Source: Podarcis bocagei (Eukaryota). From it: DNA of 64,000 bases. Made by a program: the position numbers and the translations under genes. The notes under the pieces are model-generated. The model was not told where the DNA came from. It saw only the letters and a program-made list of their open reading frames with translations, and ran no database searches. Below, piece by piece: positions 1-64,000 of the stretch; positions within the stretch are counted from its first letter, which is position 1, and every line of letters begins with the position of its first letter. The stretch is from assembly GCA_964188305.1 (NCBI GenBank), contig OZ076885.1; one strand, 5' to 3'.

Positions 1-245
1 TATGCATAATGGGGGAAATTGGATGGAGAAGGGCTTTTCTTCCTTATGATACTTGAACTTTGGGTCATCCAATTAAACTGACTGGCAGCTAGTTCAGGAC
101 AGATAAAAGAAAGCAGTCCTTCACACAACACATCATTAATGTATGGAATCTACCGCTACCTAATACAGCTACGCTATCTAGTTTAGATGGTTTTAAAGGG
201 GATTAGACCAAGGCATGGAAGAGAGGTCTATTGACAGTTATTAGA
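1..245 (+). mobile_element. CR1 LINE 3' fragment
   Basis: Degenerate CR1 3'-end text (gggtcatcc..ttcaggacagataaaagaaag..ttcacaca..gtatggaa..ttttaaaggggattagac); homologous to 46960-47350. Confidence 0.7.
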
Positions 246-350
246 CAGGAAAACTAATTTTTTAAACCACAATTATGATTTCTGTAACTTTGATCACTTG
301 CAGCAGAATCAATAAAGAGTTGGGGGATTTGTGCTTTTTAGTTTTCTTAC

Positions 351-419
351 CAGTGGGTTTTAAGGAGGTCACGAAAGGTGCTGTTGTTGGCTGTGATGCT
401 GTTGAGGTTTCCATGGGAT
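351..419 (-). CDS. CD5: CD5 exon 4, Pro/Ser/Thr-rich hinge (DPMETSTASQPTTAPFVTSLKPT)
   Basis: Acceptor atcatttcag|, donor CTG|gtaaga, 69 nt, phase 1-1. A PST hinge after SRCR1 is characteristic of CD5. The gene continues past the left edge. Confidence 0.88.
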
Positions 420-813
420 CTGAAATGATCAATGCAACCAAAGGGATGAGAAGAAAAAAGAGCTATAGTTTTTTAGAGAAGGGTCGCACAGGGGGAATGG
501 GGAGTGAGTTTATCCAGTATTGCTACAGGCAAGAGCCAAGAGCAGCCTTCTATAGATAGGTTTCCCCTTTGGTTCAAACTGAACCACATGTGAAAACTTG
601 CAGAGTGAGTTTTTCAGAGCTTGTGCCAGCACGGAAAAAAGGTGAAACTTGTACTGGACTGTGCTAAATTCTATGTAAGGTGGCCAGGTAGGCATGGCCA
701 AAAATGTGGATTTGTATCACTGATAAAAGAGGACACCAATCTGCATAAAATTTGCATATAAGTGTATAGATGCAAAATTATGAACATTTACTAAAATTTA
801 AAATAGAAATACA

Positions 814-968
814 CAGTATTTTTCCGTGTATAAGACTAGGTTTTTTTTACACAAAAAAAAAGGTTTAAAATTGGGGCTCGTCTTATACACAGATAGTGCT
901 GAGGGGTGTTTTCTTAATTTGGAGTCCATAAAAATATATGGTGGCGTCTTATACACGGAAAAATACAG
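814..968. mobile_element. Non-autonomous Tc1/mariner (Tc2-like) MITE
   Basis: Inverted termini cagtatttttccgtgtataagac / gtcttatacacggaaaaatacag, followed by TA. Confidence 0.75.
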
Positions 969-1676
969 TAAAAGGGAGGAAGGCACAAGGTGCCTTGTTG
1001 GCCTGCTCAGGGGGCTGATCAGGTCTTAGTAACTGTTGGCTAGCAACTTGATGGCTCCTGATCTCCCTTGTTAAATCAGACTTGGACTGGACAGCCCACA
1101 AGTGGATGATATTTTTAAATAGAGGACTGTTCCCTGACAGCCTTTCAAAGCAGAGGACCTTCCTCTATAGAGTAGCCCCCCAGTATGTAAATTGTACTGC
1201 GGTAAGCCGTGTTCATATTTAGAGGCAGGTCCATCTGCCTTCTGGGGGAGCGTGGGAAGAAGAACTATTGTTGTTGTTTAGGGCTGCTACACAACCAGAC
1301 ATAACCAGGATTTCAAAGGCAGAAATGACGTCTGGGAGGGTTTTTCGAAATGCGGTGCTTAGGGTTTTGTCTAAAAAAAAGCTCAACAACTCTTTTCAGG
1401 GTGTCCTGGTTTTTACTTTTAGAAATATGGCAACCCTACTGTTGTTCAGATGGCTGACTGCATTTAGTGGCTTTAGATCTCAAATGTGTCTCTATCATAA
1501 AACAGTTTACATTCAAGTAGAAGGTTAGTCTGCTCTTAGCGGAAGCCAGAGAACAGCTCTGAATCTCTAGTACAATGGGAAGGCGCTTCCAAAACACCCC
1601 CCCCCCCACTGCTCTTCTATGTCACACTTGTTTTGCCCAAAGAGAGAATGCAAGCAGGAAGGAGTGTTTTAACTAC

Positions 1677-1967
1677 CTTGACAAACCAAGGCCAAATGGG
1701 AAGTGCAGTTGGATTCTTGCTGGGCGCAGTCCTTCAGGGCTGTCTCGTTTCCCTGGCAGCCCAACACGAGTGCCTCTTGTTTCTGCGGTTCTTCGGCAAA
1801 CGGCCGCAGCAGTCCAAAGGGAAAACCGCAGCCAAGCTTTTTACAGGCAAGGTCTGCATTCTGCTGTGTCCAACCTGTGCTACAAATGCTCTTCCATTTG
1901 CCTGTGAGATAAATCTCCAACAACCCAGAACACTTGGAGCTGGTACCGCTGAGCCTCACAGCCCATT
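1677..1967 (-). CDS. CD5: CD5 exon 3, SRCR domain 1
   Basis: EWAVRLSGTSSKCSGLLEIYLTGKWKSICSTGW...ACKKLGCG...LALVCQ: 8 Cys, group-B SRCR pattern. Acceptor ctttccccaacag|, donor CAAG|gtagtt, 291 nt, phase 1-1. Confidence 0.92.
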
Positions 1968-2107
1968 CTGTTGGGGAAAGACTAAGATACTGAAGACATC
2001 CAGGCAAAACCACTGAACATAGCATCACCCCCTGCACCATTCTCCCTCCCCTTGGGGTGGCTGATCAATTTTGCTTCCAGGCAGCAGTTTATTGTGGGCT
2101 CATACGA

Positions 2108-2230
2108 TAAGGTTACCAGACGTCCCTATTTCTCGGGGACAGTCCCCGGATTTACAAATCAGTCCCCATACAAAATCCATTGATGTTGAAAAATGTCCCC
2201 GGATTCATTGAAAAAAATCTGGTAACCTTA
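2108..2230. mobile_element. hAT-like MITE
   Basis: TIR taaggttaccaga / tctggtaacctta; imperfect 8-bp TSD tcatacga / tcacatga. Confidence 0.7.
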
Positions 2231-2711
2231 TCACATGAGCAAGTTTAGCACAGCAACAACATCTTCATCAAAATGCTATTTTGTCCGGTATTATTTCCCT
2301 GTGCAATCCAGTTTTACCGCTTCCATGGAAAATACAAAATTTTAGAAAAAACATACCAGTGGAAACAGTAAATCCAGATTAAATTGTGGTGATGGGGAGG
2401 TATGGGATGGCATTATGATGAAGATGCCATGTGGATGCTGCCCAAAATTAGAATGCATGCCTTGCCTTTGACACCTGAAATATATACACACTTGTATTCA
2501 ATGTGGCGCTGTATCATTCATTGCATAAGTAGAACAGTTTCCGCATGTCCAACAGGACTTTCCCCCTCTTGCCCACCCCTGTTCCCTTCCTAAATCTGTT
2601 ATGGGGTTTCTCCTAACCCTCTGGAACAGATTTGAGGACAGTGCAGGGCACACACTGGGAAAGGGGAGGAAAGTCCTATGCAAGATGAAATACCCTATTA
2701 TTTTGATGGTA

Positions 2712-4154
2712 CCGTATTTTTCGCCCTATAAGACGCACTTTTTCCCCTCCAAAAATGAAGGGGAAATGTGGGTGCGTCTTATGGGGCGAATGCAGGCTTT
2801 CGCTGAAGCCTGGAGAGCGAGAGCCGTAGGTGCGCACCGACCCCTCTCGCTCTCCAGGCTTCGCGGACCTCTCCTCAAGCAGCGGGAACGTTCCCGCTGC
2901 TTGGGGAGAGTTGCCGGCATCCCGAAGCCTGCAAGCGCTGATCCCAGCACGTGCAGGCTTCGCGGATCTCTCCCCAAGCAGCGGGAACGTTCCCACTGCT
3001 TGGGGAGAGTTGCAGGCATCCCGAAGCCTGCGCGCGCTGATCCCAACACGCGCAGGCTTCGCGGATCTCTCCCCAAGCAGCGGGAACGTTCCCACTGCTT
3101 GGGGAGAGTTGCAGGCATCCCGAAGCCTGCGCGCGCTGATCCCAGCACGCGCAGGCTTCGCGGATCTCTCCCCAAGCAGCGGGAACGTTCCCACTGCTTG
3201 GGGAGAGTTGCAGGAATCCCGAAGCCTGCAAGCGCTGATCCCAGCACGTGCAGGCTTCGCGGATCTCTCCCCAAGCAGCGGGAACGTTCCCACTGCTTGG
3301 GGAGAGTTGCAGGCATCCCGAAGCCTGCCCGCGCTGATCCCAGCACGTGCAGGCTTCGCGGATCTCTCCCCAAGCAGCGGGAACGTTCCCACTGCTTGGG
3401 GAGAGTTGCAGGCATCCCGAAGCCTGCAAGCGCTGATCCCAGCACGCGCAGGCTTCGCGGATCTCTCCCCAAGCAGCGGGAACGTTCCCACTGCTTGGGG
3501 AGAGTTGCAGGCATCCCGAAGCCTGCCCGCGCTGATCCCAGCACGTGCAGGCTTCGCGGATCTCTCCCCAAGCAGCGGGAACGTTCCCACTGCTTGGGGA
3601 GAGTTGCAGGCATCCCGAAGCCTGCAAGCGCTGATCCCAGCACGTGCAGGCTTCGCGGATCTCTCCCCAAGCAGCGGGAACGTTCCCACTGCTTGGGGAG
3701 AGTTGCAGGCATCCCGAAGCCTGCCCGCGCTGATCCCAGCACGTGCAGGCTTCGCGGATCTCTCCCCAAGCAGCGGGAACGTTCCCACTGCTTGGGGAGA
3801 GTTGCAGGCATCCCGAAGCCTGCAAGCGCTGATCCCAGCACGTGCAGGCTTCGCGGATCTCTCCCCAAGCAGCGGGAACGTTCCCACTGCTTGGGGAGAG
3901 TTGCAGGCATCCCGAAGCCTGCAAGCGCTGATCCCAGCACGTGCAGGCTTCGCGGATCTCTCCTCAAGCAGCGGGAACCACCGCTGGGCTCCCACGGCTT
4001 GCAGAGAGCTGCCTGTTTGGGGGCTGGGGTCGGGGGAAGCTCGGGCTGCCCCAGCCCCGCGCCTGGGGGGAAAATAATTTTTTCCCTTTATTTCCCCCCC
4101 AAAAAACTAGGTGCGTCTTATGGGCCGGAGCGTCTTATGGGGCGCAAAATACGG
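2712..4154. mobile_element. Non-autonomous Tc2-like DNA transposon containing a 99-bp minisatellite
   Basis: TA|ccgtatttttcgccctataagacgc ... gcgtcttatggggcgcaaaatacgg|TA termini with TA duplication. Confidence 0.85.
2856..3978. repeat. GC/CpG-rich minisatellite, 99-bp unit x 11 plus a partial copy, internally palindromic
   Basis: Unit starts (aggcttcgcgg) at 2856, 2955 ... 3945; 33-aa periodicity in the overlapping ORFs. Confidence 0.97.
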
Positions 4155-4601
4155 TAAATTGTTTTAACTGTTTTCCGTATTTACATTGGTGTCATGCGCC
4201 CTGGGACCTTATGGTGAAAGGCAGATAAGAAACCTAATTCTGATAGTTATTCATAATAATAGCAAAAATAACAATAATATTTAGCAGCACTGAGTCCACA
4301 ATACACTGCCATGTTGAAGCAAAGACTTATGTCTCATGATCATGGCTTAACTCCCCCACACTGAAATAAATGCGACTTAAATGTGCTTAATTTTGGAGGC
4401 GTTGTGCCCTTTCTTATGAAGAAACATGGAAACTAAATATCAGTTGGGACATGGCACAGCATAAGGCAGAAATTGACCTAGCTATGCACCATCTTTACAG
4501 GTATAAATCATGAAAATAGAATCCATGTGGTGAAGCAGAATCCTATGCCTGTCTACTCACAAATGCGTTTCACTTTGTTCGATTGAATAAGAAGTACTGA
4601 C

Positions 4602-4640
4602 CTTTAGGGCTTTCACTTTGTCCATCATCACAAGTGACCA
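4602..4640 (-). CDS. CD5: CD5 exon 2 (end of leader/N-terminus, VVTCDDGQSESPK)
   Basis: Acceptor ctttgttcctttatttgcag|, donor AAG|gtcagt, 39 nt, phase 1-1; resembles the short mammalian CD5 exon 2 (VASCLGRLSWYDP). Confidence 0.85.
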
Positions 4641-5682
4641 CTGCAAATAAAGGAACAAAGTACGGTAAAAACCAACCAACCAGCCATAAAGTGGGGCAGA
4701 ATCCCATAAGCTGTGTGTGAGTGCAAAGCAGATGGGAGAATTTCCAGATTCATCGCCCACCAGGTGCATACGCCCACACCACATGGCACACGGCTCTTGA
4801 GAATCTTTCTACAGCTTTTTCGAGACGTGCTGAAGGAACTGAAATGAGAAAGGGCCCCTAGAAAAGCCCCCGCCCCAACACACTGAACACCACAAGGTCC
4901 TTGGGATTTTGGTGGAACAGGCATCCCCCCACTTGTGTGTGATTGACTTACGCACCACCACATCTACGCAAGCGATGGGAAATAAATAATTCCATTCTTA
5001 ACCTGAAATGGCAGAAGAGAGCTGGAAAGCCCTCATAAGTCACGAGGAGATCCTTCCCAGAGCCTGAAGAGGATGTCAGTGAGCTAGAAAAAGAAAAGAC
5101 TCCAAGGGTTCCAAAATGGCAGCCGGGAGCTCTCGCTGCTACCACGCTATGCTATAGGGTGGGAAGCTTATGTACTGCAGTGGGCTCCCGTCGCACATTT
5201 CGCTTACGTGCGTGGAGACCTGGAACGTAACCCCCATGTAAGTGGGGAGTTGCCTGTACATAGCGACATGTTCTATGTCAGAGTCTGCTATGTTTATGTT
5301 ACCCAATAGTATTGTATCTAGCTCGCCCATCCCTGATGCTCACCATGAAAATCCTCTTACACCAACTATCAGCTGCCAGTCAGCAAAATGCAAATAAAGA
5401 AGGGGGTGAAATCATATGCCCCCTGTGAGTCTGCTGGTGCCCCTTGGCTGCGTTTTGATATGTGAGGGAGTAAAGCCATTCCTTCTGTGTTACACCATGC
5501 TAGCTACCAGAGGCCTACAGAGGAAAGGCTTAGAGCAGATCTTGTTGAATCCGGGTTGCAGTGAGAACATAAAACTGACGTTGTCCAAAATAATAATTTA
5601 CACTGCAAATGCTTTTCACCCTCCTCTTACCTCGAGCTCGTTAAGAAAACCTGTTCAGGTAAATGAATATGGTAAAGAGGTA

Positions 5683-5911
5683 CAGTGGTACCTCAGGTTA
5701 CATATGCTTCAGGTTATAGACTCCGCTAACCCAGAAATAGTACCTCGGGTTAAGAACTTTGCTTCAGGATGAGAACAGAAATAATGCTCTGGCGGCGCAG
5801 CAGCAGCAGCGGGAGGCCCCATTAGCTAAAGTGGTGCTTCAGATTAAGAACAGTTTCAGGTTAAGAACGGACCTCCAGAACGAATTAAGTTCTTAACCTG
5901 AGGTACCACTG
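5683..5911. mobile_element. Tigger/pogo-like MITE (CAGTGGTACCTC TIR)
   Basis: TA|cagtggtacctc ... gaggtaccactg|TA; same family at 10952, 57462 and 60153. Confidence 0.9.
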
Positions 5912-6200
5912 TATTTGCAGATGCTGACGGGAGGGCACCAGCAACTGCAGGCCTTCCCAGTTCTTCCTTCTGCCACACACCGTTTCCTGCACTATCTTAA
6001 TGAGCCCGCTTCCTTCACGTGGGAAGGGGGACACGCGCCATTGCCAGTGCAGAAGGAAGATTTAGTTGCTAGTCCAGTCTGCTTTTGTAAGTAGAATGGG
6101 GAAGGCAGGGGAGGGAGAGATCTTGTCATTTGCCTCAGGCAGCAAAATGTATTGGGCCAGCCCTGAACGCCATTGAAGAGTCTGGTTGATGTAATATGAC

Positions 6201-6339
6201 CAGGGCTTTCCCCCCCCAGCTGGAACTCACTGCAACTCAATTCTGGGACCTCTGAGGTGGACACCATTGCCATTCTAAGAGAATGAGGGAGGTGCTCATG
6301 GTGAGTTCCGGCACTTCTTTTTCTAGAAAAACAGCACTG
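6201..6339. mobile_element. hAT-like MITE
   Basis: cagggctt ... cagcactg termini; inverted homologue at 60574-60709. Confidence 0.65.
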
Positions 6340-7743
6340 AATAGGACTATTTCTACACACCACTTTCTTGAGCATAATGAATATCTGAGTATTGTAAATA
6401 TGGAAGAAATAGATGCCTGAAATGCAATGACAGCAGTAGCAGCAACAACACATTTTGACAAATGTAGTTTTTACATGGGAATTGCAGACTTGATGAAAGC
6501 CACTTTAAGCATAATGTGTAAAAATGCCCTGAGTCTATAAGGTAGATGAGCTGTGCTTGAAAACCATAAAACCCACTGGGAAAGCCCATCCACAGGCTCC
6601 TTTGACATTAATGAGGAAAGTGCAAAAGAACAAATTTATGTTGTTCCTATTCATTCCAAATGAACATGTGCAGGAGATATTCCTTACAAATGCAAATTAG
6701 GCCCTTTGTCTCCTTCTGATTACCACACCAATTACCATCTTTTCTTACTGTTCTCAGAAGAACAATTTGATTAAGCGGAATTTTGATGTACACCGAGAGT
6801 AGTGAATAATAATTAAAGATACGGGTTAAGGGCTCAAGTTAGATTTCTGCTGAGCTCAGTGGAGCTGTCCCGATTTGTACCAAGGGAATTTTCTCTCCCC
6901 GTTAGACCTGACAATTAAGCATGAAACATAATTACACCTCTACTTTTAACCACCTGGCTTTTCCCCTCCATTTATAAAAACACAAATCCATGCAACCATT
7001 TCGGCAAGGATTGTACTCGCATGAACGTATCCAATATGTTTTACATTTTCACATCTGTAGGTGCATGCAACAAACATGTTTGCAAGGTTTAACTCTAGCT
7101 CCCTGGCAATTGTGCATGTGCTGGCATGGCTTTGCAGCTCCATGTATCAAGCAGGACCCTAGGCAGGTACTGAACCTCACTGCCTCCTGCATCTGCCATC
7201 AAGTGTCTACTGATATTCTGAACGGGCGATGATCTCGGCACCATCCAGGCTTTGTTTATGGCATTGTTTTAAACAGCCAGTTGCATGGAAGCTCATTGCA
7301 TGAATGTGATTTGTGCATATGTGTGTGCATGTGTTATGTAGTTAGCTGCCACAGGGAAGCTTCAGCAGCATCAGGATCATGCAGGGTAGGGCGAGGAAGT
7401 TTAACCCTTTCTCTCACTGCTGTGGTCCTTGGCAAAATTTGCCTCTCCGAAGCTGCTATTTGCATTTCAAGGGAAGCTCCAATTGGCATCCTTGGAGGCT
7501 TTCCTTGAAATGCAGACAACACCTTAGGAGTGGCAATTTTGGAAAGAGAAAGAGTCAGACTTTCTCTCTCCAGCCTCTAGGGATGAGAGGCTGCTCAGCC
7601 TTCCTATTAGCTGCTATTTGTAGAACAAACAAACAAACAAGCAAGCATTAATTACATTAACAAATCAAGGCCATCTCCTGTTTAGCCTGCAGGCACCCCA
7701 GCTTGCCTCTTTCCCCTCAGCCGGTATCCACATTACTTCTTAC

Positions 7744-8152
7744 TAGGGAAGGGCAAAACTGTTAATTTCAGTTTCTTGAACTTTCTCATTTTTTCCAATC
7801 TCAAATTCAGTTCTTCATATTTCCCCATCAATTTGCATTGATGTCTGCATGAAAATTCACGAGAAATCATGCCCATTTCTCCCGGCATACACATTTTCAC
7901 ATTAAACTTTGCCTAATATACACACTTTTACAAAGCAAGTTCCTCTAATATAATGCATTTTTATTGTTATTTCCCCTTTTATCCACACTTTACCATAGTG
8001 ATATGCATTTGTATACATATTACTTGGCTGGGCAGCTGAATTGCAAAATTCAGAGAAGCGCAAATTTTGAAGGATGGCAGAGGTTTGGTTAGCACAAATT
8101 TGGTAGTTTCACCTCTAAATGTGAACTGAATTGAATTTATCTCACATTCCTA
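7744..8152. mobile_element. Abundant old dispersed repeat (probably non-autonomous DNA element)
   Basis: Same degenerate text (tcaatttcagtttctc..ttctccacattt..atgcatttt..gaaggatggc) recurs near 9560-9950, 15730-16110, 43446-43880, 55140-55520 and 59790-59920. Confidence 0.65.
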
Positions 8153-10567
8153 ATTGTTCATTATGCATTTATTCTCTGGCCGCACCCGCACTGAAGCAAC
8201 TCAGAGTGACAGCATGAAACAATCCTGACAGAATCATTAGAGTTAGCCTGAAATAATGACAGCAGCCACTGAAGTGAAATTCACCGCAGAGATCCAAGTT
8301 CCTGATGGATCATTTAACTTCATTTTTAATTTTCAAAGCAGCCACAGGAGCCTCCAATTTTTATCAAAGCAGCGGTTTAACCCTTTCTGTGCCTGTAGCA
8401 TTTCTCTCAAACTAAATGCCTCCTCCCGCAGAGCTGATGTTAACTGGGATGTGCGGGGATATAGGTACCTAAGGGCAGCATTTTGATCAGGGAGCCAACT
8501 TGGATGAAAGTGTTAAACACACCTCCCATTCCCTCTGCTGCCTTGAAATTAAAAATAAAAATAAACTAGAAGATCTAATCTGGAACCCTCTGCACATCAC
8601 TTCAGCTTTGACTCTGAGTGGGAATTTGAACATACCTTTCCCTCCACCCGAATCCAATTATATTATCCCCTCCACTGAGTAGTGCTGCATCACACTTTTA
8701 TACAGAAGACCCATTTTTGGCAGGCACACCAATGCCGTAATATTGCTACGTCCAGCAAATTTGTAATTTCTGGATAATATTCAAATATGTGTGCCTTCTT
8801 GGAGCCCTTGATGGGTCCAGGGCTCTCTTGTAAACAGGGACAAGAAAGATGGAAATGTATGACTGGAGGGGAAATGTGCTCCATATTATAGGTTTAGGTT
8901 GGGTTGAGGGAGTCTAGATGGACTGAAACTCTGGGCATACCAGGATTACAGCTGGGAACCATACACACTGATTTCAGTGCATCTGGTCCTCAAATTAATA
9001 TTTATGGTGGCTGTTCTACACACACTTACCCAGAAACCCCGTTACTTCTGAGCAGATACCCAAAAGTTTGTTCTGTGAGTGGATATGCATTGAGGTGGGC
9101 TAAAAAAAACCCAAAAAAACTAGAGCGTCCCTCCCTCCCAAAAATAGCAAAGCTTTTAGCATATAGTGGACAGGAACCCCAATTTAGGTCATGGACATGA
9201 TGCTGGGGGTGGGGTGGGGATTTAAACATTTCCCCCCTGCACTTTCCCAACCAGAAACCCCCTCCCACGGGCCCGGCAGGGGATAACAGTCCCGTCCCCC
9301 CATGAGGCACATAGCAACTGGGGGCAGGATTTTAATTGGGGAAACGCCACAGGAGACGAAAGGTTATCCTGCACCTCCCGCAGCACCATAGTCTTGATCC
9401 AAATTGCGGGTCTCATGACTCCTATTCATCACCTGAAACCCTGCGAGAGAGAGTGTCTCCACATGACCTGTTTATTGAGCATTAATCCTGATTGGTTTGC
9501 TAAGAGGTTAGATGACCATTGGTTAATTAATGATCATTAATTTGGATTTCTTTTGATGAATCTGTCAAATTCAGTTTCTCTCATTTTCCCGGTCTTAAGT
9601 TCTCCACATTTCCCCATCTGTTTGCATTTTTTAAAATAAAGCCTTCAAGAAAGTTTGTTAGCATTTTAGTGCCTATTTTTCCTAAAATACACATTTTTGT
9701 ATACAGTTCCGCTTGCAAGGCAATTCCCCTACCCTTATATAATACATTCTTGTATGTTATTTTCACTAATATACACATTTCTATGCAAACTATACCCCAA
9801 AATATTCATCCTTGTACACATTATGCATTGTAGAATTCAGAGAACTGTGGATTTTGAAGAATGGCTATGGTTCAGTTTGTGTATTATTTAGGAAAGTGCG
9901 AATTCGGCAGATTTGCCTGTGAATGCAAACTGAATTGAAATGCTCCCTCTTTGCTAACACCCGCCCTCTCTCACACACTTTTCTTCACCAGCCTCCTGAG
10001 TTTCAAATACATCCTCCCAAAGCCACTGTTTCATAAAAAAGGGAAAAAATAACTGTCCAGAGAACCAGGTAAAGTATCTATAGAGGCTGAGCACTCACTT
10101 GCTGTGTGCTGCATCATACAGGCAGCCTTTTACAAAAGCCAGGGTGGGGGCCATGACAAAACAGTTGAGATATTTTAGTCTAGCCACCTTTTCCCCTGTA
10201 AGAATATCCTTCCAGTTTGAAGAGTTTTACAAACCTTTGCTTTTTATTCTTTGTTATAAAGAATATTCAGCCAGCTTGGACTTGAAAGACAAGACCTGCA
10301 AACATTTGGGAAATGAAATAAATAAAATGATGCATTTTCAGAGTGTCACATGCACCTTTGTGGTGGGGATGGGGGAGGTACACCTTTCCTATTTGCTTTT
10401 AGTAGTTATTTGTTTACAGCTATATCCAACAGCGCCAGAAGTGCTGACTTTTTAAAAATAAACAACAACAACAAGAAAATGAAAGGAACTTTATCAAAAC
10501 ATGCTTGGAAAGAAACTAGATTTAAGTCATAATGCTTAGCTCCCATTTACTTTTAATCATCACATAT

Positions 10568-10942
10568 CAGGGCCGGCCCACCTATGTGGCAAGACGAGGC
10601 GGTCACCTCAGGCGGCAAGATGCAGAGGGGCAGCTGATCCAAGGAATGCATCATTGGCTGCCACTGCTGTGGTGGCAGCAACAGCTGTGGCATGCTCCTT
10701 GGAGGCCGAATCTGCCACCCCCTTGGCAGCCCCTCTCTCAATGCCTCCTCTACAGCACCATCTTGGCAAATAGGAGGTATTTCTGATCTCCCCCCCACCC
10801 ATGTTCCTGATGTAGATCTTTATTACCCCGCTTGTTCCTGATGTGGATCTTCACTCAGCCATTCTTCCCTGGTCAGGGATGGGCAGTGAGAATGCCATTT
10901 TGTGATTCGCCTCAAGGGGCCAAATATCTTGGGCAGGCCCTG
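10568..10942. mobile_element. hAT-family non-autonomous element
   Basis: cagggccggccc ... gggcaggccctg termini; perfect 8-bp TSD tcacatat (10560-10567 / 10943-10950). Confidence 0.85.
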
Positions 10943-10951
10943 TCACATATA

Positions 10952-11192
10952 CATTGGTACCTCGGGCTACAGACACTTCAGGTTACAGATGCATCAGTTA
11001 CAGACTCTGCTAACCCAGAAATAGGACCTCGGGTTAAGAACTTTGCTTCAGGATGAGAACAGAAATCACGCAGCGGCGGTGCTGTGGCAGTGGGAGGCCC
11101 CATTAGCTAAAGTGGTACCTCAGGTTAAGAACAGTTTCAGATTAAGAACGGACCTCCAGAACAAATTAAGTTCTTAACCTGAGGTACCACTG
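10952..11192. mobile_element. Tigger/pogo-like MITE
   Basis: TA|cattggtacctc ... gaggtaccactg|TA; homologous to 5683-5911. Confidence 0.9.
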
Positions 11193-11911
11193 TATGACAC
11201 TTTCAACACGCAAAACGTTTAACGTTCCTTATGACATTCAACATCTTTTTAAACCGCCCTGTGAGGGTGATCGTTTTCATTCTCCTTTTACATTTGGAGA
11301 GTTGAGGCTGAGACAAAGTGGCTTGTCTAGAGCTGGTCAGTGATCCAAGAACAAGCAGCCAAGTTAATCCATCTCCCGAGGTCAAATGCCAACATGCTGT
11401 GCCCTGAATCATTCTGAATTACCCATGCAGAGTACCCCACAGGGCCCTGAAATAATTGTGCATTGTGTGAACATCCTCTTAATTGCTGTAAATAACAAGG
11501 GCACAATACTATGATGTCCACTGTCACTTGAAAACAAAAGCCAGACTCGTATCTCTTAAATGTGATTTCTCGTATTATGCACCATTATTGCCTAAAACCC
11601 CCCAGAATGGTACCTTAACACAAGCTCAGTCATTCCTGGAGACTCTCAGGTTATTATGACTATTATGATTAAATTTATTACCTGTCCTTCTCTGGCAGGT
11701 CCCAGGGCAGGCTGCAACAATTTAAAATTCAGAACTAAAAACAATCAGAGCAAATTACAGTTGATTCCCAGTTAATCATTGGACATTTTACCTGATTGCA
11801 ACTAGGGTCCTCTCCAAACTGTCACTGTTTTATGGAAGGGTTTCAATCATGTATCAGCAAATTTAGGTTTTTGCAGTTAAAGTAGACTAAAGTGCTGTGG
11901 TGCTGCAACCC

Positions 11912-12320
11912 CATACCTTCCAATATTTCTCTGATGAAAACAGGGACGTCCTAATCAATAACAATAACAATGACAATTTTACTATTTATACCCCGTCCAT
12001 CTGACTGTGTTACCCCAGCCACTCTGAACGGCTTCCAACATTTATAAGACAAACAACACATTAAAAAACTTCCCTATATAGGGCTCCCTTTAGATGTCTT
12101 CTAAAGATTGTACAGTTACTTATCTCCTTGGCTTGGAGGTCGCATAACTCCATACCCTCCAATGAAAATAGGAATGTCCTACCATACCCACCAACATGTC
12201 TCTAATGAAAATAGGGACATCTTTAGGAAAAGGGGGACATTTCAGGATCAAATCAGAAACTGGGACAGCTTCTGTAAATCCGGGACTGTCCCAGGAAAAT
12301 AGGGGTACTTGGAGGATCTG
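11912..12320. mobile_element. Composite MITE-like repeat (ataccctccaa..gatgaaaatagggac family) enclosing an L2-like 3' tail
   Basis: Family motif at 11912, 12152 and 12184 flanks tttataccccgtccatctgactg..gccactctg, homologous to 46580-46720. Confidence 0.6.
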
Positions 12321-13356
12321 CAAACCCACTTTTTAAAACAGACTTTTCACGGTAAGGATATTGTGTGACAATGCACAAGAAAGTGTGGGATAACAATCGA
12401 TTGGTGGGAAGTCACGTAACCTCTGAGCAAACCACTCAGAATGAATACTCAGTAAACAGCAATGACTTCTGTGCAAGCTTACTGCAAGCAAATGAAGCTA
12501 AATGTTCAATAAACAACTCATCTGGAGGCACCACAGAACACAAACCTCAAAACATATATTTATCTAGAGAAACCTTCACTGGGAAAAATTTATTATCTTC
12601 CACTATTAATGCCTTGGCATGGGTGACATCTATCATTATCATCAGATAATATTTTCAGGTTATATATATATTCTATGCACCGCATGTTACAAGGGATACT
12701 GTGGGACAGGGACCGCTAGCCTGGTAGTGTGAAATAAACATTATGTAAAGTAAAGTAAATGTACTAAATAGCGGTAGGCCACGACAAATTTATACAAATA
12801 CATAAACATTGCATAGTAATGCAGAATTACAGCACCGTTGGTATGCTCAGCACAATTTAGAATCTGCAAGCATCCATATATGCTCTCCAATGCAATCTCT
12901 CCCATTTTAAACAATTCGAGGTGAACTGATTTTGTCCCCTGAACTTGATTTTCCAGTGGCAGCCTACTATCAGCCATCCATCTATCTTCAACATCCAGGT
13001 AATACTTCTTTATTACATTGATCAATCTATCTATATCTTTACTCGTAGCTAGAAGAAATGGCATTGTATTGCACTAAAATAAAGCAACAATCTTCTGCTA
13101 GCATTGACAGTCCCCCTTGATAATATAAAGTTCACTATCTCTAGTTAAATGAAAACATAACAAGGGTAGACAGATAAAAAGAGCTTTGATCGTGTTCAGG
13201 CACAATGGAGAAGGGAGCAGCAGAAGGAAGGTTTGAAGTTCAGAATGAACCAATTGCTGGTCCAAATGATGAGCAATAGTTCCACCATCAGACTTCTACC
13301 CAAGCTGCTAATTCAGATGTAGCAATGCTTAGAGCCTCCTGCCCCACAATCACAGT

Positions 13357-13525
13357 CAGTGGCGTAGCATGGGTTGTCAGCACCCGGGGCAAGGCAAGTA
13401 ATTTGCGCCCCCTAACCTGTGGATTTGCGCCCCCTAACCCGTGGATTTGCGCCCCCTAACCCGAACCCCCAGATGTTGCGCCCGGTGCAGCCGGCCCCCC
13501 CTGCACCCCCCACGCTACGCCACTG
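13357..13525. mobile_element. Young hAT MITE with internal 22-bp tandem repeat
   Basis: TIR cagtggcgtagc / gctacgccactg; perfect 8-bp TSD atcacagt; internal gtggatttgcgccccctaacc x ~3. Confidence 0.92.
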
Positions 13526-13775
13526 ATCACAGTGGAAGTGCATTTGCATTAACCTCACTTGCTAAAGTGGAGTGACATCTGCTCTTATTTAGGATCCTGG
13601 GCTTGGTTTGAAATGCTTTGCTTTTCTCCTAGAAAACAGGTTGGTTTGCATCTGAGCACATTTTGCCCTCAGATACATAAGATATGGGGTTTATTTCCTT
13701 TTTTTATTTATGAAATTATTGCTCTGACTCAATAGAGGAGGCAGTTGAGACAATCAGTGCTAAGAAATATTAAAT

Positions 13776-14091
13776 CAGGGGTCAGCAAGCTTTTTCAGCA
13801 GGGGGCTGGTCCCTCAGACCTTGTGGGGGCCGGACTATATTTTGAAAAAAAACCAAACGAACGAATTCCTATGTCCCACAAAAAACCCAGAGATGCATTT
13901 TAAATAAAAACACACATTCTACTCATGTAAAAACACCAGGCAGGGCCCACAAATAACCCAGAGACGCATTTTAAATAAAAGGGCATATTCTACTCATGTA
14001 AAAACATGCTGATTCCCGGACCGTCCGCGAGCCGGATTTAGAAGGTGATAGGGCCGGCCCCAACCCCCGGGCCTTAGTTTGCCTACCCATG
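13776..14091. mobile_element. hAT-family non-autonomous element with internal ~60-bp duplication
   Basis: caggggtcagcaa ... ttgcctacccatg; TSD tattaaat / tattaagt; ccacaaa..cccagaga..ttctactcatgtaaaaaca occurs twice. Confidence 0.8.
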
Positions 14092-14254
14092 TATTAAGTA
14101 ATATATAGTGGGTGCATCATCTCAGTTCTGCAGGATCAAAGCCATTGCCACTAACAGCAGTTCTAGACCTTGCTGCACGGTTGTAGCAAAATGCAATAAC
14201 AAAAAGAAAGCACCATTAAGACTCGTCTGAAAAAGCCTAGAATAAAAGGTAAGA

Positions 14255-14383
14255 AGAGCATGAGACTCCTAATCTCAGGATTGTGAGTTCAAGCTCTATG
14301 TTGAGCAAAATATTCCTATATTGCAGGGGGTTGGACTAGATGACCCTCGTGGTCCCATCCAATTCTATGATTCTAAGATTCTA
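14255..14383 (+). mobile_element. Short tRNA-Lys-derived SINE with CR1-like tail
   Basis: agagcatgagactcctaatctcagg.. head; gttggactagatgaccctc..ttctatgattcta tail. Confidence 0.75.
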
Positions 14384-15354
14384 AGTAGCTGTATTAATAC
14401 AAGTGGTGATGAGCATTGAGAGCAAGCAAGAACAAGCAATATCAGTTTGAAAGGTTTGTGCTGATTTGGCCCCAGGTCTAAACTAGTACCGGGAAAATGA
14501 GATGTAATCGAGCTGAGAATCTGTCTGCCTGCTGACAATAAAGATTCATAAAAGCAGAGATATATTTGGGGTGAGTTACACTGCCCCACCATGCCCTTAT
14601 ATTGAAGTCTCTTTCAGCAGCTGCTTAGATAATAAGCAGTTTATATAACATCAGTTAAGAAAATACATTTTGACAGTAAAAATAGATAAAAGAATAAGTA
14701 GCAATTCAGTCTCAAAAATTTGTTAAGCGTGCAGGTAATGCACCTCAATACAGCAACCTAAAAGCCCAAATGGAAAGTCTTCAATAATCTTCCATAAACT
14801 GTGAGGGGATTTGCCAGGTACTCTACTCTAAGGAGCGAGTGTCAAAGAAAGGAACACCCCCACACAGAGAAAGCCCACCGTCCATCTGACCTTGACCATA
14901 ATTACATGAACGAAGGAACACATTATAGAGAAAGCTCTGGAGATTGCAGTGCATGGGGGAGAACATATGGGAGAATGTTCCTTCAGATAATCTGGGCCTA
15001 GGCCATTATTAGCATTGGCATCCACTGGCCGCCTTTACCCAGCTAGCCCGTTTGTTGACAGATGCTCTGTTGATCAGGGACAGTTGAATGCCCCTCCAAG
15101 GGTTGTGACATTTCTGAATGCACTCCAGAAGCAAGAGAGCTACATCAAAACACTTATAATTTCTACAGGCCTTTCCCCAAAATGCTTCATGCACAAACTC
15201 AAAAATCCTGTATTATTATTATCATCATTTATAAAGATTCTGGAGAGGCGGGGGGAATGGATTGTGGCTTGTTTAAAGCCAACCAGTGAGTTTACAATTC
15301 TGCTGAGTTTTGAACCATTCCTTCCACGGAACAGCCTTTGATAGCACTACTCAC

Positions 15355-15409
15355 CCCACATCCCCACCAACGTCAATGGGACAAAGGCTAGAAGATGATT
15401 GAATTTCAT
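15355..15409 (-). CDS. CD5: CD5 exon 1 (signal peptide MKFNHLLAFVPLTLVGMW+G)
   Basis: ATG at 15409, hydrophobic leader, 55 nt coding, strong donor G|GTGAGT at 15354, phase 1; joins in frame to 4640. An in-frame upstream ATG at 15427 (MRRNVP-) is an alternative start. Confidence 0.85.
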
Positions 15410-15670
15410 CGGCACGTTCCTCCTCATCCGACAATATACAGGCAGCACTTTCGTGTTCCTGCCCTGATGCTTCTCTGCTACCTGCTCTAGGCAAAGGGAG
15501 GGGTTGGGGAGGAAGGCAGTGTACTTTCTCCCCGTCCTGATGTGGTTTTTCTGCGTCATGTCTCAGCTGCTTAAACTGTGCTTTCTGTACCAGTCTTCTC
15601 TCTTTATCCTTCAGAGACCTAGAGCTGCTCCCCAGCCTCCCCAGAATCTTTATAAATCTTTATAAAACAC
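15410..15670 (-). promoter_or_regulatory. Putative CD5 proximal promoter/5'UTR
   Basis: Directly upstream of the CD5 ATG. RUNX TGTGGTT 15541-15547, CRE/AP-1-like TGCGTCA 15552-15558, several GGAA cores. TSS cannot be determined from sequence. Confidence 0.45.
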
Positions 15671-16694
15671 CTGGCCACAAAAAATACAACAATAATACTA
15701 ATAATAATCCCCACTTGCTTCTGCATAGAATTGGGTGATCTGTCAATTTCAGTTTCTCTCGGTTTCTCCTTTTTTCAGCATTACGTCTCCACATTTCCGT
15801 ATCCGTTTGCGATACTTTTAAAATTCCCCCTAAGATGCACTTTCTTCGCATGCAGTTTTGCCTGAAATAAACTTACTTTTTTTTGGCAAACAATCTCCCC
15901 TAATGTAATGCGCGTGTGTATTCACTAACATTAATTTGTATGCCTACTTTCCCCTAATACGGTATACCCATTTTTGTACACATTATTTGGTTGAAGAACT
16001 GCGCCACATAATTGGGAGAAGTGTGCCTTTTGAAAGACAACTGTGTTTCTGTTTGTGTGTTACTTTGGAAAGTGAAGATTAGGCCATTTGCATTAGAAGT
16101 TGAAATGGATACTATTTCTCGCCACCTCTGCTTCCACAGCAGGCACTGGAACCGACGGAGGGAGTCTCTCAAAGTAGAGTGAGGGGACAGAGAGAGTGAC
16201 AGAGAAACACCCATGCCATATAACTTACTGCTTATCCTCAAAAGCAGAGGTACTACCCTGGTCTGGAAGGAACTCCTTTTGAGAAGTTTGGTGTCGAGGA
16301 CTGAGGGGTGGAAGGTGTTTGGCAATCCTCTTTGGTGTTAACTTGAGGCCCCACTGAGTATGTAATAGAATCTGGCAAAGCTTCCATCCTGCCACACAGC
16401 AATAAATTCAATTGGCCACTTTTCGCTAGCATAGCAGTGTGGTGCTGCTAGGTGACCATCTAACAGATAAACCAAGGGGAAATGCAGGCTGCTCACTAAT
16501 TCTGGTTGCCATGGAAACTAGTCAGATTTAGGATCACTGGCTGGCTAGTAATTTTAAAATTCTAGTACCTGCATGGAGTCTGAGTGGTTTTTGCTAGATG
16601 TGCAGGCACAGCCCAGTGCAAAAGCAGTCTGTAAACAACTGTTGCAGAATCGTTATTAATCACCTGTGTTCACGAGCATACCATCTGCACAGCC

Positions 16695-17470
16695 TTGACA
16701 CCACACTCCGATGACGCTCTACAGAGACTCCTCAACTGTTTTGCACAAGCCTGCAGGGAGTTTGGCCTTAACCGTCAGCCTGACGAAGACCAACATCACG
16801 TCAGCACTCCACGCACCAGCTCTGGTGACCACACACTTGAAGTGGTACATGATTTGTCTACCTGGGCTCCACCCTAACCAGCAGCCCCTCCATTGACGCT
16901 GAGCTGGACAAGCGTATTGGCAAGGCAGCCACGGCAATGGCTCACCTCTCCAAAAGGGTATGGGAGAATGTGATGCTAACATCCAATACCAAGATGAAGG
17001 TCTGCTAGGCTTGTGTGTTGAAGACTCTGCTTTGTGGTAGTGAGACGTGGGCAACTTACGACCACCTCAAGCGACACCTCTAAGTCTTCCACATGCGCTA
17101 TGTCAGGAAGATTTTGGGCATCACATGGCAGGACAGAGTCTCAACAAAGATGTGTTCTCCCAAGCCCACATTCCCAGCATGTTCACACGTCTCTCTCTGC
17201 GATGTCTACGCTGGCTTGGTCATGTCCACAGAATGGAAGATGGCAGGATCCCCAAAGATGTGCTCTATGGGGAGCTGGCTTCAGGCACCAGGCCTGTTGG
17301 CAGACCAACTCCATGTTACAAAGTGGCATGGAGCCTGGCAACATCAACACAACTAGACGCTTCATCTGCAACAAAAGATGTCTCTCCTGTATCTGCTTCT
17401 ACAGCCACAGCAGGCACTATAATCTTCCAACAGTTTGACTTCACTCCCAAAGGTGCACTCCTCTATTGTC
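16695..17470 (+). mobile_element. RTE-clade LINE fragment (decayed RT C-terminus)
   Basis: Frameshifted peptides ALQRLLNCFAQACREFGL, RIGKAA, RKILGITWQDRV and LRWLGHVHRMEDGRIPKDVLYGELASGTRPVGRP. Confidence 0.9.
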
Positions 17471-20400
17471 TCCCAACCAACCTTGCACATACCATCTGCA
17501 CATGACATCAGGCAGGCCCTCAAGTATCACAGTCCCAGAGTACAACTGTGCCACATCTGGACATGAGGAAATAATACATTGTGAGCAGAGCAGATAGCTC
17601 AAAGAAGGGAGCCAAGCAACATACTCAGGTCAAGTCGCACATATATATGTTTATGGAATTGTGTATATATAAGATATTCTAGGAAATATTTACCCGTTTT
17701 ATAGAAGGGTAACAGTGAGGCTGAAAGGGTCCCAAGGGCAATGAATGACTCTGTAGCATAGCAGATATCACATAGAGCAGGCTTCTTTCCTTGGGCAGCC
17801 TTCTTGCTTTTATTATTGGTTGTTAGCTGCCCTGAGCCCAGGCTTGGCTGGGGAGGGCGGGCTATAAATAAAATTAATTTCTTCTTCTTCTCCTCCTCCT
17901 CATGCCACTTCTGCTCATCCTTTCACTCCAGCCCCTAACTGCACAGAGGGAGTCCTCTGCATGTACAGCAATGTATGTGGATTGGCTCCAAGTTTACAAT
18001 CAGCTGTGGTGTGGAGGTGCCCATTAATCTCCGGTACCTCTTTCTGAAAGAAGCTGAGAAGGTCCTACCTGACAGGCAAGGAGATGGTCCTGCCTGAGTG
18101 GAGGGAGAAAGCCTTCTGAGCTGGAAGACCGGAAAGAAGAATGGGTAGCTCCCCAGAGACCCCACCAGAGTCCGCTGGCTCTAGAGGAACAGTTGTTTAA
18201 GGGAAGGCTGCCAACTGAGCCCAGCACCTGAAACAGCAGCACTCAAGCCTTTGAACCAAATATATCTATGTGTGTTAAAAGGAACTGGAAACAGATCAGA
18301 GCAGGTGTAGCCAATGCAATGCTCTCCAGGTGTTGTTGGCCTGCAAATCCCATCAGTCCCGGCCAGCATGGTGAATAGGATCATGGGGGTTGTAGTCTAC
18401 CAACATCTGGAAGGCATCACCATGGCTACCTGACTTAGACTGTCTGCAATAAAATGTTGCAGTGTGGAGTGCTCCTCTTTAGTAGTCCAGCCAATCAGCC
18501 ATGCCTCCTTCCAGGATACTCCATTCCATTCCCTCCTCCTTTGGGTTTTCTGTTTTCTTTCTTTCCCACCTCAATAGTCAGGAGTCTGTTGAAGTGAGCA
18601 TGTTCAACCATCGCTGGCCTGATTTGGTCCCCCCCCCTCCAGCCCCCCCCATAAGTTTCTTTGTCCTTCTGCAAACCTTGAAATTACCCCAAACTCACTG
18701 AAGCCTTCCTTTCTTGTGGATGGTGCCATCTTGGCTACATAAGGCTCGGCAACTGCCTTTGAACATTGCAAATAGAGGGCATTAGGATGATGATAACCTG
18801 ATTTATATGCTTCATGCTGAACTGGTTTAGCTGCTAGCAGTAATTTTAGTTTCTCCATGCCATGCATGTTATTTGTTCTTTAACCACTGAATTACTGTAT
18901 CCGTGCCTGTTCATTGACTTCTTGATTCCTTAGCTCCACAATAAAACATCCGGAAGCGTGTTAGCTTTTGGCTGAAACCCACACTGTCAAGCTTTCAACA
19001 CCCATCCAGTGAAGTATTGTAAAGGAGGTACTACATTATAATAGGTCAGTATTTTCATGATGTAGACTCCTCTAGAGTCAATGGGGCATGTCTCGCCTGG
19101 CAGGTGCTCGTGGTCTACAGCTATTACAGTTCATGTTTGCTTAACACCAGCTTGATATCTGGCAAATAATATCCACAAAGGAGGCAGCCTGAGCAATAAC
19201 ATTGATGTGGTTGTTGCATAAAACTAGGCCTTGCCTGACAGAAATAACTGCCTTTGTTTCAATAATAGCCTACCACTTCCTGTGCCTGTTTTGGGTTTCT
19301 GACAATTCCCCCCCCCTTCATTTTTGGCTCCTTCTATATTTACTCTCTTGTTATCTCTGTCTGTGGTCTCTGTTTGAGGTGAGAAAGTTTTCTGCTCTGA
19401 GCGACAGGAAATTTGCAGGCAACACTCAGTTGGGGGCAGGTTACCTTCCCGCCCAACGGTGCAGAGCTGACAGGAGGCTCATACACCCAGCAGCCTCTCT
19501 CTGTCTCTCATCAGGAAGGTGAAGCTGCAAATGCATGCATGAAAATCAAAACTGTTATCAGCACAAAGCTGCATACAGAGTCTAGGCCATTGCTGAAACG
19601 ATGTGCAGCAGCTGGGTTAGCTTAATCTTGATAATAACACGCTAAGCCCTGCAATTCAGCTCTTGAAAGGTCACCGGGGCGTTGCTGCTGACATCCCTTT
19701 CAAGTTATTGTTGCCTTAGATGCAATCAAAGTTCCTATCCTGTTCAAAGCCTGACTCAAAGAAGTGAGCCTCAGATAGTGGAGGATCATGGGACCATCTT
19801 GAGAGTTGGTGTTTCTGGAAAAGCTTGAAGATTTTATTAAACACAACAGGCTCTGTCATATCCATCCGTCCACAGAACATGTAGAAGCATACCCATGGTG
19901 CCATCTTAGAAGCTGGTAAGATTAGAGCCCAAGAGTGGCATATTTTGGGAAACAGTTGTGTAACATTGATCTTGCCTGTATTGTCCTCAGAATTCATCAC
20001 CTGTGGTGGAACAGCCTGAAATTTACAGGCTGAAGAGGGACACATCAGAAGCAGCATCACCGTTTCATTTATTGTTTGTTTATTGCATTTATACCCCACA
20101 TTTTCTCCAAGGAGCTCAAGATGCTGGTTCTCATCCATCTCATTTAATGCCCACAGCAACCCTGTGAGGTAGGGTAGATTAGATTAAGAGGAATATACTG
20201 GCCCCCAAGGACACTCAGTGAGCTTCATGGATTTGAACTCAGGTCACCCCAAGCATCAGATTTTTGACCATAACAATGGCACCCCTCACCCAAAGGATCC
20301 TGGGAAATGTAGTTTATCCCTCACAGAACTAAAATTCACAGCACTTTTAGCGAACTAGGGTTCCTAGGATTCTTTGGAGGAAGCCAAGAGCTTTACAAGT

Positions 20401-20745
20401 GTGGTATGGATGTGACCTCATTGTCTCCTGAAGCAGTTCATGTCAGTACAAAAGGAAAGGCAGGCAAACCAATGCAGCTAAAAGACACAGAAGGGAAGGA
20501 GAAGGGAAGGAAAACGTAGAGTGGAGGGTCCTTAAAGGTCAGAACAAAGGTCAGAACAGCATGATCTCCAGTTGGGGCCAGGTTGATCTTCCCTTGCTGG
20601 TGATCTTCCTTGAATAGCAACTGGTGGCTTGTTTTCCTTTGGCCAATAGATATATTGGCCAATAGATATATTAGGAAGGATATCCTAGTTGTCAGAAAAC
20701 AACTTAAGGTCTTTGGGCATCTTAAAGCTGAATTATTATCATTAC

Positions 20746-21090
20746 GGCATAAACATTCATGGACTCTAGTCTACTTCATCAGATGCCTGAAGTGTAACTT
20801 ACACCGGAAATCATGGGGCATGGGCGTGTTTGGGATGGGTGAAGAGACGTGAGATCAGAACAAAGTACAATTCAAAAAGAAGAGGCGATTACCTAAAAGC
20901 AAAATAATTACCGTGACCAATTAACAAGGCAGTGCTGGAGATAACACAAACATCCTGGCCTTGGTCAGCTAATTAACATATATAGTGTGATAAAAAAATA
21001 ATCCATAATCATTATTGATTAAAGCTGCAGGGGAGCTTGAATCAGTTACCTGGTAAATTCTAATTCAGCGCTTTCATACTGGAGTTTCCC
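20746..21090 (-). mobile_element. Possible Penelope-like element fragment
   Basis: ggcataaac..tggact..cacttcatcagatgc-type terminus recognised by eye only; decayed. Confidence 0.4.
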
Positions 21091-23075
21091 TTTCCCTCAC
21101 GGAGCTACAATTCCCATAGTTCTCTGGGGAGAGGGACTGTTACACCACTCAGAATTGCAGCTCTGTGAGGGGGAATACAGATCTCCTGACAACTCTCAGC
21201 ACCCTTAACAAACTACAGTTCCCAGGATTTTGGGGGCGGCGGGGCGGACTGACTGTTCAATGTGGTATAATATTACTTGAAATGTATAGTGCAGATGGAG
21301 CCAAACTGCTAAATTGAATACAGTACCTACCTTAAAAACGGTAGTTACTGCCAGTGGCTCTTTGACGCAGCAAGTCTTTCCAGATATTTTACTGCCTTTT
21401 CTCTTCTACTTTTACTAGGTTGGTGGGTTTGTTTGTTTGTTGTTGTTGTTGGTATTTGTACCTAAACATTTATATTTACAAAATACACCGATTCACAGAT
21501 CATAAAAATATACAGTACTATGCATATAAGTCGTAACTACTTTCAGTGGGGTTTACCCCTAGTAAGTGCGTGCATAGGATTGCAGTGTTGGTGCCACCCA
21601 CCTACAGAGACACAGTGCTTCCCTCCCCCTCTATTTCCAACTGTCTCACTCTCAGGAATGGCCAAGGCATTCTGGGTGAGATGGCCAGGAAACCTCCTGT
21701 GCTGTGGTTTGCCATGGTAGTTAATAATGCAGTTTAAACGTAGAATAAATTGTAATGGGGGGAGGAGGAGGAGGAGGGGATGGCAACAAGAGAAAGGAGG
21801 ACTGAAGCAGAAGGAGGAGGAGTGGCGGGTAGAAACAGCACAGCTGCCTGCCTTAGGCGGCAGAATCTCTTGCACCAGCCCTGAGCTTGAGCTGTTGATA
21901 GTTTAATTATTTCCTGTGACACAAAAGGAAATTTGTTTGTGTGAGCCTTGCATGTTTTACATGCAGAACAGAAGAAGAGGTCACGAGCTGCCGACTGATT
22001 CCCCAGATGGAGAAACAAAGTGAGAGTTTGCTGTTGATCTGTCAGCAAGGGTGCTTTGTGATATGCAGATGCTCAGAGCTGCCTCTGGCTCCCAGTGCCT
22101 GAGCAGATGGGAAATGGCATCTCTGAGGGATTCCAGTGAGGCAAATTACATTTGGATGTTGCAGGCTGGCGATCTGAGCCTCTCTGTTTCCCTTCCTTAG
22201 CTTCAGATTCCTCCATCAAAGCAAATTGGGCTGCAACCCTGACAGCAGCTTCCCCCATGGCTGATTTATCACAGTTGAGGGAAACTGTGTGTGTGTTGTG
22301 GAGAGCTCTCTCAAGGGAATGATCCCAAGAAACACAGAACCCTCTCCACTCCACAAAGCTGGGATGAGGAACCTGTGGCCTTGGCCTAATTTCACAAGGC
22401 TCTAATTCCATGTAGTGCACAAAGATGGGCCAGCAGAGAGAGAATGAGGCCTTGTTAGCATGCCACATCAAGCTAAGATATGGCGTACTAGAACTGCATG
22501 GACTTGTGGGCTTCCATACCCCAGCCATCTTATTCCTGTGTCACGCCAAGCTAATGTTGTAGTCAGTTATGAGTACTGGGAATTGTAGCTCTGCAGGTGT
22601 GAAACTACAGTTCCCTGGATTCTTTCAAGGGGATGTAATGAGCTTCAAATGCGCGTTGAATGTCCTTTAAATATAGGATGTGGCTGTGCCCTAAGTTTTG
22701 CATCAGGGCAACAGCAGAAAACACCATTTTATTTCTGTAGTCATGATGGTGACAAAAGCTCAGTACTGTAGTTTAAAATGTGAAACTAATTCCACTTGCC
22801 CAGCAATCTTTCCTCTCCTCTCCTCTCCTCTCCTCTCCTCTCTCATATCAGGGTTGGCAAACTGTTTTTTTGTTATTGCTGTAATGTATCAGAAATGTAG
22901 AAGCTTTAAGTGTGGAATGGCAGAGGAAGAAGAGAAATATTGTGTGCTTTACAGCAGAATGTAAGCAGCTGGCCATTGAAAGCCCCACCAAGCACTGTTA
23001 TTAAGTCAAAATTCTAAAATTACCTAGCAGCTTGGCGATGGGTATGGTTCTGATAAATTCTACTGTTTCCATGTA

Positions 23076-23281
23076 ACCTGAAAGCTCCGGTTACGTAAAC
23101 TTCGGGATACGTAAGCGGCAAACCAGGAAGTATATTTCTGGGTTTTTGCCGTGCGCGCATGCACAGAAGCACTCTACCACCCCGTGTGTGCGTACGCAGA
23201 AGCGGTCCCTCCGGTTGCGGAAACCTCGGGATCCGACCAGAGCTCCGGAATGGATCCTGTCCGCAACTGGAGGTACCACTG
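23076..23281. mobile_element. Tigger-like MITE, 5' end truncated
   Basis: CpG-rich body ending gaggtaccactg|TA. Confidence 0.7.
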
Positions 23282-25643
23282 TATAGACAACCTGAGCCTA
23301 TGATGGAGGGGCTCATGGCATTAACACCCCAAGAAGTCCTTCCTTCTCCCATAGCTGCAGCCTTGGAGTCAGGCAGAAATCAAGCATGTCTCTCGTTCAC
23401 AGGCTTCAGCCTGCCTCCTGCTTCTAGCCCAGCTCTGTCACAGAACTCTGGTTTTTGTCCTTCTAACTACCAGCTGGTGGGGGGCAGTACCCATTTGTTC
23501 TCTGGCACAGAGTCACTTCTTTTGTTACCTGAATGACCCATGCTTAGGGGGCCACTACCAAGCTGGCCTGGCTATTCCACCAGTTGAATCCTTGCTGGAT
23601 CCAGGAATGAGAAGGGACTCAGGCATACAGCCTAATGCCCCCACAAACTCACAACAATATCCATGTATAACATTATTGGGAAAATTAATGTAATTCTCCT
23701 AAGCCCACCATGACACCCCCCCCCCACTTCATTGCTCATGCTACCTGCTTTATTTGAGACTCCTGCATTTCAGGGGCTTGCACTTGACCCTCGGGGTCCC
23801 TTCCATTTCTACTATTCCGTTATTCTGTTTCAAGGTTGTGCTCCACTTGCTGCCACCTTGGTCAGTCAAGTGGTCATTAAATACAGTTCCAGATAAATCC
23901 AAAGACCAACTAGGGGAAAATGAAATAATTAAGTTTAATTCAGGGGTTAAACTCCAGACAAACAAGAGTCCTGAACATTAAATACAGTAAATACATCACT
24001 GCCTGTCATGGATCTTATGTCATTACCTACACCCAGCTTAGATGGTCCTTACTCTTGGACATTGTATTTAGGGTTGCATTGTTATTGCCTAAGAGTTAAG
24101 GTAAACATCTGTTTTTATATTGGATTGTGTTTTATTGATCTGGTGCTCATAGAAATCTGAATCCATTTTTCAAAACCTTGCAATGCAGCCTCCTTCTGCT
24201 ACGTCGTGTTCATGGGGAACCTTTCTCAGCTGCTTCCGCTGTATTATTTGTGTGGCATTAAGTGGAATAATTTTTAACAGCCCCTTTATTCTATCCCTCC
24301 TGCATTCTCAAATAAGGTTTTCCTTTTCATTCCTTTGGCTGAAACTAAATTTAGAACCAGCTGCAGTGTTTCTAATGAAATCCAGTGGGGTCGCCAGGGC
24401 AACGGTTGATCATAAATCATTTCAATGACAGAAACCAAGGAAAAATCTAAATAGGCAGAAATATGTCCTATTTGTAGCCCAAACCTTCCTGTATTCAGTG
24501 GGGGAAGACTGTGCATTAAGGTCCCAATCCCTCAGTGCCTCTCTGGAGTTTCTTTCAAATCTTTGCCTCATATTGACCTGCAGACTTAGAGTAACATTTG
24601 TGGGTGCCAGATCTCCAGTGGGGGCTATCTAAGCAGCATTTGCTCTGCTTTGTTTGTAGGGATGTTAGATGATGTTACATGAAATCAAGAGTTATCCCAC
24701 ACTTTCCTGTGCATTTCCCTTATCACAGGAAGTCTGAGCCTTTGGGGAAGCAGGTTTGTTGTACAAGGCCTGCCAATCAACTATAATTGCCCAACCTGCA
24801 TTTGCAGGCATGAGCTGAATCACATTTGATTCTTTTACTCTGAATTGTGAGCTGGAATCATGTCAACCAAACAATCACCTGGTGCTGGTTTAATCCAAAG
24901 CCTTTTGGAGATTGCTCCACATGAAGAGCCATCCCAAATCGCAGAGGTCACAGAAATGGCTCCTAAGGCGTCGAAAGAGCATAGGAATCTCCCATGCTGA
25001 CATGGACTTTGTTGCCAGATGGAGGCAGACAGAGCTCTGCTGATTTACTGCTCTGTTTCCCAGTTAGTAATCAGCTCAGAGAGACAGACACATAATGACT
25101 GATGAGTGTTTGTGACACGGTTGACCTCATTGAATTTTCTGCATTGTTAAATTGCAGGCACGTTGCTAGCTCTGGGCCCTTGGGTGCACTTTATTGATCC
25201 TGTCAGCTCTTGGGGTGGGGAAAGTGGTTCATGCAATACAAACTGCACAAAGGGTCCTGGGGCTCTCAGGCAACAAAGTCGGCAGAATTGGAGCTAGGAG
25301 CAGATCAACTGACAAGCATACTTTTGGTCACAGAAGCGCATTTTCTAGAGAAGAGGACATGTTCTTCATCACAGCTTCTGCCAGGATGTGGATTCCTGCT
25401 GCTTCTGTATCTCTTGCAGCAATCTGCACTTATTCTGTACCATTTCTAAGGCTCAAGGCAGTCTATAATATTTCCTTAGTATATTTATCACTAAAGTCAC
25501 TATTATATTGTTACAGAGAGGAAATGGAGGCCAAACAGTACTGGGTTGCCCACTCATAAGCCCTTTCTTGTCATGACAAACTGGTTATTTAATTGCTGGT
25601 CAGTGCCGAGATTTTTAGCTTGATCTAGCTCTAGTTGCATGTA

Positions 25644-25878
25644 CAGTGGAACCTCGGTTTTCGGATGTAATCCATTCCGGAAGTCGTTTTCACTTCCGAA
25701 ATGTTCGAAAACCAAGGATCAGTGGACTGGCTGCAAAGTTAATGGGGAAAAAATGAAAAATGCATCTCAGAAGCCATTTGACTTCTGAGGTGTATTCAAA
25801 AACGGAAGCATTCACTTCCAGATTTCTGGCTTCCGAAACGTTTGGCAGCTGAGACGTTTGAAAACAGAGGTTTGACTG
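25644..25878. mobile_element. Tigger-like MITE (second subfamily)
   Basis: TA|cagtggaacctcgg ... gaggtttgactg|TA; homologous to 45726-45966. Confidence 0.8.
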
Positions 25879-28800
25879 TAGTTACATATGACTAGTTGGG
25901 ACGGAATGTGGATGGGGGTGTGCTTTCAAACCTGGGGTGGCCACATATCTTTCTTAACAGAGAACAATTCTCCATATGAAGGAGTCCTTAGTTTGAAGTA
26001 AAGCTGTTGGGCTCTTGAAGTCTTCCACCCTCCATTTGCAAGGAGAGAAATTGGGGAACCATTTCATCAAATTTCTCCAACAGTTTCTCTGGGGTGGAGA
26101 TCCCCATCTGCAGTGGCAGTTGCACAGCTTCTTTCTTTTTTCCTGTTTTGTTTGTTTGCTTTGCTTTGCTGCCATTGCAAGCGGGAGCTATAACAACTGG
26201 GCTGGCACCCTGGCCATTGTTTTGCATCCCCCACAATCCCTCGGGCATTGTTCCAGGGCACCGGGGGTGGGGGAGAAAATGGTATCCACCAAAAATTAAT
26301 GATTGCATACCCTCCAACATTTCTCCGATGAAAATAGTGACATAATAAGGAAAAGTGGGACATTCCAGGATGAAATCAGAAACTGGGACAGCTTTTGTAC
26401 ATCCGGGACTGTCCCTGGACAGTAGGGAGACTTGGAGTTTCTGCGACTGAGAAGAATTTGAGAAAATGCTGCAAAGTGTTCTTCTTTTTCAAGGGGGTGA
26501 GGAAAAGAAAAATATCAGAACTTTTCTTAGAAAACTACACCTCCAGGCAGGACTGGGATAGGCTCGTGCATGAAACCTCGAAGAGCCACTGCCAGTTAAC
26601 ACTGTGCAAGATGTTCCGACTCAGTATAAGGTGTCTTCCTATGTTCCTGGATCTAATGAGAAATGTCAGCTCAGCTATCATTTGAAGGGCTGTACAACCC
26701 AGGTCCGGTTTAAAGATACAGAACAATAAGAAGGTCTGGAAGTTGAACATCAGTAATCCCCTGGACAGCAAACCGAGCAGGCACACAGGTCACCTGCTCA
26801 GTCTTCTCCGCTATGTTGATCTGTACGTATTTATAAATTATTAAATAATCAGTCATTCCTCAATTTTCATCCATAAATTAACAAATGCAAATCTATGTTA
26901 TCTTTGCCCTTCTGTCATTTTTTAGTGATGCGTTTCTTCTTCTTTTTTGATGATATCTAAATGGCCATCTTATGCATACCCCATTAAAAGTGATAAAGTG
27001 TGGATGGACAATGTCTCTGTCTGAATGTGCATCTGAATTTTGACCATCTGCGTAGCAATATCCTCAGTAGGATGTGATTTTTGGATGCATATTACATTCC
27101 ACAACTGTCCCAGCTATGCAACTATACTTGATTGGATGAAGGCAAGAGAAGTATCAGTTTGTTGCAGCAGTTTTGCACCTTTTCACAAAGGGGTGTAATA
27201 TATATGTATATTCCATTTCTGAAATCTATTTCCATTTACTATATGGTCTGGGTGTTTTGTTTTGTTTTAAAGTTACTAGCTAAGAGCTAAGGCAAGATAC
27301 GAACTGGGGATTTTGCAGCTGACACTCTTAAGCCACTATGTTACACTAGTGCTAGTATTTACTGTATGGGAACTTCATCACCTTCTTCTGAATCTGAAAC
27401 CATTTCTACTTATTGTTGTAGCAGAACTGCCCCTGAAATTTACAAGGAGCTTTTTCGTTCAATTTCAGGTCCCTTGAATGCAACATGCTCATTAACATGC
27501 GCTGGTTGGAATCAGAGTCAGGGTAACCATTTGCAGGAGTTGTTTCTGATTGATTCCTGTGATTTATCCTAACTGAAGCTCTGGCCTGCTGCTACATGGA
27601 CTTGCTTGTTAATCTCGTCAGCCTGAATTGCTCACTTACAGCCAGTGCACACAAAACAAACATCTGTCACCACCAGGAGACCACTTTCAAATGGCTCTTT
27701 GCGGCACCTGCTTCCTTCTGGGCGACTGCTTGTGTACAGAGGTTGGTTCGCCACAGGGAGTGAGATATCTGAATGGTTGCAAAAGCAGGCATGAAAACCT
27801 AAAAATCCCTGTGTCAGGGCACTGCAAAAGTAGGGAGGGAGGCATTCCTCATAAGGCCCAACAGGGAAATATGTTACATTCAGATAAGGTCAGGAATACT
27901 GATGCTCCAGAATACCTGCGTCTTTAAAAAAAATAATTAAAAATTAAAACTGCAGCACTTACAATTTATCATGGTGGTAATGGTGGACCGAAACAAAATG
28001 GCTCACATGACCAGGGAAGGAGCAACTGAATGAGAGTGGGAAACCGCCCACCAGATTGTCATTGCCACACCCATCAAAACCTTAGCTGTAAAACAGCTCT
28101 GGTGCACCCACATCTAAGTTTTTGGTGCTGCTATTCCAGACCTTTCCCAAAAGCCACATTATCTGCAATTGGGGAAAAATGGATGGCAGCAGGAGGGCAG
28201 AGGTAAAGGATGAAGATGGGGATACAGATGCCTTGTTAAAAATAAAATCCTGTCAGAACTACTGGGAGAAATGCTGTAAAACAGTCTTCACCCATCTGGT
28301 GCCCTTCCGGTGTTTTGAACTACATCTTCCATCAGCCTCTGCCACTATATTGGCCGGGGCTGATAGGAACCATAGTCCAAAATACTTGGAGGCCTCAGGC
28401 TGGCAGAGTCTGCTATGGATGCACTCTAGTTGTCTATTTGGCCCTCCTCTGACCAACATGTAATCTTCCAAGGGTAGAGATGTCTTTCCCACGCTTTCTA
28501 AATGGAGCTGTGGAGGATTGAACCAGGGACTGCCTGAATGCAAAGGAGATAATTCAAATGTGCAATAGCTTGCTGCAAGTGTAGCAGACCTAATTTTCCT
28601 GTTCTGATGGAAGGTTATTAACTCCGCCATCAAAACTGCCGAGGAGGTGAAACCTGCTATTTTCAGTCTTTCTGGGAAGTGGTGAGAGAACTGAGTAGCT
28701 GATTAATCAAGCTCAGTAGCAAGGCTTTCGGGTGTGCATTAGACGTGCAGCATGCCAGATACATTTGCGTTAGTTAATGTACTGTATAATGCATATATTT

Positions 28801-29268
28801 TCAACAGTGGCAGTACAGACATAACCCATCTCACAGTCCAATCGTACTTTGTTCTGCTACAGAGCATAGGGGGTTAATAAAGTCTAATTGTCATAATCAT
28901 GTCGCACACAGAAGCACCATGAGTTACAGGGAGCAATGTTTGCATCAGGCACACTTTATATTAAGGCTGTGAGCCCCAACGATTGAGCCGTTTGATCAAA
29001 TATTTGCATGAAAAGGCTGCTTTGAAAATTCAAATAAATATTCATAACCAATTTTTAGCTGCGTTCGCATGGATCTTAACCAGATCAACGGAATCTCCCG
29101 GAGTTGCTCTTAGCTCATTTCCCCAGCTATGCTGGAGTCCACTAAATGTATTGGTTTGCCCCACATTATAATCTGAAAACGTCAGAAGCGTGAGCTTTCT
29201 ATATTCATGGCCCACAGCTAAGGCACAGGCTCTTTATCGATTTTCTGGAAGCTTCTGCCGGCTGAAGC

Positions 29269-29279
29269 GTGTGTGTGTG

Positions 29280-29336
<57 letters not shown>
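29269..29336. repeat. (GT)n(CA)n microsatellite
   Basis: Seen directly. Confidence 0.95.
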
Positions 29337-29337
<1 letters not shown>

Positions 29338-30295
29338 CCCTGTAGGCTTGACACCGTTACTGCTAAAGCAGGGAGGAAAATGAATGCTCTGTAGAAAATA
29401 AAATATTTTCCACACAAAAAAATCCTTACTAATCACAACAGTCCCCACTATAAGCCCATTTAAGCTCAATGAGACTCCAGCTCATTCCCATTGTAAATAT
29501 TGCGTGCTTGAGTGCTGGGAGCGCAGAGCTGCCACATAAGAAATTATGCAAAAATAAAAGAGGGAGGGGGAAAGTAGAAATAAATTACAAATTGCAGATC
29601 ATTCAAAATTGCACAGGTAGTCATGGGAGGGAATTGCGACACATCAGAAAGTGGCGTGGTGGGCTCTGTTTCAGTGGTGTTCTTTATTTATTTATTATTT
29701 GTACTTATCACTCCCCCCTTCCCTAGATGGTCACAGGACAGGTTACCCAAAAAATAAAAGGGGTTACAATTAAAACTAGTGCAATTTACACTGAAATCGT
29801 AAAATCAAACCACATTATCCCAATCACACACCCCCATTTTTAAATTGCACTTCTTGTAAGAATTTCTGTTTCCTAGCAACTAGAGTTAGTAGTCTGAAAA
29901 CCGGAAAATTGAGATTTCTGCAATGGAACTGCTTGCTGGTTTGATGTCTGGGGTAGCTTTGTGATGGTTACACACAGAGCTGGCCCTGCTATTAGGCAAA
30001 TTGAGGCAACTGCCTCAGACAATGTTTACTGGGAGACGAAGGGGAATGGCATCCCCCTGCCATTTCTTCTGAGCGTCCTAGCTGTTCCGCTTCATAGGAA
30101 GACGTGTATGCCCTGCAGCCTGCTCTGTGCCCCCACAACCAGCCTGATTTCAGGTATAGTGGAAGATGGTGTTCCATCACCACAGTTAAAGTAAGAGTTG
30201 ACTTCCAGTGCAGCCAGCTTCCATTTGTGGAATTGGGGTGTGGGGGCATAATTTTGTCCTTCACCTCAGGCAGCATAATGTCTTAGATAAAAGTG

Positions 30296-30553
30296 ATACC
30301 CTCCAAGATTTATCTGATGAAAATAGGGATATCCTATTCCACACCCTCCAAGAATTCTCCAATGAAAATAAATGTCCCCTCCAATATTTCTCCAATGAAA
30401 GTAGGGACATCCTACTCCACATCCTCCAACATTTCTCCAATGAAAATAGGGATGTCTTAAGGAAAAGCGGGATATTCCAGGATCAAATCAGAAACCAGGA
30501 TGGCTTCAGTAAATCCAGGACTGTCCTTGGAAAATAGGGACACTTGGAGGGTC
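30296..30553. mobile_element. MITE-like repeat with four tandem copies of its ~40-bp terminal motif
   Basis: ccctccaa.atttctccaatgaaaatagggac at about 30296, 30341, 30377 and 30419; ends gggacacttggagggtct. Confidence 0.7.
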
Positions 30554-31097
30554 TCGAATGAGAGTTATTTGTTCTAATTAAAAAGTCTATTTTTGCATAT
30601 ATCCTGTATAGATAATATGAAAACACATTTGAAGATCTTACATTACATAAACTAGGGTTGCCGTATTTCAGAAAGTGAAAATCCAGACACAAAAGTTGTT
30701 CAGCTTTTTTTGGCAAAGTTGCTGAGGATTTTACTTTGGCAAAGTAGTAGAGGTTTGTTTGTTTTTTTAGTTTTGCACACAGTTGTTGAGCTTTTTTGAG
30801 CTATATTTAAGGAAATTCTCTAAAATCTAGACTTCCAGCATGGGACATTGCAGTGATTTCCGCTTGGACACTGTTTCTGACTGCTGTATTCCAGCTATGC
30901 CCGGGAAGTCCTGGACGTATGGCATCCATACATAAACTTTAAGGATTTTTCAAATGAAATGTGATATTAAACACTTGTATGAATTAGTTATAAAGATATA
31001 TTATTTATTTATTTTTAAAATACGGTAGATGGCAGAGTGATTTTAATAAAATGATTTCTACCTAAGACAGGATATTGCACCTGTGTTGCTTGATAGG

Positions 31098-31101
<4 letters not shown>

Positions 31102-31180
<79 letters not shown>
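31102..31180. repeat. (TA)n(GA)n compound microsatellite
   Basis: Seen directly. Confidence 0.95.
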
Positions 31181-31183
<3 letters not shown>

Positions 31184-31554
31184 GTGTGTAATTACTTATT
31201 TACCAGGACTAATAATTGTATGTTTAATAAAAGAGAGTGTGTACAACTGAAAGAATGAAGTAGGCCAATCTTCTCCCACCCAGTCCCCTCCAGATGTTTT
31301 GGGGCCTACAACTCCCATTATCTTCTGACAGCACACCACTCGCTGGATCCTGTCCGTGGTGTGGAACCTCCTCTCGGCAGTTAAGACATCAGTTGCTAAG
31401 AAATTGAAAATTAATAATATTCCATGTCGTACTGAGACTGCATTGACCTGTTATGTTTGCATATGTCAAAGAGAAGCAATGAGGCAACCATTTGTTGGCG
31501 TGTGGAATAGTTTAACACAATACATAAGTCTACATGGTCATGTCAGCAGTTCAG

Positions 31555-31820
31555 CCTAGCAGTTCGAAAGCACGCCAGTGCAAGTAGACAATTAGGTACC
31601 ACCGCAGCGGGAAGATAAATGGCGTTTCCGTGTGCTCTGGTTTCCGTCACGCTGTTCCGTTGTGCCAGAAGTGGTTTAGTTATGCTGGCCACATGACCTA
31701 GAAAGCTGTCTGTGGACAAACGCTGGCTCCCTCGGCCAGAAAGTGAGTGGAGTGCTGCACCCCATAGTCACCTTTGACTGGACTTAACCATCCAGGGGTC
31801 CTTTACCTTTTTTTTACCTT
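31555..31820 (+). mobile_element. Sauria SINE, 5' truncated
   Basis: cctagcagttcgaaagcac..gcaagtaga..ggccacatgacc..ggctccctcggcc..ggggtcctttacctt tail. Confidence 0.85.
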
Positions 31821-34800
31821 TTTTTAGCTTGTAATTATATTTGAGGTGAGAGAGCTAGAGAGCAATGTAAAAATGGTATTTACATCACTGAAGAGAAGAA
31901 CCGTATTATAGCCTATTTCTTGGTGGTTGTGGGTGATGCTGAGTTTTTGAATGGGCACTTCCTATCCTTTACTTTTCTGGGCTGCAGGTGTTCTTTGTTT
32001 CTATTTCAACTCTTCCTCAGGCTTGTGGTTTGGGGGCAAAGCTTCTTTTGCTCTCAGTCTATATGAGAACCCATCTGAGCTGATAAACAGCTGAAGGATG
32101 TGGGGCACAAGGGGGTGAATTTTCCACTGAAGCTGGTTTGCACACATGCGGCCTTTTCTCAACACCCTGCCCTTGGCTCCCTCCCTCTTCTGGTACGTGC
32201 GTGTGTGTGCACATGCACACCCCCTTACAGAGCGATCTGGTAGATGCCAGCGATTCAGGTGGGTGCATAGGCTTAATTTAAATGAAATAACCTATTTATC
32301 CAGCACACAGAACAGGAGATGAAGGAGCCAAAGGAGGGAAACTGTAACTGTAAGATAGAGATGATAAAAAGGGGCAGAAGGTTTGAGGAAGGAGATACAG
32401 ATCAGGAGTTGAGTTTCAAGTGGAAAGAGGCAACCTTCATTTATTTATTTCCTTTGTCATTAAGATGTCATTTGATGTGGCAAAGGGAGCAGCAGTAGGA
32501 AGAGGAGCACGCTAGGCTAGAAAATGTCCACACTGTCCTTGACTGAGAAATCTGGAAAGCAAGCTAATTGGAAGTGGCTATATGAAATGGTAATGTAGCA
32601 CCCAGGTTCACTGAAGTCCCCTGTCAGGCTGCCAACTGTTCTGTAGAGCAACGTGAGCCCTGAATGAGTCCTGTCCTTGTTATAAGCCGAAATATGCCTT
32701 CTATCTTCTTGAGCTCTGATCAGGCATGTGTCAGTGTTTTCACGCAGCCTGACGTTTAAGTCAGCTGGGCGTCATTTTAAAAAGTCAAATCTCAGTGCCA
32801 GGCGATGGGCCATTTCATAGATTTGCTGCATCTAAATGAGCTCAGATTCGCAAATGACCAGTTATAGCAGAAGTTATCCTCCCCATCACCACCCTGGTAA
32901 GCCACGGCAGCACTTTGCATTGTAAATTCCTGCAGTGTCAACTTGTCGCAATCGATTTGAACGTGACACCAGGAGGGTTAGGAAAACCGACCCGTACAGT
33001 GTATTGTGTAGCTGACGTCTCGTATAAACTGAGCTCTCCTGCTATGTGTGCAGAGTTAGCATGCTAACGCAATGCCTGTCTGGGCCACACATCCTTGGCA
33101 TTATATGAACTCATCTGGAAACAAAGAGACCTGGTTTAAATGAGACATCAGTTGCTTGGAGTGCTTGCAGTAGCTTAGGACCAGCCCAGTGCCAATAGAA
33201 AATGTAGTTATCTGCAATGCTTGCACAATCACATCTCATACACTTCTTGCAGTGGCAATGGACGTACTAGCTGGGGGAAGTGCTGCATGTTCTCAGGAGC
33301 AAAATATTGTGGTTTGACTGCTGGGTAAACGCCATTTCATGCACAACACTTGTGATTGCAATGGATATACTTGCTGGCATATTGAGGGCCGGCAACCATA
33401 TTTCCCCAATGACAACATCAGTTGAGGGCAGCCCATGTGAAGAACAGCTCAGCTGCACTGAAGTTAACTCCATTTGTATGTAATGGCTTCAGCACTTGTT
33501 TGGGTGCTATTCTTAAAAGTAGCAACGCAGCAAAATGAGTGATCTCTCTTACTTGGTGCAACCCCACTAAATTTAGCAATGATCATCTTCTACCAAATGT
33601 CTAGTTCCTTGTCATCAGCAGAGGTGGACAATTAGCCTTAATGCTGTTCTTAATGCTTGGCTTAACCTGGAACACTAGGTGGCAATACGGGCTGCAGGAC
33701 ATCACAGGACAAGTGACAGTGGGAGAAAGGAACCATACCCAAAACCTCAGAATTCAGAGTGGCATTCTGCTACATTTGACTCAGAAGAGACCCACTAAAA
33801 TTAATGACCATGACTAAGTTAGGCCCATTAATATCAGTAGGTTTACTCTGAGTAAAACTTAATTGAATCCTACCCTTAGATTAATTTTTAATGCACTATA
33901 AAGCACTTAATTGCTTTAGGTGGAGGATTATCTTAAGCACCACCACACATTTTCAGTAAATCTTCCATGTTTAGAAGAAGTGTGCCTCTAATTACCAGAT
34001 ACTCGGGGACACATAACAAGAGAAGGGACTCTTGCTTATGAGCTTCCCAGGGGAATTTTCCTGATTATTGTTAGAGACAGTGTCCTGGATTGCATGGGCA
34101 TCCAATCTGATCTCCAAGGCAATGGAGGAATCAGTGCAGGCAGTACATAGCACCTTATGATGCTCCGATGCACTAAATCAGTATCTCAGAAGTGGGCACA
34201 AAATCCTATCCCATCAATATGCAGGAATTGTTAAACTCCAAAGAGGAGGGGGTTGTTCTGTGCCTCTGAATACTTTTCTTCGTCTTCTTCTTCTTCTTCT
34301 GAGCAGTGCCTTCTGAACTGCACAGATCCCTCCTGTGTATCATCTCAAGAGACTTAACTAGTGGAGAGACTCTCTCCCTTGGGGGAAAAGGTGATGCTCA
34401 GCATAAATAGATGTGAGGCAGTATGTATATTATTATGCTGGACAGCATCACGAGTCTGCAGTGCTTCTGCTGTGGGGGATATGGAGCACAGCTCTGTTCT
34501 GGAATGCAACTTTGAAAAAGGTATATATATTTGTACTGACTTGACATCTGCTCCCTGTCCATAGGGAATCTTATCCGCTGGCATTACTGAGCATTCTCTT
34601 CATTTGGAGTAACTCTCTTTGCCAGGCATTTACAGTCCCCTTGTCACATCTGTTATATCAGGGCTGGGGCTTTGTTTCAGAGAGACATGTAGAGGAAGGT
34701 GGGAGAAATGGGTGCATTCTAGAAATCATATCATGCATTTTGCAAATACTTATATTTCTTTAGATCCCTTTGGAATATGTAAAATTAATCCCAATTTAGT

Positions 34801-37504
34801 TCTCATTTATTTCAGTGGGAACAAATTCATGGTTAGTTTTGCATACATCCTAAAGGGACCCAAGTGCAACTTACTTATCCTGGAGCGAATCTTGAGCATT
34901 TTAAAGATTGGAGTTATATTTCTTGCAAATATCGGACACGACATGTGCTGGCCTGAGGAGCATTAAATGCAAGAGAAATGCCACTCAGTGCTAAAATGCC
35001 CCTGAGTCAGCCAATCATGTCTCCCTGCTGAGTGCATATGGGGTAAGAGTTGACCACCAGTGAGAGCAGGGTTTCTTTGGCAAAAGCTCCAATTTCCTAG
35101 AATTCCCAGGACAGACTCATACAACCTCTTCCCTCTTCTCTTTCCATGGAAGCTTAAAACCTTTTCGAAATTCAGATTGCATTAGCTAACTGTTAAGTTT
35201 TATCGATTGGCGACTGCTATTTCTAACACTCTTTAAGTTTGTTGCTGTTTGATTGCCTCTCTCTTTTTAAATTTTGTGCGTATTTTTATTGTTGGTTCTG
35301 TTGTCGGTTGTTATCGTTTGGTCCTGTTGTAAACTGCTGTGGAATCCTTTTTGATGAAATGCAGCATTAAAAATATTTTTAATAGAAAATAAATAGCATG
35401 CACGGTACACGTTTGTTGCATTCACTCTTTTCATTCTTAGGCGTAGACATCAAAATATTTTTAAAAAACGACTTTGTTGAAAAATGAAATGTGCTAAGGG
35501 AAGAATCCTAACCCCACCCTAGAGCTGGCTGAGGAGCCTTAGAAAGTGGCATAGCATTCTGGCAGAGACAGAAGTTTGCTGGCAGAATGGCATTACGTAC
35601 ATTGCTAGAATGTCCCTGGCACACCAGTGAAGAGCACAGATGTTCCACTGGTGGGAGTGGAAACAGGGCAGGTTGGACATAGGCACAGATATGCCACTTT
35701 TTCCCCAACCACAGAAATGGAGAAAATCCACAGCAGCCCCTGGGGCTGGTGCAATTAACCCCCTCTAATGTAGTTAATGGGAGGGAAGACGAACAGGCTG
35801 CCCGCATCTTCTGCACTGCCCGCAGCAAGAATGGCAAAGCAATGGATGTGGCTGATGACTCTACAAGCCAATCTCTGAAATGCCTCCCTGCTCTAGCATA
35901 GATGTAAATTAGGGTTGCTCTACTTAAGACCCTCTTATGAAGATCTGGAAGAGACAGGGACCAGACAGGGCCCTTGAGAACCTCACAGACAACGAATGCC
36001 AGAGACTGGGAGAGCCCAAACAGCAGTCGCTCCCTGGCTCTTGATTCTGGCTTCTGGGTGCCCAGCAGCCCCCTCTCCCTCCCTCGCAGGCTGCACCTCC
36101 AATTCCAAAATCTGCAAGGAGAATAAAAAGCAGATATTCAAATCGCCATCATCACAAAAGTGCCACTGTCTATCTTACCATGCTGGGATGAGTAATAAGA
36201 ATTTGATCCCCGCTTCAGGAGAATGCAACTCTCTTAATAAATAGAAGATGCTTGTGCTTGGGTTTCATCAGATACATTCATTTATGCCATTAGATGCTTC
36301 TGGTCCTGGCTACAGTGCAGCACAAAGTGCGGGGGGCGGGGGCTTACAGTTAACCCAGACAGTATACTCCCAGACACATAGAGCAGCTGTCATTGCTCTT
36401 TGGAAATTGCAGAATTCCCATCAGCCCCAGCCAGCATGGCTGACGGTCAGAGTTCTTTGGTGGCCCACAGGTTTCTCAGCCCTGGCCTTAGAGCATATAT
36501 GAAGCTGCCTTATATCTAGTCAGAACGTTGGTCCATCTAGCCTAGCATCAGCAACCCTCCAGGGCGTCTGGCCAAGGTCCTTCCCAGCCTTGTTACCTGA
36601 GATGTTTTGAACTGGAGACACCAAGGACTGCATCTGGGCCTGACTGCAGGCAAAGCTCTTTGCTGCCAGCTGAACTCTGGTTCTTCCCCAAATTTGCTTC
36701 TGTAGCAGAAGGAACTGACGTCCTCCTTTCATCTCAGGAGTTCACAGGCCTTCACAAGCCCCAGGTGGAAAGCTAAAACTGCTCTGAGGTGGGGCTAGTC
36801 CTGGCAATCCGTGCCCCATTCCCCACAGTGAGGAGAAAGCAGAGCCCCTGAAACAGCAATTCTGGCTTTCTTCAGGTGGAACAGCCTTGACTAATCCCAT
36901 CATGAAAGCATCCCACCCTTATCCAAGAAACCCTGGCATTTAACTGAGAGCTCTCCCCAAGGAAGAAACTGTCAGAGAGGCTCTGGTTCCTAGAGCGAGG
37001 ACTTTGTTTTAGATCCATCCTGGGTAGCAGCTATGGGGAAGCCAGTGCTTATTGCCAGAAGCTTCTGCTTCAGCTGCTTGGATTTTGAAGCTAGAAGTCA
37101 GCCTGCTAGGGCAGTAGGCATGTCAGTGGATCAACTGCTTTGTGACAGTACACTGCCGGCTGGCCATACAAAATGGGGAAAAGAAATCTATCTGAGGCCT
37201 CAGTTCTTTTCTTCACCCTCATATAGTTATTCTCACAATAGCACAAGTTGGAAATCTCAGGCAGAATAAACACATGGCTCTGTGACTGCAACAAATTTCT
37301 AGTTGGTCCTGGGAATGGAGTTGGACACACATGTATCTTTGTGGGAATTGGTCTTCTTCTAAAATGCTGAATCCTTGAGGCCCAGACTGTGGGAACAGGT
37401 AGGTCCCTTTCAGTTCTCAGCCTTGCCATCACCCTTGGCTGCTTCTGATGGAGGCGTTGCTGACGACAGATGGAGCGGCATCATCCCAGCTGCATCCCTG
37501 CCCT

Positions 37505-37605
37505 TTAGGCCCACATGTCATCATAATCGCTGCTGCTGCTGTCAAATGAGCTGTTCCCAGGCCCAGCCTTGCAGTTCACCAAAGGTCTGGGGGAAGCTGT
37601 CGAAC
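37505..37605 (-). CDS. CD6: CD6 last coding exon (GSTASPRP...SSSSDYDDMWA*)
   Basis: Acceptor tttctttgcttcag|, C-terminal DYDD motif as in human DDYDDISAA*, TAA at 37507-37505. Confidence 0.92.
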
Positions 37606-38349
37606 CTGAAGCAAAGAAATGAGGGCATTTCAGGTCAGCTGCCAAGAAGAAGGAAGAAGCTCAGAAGGAAAAGATGCTGAGGGGGAAGCTGAGGTGCTTG
37701 GTGACCTAACTATCCAGCTGCGAAGCCTCTCTGGAGGTCTTGCTGGGTAATGAGGGAGAAAACTATCGGCTTCTCAGGGTGGAGAGCTCTGGCCCCTATT
37801 CTTCTCTCTTTAGGCGATCTTGCTCTGCTTGACCATCACTAGAGCCCTGCATTGTGGGCTGCAGTAATTGGCAGCCCTATATTTAGTTGAGGATGTGCGG
37901 CACCCACAGCCATTAACTGTCCCACAATAGGAATCCATTTTGTCTAAGCCACAGATGGCCACCTGGCAGCCTAGAGGTCAGACACGCCCTCCCCAAAGCA
38001 ATGCTATAAGGCCCCTGTCAGCTCTACTGAATTTTAATCAAATGTCTGGCCATGGTTTCATGTGGAATATTTTTCTTTAATGTTCCATCTCTCTTTTGTA
38101 TCTAACATGCAGGTACATTAGCAAATGTGTGTGTAACACAACGCCTGGCCATACATGCTCCATAACCGCAAAGCCTTAATTACCAGATGGTGTCAATTTC
38201 ATTACAGAGAATGACCTCACTTTTGAAGGGATCAGTTTGTGCTCGTCTCTGACGTTCAGAGTAGCTACAACCTTGTTTTATTTTGCGATGACCTTTGAAT
38301 GTGCTAGCTGACTAATTAAAGTTCCATTGATAACAATCCTACGCTTCAC

Positions 38350-38466
38350 CTCCAAAGGAAGGCTCGTTTCCTGGATGGCTTTCCTGCTTCTCTGGTTTCT
38401 GGATGTTCTCATACCAGTCTGCATCTCCAGAAGAGGTGCTGTCACTGTCTTCAGCTGCAGGTCCTG
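38350..38466 (-). CDS. CD6: CD6 penultimate exon (AGPAAEDSDSTSSGDADWYENIQKP...PSFG)
   Basis: This frame is not in the ORF track; translated by hand. Matches human [26 protein letters not shown] acceptor ttttctccag|cag|, donor GAG|gtgaag, 117 nt. Confidence 0.9.
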
Positions 38467-38578
38467 CTGGAGAAAACCAGGGACTTCATATGGCAGTGAG
38501 GAACTGGATCCAGCACAAGAAATCAGCAACAGCATCACAGTTACTATGCCCCCCTGAAAGATACAGAAAGGCTCTCAC

Positions 38579-38695
38579 CTGCTTGTGGATAGGCCTCTGA
38601 GGTGGGGTGCTTGTTGTCCCCCTCCTCGTGCATAGCTGGCATTGCAAAATTGTAACGGGGAGGGTCTTCATCAGTCACTCGGTTTCGAAGAGAAT
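38579..38695 (-). CDS. CD6: CD6 cytoplasmic exon (NSLRNRVTDEDPPRYNFAMPAMHEEG...YPQA)
   Basis: Matches human NSQRHRVTDEE...FQMPPLEEG. Acceptor cctgctttcag|, donor CAG|gtgaga, 117 nt. Confidence 0.9.
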
Positions 38696-39848
38696 CTGAA
38701 AGCAGGGGCCAAACAGACTTCATCATCAAGCTCCCAGATGCAGGGGAAGGGGAGAAGGAGGTTTCTTTCAAAACACAGGGGTAGGAGGATCCACAGAATA
38801 TCACTGTCACCCCCACCACCAAATGACTAAGGAGCACAAGTTGATTTGTCAGGAAAGTAGGCTATTATATATGCTGTATTCAAACAGCACACCTCTGAAC
38901 CATCAAACTTACAGATCCTTTAACCCTAAGTTCCCACAACTCTTAAAGTTTACAAGGTTTGCCCCTTGTGGCTTTTTGTGGTTTTCCCCCCCCCCCTTTC
39001 CAGGCAAACCAAAAGGGCAAAATTCCTCCTCAGGTCTGCCTGGGTGCCTTCCTGCTCCCTCCTTCCCCAGTCCTCTCCTGCTACCTCTCTGCCTTCATTC
39101 CCAACCTTGTCTCAACTAGCTGGGAGGGGCCAGTTGAATCCATGGGCTGCCCCTGCAGAGCATTTTCTGCTCCCTACGCAGTCCCTGCACGAACCCATTG
39201 ATGGGATTTTATTGGGGTGGGAATGAAGAAACACACTGGACACATACTCAGCTTCCTAAATGCAACCCCTAACAAACATTCAATTGCCTCTGAATGTGGA
39301 TTGCATAATAACCCAGGCATATAGATGTGGGGCACAGAAGTCTAACTTGCATCTCTTAGTAGAAAACCTGCACTTAATCTGCTTTTAAAGTTTGCAATGG
39401 GAAAATCTTCGGGGACTGTGGAGGGAGGGAGTTAGGGAAATAGCAGGTGGGCCAAGCGGCACCAAGGAACAGTAGTGGTGGAGAAGGAAGTGTTTAAAGA
39501 GCCTAACTAAATATTAAAATCAAAAGTGTGGCATGCAGTTTTGTCTGCATTTTTCCTTTAATACTGATCTAAGTCAGACTTCTGAAACTGCTGCTAGTCA
39601 AGCAGAGGGGTGTGTGTGAATATATACTGGGATATATTGGGGGGGGGAGTGGGTGGAATTTTGATTAGGAAAACAGCACAAAGGAAAGGGTTAAACACCC
39701 CCCAGTCCTGATCAAATCCTTTTGGCTCCCTTAAAGTAGAACCACAAAGGATCACGAGGGATTATCATGGATGTACAGCTTGGTCCAAAGAAGCTAGGAA
39801 GTTTCTGACAAGAAAGCAGTGTGTGCCTGGCAGTGGTGAGATGCTCAC

Positions 39849-39950
39849 TGTAGAAGGTAGACAGTTGCACAGGTGGTTTGCTGCTGAAATCATAGTGTTC
39901 ATAGTCGGAATCAGAGTCTTCACTAAGGGGCGTAGGCAGCACTGCCGTTG
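39849..39950 (-). CDS. CD6: CD6 cytoplasmic exon ([24 protein letters not shown])
   Basis: Near-identical to the hallmark CD6 motif [22 protein letters not shown]. Acceptor tccctttcag|, donor ACA|gtgagc, 102 nt. Confidence 0.95.
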
Positions 39951-41099
39951 CTGAAAGGGAGAAAGAAACATGAGTCCACTCGGGGAGAACCAGCAAGTGG
40001 AGCTATCAGGCAGGACTTCAGGGCACAAGTCCACGGTCAACGCAGAAATGCAGCAGGACTGACTTACTCTGGGCTACACCCAACCTTCTCTATCTGCTAC
40101 TGCCAGGGCTCTTGTGCCAGGGGATAGGTGAGTTTGATTGTTGCACAACATAGGAACCCAACACAACAGTTGCACTAGTTGAAACTCACATCACGGCAGA
40201 TTGCATGATCCGTCATGCAGCAAAGCTGCCAGCAACCTGCTTATGAATTCTCCAGCATAATAGCATTTCACTGGCACAAAATATTTCAACCATTTTATCA
40301 GATGCTTGAAATGCTGTCTTTGCTTGGCAGAGTAGATAGATAGCTTGTAGATAGACACAAACACAGAGAGACGTGAAGGAGAAATGTAACCAGTAAAATC
40401 AGAGGGAAACAAAATACAAAAAAATGACACTCTCAGACACTTACATTAAGTAACCATTCACAGAGCATTATTGATGATAAACACAAACGTCTTGGAATGG
40501 GTACTGGCATTTATACAATATTTAAAGTACTGTACCGTACAGTAGATTTTCTAGCTGTAGGCTTTTTTTGGAGTTATATTATCTATTTAAATGTTGTTGT
40601 TTTTTTTAAAAAATAACTATTTTTATGAAAATAAAATGGTTAAACTGAGAGGAATCCTGATAGGGACAATGTTATCAAAACAAACAGCATCACTGGTGGT
40701 GTGAGGCTGGTAATAACTGGGATTCAGTAGCAAATACCAGCTCTGAGGCAGGGACTTTCCTCAGGAAAACTGCCTGTTGTGATCCTGATAATTATAAAAC
40801 ACATCCAACCAGCAGCATTATTGGATAACTGCAGCAAAAAAGAGATTGGAATCATTACTGTGTCTCAGTAGCCATTATAAGGTGGGAGACACATGAGACA
40901 AGGGATAATATAGTGCTACCATTTCACTCCCAGCAGCCCATCAAGGACAGCCTTATGGGCTACTGTCTCGTAGATTCTGGCCCAAACCATCAAACATGGA
41001 AACTAGTAACTGCCAGGAAGACAGGAGAGGGTGGGGAGACAGGTGGTTGATGGAATAAGGGAGATACAAGTGATGCCAGCAAGCTATAACTTCCCATAC

Positions 41100-41228
41100 C
41101 TTCTTCTTTGGGGAGGTTTGTGGGGACTTGCTGATAGTTGTTGCGTGTTCCAGTGGCTGAGACTTGCATGATGTGATTTAGAAGGATGGGGGCAGCAGCT
41201 GAGGCACAGGGATTGGCACTATCTGCAA
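41100..41228 (-). CDS. CD6: CD6 cytoplasmic exon (VADSANPC...PILLNH...NNYQQVPTNLPKEE)
   Basis: Matches human PVMVNH...SNSYQPVPITIPKE. Acceptor atctgttttcag| (alternative AG gives start 41222), donor AAG|gtatgg. Confidence 0.9.
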
Positions 41229-43196
41229 CTGAAAACAGATATTTTATTCTGTAAGGATTCCCTTCAAAGGGACTTTGCACGCAGATAGGAGTTTGACTCT
41301 GACAACAGTGGAACTAGTGAGCCTGTGGCTTTCCAGATGTTGTCAGACTACAACTCCCATCATCCATGACCACTGGCTGGGCTGGGCTGATGGGAGGAGT
41401 CCAGCAACATCTAGAGGGCCACAGGTCCCTCATTCTATACAGGCTTCCCTTCCATTCCTCAGAGGGTGCTGAGGTGACATTCTCACAACCAACTTCCACA
41501 TGGTAATCGTATGAGTAACTATTGCGTTATCCGGGGCAGGGGGAAACCAACACCCATGCTGCCAACTGAGCAGTGGAAAAGTGAAATATTCCTCCAACAG
41601 ATGTGCTCTGTAAGAAAAGAATAGCATCTGCACATATTTACTATGGAAAGAGATGATAGTTTGGAAAGGTCCAAAGGAAATATAGGCCCTCCATAGTAAC
41701 TAAAGACAGTTTAGACATGACGTATCTGATTTTGCCGAATTTCCTTGCTTGCTCAACAACTTTGGGCAAAACATTTCACCCTGCTCTTTCTAGGTATAGT
41801 GAATTTTTAAGAGTGGGGTTTCGCAGGAAAAGCTCTGAAGCAAAAAGAAAAAAGGGTGTGGGTACTCAGACACCGAGCTTTAAATTGCAGGCTGCAGAGG
41901 AAAGTTAAGTGTTGATAAGCCCAAAGTTGCATGCCCGGGTAACATCATTCATTCACGTAAAAGAAGTAAACATGAAAGCATTTTCTGGTCATCGTACATA
42001 GCAAAATGACAACAATAAAATCCAACTGCAACCCCCCCCCCAAAGAAATCGTGATTTGACACAATTTCCATCTCATATTAAAAGCTTGAGAAAACAAAGA
42101 GGGTTTTGCCTGGCACTAAAAGGACAACAGAACAGGCACTTAGCGAACTTCCTCAGAGACAGCACCCTAGAAGTGGGGCACCACAACCAAGCAGGCCCCT
42201 TTCCCCTGTCTCAACCTGCCTCACCTCTGATGACAGGGGCACCTAGACAGGGCTGTCCTAATACCTTTTGGCCCCTGAGACAGACCCCAAAATGGCACCC
42301 CCATCCCTGCCAAGGAAGGAGGAGTGAGAGAAGATTGGAAACAATTGGGGTGGGGGTGAGGAGACAGATCAACGTTGGGATCTGCTGCTCCTGTGGATCC
42401 TGCCACCTGAGGCAGTTGCCTCACTTTACCTCATGGGCCAGACCTGCACTCAGAGGATGGTGTCTGAAGGACATTATAGTTATGCACCAGCACTCTGAAC
42501 TGTGTCTGGAAACAGACCTGGCATCAGTGTGGCTTTTTAAAGCAATGTGGAGATATGTTCTGTTCACCTGGTTGCAGTTAGCAGCTTTGCGATTGTGTGT
42601 AGCACATAATAATAATTTTTTTGCATGTAAATGTTTCAAAAGGGGGCCAAGAAGTAAGGATATGCTACTAAACTATAGGGACAAACATCTGCCAAAATGA
42701 CAGCCCGCAGGCTGGCTGAATGTTGCATCTTTAAAGCAAACGAAATGAGTTTCCGACATGAATCCATATAACCAAATGCCCATAACAGGGGAGAGATAGA
42801 GCACCGAGAGATAGTGGCTCAATTATGCACTTTTCTCTGAGAGGCTTCTAAGTCTCATTTGCAATCAACCCTTCTTCTTGAAATCTATCTGCACTCTCCT
42901 TCAGATTTCAGGAAGCATTATAGACTTGTTATAAAGGAGGCTTCTGGAAGTGGCAGGGATACACTGAGGCTGAAAAACATTTGACAGCTCATGACAGCTT
43001 CTTGGTGGCAATATGAATTCATGGCAGGGACATTTTGCAGCATTTCTGATTCCTGCCAGGAAGGAATCTGGCATCTGGCTACTTCCTATAGTAGCTGTCC
43101 AAAACACAGTATATTATATCCACTCCACCAAATTCCCCATAGCATTATTTATACGTAGGTTTCCTCCCTCTGTAGTGCTGGTGATGCCCAGCATAC

Positions 43197-43346
43197 CAAT
43201 GGTACCATTTTTCCTTCGCCTGTGTCGCAAAACGGTGATAATTAGAGTCAGAATGGCCAAAAAAAGGAGAAGACCCAGGACGATGCAGAGAATTTGCAGT
43301 ATCTGGTATGATGGTCTAACATCTAAGTTCTCAGGTGCAGTCCAAC
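43197..43346 (-). CDS. CD6: CD6 transmembrane exon
   Basis: ...ILQILCIVLGLLLFLAILTLIITVL followed by basic stop-transfer RHRRRK. Acceptor tttccatttgcag|. Two in-frame donors: ATTG|gtatgc (end 43197) or AATG|gtacca (end 43206). Confidence 0.9.
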
Positions 43347-43397
43347 CTGCAAATGGAAACATTAGCAATTGTGGGTAGGTAGTAAAGATGGACAATT

Positions 43398-43398
<1 letters not shown>

Positions 43399-43446
<48 letters not shown>
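43399..43446. repeat. (AAG)n microsatellite
   Basis: About 16 units, roughly 50 nt upstream of the CD6 TM-exon acceptor in transcript orientation. Confidence 0.95.
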
Positions 43447-43447
<1 letters not shown>

Positions 43448-44034
43448 CAATTTCAGTTGCTCTCCATTTTCCCAGTTCAGTTCATTCCATGATGATTTTT
43501 TCCCCAAGTAGGCATTAAAATATATACGCATTTTGTGCAATAACATTCTCCTAATATAGCTATTTTTTGTACACAATTATGCATGGTAGATTTATGTTGC
43601 ATTTGTGATGTCCTATTATGTTATTGTTATTCATTGTTTGTAAGGTGCTTTGGGAGTCATTTGAATGAAAAGTGGAATAGAAATACAACCAGTCAATCAG
43701 TTTTCCCCAACAGAATGCATTTTGCATGCTATTTTCAATGAATAAGCACATTTTTGTATGCATTCTTTGGTTTGCGAACCGCATGGCAAAATTGAAAGTA
43801 GTGCAGATTTCAAAGGAGAGATGCATTCTGATTTGCTAATTGGTTCAGGAAGTGTGGATTTGGAAAATTTGCATTAAATGGGAGAAGGGCAAGGAAGAGG
43901 GAAACAGCCTTCTAAGCTTGTGTTGGATTTTGTGCCATTTCTGTGTTTTCTTTGTTCTTATACCATAAATGTGTTGTTGCTGCTATTGTTGTTGCTGGTG
44001 CTGTTGTTATGAGTTTGGGAAGGGGGGAGTAGGC

Positions 44035-44470
44035 TGTATGCCAAGACCCTTCTAATGTCTGGGTGCCCTTCTAATTCCTGGAATAGCCAGGCTTGCTTCC
44101 TAATGAGGTAATGGGCCACTAAGGAATCCAGAGGAGTTAGAAAAACAAAGGCCAGAGTTGAGAGTGGAGTTATGTGTGCTGGAAGCTGGAAACAAGGCAG
44201 CCGGCTGGGAAGGCAGAACATCAGAGCCATGCCTGATTTCTCCAGGAATCCAAGGCTGCAGCTATGAGAGAAGCAAGGCCTTATGGGGGTGTTAATGCTG
44301 TGAACCCCTCCATTGCAGGCTCTGGTTGTAAATATGTGCAAATAAACCATAAACCATATTAACTCTCCAGTCTCTGCTGCACCTCATTCCAAAGGAAACA
44401 CGAATCCTGAGTAAGTGCCTGGAACCCCCGGAATCTTGCACCACTCAAGAGATTGGGGTGGCATGTAACA
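44035..44470 (+). mobile_element. Possible solo LTR
   Basis: TG...CA ends (tgtatgcc ... ggcatgtaaca) and AATAAA near 44341; no clean TSD. Confidence 0.4.
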
Positions 44471-44886
44471 TCATCACAATGATTATGATTATGACTATTA
44501 AATTTATTAACCCTAAGGTCCCAGGGCAGGTTGCAATGTTAAAGCACAACACAATATGAAAGCCAATCTAAAACAACTTAGTAGCATGGCATAATTGTGG
44601 ATGAAGACTAGTCTTACTATTTGTTTCAGTTACCCAGCTGTGCATACAGTCCCTATGTCACCTAGAGGACACAGACCAGGAACAAGGGCTATATAAAGAT
44701 AACAGCAGGTGTGGTGTGGAAAGTTTAGAGGCTGGGTGTTTGTTCAGATGGGTACTGATCACACAGGCAGACAAGACCAAACAAGCTGAGATCATGATTT
44801 CATGCTACCTCCTTTTGTATTGCCTGAGCACAAACGGGAGATGCAATACTGTCTGCAAGAGGAAGTGCCTTGAGGCTTGAACTTAC

Positions 44887-44964
44887 GTGGACTGGTCAGG
44901 TGGGAGACTGGAGTCACTGCTTCTGTCGCTTGTGTGTTTGCAGGGCCCGCCAAACCCTGTGAGC
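44887..44964 (-). CDS. CD6: CD6 stalk exon (GSQGLAGPANTQATEAVTPVSHLTSP)
   Basis: Acceptor ttttctggatttcag|, donor CAC|gtaagt, 78 nt, phase 1-1, S/T/P-rich membrane-proximal stalk. Confidence 0.85.
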
Positions 44965-45725
44965 CTGAAATCCAGAAAAGAGCACAGAAGAGTAAAGAAC
45001 CAGCAACACCTAAGGACCGTATTAGTTTTGGGGTTAGAGAGCAGGAGACTGAGAAAGAGGGTCTAGACTGCATCTTCTCGGGATCCTGGGTGGGTGAGAA
45101 GGGCCCCCCCCCCGCTCCTGCTTTTTCCTCTTAGTCCCCCCCCATAGTTTTTACAATTCTGTTTTATTGTGATTTTAAGCAAATCAGCAGCAGCACAGGG
45201 AGAGCCAGAGACCCTCCCTCATTTGCAGATACCTTTGTATTGAGCTCAGGCAGACTAAGCAGCCTGTGTTGGTTTCATGTCAGCACCCGGCAGCCATGCA
45301 GATCAGCAGAAAACAGTGTTGGGTAAAGCGCATCGCAGGCTTGGGGTAAAACAGAGAGAACTGGAAGCTCCTTTAGGCTGTGATACATGTTGTGACAGCG
45401 GCTTCTGCACCATCAAACCAGCTACCTAGCTACTCTGCAACGCAGCCAGGGCATTTTCAGGTGGTGGGTGGGTCTGTTGCCAAGTGACATCTCAATCACC
45501 CCCTTTAGAGAAGCCAAACAGCATCATGGCATGAAGTCCCTACTGAAGCAGGGAAACCAGAAGGGACCCCTTGCTTGGGCCCTGTGGCTACTATCTGTAT
45601 TGGGCTGGCATGGCATAGATTTCAACCACTCCTCTTTCCATGCAAATCACTGCAAATTGTGGTGAAATGAATTCAATAATGGAAAAATGAGAAACCAAGA
45701 AAACTGAAATTGACAGATCCTGCTA

Positions 45726-45966
45726 CAGTGGAAGCTTGGTTGTCGAACGTAATCCGTTCTGGAAGACGGTTCGACTTCCGAAATGTTCAACAACTGAGGC
45801 ACAAAGGGCTGTTGGAAATTTCCACTGAGAAAATGGAAAAACATGCAGCGGAAGCTATTTGGCTTCCGAGGTGTGTTTGAAAACGAAAGCATTTACTTCC
45901 GGGTTTTCGGCATACAGTTTCCAAAGCATTCGGCTTCTGAGACACTCGAAAACTGAGGTTCCACTC
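45726..45966. mobile_element. Tigger-like MITE
   Basis: TA|cagtggaagcttgg ... gaggttccactc|TA. Confidence 0.8.
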
Positions 45967-46508
45967 TATTGCTATGTGTTGTTCACTCATGTCAGCAACT
46001 GACACCAGCCTGCTGCTGTAAAGGGTTTAATGGTGTGCCTCGTTAAGCTCTAATTATCACTCGGTGAGATTTCTGCACCTGATTGCTATTCAGCTCCCAC
46101 CTTACCATTTTTCTTCTTTATATACCTACCAATTAAGATTTTATTTTATGCATCCAATGAATGGGGCCCAAGTTTATGAAAGGTTATGCCATAATAAATT
46201 TGCTAGTCATTAAGGTGCCTCATGGAAGCACTTGGATCATTTTTTGGACTGGTAGCAAACAGGGAACAAATAGCCCAGTTCACCAACGTGATCAGCTATG
46301 CCTGTAGGGGGAAGAACCCCTGGCTCCAGGTGGGATTTCTGTCTCCATTTCAGCTAGTGATCTAAATCTGGCCTGTCTTTACTCTGGAATTCTTTTAGGC
46401 ATGTGATCTATTCTTGGCTTCACCTTCTGCAGATAGTCCACAGGTGAGAATGTGTTAAATGGATATTGATGTCTGGCAAGGCAGGGAAGTCCTTAATCTT
46501 GAAGGGAA

Positions 46509-46529
46509 GTGGTGGTGGTGGTGGTGGTA

Positions 46530-46580
<51 letters not shown>

Positions 46581-46890
46581 ATTTATTATTTGTACCCCAC
46601 CCATCTGGCTGGGTCTCCCCAGCCACTCTGGGCGGCTTCCAACAAAGATTAAAAATACAGTAAAATGTCACACATTAAAAACTTCCCTGAACAGGGCTGC
46701 CTTCAGATGTCTTCTAAATGTCAGGTAGTTGTTTATTTCTTTGACAACTGGTGGGAGGGCATTCCACTACCGAAAAGGCCCTCTGCCTGGTTCCCTGTAG
46801 CTTTGCTTCTCGCAGTGAGGGAACCGCCAGAAGGCCCTCGGCGCTGGACCTCAGCATCCGGGCAGAACGATGGGGGTGGAGACGCTCCAG
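46509..46890 (-). mobile_element. L2-like LINE 3' end with (GGT)n(AGT)n tail
   Basis: Microsatellite tail then aatttattatttgtaccccacccatctggctggg..gccactctgggcggcttcc. Confidence 0.75.
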
Positions 46891-46959
46891 GCAGATGGTG
46901 GTTAGGACTATTAATGGACAATCACTTGTCCCTGGGGATCTTGTAACACCAGAACAGGA

Positions 46960-47350
46960 CATCCAGGGAAGCTGAATGTTGAAAGATTCAGGACAGACTG
47001 CACCCCCAAAGCAGTACTTCTTCATGCAGCACATAGTTAAAACTACGGAACTTGCTCCCACAGGAGGCAGGGATGGCCACCAACTTGGAGGCTTTGAAAG
47101 AGGATTAGACAAATTCACAGAGTTTATCAATGATGGCTACTAGGCATGATGGCTATGTTCTGCCTCCACAGTTGGAAGCAGCAATACGTCTGAATGCCAG
47201 TTGCTGGAAACCACAGGCAGGGAGGGTGCTCTTGTGCTCCTGTTCTGCTCCCTGGTTTCCTATGGGCATCTGGTTGGCCACTGTGAGAACAGGACGCTGC
47301 ACTAGATGGGCCACTGGCCTGATCCAGCAGGATCTTCTGATGTTCATATC
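46960..47350 (+). mobile_element. CR1 LINE 3' fragment
   Basis: agattcaggacagac..gtacttcttcatgcagcacatagttaa..ggattagacaaattc..ggccactggcctgatccagcagg. Confidence 0.8.
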
Positions 47351-47638
47351 TGCCTGTTTCACTTGCTCTCGGTTTCTCTTCCCCCCCAGGCTTAAGTTCA
47401 GGGCTTGGTCGGAGAATGGCACTGCAAAATTGAATTCCCAAGGAGGGTGGCATTTTGGTTCACACAGCACTTGGGAAAGTTCAGATGACATAGCTTTGCC
47501 TTTAAACGCCAACTGAATCAGAGTTCTCCCCTGTCCTTACCTGTTCTTACCATTAACTACCTCTGTGGTTGAAATCTGCACCGGAGAGAGGGAGAGAAAA
47601 AGAGAAGGCATACTGGAGGCACCAGCTAGGGCAATTAC

Positions 47639-47947
47639 CATTGCAGATCACACCAGCAGCTCCAAACTGGGCAGCGCACACATTGCTATTGTTGTAGAGC
47701 CAGCTGCAGCTGGCGAGCGAGTTTTCTGTTCCGGAGCAGTCATAGTACATCTTGCCCATCAGCGTGTGGTTGAAAGGCACTCTTGGGACTGAGGCCTTCT
47801 CACTGCAGTTCAATGAGTGACAGAGCACATCAGCCTCATCCTGGTACCAGTTGCCATCACACACAGTGTTCCAGGTGCCCCGGTAATAAACCTCCACTCG
47901 GCCGGCACAAGCATCTAGTCCTTCTGACAGCCGCCACTCCTGGTGCT
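47639..47947 (-). CDS. CD6: CD6 SRCR exon (equivalent of mammalian domain 3, CD166/ALCAM-binding)
   Basis: EHQEWRL...WNTVCDGNWYQDEADVLC...GKMYYDC...CSWLYNNSNVC...VICN matches human d3 (EHQSWRL...WNTVCDSEWY...RMYYSC...CSWRFNNSNLC). Acceptor acctccgcag|, donor ATG|gtaatt, 309 nt. Confidence 0.95.
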
Positions 47948-49557
47948 CTGCGGAGGTGATGGGAGTGAGGGAGAGAAATAGAATCAGCAAAGATAAAACA
48001 GCTGAGGAAATGCCACTCTTATGCTGTAACACGCTGCTACATTATCAGCACCAGTGATTTCCTTTTCTTGTAGGCCAGAGCTATATCTGTTACATGGAAG
48101 GCATTTTCATGTGTGATGCTAAGAACTATAGTAGAGCAGTTTCCTGTATTTGAGGATTGAGATTGCCACGCTGATCAGAACATGTCTTCAAGTTTAAAAT
48201 GTCTCTCTTCTGTTTGCCAAATCATAACATTCAGAAACAATGGACCAAACAGAAGCTAAGGACATGGTAGGATGCCCATTTGGTTTCAAGGCTGTCATCT
48301 TCCATTTTCTGTCCCACAGTAATAAATGACGTTTTCCCTCCTTCGTCTTCCTATTATATTTTTAAAAATGAGCTCCCATCCAAAGCAGGGGGGGTGGGGA
48401 GCTTGTTGACGTTTCAATTCAGCAATGAAGACGTCAAATGCTACCATGTGTCTCAAAGTCACTTTAGGTGTCATGTGTGAAAACAGCAGGGATGTGCTTA
48501 GCATAACTTATGCTAATGTGCTTTCTGGGAAACATTCCAAGAGAAGATTCCATGGGAGGTGTGGAGGTCAGCGCAGGAGATCTCCCCATTCTTGCTAAGT
48601 GCTTACACTCTGGTTTGCAGGCCAGGCATTAAGAGCAACAGGGCTACATGTTTTTCAAGGGAGCTACATTCAGTACACATAGTTCTCAAAACACTTGCAC
48701 TACTTGCTTGGGTCTGGGACTTCATCAGAGACATAAAGTTTGTTTCACGGTTTATTATTGAAAAAAGATAAAGGTGGTCCTCCTGATGTCTCCAGCTGCC
48801 CCAGAGAAAAATCCAGGACTTGAGGGACATTTGGCCTGATCCAGGAGGGCTCTGCTTCATATATTTCTACTGATCTCTATTAAAAACAAAAAACAACACA
48901 ACCTGCGGGGAGCAGCAATTTCTCTTGAGATGGTACTGAGCTACAACTGATAAATATGTGTTGATCTTTGAGGAATAGATTTCTGCTTGATCTTTCCTAT
49001 AGCTCTGCACAAGAGATGCACTTCTGTCACACGGCTGTCATAAAATATATGCACGGGACACGAAATTTAAAGCAGGGATGTCCCAGTGTCCACATGCAGT
49101 TAACATTAGGCCAGCAACATCACTTTATCTGGTACTATACTGGGAATTCCTTTCTGTACTAGTTCTTGGCTGCTCCACCAGGCTCAGAATACAGACAAAA
49201 AGGAAAAAGGATTGAAAATGCCCTGGCTGCTTCTTCTGACAAGTTTTAATGAGTGGAAAGACTTCTGCTTCCCCTTGCCCTCCGTTACAAGTCTTGGAAT
49301 GGGGGGAAGGAAAGCAAGGATGTCAAGCAACTTCTACCCTGTCTCCTCCCACCTCCACCAATACTTCCACATTTGGTGGAGTCTCCAAGTATTAGCATGG
49401 CAATGTGAGTCTGGTCATTAAGGCCTGATCATGGGATAATGAGAGTTTGTCTCCTCCAGGATCAGGAAATGGACAGTTCTTTGGGTCGTCTGTATGAGTA
49501 GACACATGTATGCATGCACATGTGCACACACACAGAGAGAAAAATATCTGTGCTGAC

Positions 49558-49866
49558 CTGAACATATTACACCGGCATCTTCCTTGTGTCCACAGTCATG
49601 GTTCCTCTCGGATGGACAGTCCCACAGAAAAGACTCATTCCCCAAGCACTTCACTTCATCCAAATAGATGGGGCCTGTCCCCTTCTGGAAATGAGAGGCA
49701 ATAGGAGCCTGAAGAGCCCAGCCACAATGCAGTTGCAGGCACACAACTTCAGCATCAGTCAGGTCCCAGTTGTCATCACATATGGTGCCCCAGGTACCGT
49801 TGTATTCAACCTCCACTCTGCCAGAACAGTTGCTTCTTCCATCCACCAAACGTAGCCTCCGTGTTT
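49558..49866 (-). CDS. CD6: CD6 SRCR exon (equivalent of mammalian domain 2)
   Basis: [20 protein letters not shown]...[14 protein letters not shown]...CGWALQA...[14 protein letters not shown] matches human CD6 d2 (LRLVDGGGACAGRVEM...[12 protein letters not shown]). Acceptor ctttcctacag|, donor CAG|gtcagc, 309 nt. Confidence 0.95.
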
Positions 49867-51340
49867 CTGTAGGAAAGATGCAGAGAAGAGTTGGATCAGA
49901 AGTCACACAGTGGGAGAACAAAGAAATAGAAGGGTGGGTGGGGATGGATGGATGGATAGATAGATATCTAAATTTACAGATCTAAATTTAATATAGTACA
50001 ACTTGCTAAAACAGCAAGGCAAAGAAATCCCATACATTCCAAAGCTCCGAACATCCTTATGTTACTTGGGAAATTCAGATCTGGCATGGATAGATACATG
50101 TATGAAGCTGATGTATTGAGTTGGTTCATGCATGCCTGTCCATCACTTGATGACTCACAGGTAGGAATGGTCCTCACAGATATATCCATGGTTTTATCTT
50201 ACTAAACATTTACACAAGTGCAACAACTTTTGGCTGCAGAATGTAAGTCCCCCACCATCTCCTCTCCCCATGCAGCCCCACCCAAATCTGCTTGGGTTTT
50301 CCCCCAACTCGGGGGTGCATGGGGAAAGGAGAGGGTGGGGAACTTACATTGTGCAGCTAAAAGATGTTGCACTAGCATTACTAAACAGTTGGATACCTCC
50401 CACCGATAGAACTTTCATATCCCCTCATTTCCCCTCACTTTGCAATGAGGGCTTCCTTCCCCGCAAATGAATCAGTTTGTCATATTCAGCTGCCAATTAT
50501 TCAGGTCCAGTTCACACATGCAGCAAAATAAGATGGGGGAGTCAGGTGGTTGCATGGACTGCAGCTCAGTCTGCATGTATTAAAAAAGAAGAAAAACTAC
50601 CGTAACAACACCAAAATAAATGCTTACTGACAGAAAACCAGTGCAAAGTTCTTGACTTAGAACCATTCTCCTCAGTTTGCTACGTGCAGGAAGTTAAAAG
50701 CAAAAGTGTGGAAAAGCCATTGAAAGTGGTATCCCCACCTGCAATTTGAGGATTCTACCAACTTGTTCTGTTGCATAGGTAGATGGGGCCACATTGCTAA
50801 GTAATCAAGGTCTGGTGTGCACATGCAGCAGAATAAGGTAGCAGAATTCTGGAGGGGCAAGGGGGATTGTACCACCTCAGACAGTAGGTAGAAGGATGGC
50901 ATTTTTGTTTGCTTTTCCGTGTATCAAATTTCCTGCAATTAAAACAACAACAACTAGCTCATCACGGAGAAAGGTCTCAGCCCTACCCTCTGCTGTGCCA
51001 CTTTCCTGACTGCAGAGTGTTCAGGTTTGGGATTTTTTTAATACACATATTGAAAAATATGGTTCCCCCACCTGCGGTATGAATTGATACAGCTCACTCT
51101 ACCACCTCAGGACGCTTCCAGCTCATTGCCACATCATTCTGCTCTGCATGTACAGTAGGTCCAAGTTATGAGAAATCAAGTGATAGAATTGCATGTGGGA
51201 ATGTTACCGACCCTGTGATGTTTCCGATTCTATAGCTAATGAGATAACCGGAATCCAAGAGTTGGGGAAATACAGACTGGTCCACCCACTTTTTTTTCTA
51301 TCTGAGAGGCATTCTCAGTATAGCATGGTGAAAAAGAACG

Positions 51341-51540
51341 CCGTAGCTCAGCGGAAAAGCATCTGCTTTGCACTCAGAACTTCCCTAGGTTCAATCTCTT
51401 GCATCTCCGGGTAGGACTGGGAATTATCCCCCTGCCTGAAACTCTGGAGAGCTGCTGCCGGTCAGTGTAGACAGCACTGAACTAGATGGACCAGTGGCCT
51501 TACTGTGTATAAGACTGCCTGCTCTGCTCCTATGTTCCTA
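51341..51540 (+). mobile_element. Squamate tRNA-derived SINE
   Basis: A/B-box head cgtagctcag..ggttcaatc, tail tcctatgttccta; partial relatives near 26540-26650 and 36495-36680. Confidence 0.8.
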
Positions 51541-51743
51541 AGGCATCTCGGCCTGAGGCTGTCTGGAGGGGAGCCTATTTGTTTCCTTCAGAGCTCTGCA
51601 CACAGATACATCTTTCCTCCCTCAGTCATGATTCATGAAACCAGCATGGGAGAAAAGTATGTGTGGGTTGAACACTCATAAAAAATACTATTGGCCTGGG
51701 CTCTGTACTGTATTCAGAGATTTGCAGTATTTCCAGGATTAAA

Positions 51744-51748
51744 ACACA

Positions 51749-51814
<66 letters not shown>
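51744..51814. repeat. (CA)n(GA)n microsatellite
   Basis: Seen directly. Confidence 0.95.
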
Positions 51815-51819
<5 letters not shown>

Positions 51820-53509
51820 CCAAAGCTCACAACTGTACGTGGGGCTTCAATATGGTACAGGCTCATTGAAGACAGTGACAATATTGATCCTGCCAAGAGA
51901 GCCAATCCTGGCTTATGTTGCTACAGAAATTGCCTGAGATTCAGCCAATCAGTTCAGGATAGGGGGTCCATATGCCTTTTTTTACAGTCCTCCATTTGAA
52001 AGCCTGTCAGAAGAGAGTCCCCAACTTGGTGGCCTTCAGATATTTTGGACTACAGGAATGGTCCATGGTCAAGGGTGGAGGGAGTTGCAGTCATACAACA
52101 TCTGAAGGGCACCAGGTAGGAGAAAGACAGTCCTCTGTTTGGCTGAGTCCTCTACATGAAGTGCTGTCTGATTTAAAAGAACCATAAGAAGGGAAAGTGG
52201 GGGGTGCGGGAGGCTTGAGGTGGCCCCTCGGCAGTTAAAGCCCCTGGACACCAGAAACGCATCTCACCTGGTCACAATCTTCCCCACAATGGTGAGATGG
52301 ACTTTATTTCTCTTTAGATTATACCAGTTGTGTCTAAACTTGCACCCCTACAGATGAATTAACATATGCAAATATTAGGCAGATTTGCATCCTCTCTTTT
52401 TTTAGTGATGAATAAGTGACTCCCCTAGTCCAGGAAGTGGGTGCGATAGAAAAAAAAGCACATCAACCTCAACTCTGCTCTATCCGTGGGCTGGGTGCAA
52501 CACAATTTGCCACCCACACAACTTCCTGCCCCTTTGATGAAAATGTCACTGAGGTGAGTGCACACGGAGCTCAGGTAACCTCAAAAACCAGTGCTGAGGT
52601 AAGCTCTGCTCCCTGGGAGGAATCCCAGCAGGTGGGGGCTGGCCTGGGCCATTTTTGCACAACTTGGAGACTATTGTAAGTTGACCGCCCCACCCTGTCT
52701 CTGCCCTATATGCAAGCAGGCTAATGGGAACTGAATACAAGACCATCCAGACTCCAAAACAAAAGGTGCACAATTATGTCTTAGGGTGGTGTCTACTCTG
52801 AACCGTATGTGTTCCATCATCTCCCAGATCCAAGAAGTGGGGTGAAAGATGTGCTGATCAGAATCTGTACATCCTCATGTCCTTATCTTTGTGAAGAAGC
52901 CAATCCACTCTGAATATCATTCCTGCAGTTCTTGATAGATTAGCCCTTCGGGATATCATGCTTGCTCTTCATATGTAAGTTAAGGCGTCTGACATTTGCA
53001 AGCAGAGCTAACATGCCGCTATGAGATGTAGTGTGTCTGGTTAATAAGGCTGTGCTTTTTGTGAACCTGATGCCACGGGCAGATGCAAGGATGTATGTAC
53101 AGAAACCCTATTCCTAATACTATGCCCATCAAACGATAAATCAAATTGCTTACTTCCTAATTACCTGGCCCTTCTCTAAGCAATCCATTGCTTATTCTTC
53201 TTCCTCGATGTACCTGTTCTTGCCAACTTGGCAATTAGACTACCCAATGCTCTGCCCATCAATATCTGATTCAGCTGCATCAAATGCTAGATAAGACTTG
53301 GAGTAAAAGAAAGATTCAAAAGCACTTGCTTTGGATCAGGGCCGTGTTTTGTAACCAGCAAGGAATAGACCTGGCTAACTTATAGCCTAGGGAATAGAGA
53401 GGCTGGAAAGTGGAGAGGCATAGCTCTCTCAAGAGGGGTCTCTCAATGCAAACTGTCAAAAGGTGAGTTACCTTTCTGGTTATCCCCCATCGAAGCAATC
53501 ACAATTAAG

Positions 53510-54600
53510 AGAGTTAATATGGATAGACAATGGGCGACCTACAGGGAATTGCTGGACTTTGCAGGGGGCAAACCCAGACTAAAACCTATGGAGAACTTAA
53601 GAAGCCATGTTATAGATTGGTTACAATACCACCAGATATATGATAGGTTTAAAGTAGACAAAAAAGGGGGGAGGGGTTGGACCAAAGCTCACAATTTGAA
53701 AAAGAACTGTTACAAAATAAGGATAAACATCTGTCTAAAATGTATATCTTCTTATTAGAATGGGAAACAAAATACAAGCTAGTTAAAGCATCCATGACAC
53801 ACTGGGCAATAGATATAGGACACAATATAGACCTAAACCTCTGGGAAAAACTTTGGAAAAGTGATCTGAAATTTACTGCGCGTTATTTGCTGAAAGAGAA
53901 TTATTTGAAAATGATTCATAAATGGTATTTAAAACCAAGTAGGTTGGCAAAGGTGTATAGAGCAGAATTAGAAACATACTGGAAATGTAAAGAAATGGGA
54001 GGAACTTTTTTTTTTGTGGTGGACATGCAGATAGGTGAAAGAATATTGGGAAATGATATATAATGAGCTGAAAAAATGTTTAAATTTACCTTCCCCCCAA
54101 AAACCAGAGTCCTTTTCATTGGGAATAACCTATACAGAAATTCCTAAGTGCCAGAAAAGTTTGTTCATGTATACAACAACAGTGGCCTGTGTTTTGTTGG
54201 CCCCAAAATGGAAAGTGAGTGAGGTGCCTTTTAAAGAGGATTGTCAACTTAAGATGTTAGAATATGCAAAACTTGCAGGTTTAACCCACAGAATAAGACA
54301 GCAAGAAGAACGTATATTTAAAGAAGAGTGGAAAATATTTATTGAATATATGGAAAATGATTGTACATAACTGAAAACGCTGGAATCATTAAAATAAATT
54401 CAACAGAGTAAATAATATTTGATTGATGTAAAAGTGGAAAATTGATTTGAACAGTTACAGTACAATATGTGGGAAACTATGATATGCAATATGAACCATG
54501 GAAGGAGAAGAAGGGAAGTCATTGGATATTTCAAAGTTTGTAAAATGTTTAATAGTTATATAGAAAAATGAAAATTCAATTAAAAAATATCTTAAAAAAA
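53510..54600 (+). mobile_element. L1-clade LINE 3' fragment (decayed ORF2 C-terminus), antisense in CD6 intron 2
   Basis: Frameshifted LSKMY..WAIDIG..LWEKLW..KMIHKWYLKPSRL..WKCKEMGGTF..YWEMI..LLAPKWK; A-rich end near 54580-54600. Confidence 0.85.
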
Positions 54601-54817
54601 CACTATCAAAGTGAGTTGAAGGAGGAGGTGATTGACGGTTGATCCTGATGTGTTCACCATGTCATCACCCACACCCAATTGGATCTGCCCAGCACCTGAC
54701 GCTCAGCTGGTACTGAATAAATATACAGTATTAGTAGTAAAAATGGCCTTACGAACCAGCCACGCGGAAACACACCACAGATAGAAAAGGGCTTAGCCTA
54801 CCCTTTCGTATTCTTAC

Positions 54818-54886
54818 CTGGCTCTGCAGTTGGGCTGCCTTCAGTGCTGTTTCCAATGGCAGGAGACGTGGTTGGCTTTGCCTGGA
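54818..54886 (-). CDS. CD6: CD6 exon 2 (end of leader and N-terminal spacer, VQAKPTTSPAIGNSTEGSPTAEP)
   Basis: Acceptor tgtttttgtttcag|, donor CAG|gtaaga, 69 nt, phase 1-1, N-glycosylation sequon NST; resembles the human CD6 N-terminal spacer ending in EPG. Confidence 0.8.
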
Positions 54887-55632
54887 CTGAAACAAAAACA
54901 GACAAGATTTGGAAGTGAATAATCACAGGTGTCTGATTCCAAGACTCCAGCGCAAAAAGTGCACATCATCAGGGTGGGGTGGAGGGAAGAACCAGGGAGC
55001 AATGCCCTAGGTGATATGAAGTGTCTCTGCTGAATATAATTAAGTGCTAGTTAGAATTCGTATGATTGGTAAATACTTCTTGAGAGATCAAACTGTGCAG
55101 CTGGAATATTTTTGGAGGCTCTTTTCTAGCTGGAGAGCTAGTTTTAGGGCAAGCTATCCATTTCAATGTCACTCAGTTCCTCAATTTTCAATTCTTAAGT
55201 TCAGTTCATCCACATCAGTATGTGAATTATCCCCACCCCTCTCCAGGCCTCATGAAAATTTGTCAGCACTTTTGTGTTCATTTCTGCTAACACAGACACT
55301 TCTGTGTGTAATTTTGCCTAATATACATGTTGTTGCAAGCACTTACCCCCTAACATAATGCATTTTTGTATATTATTTACACTGATATATGCATTTCGCC
55401 TTATAAAGGCATTTTCGTACACCTTTCTCAGTTGAAGAACCGCATCGCAAATTTTTCAGAAGTGTGAATTTCAAAGGATGGCTGCGTTTCAGTTTGAACC
55501 AACTTTCTGCCCCATTTCTATTCCCTCAGCTGATACTGATTAAATGTACAGTAGTTGTAAAAATGGCCTTATGAAACAGCCCTGGAAAAACTACCAAAGA
55601 TATAAAAGGGTTTAGCTGTTCAGTACGTAATA

Positions 55633-55860
55633 CAGTGGTACCTCGGTTTACAAACTTAATCCGTTCTGGAAGTCCGTTCTTAAACCGAAACCGTTCTTAA
55701 ACTGAGGTGCGCTTTCCCTAATGAGTCCTCCCTTCTACAGTTCGGCTTCCGTTCTTAGACCGAGGTAAAGTTCGCAAACCGGGACACTACTTCTGGTTTT
55801 GTGGAGTTCGTAAACCGAATAGTTCGTAAACAGGACTGTTCTTAAACCAAGGTACCACTG
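55633..55860. mobile_element. Tigger-like MITE
   Basis: TA|cagtggtacctcgg ... aaggtaccactg|TA. Confidence 0.9.
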
Positions 55861-57056
55861 TATCTCTTTTCATAAATATAAAAAGTTCAGTATCTTCTTG
55901 CATTCAACAAGCATATAAAACCCACAGGGATAAAATACAATGCTACCAAAATGCAGTTCCTTGTGGAAACTGCACATAAACTGTTGGTTCCAAAAATCAA
56001 TCTTAAAAGTAGAGATTGCAGCAGGAGGGATGACTCTTAGATGCGTATATTATTAACACAGAGTTAAAATACAGTCTCAGTGGAATCTGATTTTTGATAC
56101 ATTTTTCTTTTCATTTTTTCCTGGAAATTTATTTTTTAAAGTATGTTAAGTGATCATATTTGCATTGATAAATGAAAATTTCAATTTAAATGAAACTGCC
56201 TTATAAATATAAACTTATTCTTCACTATTCAAATCCTTGATATTTATTCCAGTGGATTTGAAGCCAGCATACTGTTCTTTTATTTTGTCTGTTGCTGAAA
56301 ATCAGAAAATATTTTGTAAAACAATATTTACAGTTTACACCAGCCCTGAATTACATGAAACGTGAAATAACAACATTAAGCAAATCGGCATTGCGAAACT
56401 CAAGTGCAAACAGCATATCAAGACCATCGGTGAAATTATCATATCTGTATCAAATGCAGCTTTTAGAGCCAGTCTTCAATTTCATGCACTACCACCACAA
56501 AATTGAGTTTCACAATTTGGGGAATATTTAAAATGTTATAGAACATCTATTAATATTTACAACTCAGTTACCCAAGATGCCTTTTCCTTTTGTGACATTT
56601 CGGCCATTGTCAACGAGAATGCTACAAAAATGGCACCACATCTGTTTAAACCTCTGATTTGATGAATGATTTCTATATTCTTCATGAAATGTAGATGGAT
56701 GGTATCATAGGCTGCTTCTCGACAGGCAATTCTCAACACTCTGTGTTCATTGCTCTTTGTCTACATGCAGAATTGCAGCAGTGTTTCTACACTTGCAAAG
56801 TTTTGTGTTTTGTGCGTGTTGAACTTCATGCGATGTCCTTCCACGTGTTCGCAAGCTTCCTTCCCACAATTGCTGAGGAATCAAGGACCGATCATAAAAA
56901 TATTACTATGTTGTCTGGACACCCTGTAAAAACTGTGAATTAATGACGCATGACAATTCCAAAACAAATACCTTGTCTCGGAGCAACTATAGTCAGCTTT
57001 CTGTTGTCCAAACAGATGCCCTTGGAATGCAGGGTGAGATTTATTGGCTGGCTGGT

Positions 57057-57153
57057 TGTGTGTGTGTGTGTGCATGTGTGCACGTGCACACGCACACACA
57101 TGTGCGCAGAGAGGGGTCTGGATGTAAGATTTAGCCATTTATTTAAAAATTAA

Positions 57154-57197
<44 letters not shown>

Positions 57198-57213
57198 ACA
57201 CACACACACACAC
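57057..57213. repeat. (TG)n / (CA)n microsatellites, self-complementary
   Basis: Seen directly. Confidence 0.9.
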
Positions 57214-57461
57214 ATGTATGCTCGGCCTTTTCTTCCCCAGCCACAGAACTATGTCACATCCACTAATGTGGATGGAACATTAGATGATGTTCACATGCAA
57301 AACTGTGACACTCCTAGCAGATAGGGAAGTCTGTTGCAATTCTGCACAGAGCTTACAATGGAAGAGTAATGAATGGATAGTGTTAGGAACTACCCACCTG
57401 GAAGGAACCTACATCATGTGGACCACCCCACCACTGCTGTAAAATATGAGTGAACAAGGTA

Positions 57462-57690
57462 CAGTGGTACCTCTGGTTAAGAACTTAATTTGTTCTGGAG
57501 GTCTGTTCTTAACCTGAAACTGTTCTTAACCCGAGGAACCACTTTAGCTAATGGGGCCTCCTCCCGTTGCTGCTGCACCGCCACCACACAATTTCTGTTC
57601 TCATCCTGAAGCAAAGTTCTTAACCCGAGGTACTATTTCTGGGTTAGCGGAGTCTGTAACCTGAAGTGTCTGTAACCCGAGGTACCACTG
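57462..57690. mobile_element. Tigger/pogo-like MITE (inverted relative to 5683 copy)
   Basis: TA-flanked cagtggtacctc TIRs. Confidence 0.9.
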
Positions 57691-58885
57691 TATAGCAAAT
57701 CCACAATGAACACCTCATCTGGAAGCAGTAATAGACAGCATCGCTTTTCTGCATAAACAAGCGACAAGAGTGGGGGTTGGGTTATGTATTAAGTTAAGCT
57801 AAGTCAGGAGTTTAACACTCCTGTTTTCAAGATGTTCTGGGGCAAATGCCCTTCTCTTCCCAGTCAAAGCGCAGAGAACCCAAAAGGTGCAGCAGATCAA
57901 TGAGAATTGACTTATTTTATTTGGTGTTTGGGTCCACCAGAATTAGAATGGCTAAGTTGTGCTCAAGGGAGAAGCAAACAGAAGTTGGTGTGTGACAGTA
58001 TACACTACCCACACAAACGGCATCATATACTTGGCAAACCCACTCCCAAAATGTACAAATCAGCTCTAATACACAAGCAGTACCTGCAGATATATAACAG
58101 GTAATTTTTTACTTATGAGATTTTCTGCAGGGAGGCGAAATCCAGATCATTTTTTTAAATAAAAAGAAGTTTGGTTAGCACTTTGATAATGACATTGTAT
58201 GGATGCTGAAAAAACTTGTGGGCGTGAGTACTACCAATTTCGCAACCAACTCCCATCTGAAAACATCCTAATTTTCAAATACAAACTCACAGATGAAACT
58301 GCAAGGAGAAATGCAGGCTAAACAGCAAGATCCTCCTTGTGACAATGTCTTTTACTTTAAACTTATACTAATGAAGCATGCTAGGAGCCAGCTGTAGACC
58401 AAATTTCACAAGGACAGGTCATTTGATTCTAAGCTTATAGCAAGTTTTACCCCCTATTTGTGTGAATAACAAATCCAACTATTCAGGTGCCACCACTCTT
58501 GCATAGTAATCAAACCACTCTAGGTCGCAATGGGAATTAATTTTCTATGTGGTTAACTGTTGAACTCATAGCCCCCCCACCCCATGACCTGAAGAGTGTT
58601 TAAAATGACTGACATGAACTGAGTGACATTCTTAGAGAATATTAATATATGTATGGATCGGCTGATGGTGGATTTGGCTTCACTGCTGCATAGACAGAAT
58701 AAGAAATAAGAACAATACTTTTTTCAGAACACAGGTCAGTTTTATGAATTTATAATGTACCGTAACCTGTTTGAATCAGTAGCTCCTGTTGCAAACAAGG
58801 AGCTCAATCCACCAACCATTGCTGATTACACAGATCTTTGTGTGAATCATCCCACACGTCTTTCTGTCCATGCAAACTCCACTAA

Positions 58886-58939
<54 letters not shown>

Positions 58940-59392
58940 TTATATCCCGCCCTCCCCAGCCGAAGCCAGGCTCAGAGCCGCTAACAACAATAAAAGTGAC
59001 AGTTTACATAAAATCACAATCAATTAATTGAAATGCATTCTAAAATCAATTCATTCTAAAATCAATTCAAAATCAAATTAATGACAACCATTGGGCTAGA
59101 GATCTGTGAGGATTACCGAAGGAGGGGGTCAGACTGTGCCTTGGCCAAAGGCCTGGTGGAACAGCTCTGTTTTGCAGGCCCTGCGGAAAGATGTCAAGTC
59201 CCGCAGGGCCCTAGTCTCTTTTGACAGAGCGTTCCACCAGATCGGGGCCACATCCGAAAAAGCCCTGGCTCTGGTTGAGGCCAGCCTAACCTCCCTGTGG
59301 CCTGGATCTCCAAGATGTTTTTATTTGAAGACCGTAGGGTCCTCCGTGGGACATACCAGGAGAGGCGGTCCAGTAGGTACGAGGGTCCTAGG
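58886..59392 (-). mobile_element. L2 LINE 3' end with (TAA)n tail
   Basis: (TAA)~17 then tttatatcccgccctcc; minus-strand peptide LGPSYLLDRLSWYVPRRTLRSS typical of the L2 ORF2 C-terminus. Confidence 0.85.
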
Positions 59393-60152
59393 CTAAACTC
59401 AAACCGTACAGCAGCAATGCCAATCACCTAGATTCAAGGAGGCCAATCCACATAATGGATGCTTCTACACACAAGTATCAGCTCCATCCTGGTGGTCCAA
59501 AATACCACTGTAGGAAGGACCTGCATCCTGCATCCCGTATCCCAGATTGCAGGACAAGTGCTTCTGCTCCATATGCATCCTAAGCACTTTCAGCTCAAAT
59601 GTCTCTGATCACATAAGGACCACTGATATGAATGACATGGTCGCTCCTCTAGTAGAGTCTGGGCAGTTCATCACTGACGCCATGCTATGCCCAACAGGAA
59701 GCAATCAGAGGCACAAGTTGCAAGGAGGCAGTGTCTATTTAAAATTGCAGGGGGCTTTGATGACCAAGGCTTGCATCTGAGGAGGGAAATGGGCAAATAT
59801 GTCAATTTCAGTTTCTCATTTTTCTAATCTAAGGCTCACTTCTCCACATTTCTACAGGAGCTTGTGATTTTTTTAATTAAAAAGTCTTTATGAAAATTCA
59901 TCAGCATTTGAGTATGGTTTATTGTGAAATGCAACCTCGACTGTCTTTTCTGATATGCTGTTATTATTAGTCCATGAAATCGGGGATACAGCTCTTAGAA
60001 TTGTAGCCTTGGAAAGCACCCCAAAGATCATGTGGTCCAACCCCTACAATGTAGGAATATGCAGCTGCCCCATACGGGGATTGAACTTGCAACCTTGGCA
60101 TTATCAGCACCATGCCCTAACCGATGGAGCTAGGTAGATCAATATTTTTATA

Positions 60153-60378
60153 CAGTGGTACCTCGGGTTAAGTACTTAATTCGTTCCGGAGGTCTGTTCT
60201 TAACCTGAAACTGTTCTTAACCTGAAGCACCACTTTAGCTAATGGGGCCTCCTGCTGCCGCTGCGCCACCGGAGCACGATTTCTGTTCTCATCCTGAAGC
60301 AAAGTTCTTAACCTGAGGTACTATTTCTGGGTTAGCAGAGTCTGTAACCTGAAGCGTATGTAACCCGAGGTACCACTG
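60153..60378. mobile_element. Tigger/pogo-like MITE
   Basis: TA-flanked cagtggtacctcgggtta TIRs, near-perfect. Confidence 0.9.
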
Positions 60379-60573
60379 TACAATGCTTTCTGGGGTAGAA
60401 AATGAGGTGCCGATACCCAAATATTCAGGAAAGCGCCATGGACGCCAGAACAAAATAGCTGTCATGGTCACCAAAATTCCCCGTTTTTAAATATATCTGC
60501 TGTAAGAAGCAGTGAATTGGACTTGTTTTTCTCGTGATATTGATTTTTTTTTATTGTTTCTTTATTATTTTTT

Positions 60574-60709
60574 CAGTGCTGTTTTTCTAGAGAACGAGGT
60601 GCCAGAACTCACCATGAACACCTCCCCCGTTCTCTTAGAATGGCAATGTCACCCACCTAAGATGTGCCATGACTGAGTTCCGGCAAGTTCTGGCTGAGAA
60701 AAAGCCCTG
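60574..60709. mobile_element. hAT-like MITE
   Basis: cagtgctgttttt ... aaaagccctg; near-TSD attttttt / atttttat; homologous to 6201-6339. Confidence 0.7.
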
Positions 60710-61794
60710 ATTTTTATCACTGCAAAATAAAATCCAATAATAATTTTTAAAAAATGATAGAAAGTCAGATACAAAGTCAATGGAGAAATAAAGCCCACCC
60801 TACTGTTTGTTCTGGCTCTCTGCTCAGCAGGTGTGTTAGCAGGGGATGTGGGTTTCCTGGGAAATCACTTAATTGGGCATGTTCAGTATCAAGAACGTTT
60901 TACAAAATCATCATTAAAAATGAGTCGGAAATGCACAAATGGTGAAAAAATCAGCGGGACTGATCTGCTGCAGACATATACCACTGAAGAGATGCTGTAC
61001 CCCTTTTGTCACATCACCAACTATCACTATTCCCCTGTCAATTGATTCAAAGCAAGTAGATTGGATAATTGAGCTTCAGATAATGAGAGATGTGCTATAT
61101 ATGCACCTTTGCTAGATATGTGCTATCAAACACTGAAGGAAACAACAGGATAGGAAGGAAGGAAACCTTTTATTATTCTCTCCTTATTTTACTTCTTCTT
61201 TTAAAAATAATACTAATCCCATTCTTCTAAAATGATTCATAGCAGCTTGCAACTAACTGACTACAAACAAGGAAACAATCAAAATCACACAACAAAACCA
61301 AAACTGCACATCTGCAGAAACAGAAAGATGCAAATCAGTATACTGTAATCAAAGCAGCAAAAAAAACACAAGAAAGCAGGAACAAATCGGTAAGTGTACA
61401 CACCATACAGCTAAAGCACATTGCTACATTGTACCACTCACAGTGCTACAATTCCCAGCACCCTTATCAAATTATAGTTCCCAGGACTCTTCGGAGGAAG
61501 TTACATGCTTTAAATGTTTGGTGTGTACGGAGGCAAAGGCAGGATTCACTGACCACAAAGCCTCCTTCAAGCACTAAGTTTTAACTTGGAGTCTGAAGAC
61601 TTTCTTGCCTGGGCCAGGGAGTGTCGTGGGGAGGGAGTGTCAGAAGGCTGGCACCACTACTCAAAAGTCCCTGCTCCTAGTGGGGACCCACTGAACTTGG
61701 TGGGAGCACATGGTGCAGCACCTCAGACGTTGAACCAATTGCACAAATGTGTTACTCTCTAATTTATATAGTAAGGAAACATTAATGAAATGTA

Positions 61795-61955
61795 GTGCGC
61801 TGCTCTGCTTCGCCAAAAGTGGCTTAGTCATGACCCGGAAGCTGTCTGCGGACAAACGCCGGCTCCCTCGGCCAATAAAGCGAGATGAGCGCCGCAACCC
61901 CAGAGTCGTTCACGACTGGACCTAATAGTCAGGGGTCCCTTTACCTTTACCTTTA
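61795..61955 (+). mobile_element. Sauria SINE 3' fragment
   Basis: ggctccctcggccaataaagcgagatgagcgccgcaaccccagagtcg..ggggtccctttacctttacc tail. Confidence 0.9.
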
Positions 61956-62576
61956 ACACGCACACAAAATGCAATCCGTGGAATTAATGAAAAATTGTCA
62001 GCTTTGTACAAATGTTGTATGATCGTTAGATTAAAGATCAGCTCCCAGTTGAACTCACGTACTGTTTGTAGGCTTTCCAGAGGAATTTGGAAAGCCTTAT
62101 TGAAAACAGGTGAAATTTACTAATCCAACAAGTCTCTTATGCAGATTTTGTCCCAGATTATTATAGACCAAGCTCTCAGTGAAATACTGACTCAAAAATA
62201 CTTTCAGAATTAACTTGGTATCTCTTGACTGATCACTTCCTTGCACCACTGTGGGGTAATGGTTTGAATGTCTGCCTAGGAGGCTAAGGTTCAAATTCCC
62301 ACTCAGCCGTGGAGTTTGCTGGGTGGCTTTCAGCCTGTCACTGTCTCTCAGCCTTCCTACCACAGCGCTGTTGTGAGGACAAAATGAGGAGAGGGAGAGC
62401 CACGTATGCCTCCTTGAGCTCCCTGCAGCAAAGGTGAAATGGAAACGCAACAAATAAATAATAAATCATATCAATGTGGACCAAAATAGTTTTCTGAGGG
62501 AGGAATTTCCTTCTGACAATCAATTTTGGGAGGGGGCGACCTCCGGCCTTCAGGATTTTTGCACCATTTCTTGTGT

Positions 62577-62718
62577 TAGAATCATAGAGTTGGAAGGGAC
62601 CATGAGGGTCATCTAGCCCAACCCCCCTGTAATGCAGAAATCTTTTGCCCAACATGGGGCTCAGACTCATGACCCTCAGTTCAAGAGTCTTTTGCTCTAC
62701 TGACTGAGCTATCCCAGG
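62577..62718 (-). mobile_element. tRNA-Lys-derived SINE with CR1-like tail
   Basis: Reverse-complement homologue of 14255-14383. Confidence 0.8.
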
Positions 62719-63077
62719 TTATTAGTGGGCACCTTTTCCCATTTACCAATAACTACTGGAGAGCACCACACTGACGGCCTGGGCAGCAGAAGATAATTAA
62801 ATACTGGAGTAAAATCAAGAATAGCTAAAGAAGATCAACATCTATTTTATTTGAGATGCATATAAAGCATTTGAATAGATTATAAAATGGTAATTCTGTC
62901 CGTATTTATTTGGACACTGAGTCTTAATGTTTGTGTCTAATGTGGCTTTCTCTTGAGCCAAGTGTGCTTAGGATTGCAGCCTAAGGTAAATTATCAGCAA
63001 GGGACTATACTAGGATCTGGTGTGCAGCCCAATCCTGTAAATTCTTATTGAGAACCTTCCCTCCCACTTTTTTCCAA

Positions 63078-63325
63078 AGAAGAAGAAGAAGAGTTTGGAT
63101 TTGATATCCCGCTTTATCACTCCCCTTCAGGAGTCTCAAAGCGGCTAACATTCTCCTTTCCCTTCCTCCCCCACAACAAACACTCTGTGAGGTGAGTGGG
63201 GCTGAGAGACTTCAGAGAAGTGTGACTGGCCCAAGGTCACCCAGCAGCTGCATGTGGAGGAGCGGAGACACGAACCCGGTTTCCCAGATTACGAGCCCAC
63301 CATTCTTAACCACTACACCACACTG
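63078..63325 (-). mobile_element. Near full-length squamate tRNA-derived SINE with (TTC)n tail
   Basis: Minus strand cagtgtggtgtagtggttaaga..ccgggttcg (A/B boxes)..gtgaccttgggccagtcac..gatatcaaatccaaactcttcttc. Confidence 0.88.
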
Positions 63326-64000
63326 TTCACATGTTCACATGACTGCTACTTAACAAACAGAGCAGATAGTGTTCTACTTTACAGAGAACACCAGTCTATT
63401 TCAACGTAACCACTATTTAAAGGGCTGTTGAGTCCAAGTCTGTTTTAAGAAAGGAGAGCGGGGTGGTGGTGGTACTTGCTCATCCCCAGTCAGCACCTGG
63501 GCAACAGACTGAGTAGGCACTCACAGGTCACTTGAACATAGATTTCCCCACTATGGTGAGGTGTATTGTTCTTCTATTTAAATTACTATAATTCTTTCTA
63601 AATTTGCATTGATGCACATAAATTAGCATATGCAAATTCTACACACATCTATGCCCTCTTACTTGGCAATGCATGTGCTTATTTGATTTGCAATTTTCAC
63701 TGATGTTCACTGAGCTAGAATTATTCAAATTGTTTTCGGTGACAAAGCAGTAAGCAAAATGGCCGAGGATGTTCCATTAACCTTCATGCTCCCATTAAAG
63801 TCAATGTCTATCACAATTAGACAGGAGCAGGGGATATAATAAAATGTAATCTCTTTATACGCTGATAATGCGGCTATTCCATCTCTGATCCTGTTGTATC
63901 TCTTCACAAAACCCTACAGATTATCCCTAGTTACAGCCTTCATCACCCAGGGCATAAAATCAATGAGCAGAAATAGAGATTATTGGGCATTAACTATATC

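What the first reader, a model, noticed from the sequence alone, without database searches (positions are those of the whole stretch)
49867..54817. CD6 appears to lack SRCR domain 1: a two-domain CD6
Seen: the 69-nt N-terminal exon (54818-54886) is followed by only two SRCR exons, matching mammalian d2 (49558-49866) and d3 (47639-47947). I found no SRCR-like frame (RL..G...C.G..EV, W...C...W, C..LGCG) in the 4.9-kb intron, in the ORF track or by eye, and none in 54887-64000. Exon 2 splices in frame to d2 (..AEP+E TRRLRL). Known: mammalian CD6 has three SRCRs; d3 binds CD166/ALCAM, and d1 carries the itolizumab epitope and is the proposed CD318 site. Inference: this lizard CD6 ectodomain is one domain shorter. 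That would change synapse geometry and could mean lineage-specific d1 loss or an ancestral two-domain CD6.
Basis: partly seen in the sequence, partly recalled or inferred. Interest (0 to 1): 0.75.

Follow-up and report, generated by a model that had tools for sequence, protein, structure and literature searches.

The report
Lizard CD6 lacks its first domain
This wall-lizard-like genome encodes a T-cell receptor CD6 with two instead of three outer domains, because the exon for the outermost domain was lost in the squamate lineage; most birds lost it separately.

Summary
On the minus strand, a 69-nt exon (54886-54818) is followed by two SRCR exons (49866-49558 and 47947-47639). These are orthologous to CD6 d2 and d3. 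No third SRCR reading frame exists in the 4.95-kb intron or up to 64000.

An RNA-like contig from a closely related lizard joins 54818 directly to 49866, with GT..AG ends. The region is collinear with an independent Lacerta agilis assembly. That CD6 gene, including all of its 21-kb intron 1, also holds only two SRCR exons.

No CD6 model from any squamate species sampled (geckos, skinks, a cordylid, lacertids, an amphisbaenian, iguanians, a monitor, snakes) has more than d2+d3. Turtles, alligator, kiwi, mammals, coelacanth and ray-finned fishes have d1+d2+d3. The turtle peptide homologous to the 69-nt exon lies before d1. So the exon is N-terminal, not an inter-domain linker. Three domains are ancestral, and squamates lost d1. 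Tuatara is unresolved.

Neognath birds lack d1 independently, and rattlesnake CD6 also lacks d3. I found no paper describing this, although the public gene models show it. It is a derived variant of a known receptor, of moderate interest.

The parts
54818..54886 (-). CD6 exon 2: 69 nt, phase 1-1. It encodes a Pro/Ser/Thr-rich N-terminal peptide with one N-X-T site, directly after the signal peptide.
   Evidence: AG/GT sites and open frame. 96% identical to Lacerta agilis CD6 residues 19-41, which follow its 18-aa signal-peptide exon. The homologous turtle and alligator peptide lies before d1. Covered by an RNA-like contig.
49867..54817 (-). Intron 2 (4951 nt), where the d1 exon lies in three-domain CD6 genes. 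It contains no SRCR-like frame.
   Evidence: HMM and tblastn scans were negative. A contig of run X1 skips it, with ends CT..AC on the + strand, which is GT..AG on the gene strand. It is collinear with Lacerta agilis intron 2 apart from one insertion in each species.
53049..54678 (.). Stretch of about 1.6 kb inside intron 2 that is absent from the Lacerta agilis orthologous intron. It is AT-rich and partly repeated in transcriptome contigs, so it is probably a transposable-element insertion.
   Evidence: Gap in the blastn collinearity between window 54679 and 53048, which meet at Lacerta 24215/24216. Depth peak at 54320-54519, with many contigs ending there.
49558..49866 (-). SRCR exon orthologous to CD6 domain 2. 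It is the first SRCR of this protein.
   Evidence: Pfam SRCR 1.4e-32. Matches 5a2e_A residues 159-260. In the domain tree it lies outside the d1 and d3 clades (each 100/100), among the d2 domains, sister to the first SRCR of Lacerta. Covered by RNA-like contigs in X1, X2 and X3.
47639..47947 (-). SRCR exon orthologous to CD6 domain 3, the CD166/ALCAM-binding domain in mammals.
   Evidence: Pfam SRCR 6.3e-20. Matches 5a2e_A residues 262-360. Lies inside the d3 clade, 100/100.
44831..44968 (-). Stalk exon region. The bounds are those of the tblastn match, not exact exon ends.
   Evidence: tblastn with Podarcis muralis CD6 X1 residues 248-293.
43207..43344 (-). Transmembrane exon region (approximate bounds).
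   Evidence: 100% identical to Podarcis muralis CD6 residues 276-321.
37508..41232 (-). Five cytoplasmic-tail exons (about 41232-41101, 39951-39847, 38696-38580, 38467-38348, 37606-37508). They carry the conserved CD6 tail motifs, and the reading frame ends at the orthologous C-terminus.
   Evidence: tblastn matches at 95-98% identity to Podarcis muralis CD6. The motifs are invariant in the tail alignment A1.

Best explanation
The window carries exons 2 to the last of the CD6 orthologue of a lacertid lizard. It is 97-98% identical in protein to Podarcis CD6 over the exon 2-d2-d3 segment. Exon 1, which encodes the signal peptide, lies upstream of the window. The gene has no exon for SRCR domain 1. 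Exon 2 (the short glycosylated N-terminal peptide) is spliced directly, in phase 1, to the d2 exon, followed by d3, stalk, transmembrane segment and the CD6 cytoplasmic tail. The mature receptor therefore has a two-SRCR ectodomain (d2-d3).

This is a derived state shared by all sampled squamates. The d1 exon sits between exon 2 and d2 in turtles and is present in the proteins of mammals, and it was lost on the squamate stem. Whether the loss came before or after the split from tuatara is unknown. No recognisable remnant is left.

Shown: the exon structure, the splice, the absence of d1 coding sequence, the orthology of the two remaining domains, and the taxonomic distribution.

Inferred: the protein keeps the d3-mediated CD166/ALCAM interaction and tail signalling; it lacks the d1 surface that binds CD318 and carries the itolizumab epitope in humans; and it reaches less far from the membrane.
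For: - **Exons, splice sites and frame:**
- **d2 and d3 identity:**, plus the domain tree with d1 and d3 clades each at 100/100.
- **No other SRCR in the window upstream of d2:**
- **Spliced contig:** a 779-nt contig in run X1 joins 54818 to 49866, skipping 4951 nt with GT..AG ends.
- **Lacerta agilis locus L002:** exon 1, a 21-kb intron 1, exon 2, a 3.7-kb intron 2, d2, d3, and only two SRCR exons in 43.5 kb without N. Window 64000-47500 is collinear with it at 87-92% identity.
- **Squamate models:** none has more than d2+d3. Sampled were Pogona, Anolis (2 species), Sceloporus, Phrynosoma, Phrynocephalus, Lacerta, Podarcis (3 species), Zootoca, Rhineura, Tiliqua, Hemicordylus, Gekko, Heteronotia, Paroedura, Sphaerodactylus, Euleptes, Python and Liasis. 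The longest isoforms are 500-551 aa, apart from one Gekko japonicus model of 760 aa that still shows only d2+d3.
- **Three-domain CD6 elsewhere:** several turtle species, alligator, kiwi, mammals, coelacanth, sturgeon, bichir, bowfin and salmon.
- **Turtle locus L003:** exon-2-like peptide at 9024-9134, d1 at 9914-10291, d2 at 10885-11193, d3 at 11757-12065.
- **Tail:** intact, with conserved motifs.
Against: - The splice is seen in one contig of one run. The run's kind is only guessed to be RNA, and it comes from a close relative rather than the same individual: there are five differences in the d2 exon, three of them non-synonymous. The raw RNA-seq run X19 gave no reads on the exons.
- Exon 1 is outside the window, so the full 5' structure of this particular gene was not seen.
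- Most orthologue evidence consists of automated gene models.
- A strongly diverged or rarely used cryptic exon cannot be formally excluded by profile searches.
- Tuatara has only a tail fragment available, so 'squamate stem' could in fact be 'lepidosaur stem'.
Confidence: 0.9

Rival explanations
1. A d1 exon exists but lies upstream of 64000, so the 69-nt exon would be a linker between d1 and d2.
For: Exon 1 is not in the window, so 9 kb of intron 1 plus whatever lies further upstream is all that could be scanned here.
Against: In Lacerta agilis the whole 21-kb intron 1 is available and has no SRCR frame. There the signal-peptide exon is followed in the protein directly by the exon-2 peptide. 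The same holds in Python, Crotalus, Pogona, Anolis, Tiliqua and Sceloporus. In turtle and alligator the homologous peptide precedes d1. The X1 contig has only 27 nt upstream of exon 2.
Confidence: 0.02
2. Assembly artefact: the d1 exon was collapsed or dropped from this assembly.
For: None found.
Against: There is no N in the window. The intron is collinear with an independent chromosome-level Lacerta agilis assembly, apart from simple insertions. A transcript contig skips exactly this interval at canonical sites. All other squamate assemblies give the same two-domain gene.
Confidence: 0.02
3. Two SRCR domains are the ancestral CD6 state, and d1 was added in other lineages.
For: Two large sauropsid groups, squamates and neognath birds, have d2+d3 only.
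Against: The first SRCR is typed d1 in mammals, turtles, alligator, kiwi, coelacanth and four ray-finned fishes. In the tree, turtle, alligator and mammal d1 form one clade at 100/100. Under the accepted amniote tree this needs one gain before bony vertebrates diverged, followed by losses.
Confidence: 0.02
4. A d1-equivalent exon persists in intron 2 but is too diverged for profiles, and is included only in a minor isoform.
For: d1 is the fastest-evolving CD6 domain. It has long branches in the tree and the weakest SRCR scores of the three.
Against: No minus-strand stop-free piece in the intron exceeds 83 aa, and none has the Cys/Trp pattern. None of the isoforms listed for Pogona, Anolis, Podarcis, Rhineura, Paroedura or Crotalus adds an N-terminal domain. 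The d1 HMM still detects d2, d3 and the downstream SRCR exon, so it is sensitive to distant SRCRs.
Confidence: 0.04

Closest known systems
Mammalian CD6 (human CD6, structure 5A2E)
   Same: Orthologous d2 and d3 SRCR domains: 58% and 57% identity to a shrew CD6, with best placement on 5a2e_A residues 159-260 and 262-360. The exon logic is the same, one phase-1 exon per SRCR. It has a short glycosylated exon 2, a stalk, a single transmembrane segment, and a long tail with the acidic Tyr motifs conserved in every CD6 tail aligned.
   Different: It has no d1, the domain that binds CD318 and that itolizumab targets in humans (PMC11747410). The cytoplasmic tail also lacks a segment of roughly 60-80 aa that is present in mammals, turtles, alligator and birds.
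Turtle, crocodilian and kiwi CD6
   Same: These are the closest non-squamate orthologues: 73%/67% identity to Chrysemys in d2/d3. The exon-2 peptide is homologous.
   Different: They keep a d1 exon. In Emydura it lies between exon 2 and d2.
Neognath bird CD6
   Same: The same d2+d3 architecture. In Pogoniulus the gap-free 5.2-kb gene has no d1 exon.
   Different: The loss is independent, because kiwi and alligator keep d1. Birds keep the long tail segment that squamates lack.
Mammalian splice isoform CD6-delta-d3
   Same: A CD6 protein with one SRCR fewer. Lizard and snake models also include d3-less isoforms (Pogona X6/X7, an Anolis UniProt entry).
   Different: That isoform comes from alternative splicing of an intact gene and removes d3. 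Here the genome itself lacks the d1 exon, so the change is constitutive. The mammalian isoform is recalled from my own knowledge and was not tested here.

Membership tests
CD6 (T-cell differentiation antigen CD6) orthologue group | SRCR group B domain orthologous to CD6 d2 | tested here: met
   Best placement on 5a2e_A residues 159-260. It lies among the d2 domains, outside the d1 and d3 clades (each 100/100). 70-73% identical to turtle and alligator d2.
CD6 (T-cell differentiation antigen CD6) orthologue group | SRCR domain orthologous to CD6 d3, the membrane-proximal CD166-binding domain | tested here: met
   Matches 5a2e_A residues 262-360. Lies in the d3 clade at 100/100. Binding itself was not tested.
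CD6 (T-cell differentiation antigen CD6) orthologue group | Three extracellular SRCR domains including the N-terminal d1, as in the textbook mammalian description (PMC11747410) | tested here: not met
   No d1 frame in the intron or upstream. A transcript contig splices exon 2 to d2. This unmet feature is the finding itself. Orthology rests on descent and not on domain count, so I file it as a derived variant of CD6.
CD6 (T-cell differentiation antigen CD6) orthologue group | Single transmembrane segment and long cytoplasmic tail with the conserved CD6 motifs | tested here: met
   Tail exons are 95-100% identical to Podarcis CD6 and the frame is open to the orthologous C-terminus. The motifs are invariant across nine CD6 tails. 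A profile of the tail recovers proteins that were named CD6 wherever names were looked up, from shark to mammals.
CD6 (T-cell differentiation antigen CD6) orthologue group | Conserved position: SLC15A3 upstream, CD5 downstream on the same strand | tested here: inconclusive
   A further SRCR exon lies downstream on the same strand at 1672-2064. It aligns over its longest stretch to CD5 domain 1 (2jop), but at E 1.6e-9 only. The upstream neighbour is outside the window. In the bird locus L004 the upstream gene has a PTR2 domain. Collinearity with the annotated Lacerta agilis CD6 locus is clear.
CD6 (T-cell differentiation antigen CD6) orthologue group | Expression on T lymphocytes | not testable with these tools
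   Contigs of three RNA-like runs cover the exons, but tissue and cell type are not on record.

The most novel reading that the evidence does not exclude
CD6's ectodomain has been trimmed repeatedly and independently in sauropsids. d1 was lost in stem squamates and again within birds after the kiwi lineage split off. d3 was additionally lost in rattlesnakes, leaving a single-SRCR CD6. If these are real constitutive losses in functional T-cell receptors, then d2 plus the cytoplasmic tail is the only indispensable core of CD6. The CD318-d1 interaction, and in vipers the ALCAM-d3 interaction, would then be lineage-restricted and dispensable. That would give natural knock-outs for separating ligand-dependent from ligand-independent CD6 functions.
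Probability: 0.4. Interest if true: 0.65.

Novelty: new variant of a known kind. Interest (0 to 1): 0.5.

Why it matters
CD6 is a drug target: itolizumab binds d1, and d1 is reported to bind CD318 (PMC11747410). Its biology is argued largely from mouse and human, where all three domains are present.

A whole order of reptiles runs T-cell immunity on a CD6 without d1, and most birds lost it in parallel. This shows that d1 is dispensable for whatever keeps CD6 under selection, and that d2, d3 and the tail form the conserved unit. It allows three concrete tests:
- whether squamate and neognath CDCP1/CD318 still binds CD6;
- whether ALCAM binding is retained by the shorter ectodomain;
- whether rattlesnake CD6, which has d2 only, has given up ALCAM.

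It also matters for annotation. A two-SRCR CD6 model in squamates and neognath birds should be read as real and not as a truncated prediction. The finding is not a new kind of molecule, and the gene models that show it are already public.

Tried and rejected
- **Earlier scan notes:** no notes near this place, and no finding mentions CD6, SRCR or CD5.
- **Exon 1 in the window:** tblastn with five squamate signal peptides found nothing credible on the minus strand upstream of 54886. By analogy with the 21-kb intron 1 of Lacerta agilis, exon 1 lies beyond 64000.
- **Weak d1-like matches:** window 63139-63032 at E 0.028, and 56884-57138 at E 3-7. They are short, lack the cysteine pattern and score at chance level. 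Pfam found nothing in 56884-57138. Rejected.
- **Raw RNA-seq run X19:** no reads on the exons, only on an intronic repeat. It is uninformative, since the tissue is unknown and only 12% of the run was read.
- **Tuatara:** only a 254-aa tail fragment exists in the collections (UniProt A0A8D0HX15), and no contig is on record for it. The timing relative to tuatara could not be settled.
- **Loci that could not be fetched:** alligator, Rissa and Paroedura, because those exact products are not on record.
- **Literature:** six full-text searches found no description of a two-domain CD6 in reptiles or birds. The library lacks most subscription journals, so prior description cannot be excluded.
- **Not attempted:** conservation of individual ALCAM-contact residues in d3. 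No tool-derived human numbering was at hand, and I did not want to rely on memory.
Full report
**1. What is in the sequence**

The gene runs on the minus strand. Each has an AG acceptor and a GT donor. Joined in phase 1, they give one open frame that reads ...[17 protein letters not shown]... across the first junction. The window contains no N.

Pfam SRCR (PF00530) hits both 309-nt exons, at 1.4e-32 and 6.3e-20. Against solved structures, the first exon is placed on human CD6 (5a2e_A) residues 159-260, which is d2. The second is placed on residues 262-360, which is d3.

**2. Is there a third SRCR anywhere?**

I cut the whole window into six-frame stop-to-stop pieces of 20 aa or more (2244 pieces). 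I searched them with filters off, using three profiles:
- an HMM of the two local domains;
- a broad SRCR HMM rebuilt from the SRCR domains of the proteins fetched up to then;
- a d1-specific HMM built from two turtles, alligator and three mammals.

Each profile finds the same three pieces only: d2, d3 and a separate exon far downstream at 1672-2064(-). tblastn with the six d1 sequences adds nothing above chance.

Between 49982 and 64000 the longest minus-strand stop-free pieces are 126 and 122 aa. They have 0-1 Trp and 2-3 Cys. In the intron itself the longest piece is 83 aa. Pfam finds no SRCR in the eight longest pieces. So neither an intact d1 exon nor a recognisable decayed one is present.

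**3. Is the splice real?**

Contigs of three small RNA-like runs from a closely related lizard ('organism A') cover the d2 exon. In run X1, one 779-nt contig (depth 12.5) lies with positions 28-99 on 54818-54889 and positions 100-408 on 49558-49866. It therefore skips 4951 nt whose ends are GT..AG on the gene strand.

A further 27 nt lie upstream and 371 nt downstream, off the stretch that was laid. No contig joins anything else to 49866.

There are caveats. This is one contig in one run, and the run's kind is only a guess. The contig differs from the window at five places in d2, two synonymous and three non-synonymous. At those three residues the contig agrees with Lacerta and Podarcis, so it comes from a relative or a different allele. 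The raw RNA-seq run X19 had no reads on the exons.

**4. Is it an assembly problem?**

The Lacerta agilis CD6 locus (L002, 43.5 kb, no N) comes from an independent chromosome-level assembly. Its layout is:
- exon 1 at 3001-3054;
- exon 2 at 24020-24088;
- d2 at about 27760-28070;
- d3 at 29748-30074.

Window 64000-47500 is collinear with it at 87-92% identity. Intron 2 differs only by a window-specific insertion of about 1.6 kb (54679-53048) and a Lacerta-specific stretch of about 0.4 kb. The whole Lacerta gene, including its complete 21-kb intron 1, holds only two SRCR exons.

This also explains why exon 1 is not in the window. It should lie roughly 20 kb upstream of 54886.

**5. Which gene and which species?**

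All downstream exons (stalk, transmembrane, five tail exons down to 37508) are found at 95-100% identity to Podarcis muralis CD6, apart from the more variable stalk, and the frame is open. Over the exon 2-d2-d3 segment the window protein is 97-98% identical to CD6 of three Podarcis species. It is 93% identical to CD6 of Lacerta agilis and Zootoca. The window is therefore from a lacertid very close to Podarcis.

**6. Orthologues**

Because the word-based protein search filters by length, I chained three searches: d2 piece, then a 286-aa agamid fragment, then the CD6-specific tail of the Rhineura protein. I followed these with a profile search of the tail against all representatives, and looked up names. 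I counted and typed the domains with d1, d2 and d3 HMMs.

*Squamates.* No model has more than d2+d3. The species are Pogona, two Anolis, Sceloporus, Phrynosoma, Phrynocephalus, Lacerta, three Podarcis, Zootoca, Rhineura, Tiliqua, Hemicordylus, Gekko kuhli and G. japonicus, Heteronotia, Paroedura, Sphaerodactylus, Euleptes, Python and Liasis. The longest isoforms are 500-551 aa. The one longer model, Gekko japonicus at 760 aa, still shows only d2+d3. Where the N-terminus is complete, the order is signal peptide, exon-2 peptide, d2.

*Three-domain CD6.* d1+d2+d3 occurs in several turtle species, alligator, kiwi (three Apteryx species), echidna, eutherians, coelacanth, sturgeon, bichir, bowfin and salmon.

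*The exon-2 peptide.* The turtle peptide VQANTTSPAVPWNITHGGHRNTSAEPG is the homologue of the lizard exon-2 peptide and lies before d1. In the Emydura genome the order is exon-2-like peptide (9024-9134), d1 (9914-10291), d2 (10885-11193), d3 (11757-12065). Hence the 69-nt exon is the N-terminal exon and not a d1-d2 linker.

**7. Domain tree**

I built a maximum-likelihood tree of 41 SRCR domains (IQ-TREE, LG+C20). It separates a d1 clade (100/100) holding only turtle, alligator and mammal first domains, and a d3 clade (100/100) holding the window's 47947 exon. The window's 49866 exon lies outside both, among the d2 domains, sister to the first SRCR of Lacerta.

The tool warned about long branches inside the d1 clade. 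This affects relationships within d1, not the three-way split.

**8. Polarity**

d1 is present in ray-finned fishes, coelacanth, mammals, turtles, alligator and kiwi. So three domains are ancestral, and the squamate state is a loss.

Tuatara could not be scored, because only a tail fragment is available and no contig is on record.

**9. Mechanism and consequences**

*Shown.* The locus encodes a type I receptor with a d2-d3 ectodomain and a CD6 tail that is intact, though shorter than in non-squamates (see section 10).

*Inferred from mammalian biology (PMC11747410).*
- The CD166/ALCAM site is on d3 and d3 is kept, so adhesion to ALCAM is probably retained.
- The CD318 site and the itolizumab epitope are on d1, so those properties are absent.
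- The ectodomain is one SRCR shorter, and the glycosylated exon-2 peptide now caps d2.

None of this was tested.

**10. Beyond the finding**

Neognath birds also lack d1. This holds for models of two shorebirds, a barbet, parrots, a crow and a penguin. In Pogoniulus the gap-free 5.2-kb gene has no d1 exon. Kiwi and alligator keep d1, so this is a second, independent loss.

Rattlesnake CD6 (all four Crotalus tigris isoforms and the C. adamanteus model) has d2 only. In the gap-free 47-kb C. tigris locus, python d3 finds no d3 exon between d2 and the stalk exon.

Squamate tails also lack a segment of about 60-80 aa found in other amniotes.

**11. Novelty**

Six full-text searches found no paper describing a two-domain CD6 in reptiles or birds. 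The library lacks most subscription journals. The public gene models already display the architecture, so this is an unremarked feature of annotated genes and not a hidden one.

I rate it a new variant of a known kind, with moderate interest.

Noticed in passing
L004 (Pogoniulus pusillus CD6 locus) 2001-7223; proteins P0261-P0263, P0269, P0273, P0278, P0268: Neognath bird CD6 models (shorebirds, barbet, parrots, crow, penguin) have d2+d3 only. The gap-free 5.2-kb barbet gene has no d1 exon. Kiwi (Apteryx) CD6 has d1+d2+d3. This looks like a second, independent loss of d1 inside birds.
   Followed up: partly
L005 (Crotalus tigris CD6 locus) 25578-32491; proteins P0256, P0424-P0427: Rattlesnake CD6 models have a single SRCR (d2). 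No d3 exon is detectable between d2 and the stalk exon in a 47-kb locus without N. Pythons (Liasis) keep d3. The ALCAM-binding domain may therefore be lost in vipers.
   Followed up: partly
Alignment A1, columns about 201-300; window tail exons 38696-38348: Squamate CD6 cytoplasmic tails lack a Ser/Pro-rich segment of about 60-80 aa that is present in turtle, alligator, bird and mammal tails. The flanking acidic Tyr motifs are invariant.
   Followed up: no
window 49724-49817: Five differences between the window and RNA-like contigs of organism A cluster within 94 nt of the d2 exon. Three change residues (T/A, E/G, L/R), and at all three the window differs from every other lacertid CD6 seen. 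This could be a derived allele, species-specific substitutions or a small conversion tract.
   Followed up: partly
window 51320-51519 and 54320-54519: Two short intronic stretches have very high summed depth in transcriptome contigs: 170-200 and 60-100, against 3-12 on the CD6 exons. Many contigs end inside them, so they are interspersed repeats transcribed elsewhere. A (CT)n(GT)n microsatellite lies at 51735-51824.
   Followed up: no
window 1672-2064 (-): A further SRCR exon lies 35 kb downstream of the CD6 stop on the same strand. It aligns over its longest stretch to CD5 domain 1 (2jop, E 1.6e-9). It is probably the first SRCR exon of CD5, as expected from the CD6-CD5 tandem arrangement, which I recall from my own knowledge.
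   Followed up: partly
proteins P0243, P0244, P0246, P0251, P0254: Pogona and Anolis have predicted isoforms with d2 only (d3 skipped). They resemble the mammalian CD6-delta-d3 splice form.
   Followed up: no
proteins P0400, P0402, P0403, P0282, P0331: The longest available CD6 models of bilby, lungfish and axolotl, plus models of a caecilian and a shark, show d1+d2 but no third SRCR, even with the broad SRCR profile. Either d3 is lost or very diverged there, or the models are incomplete.
   Followed up: no
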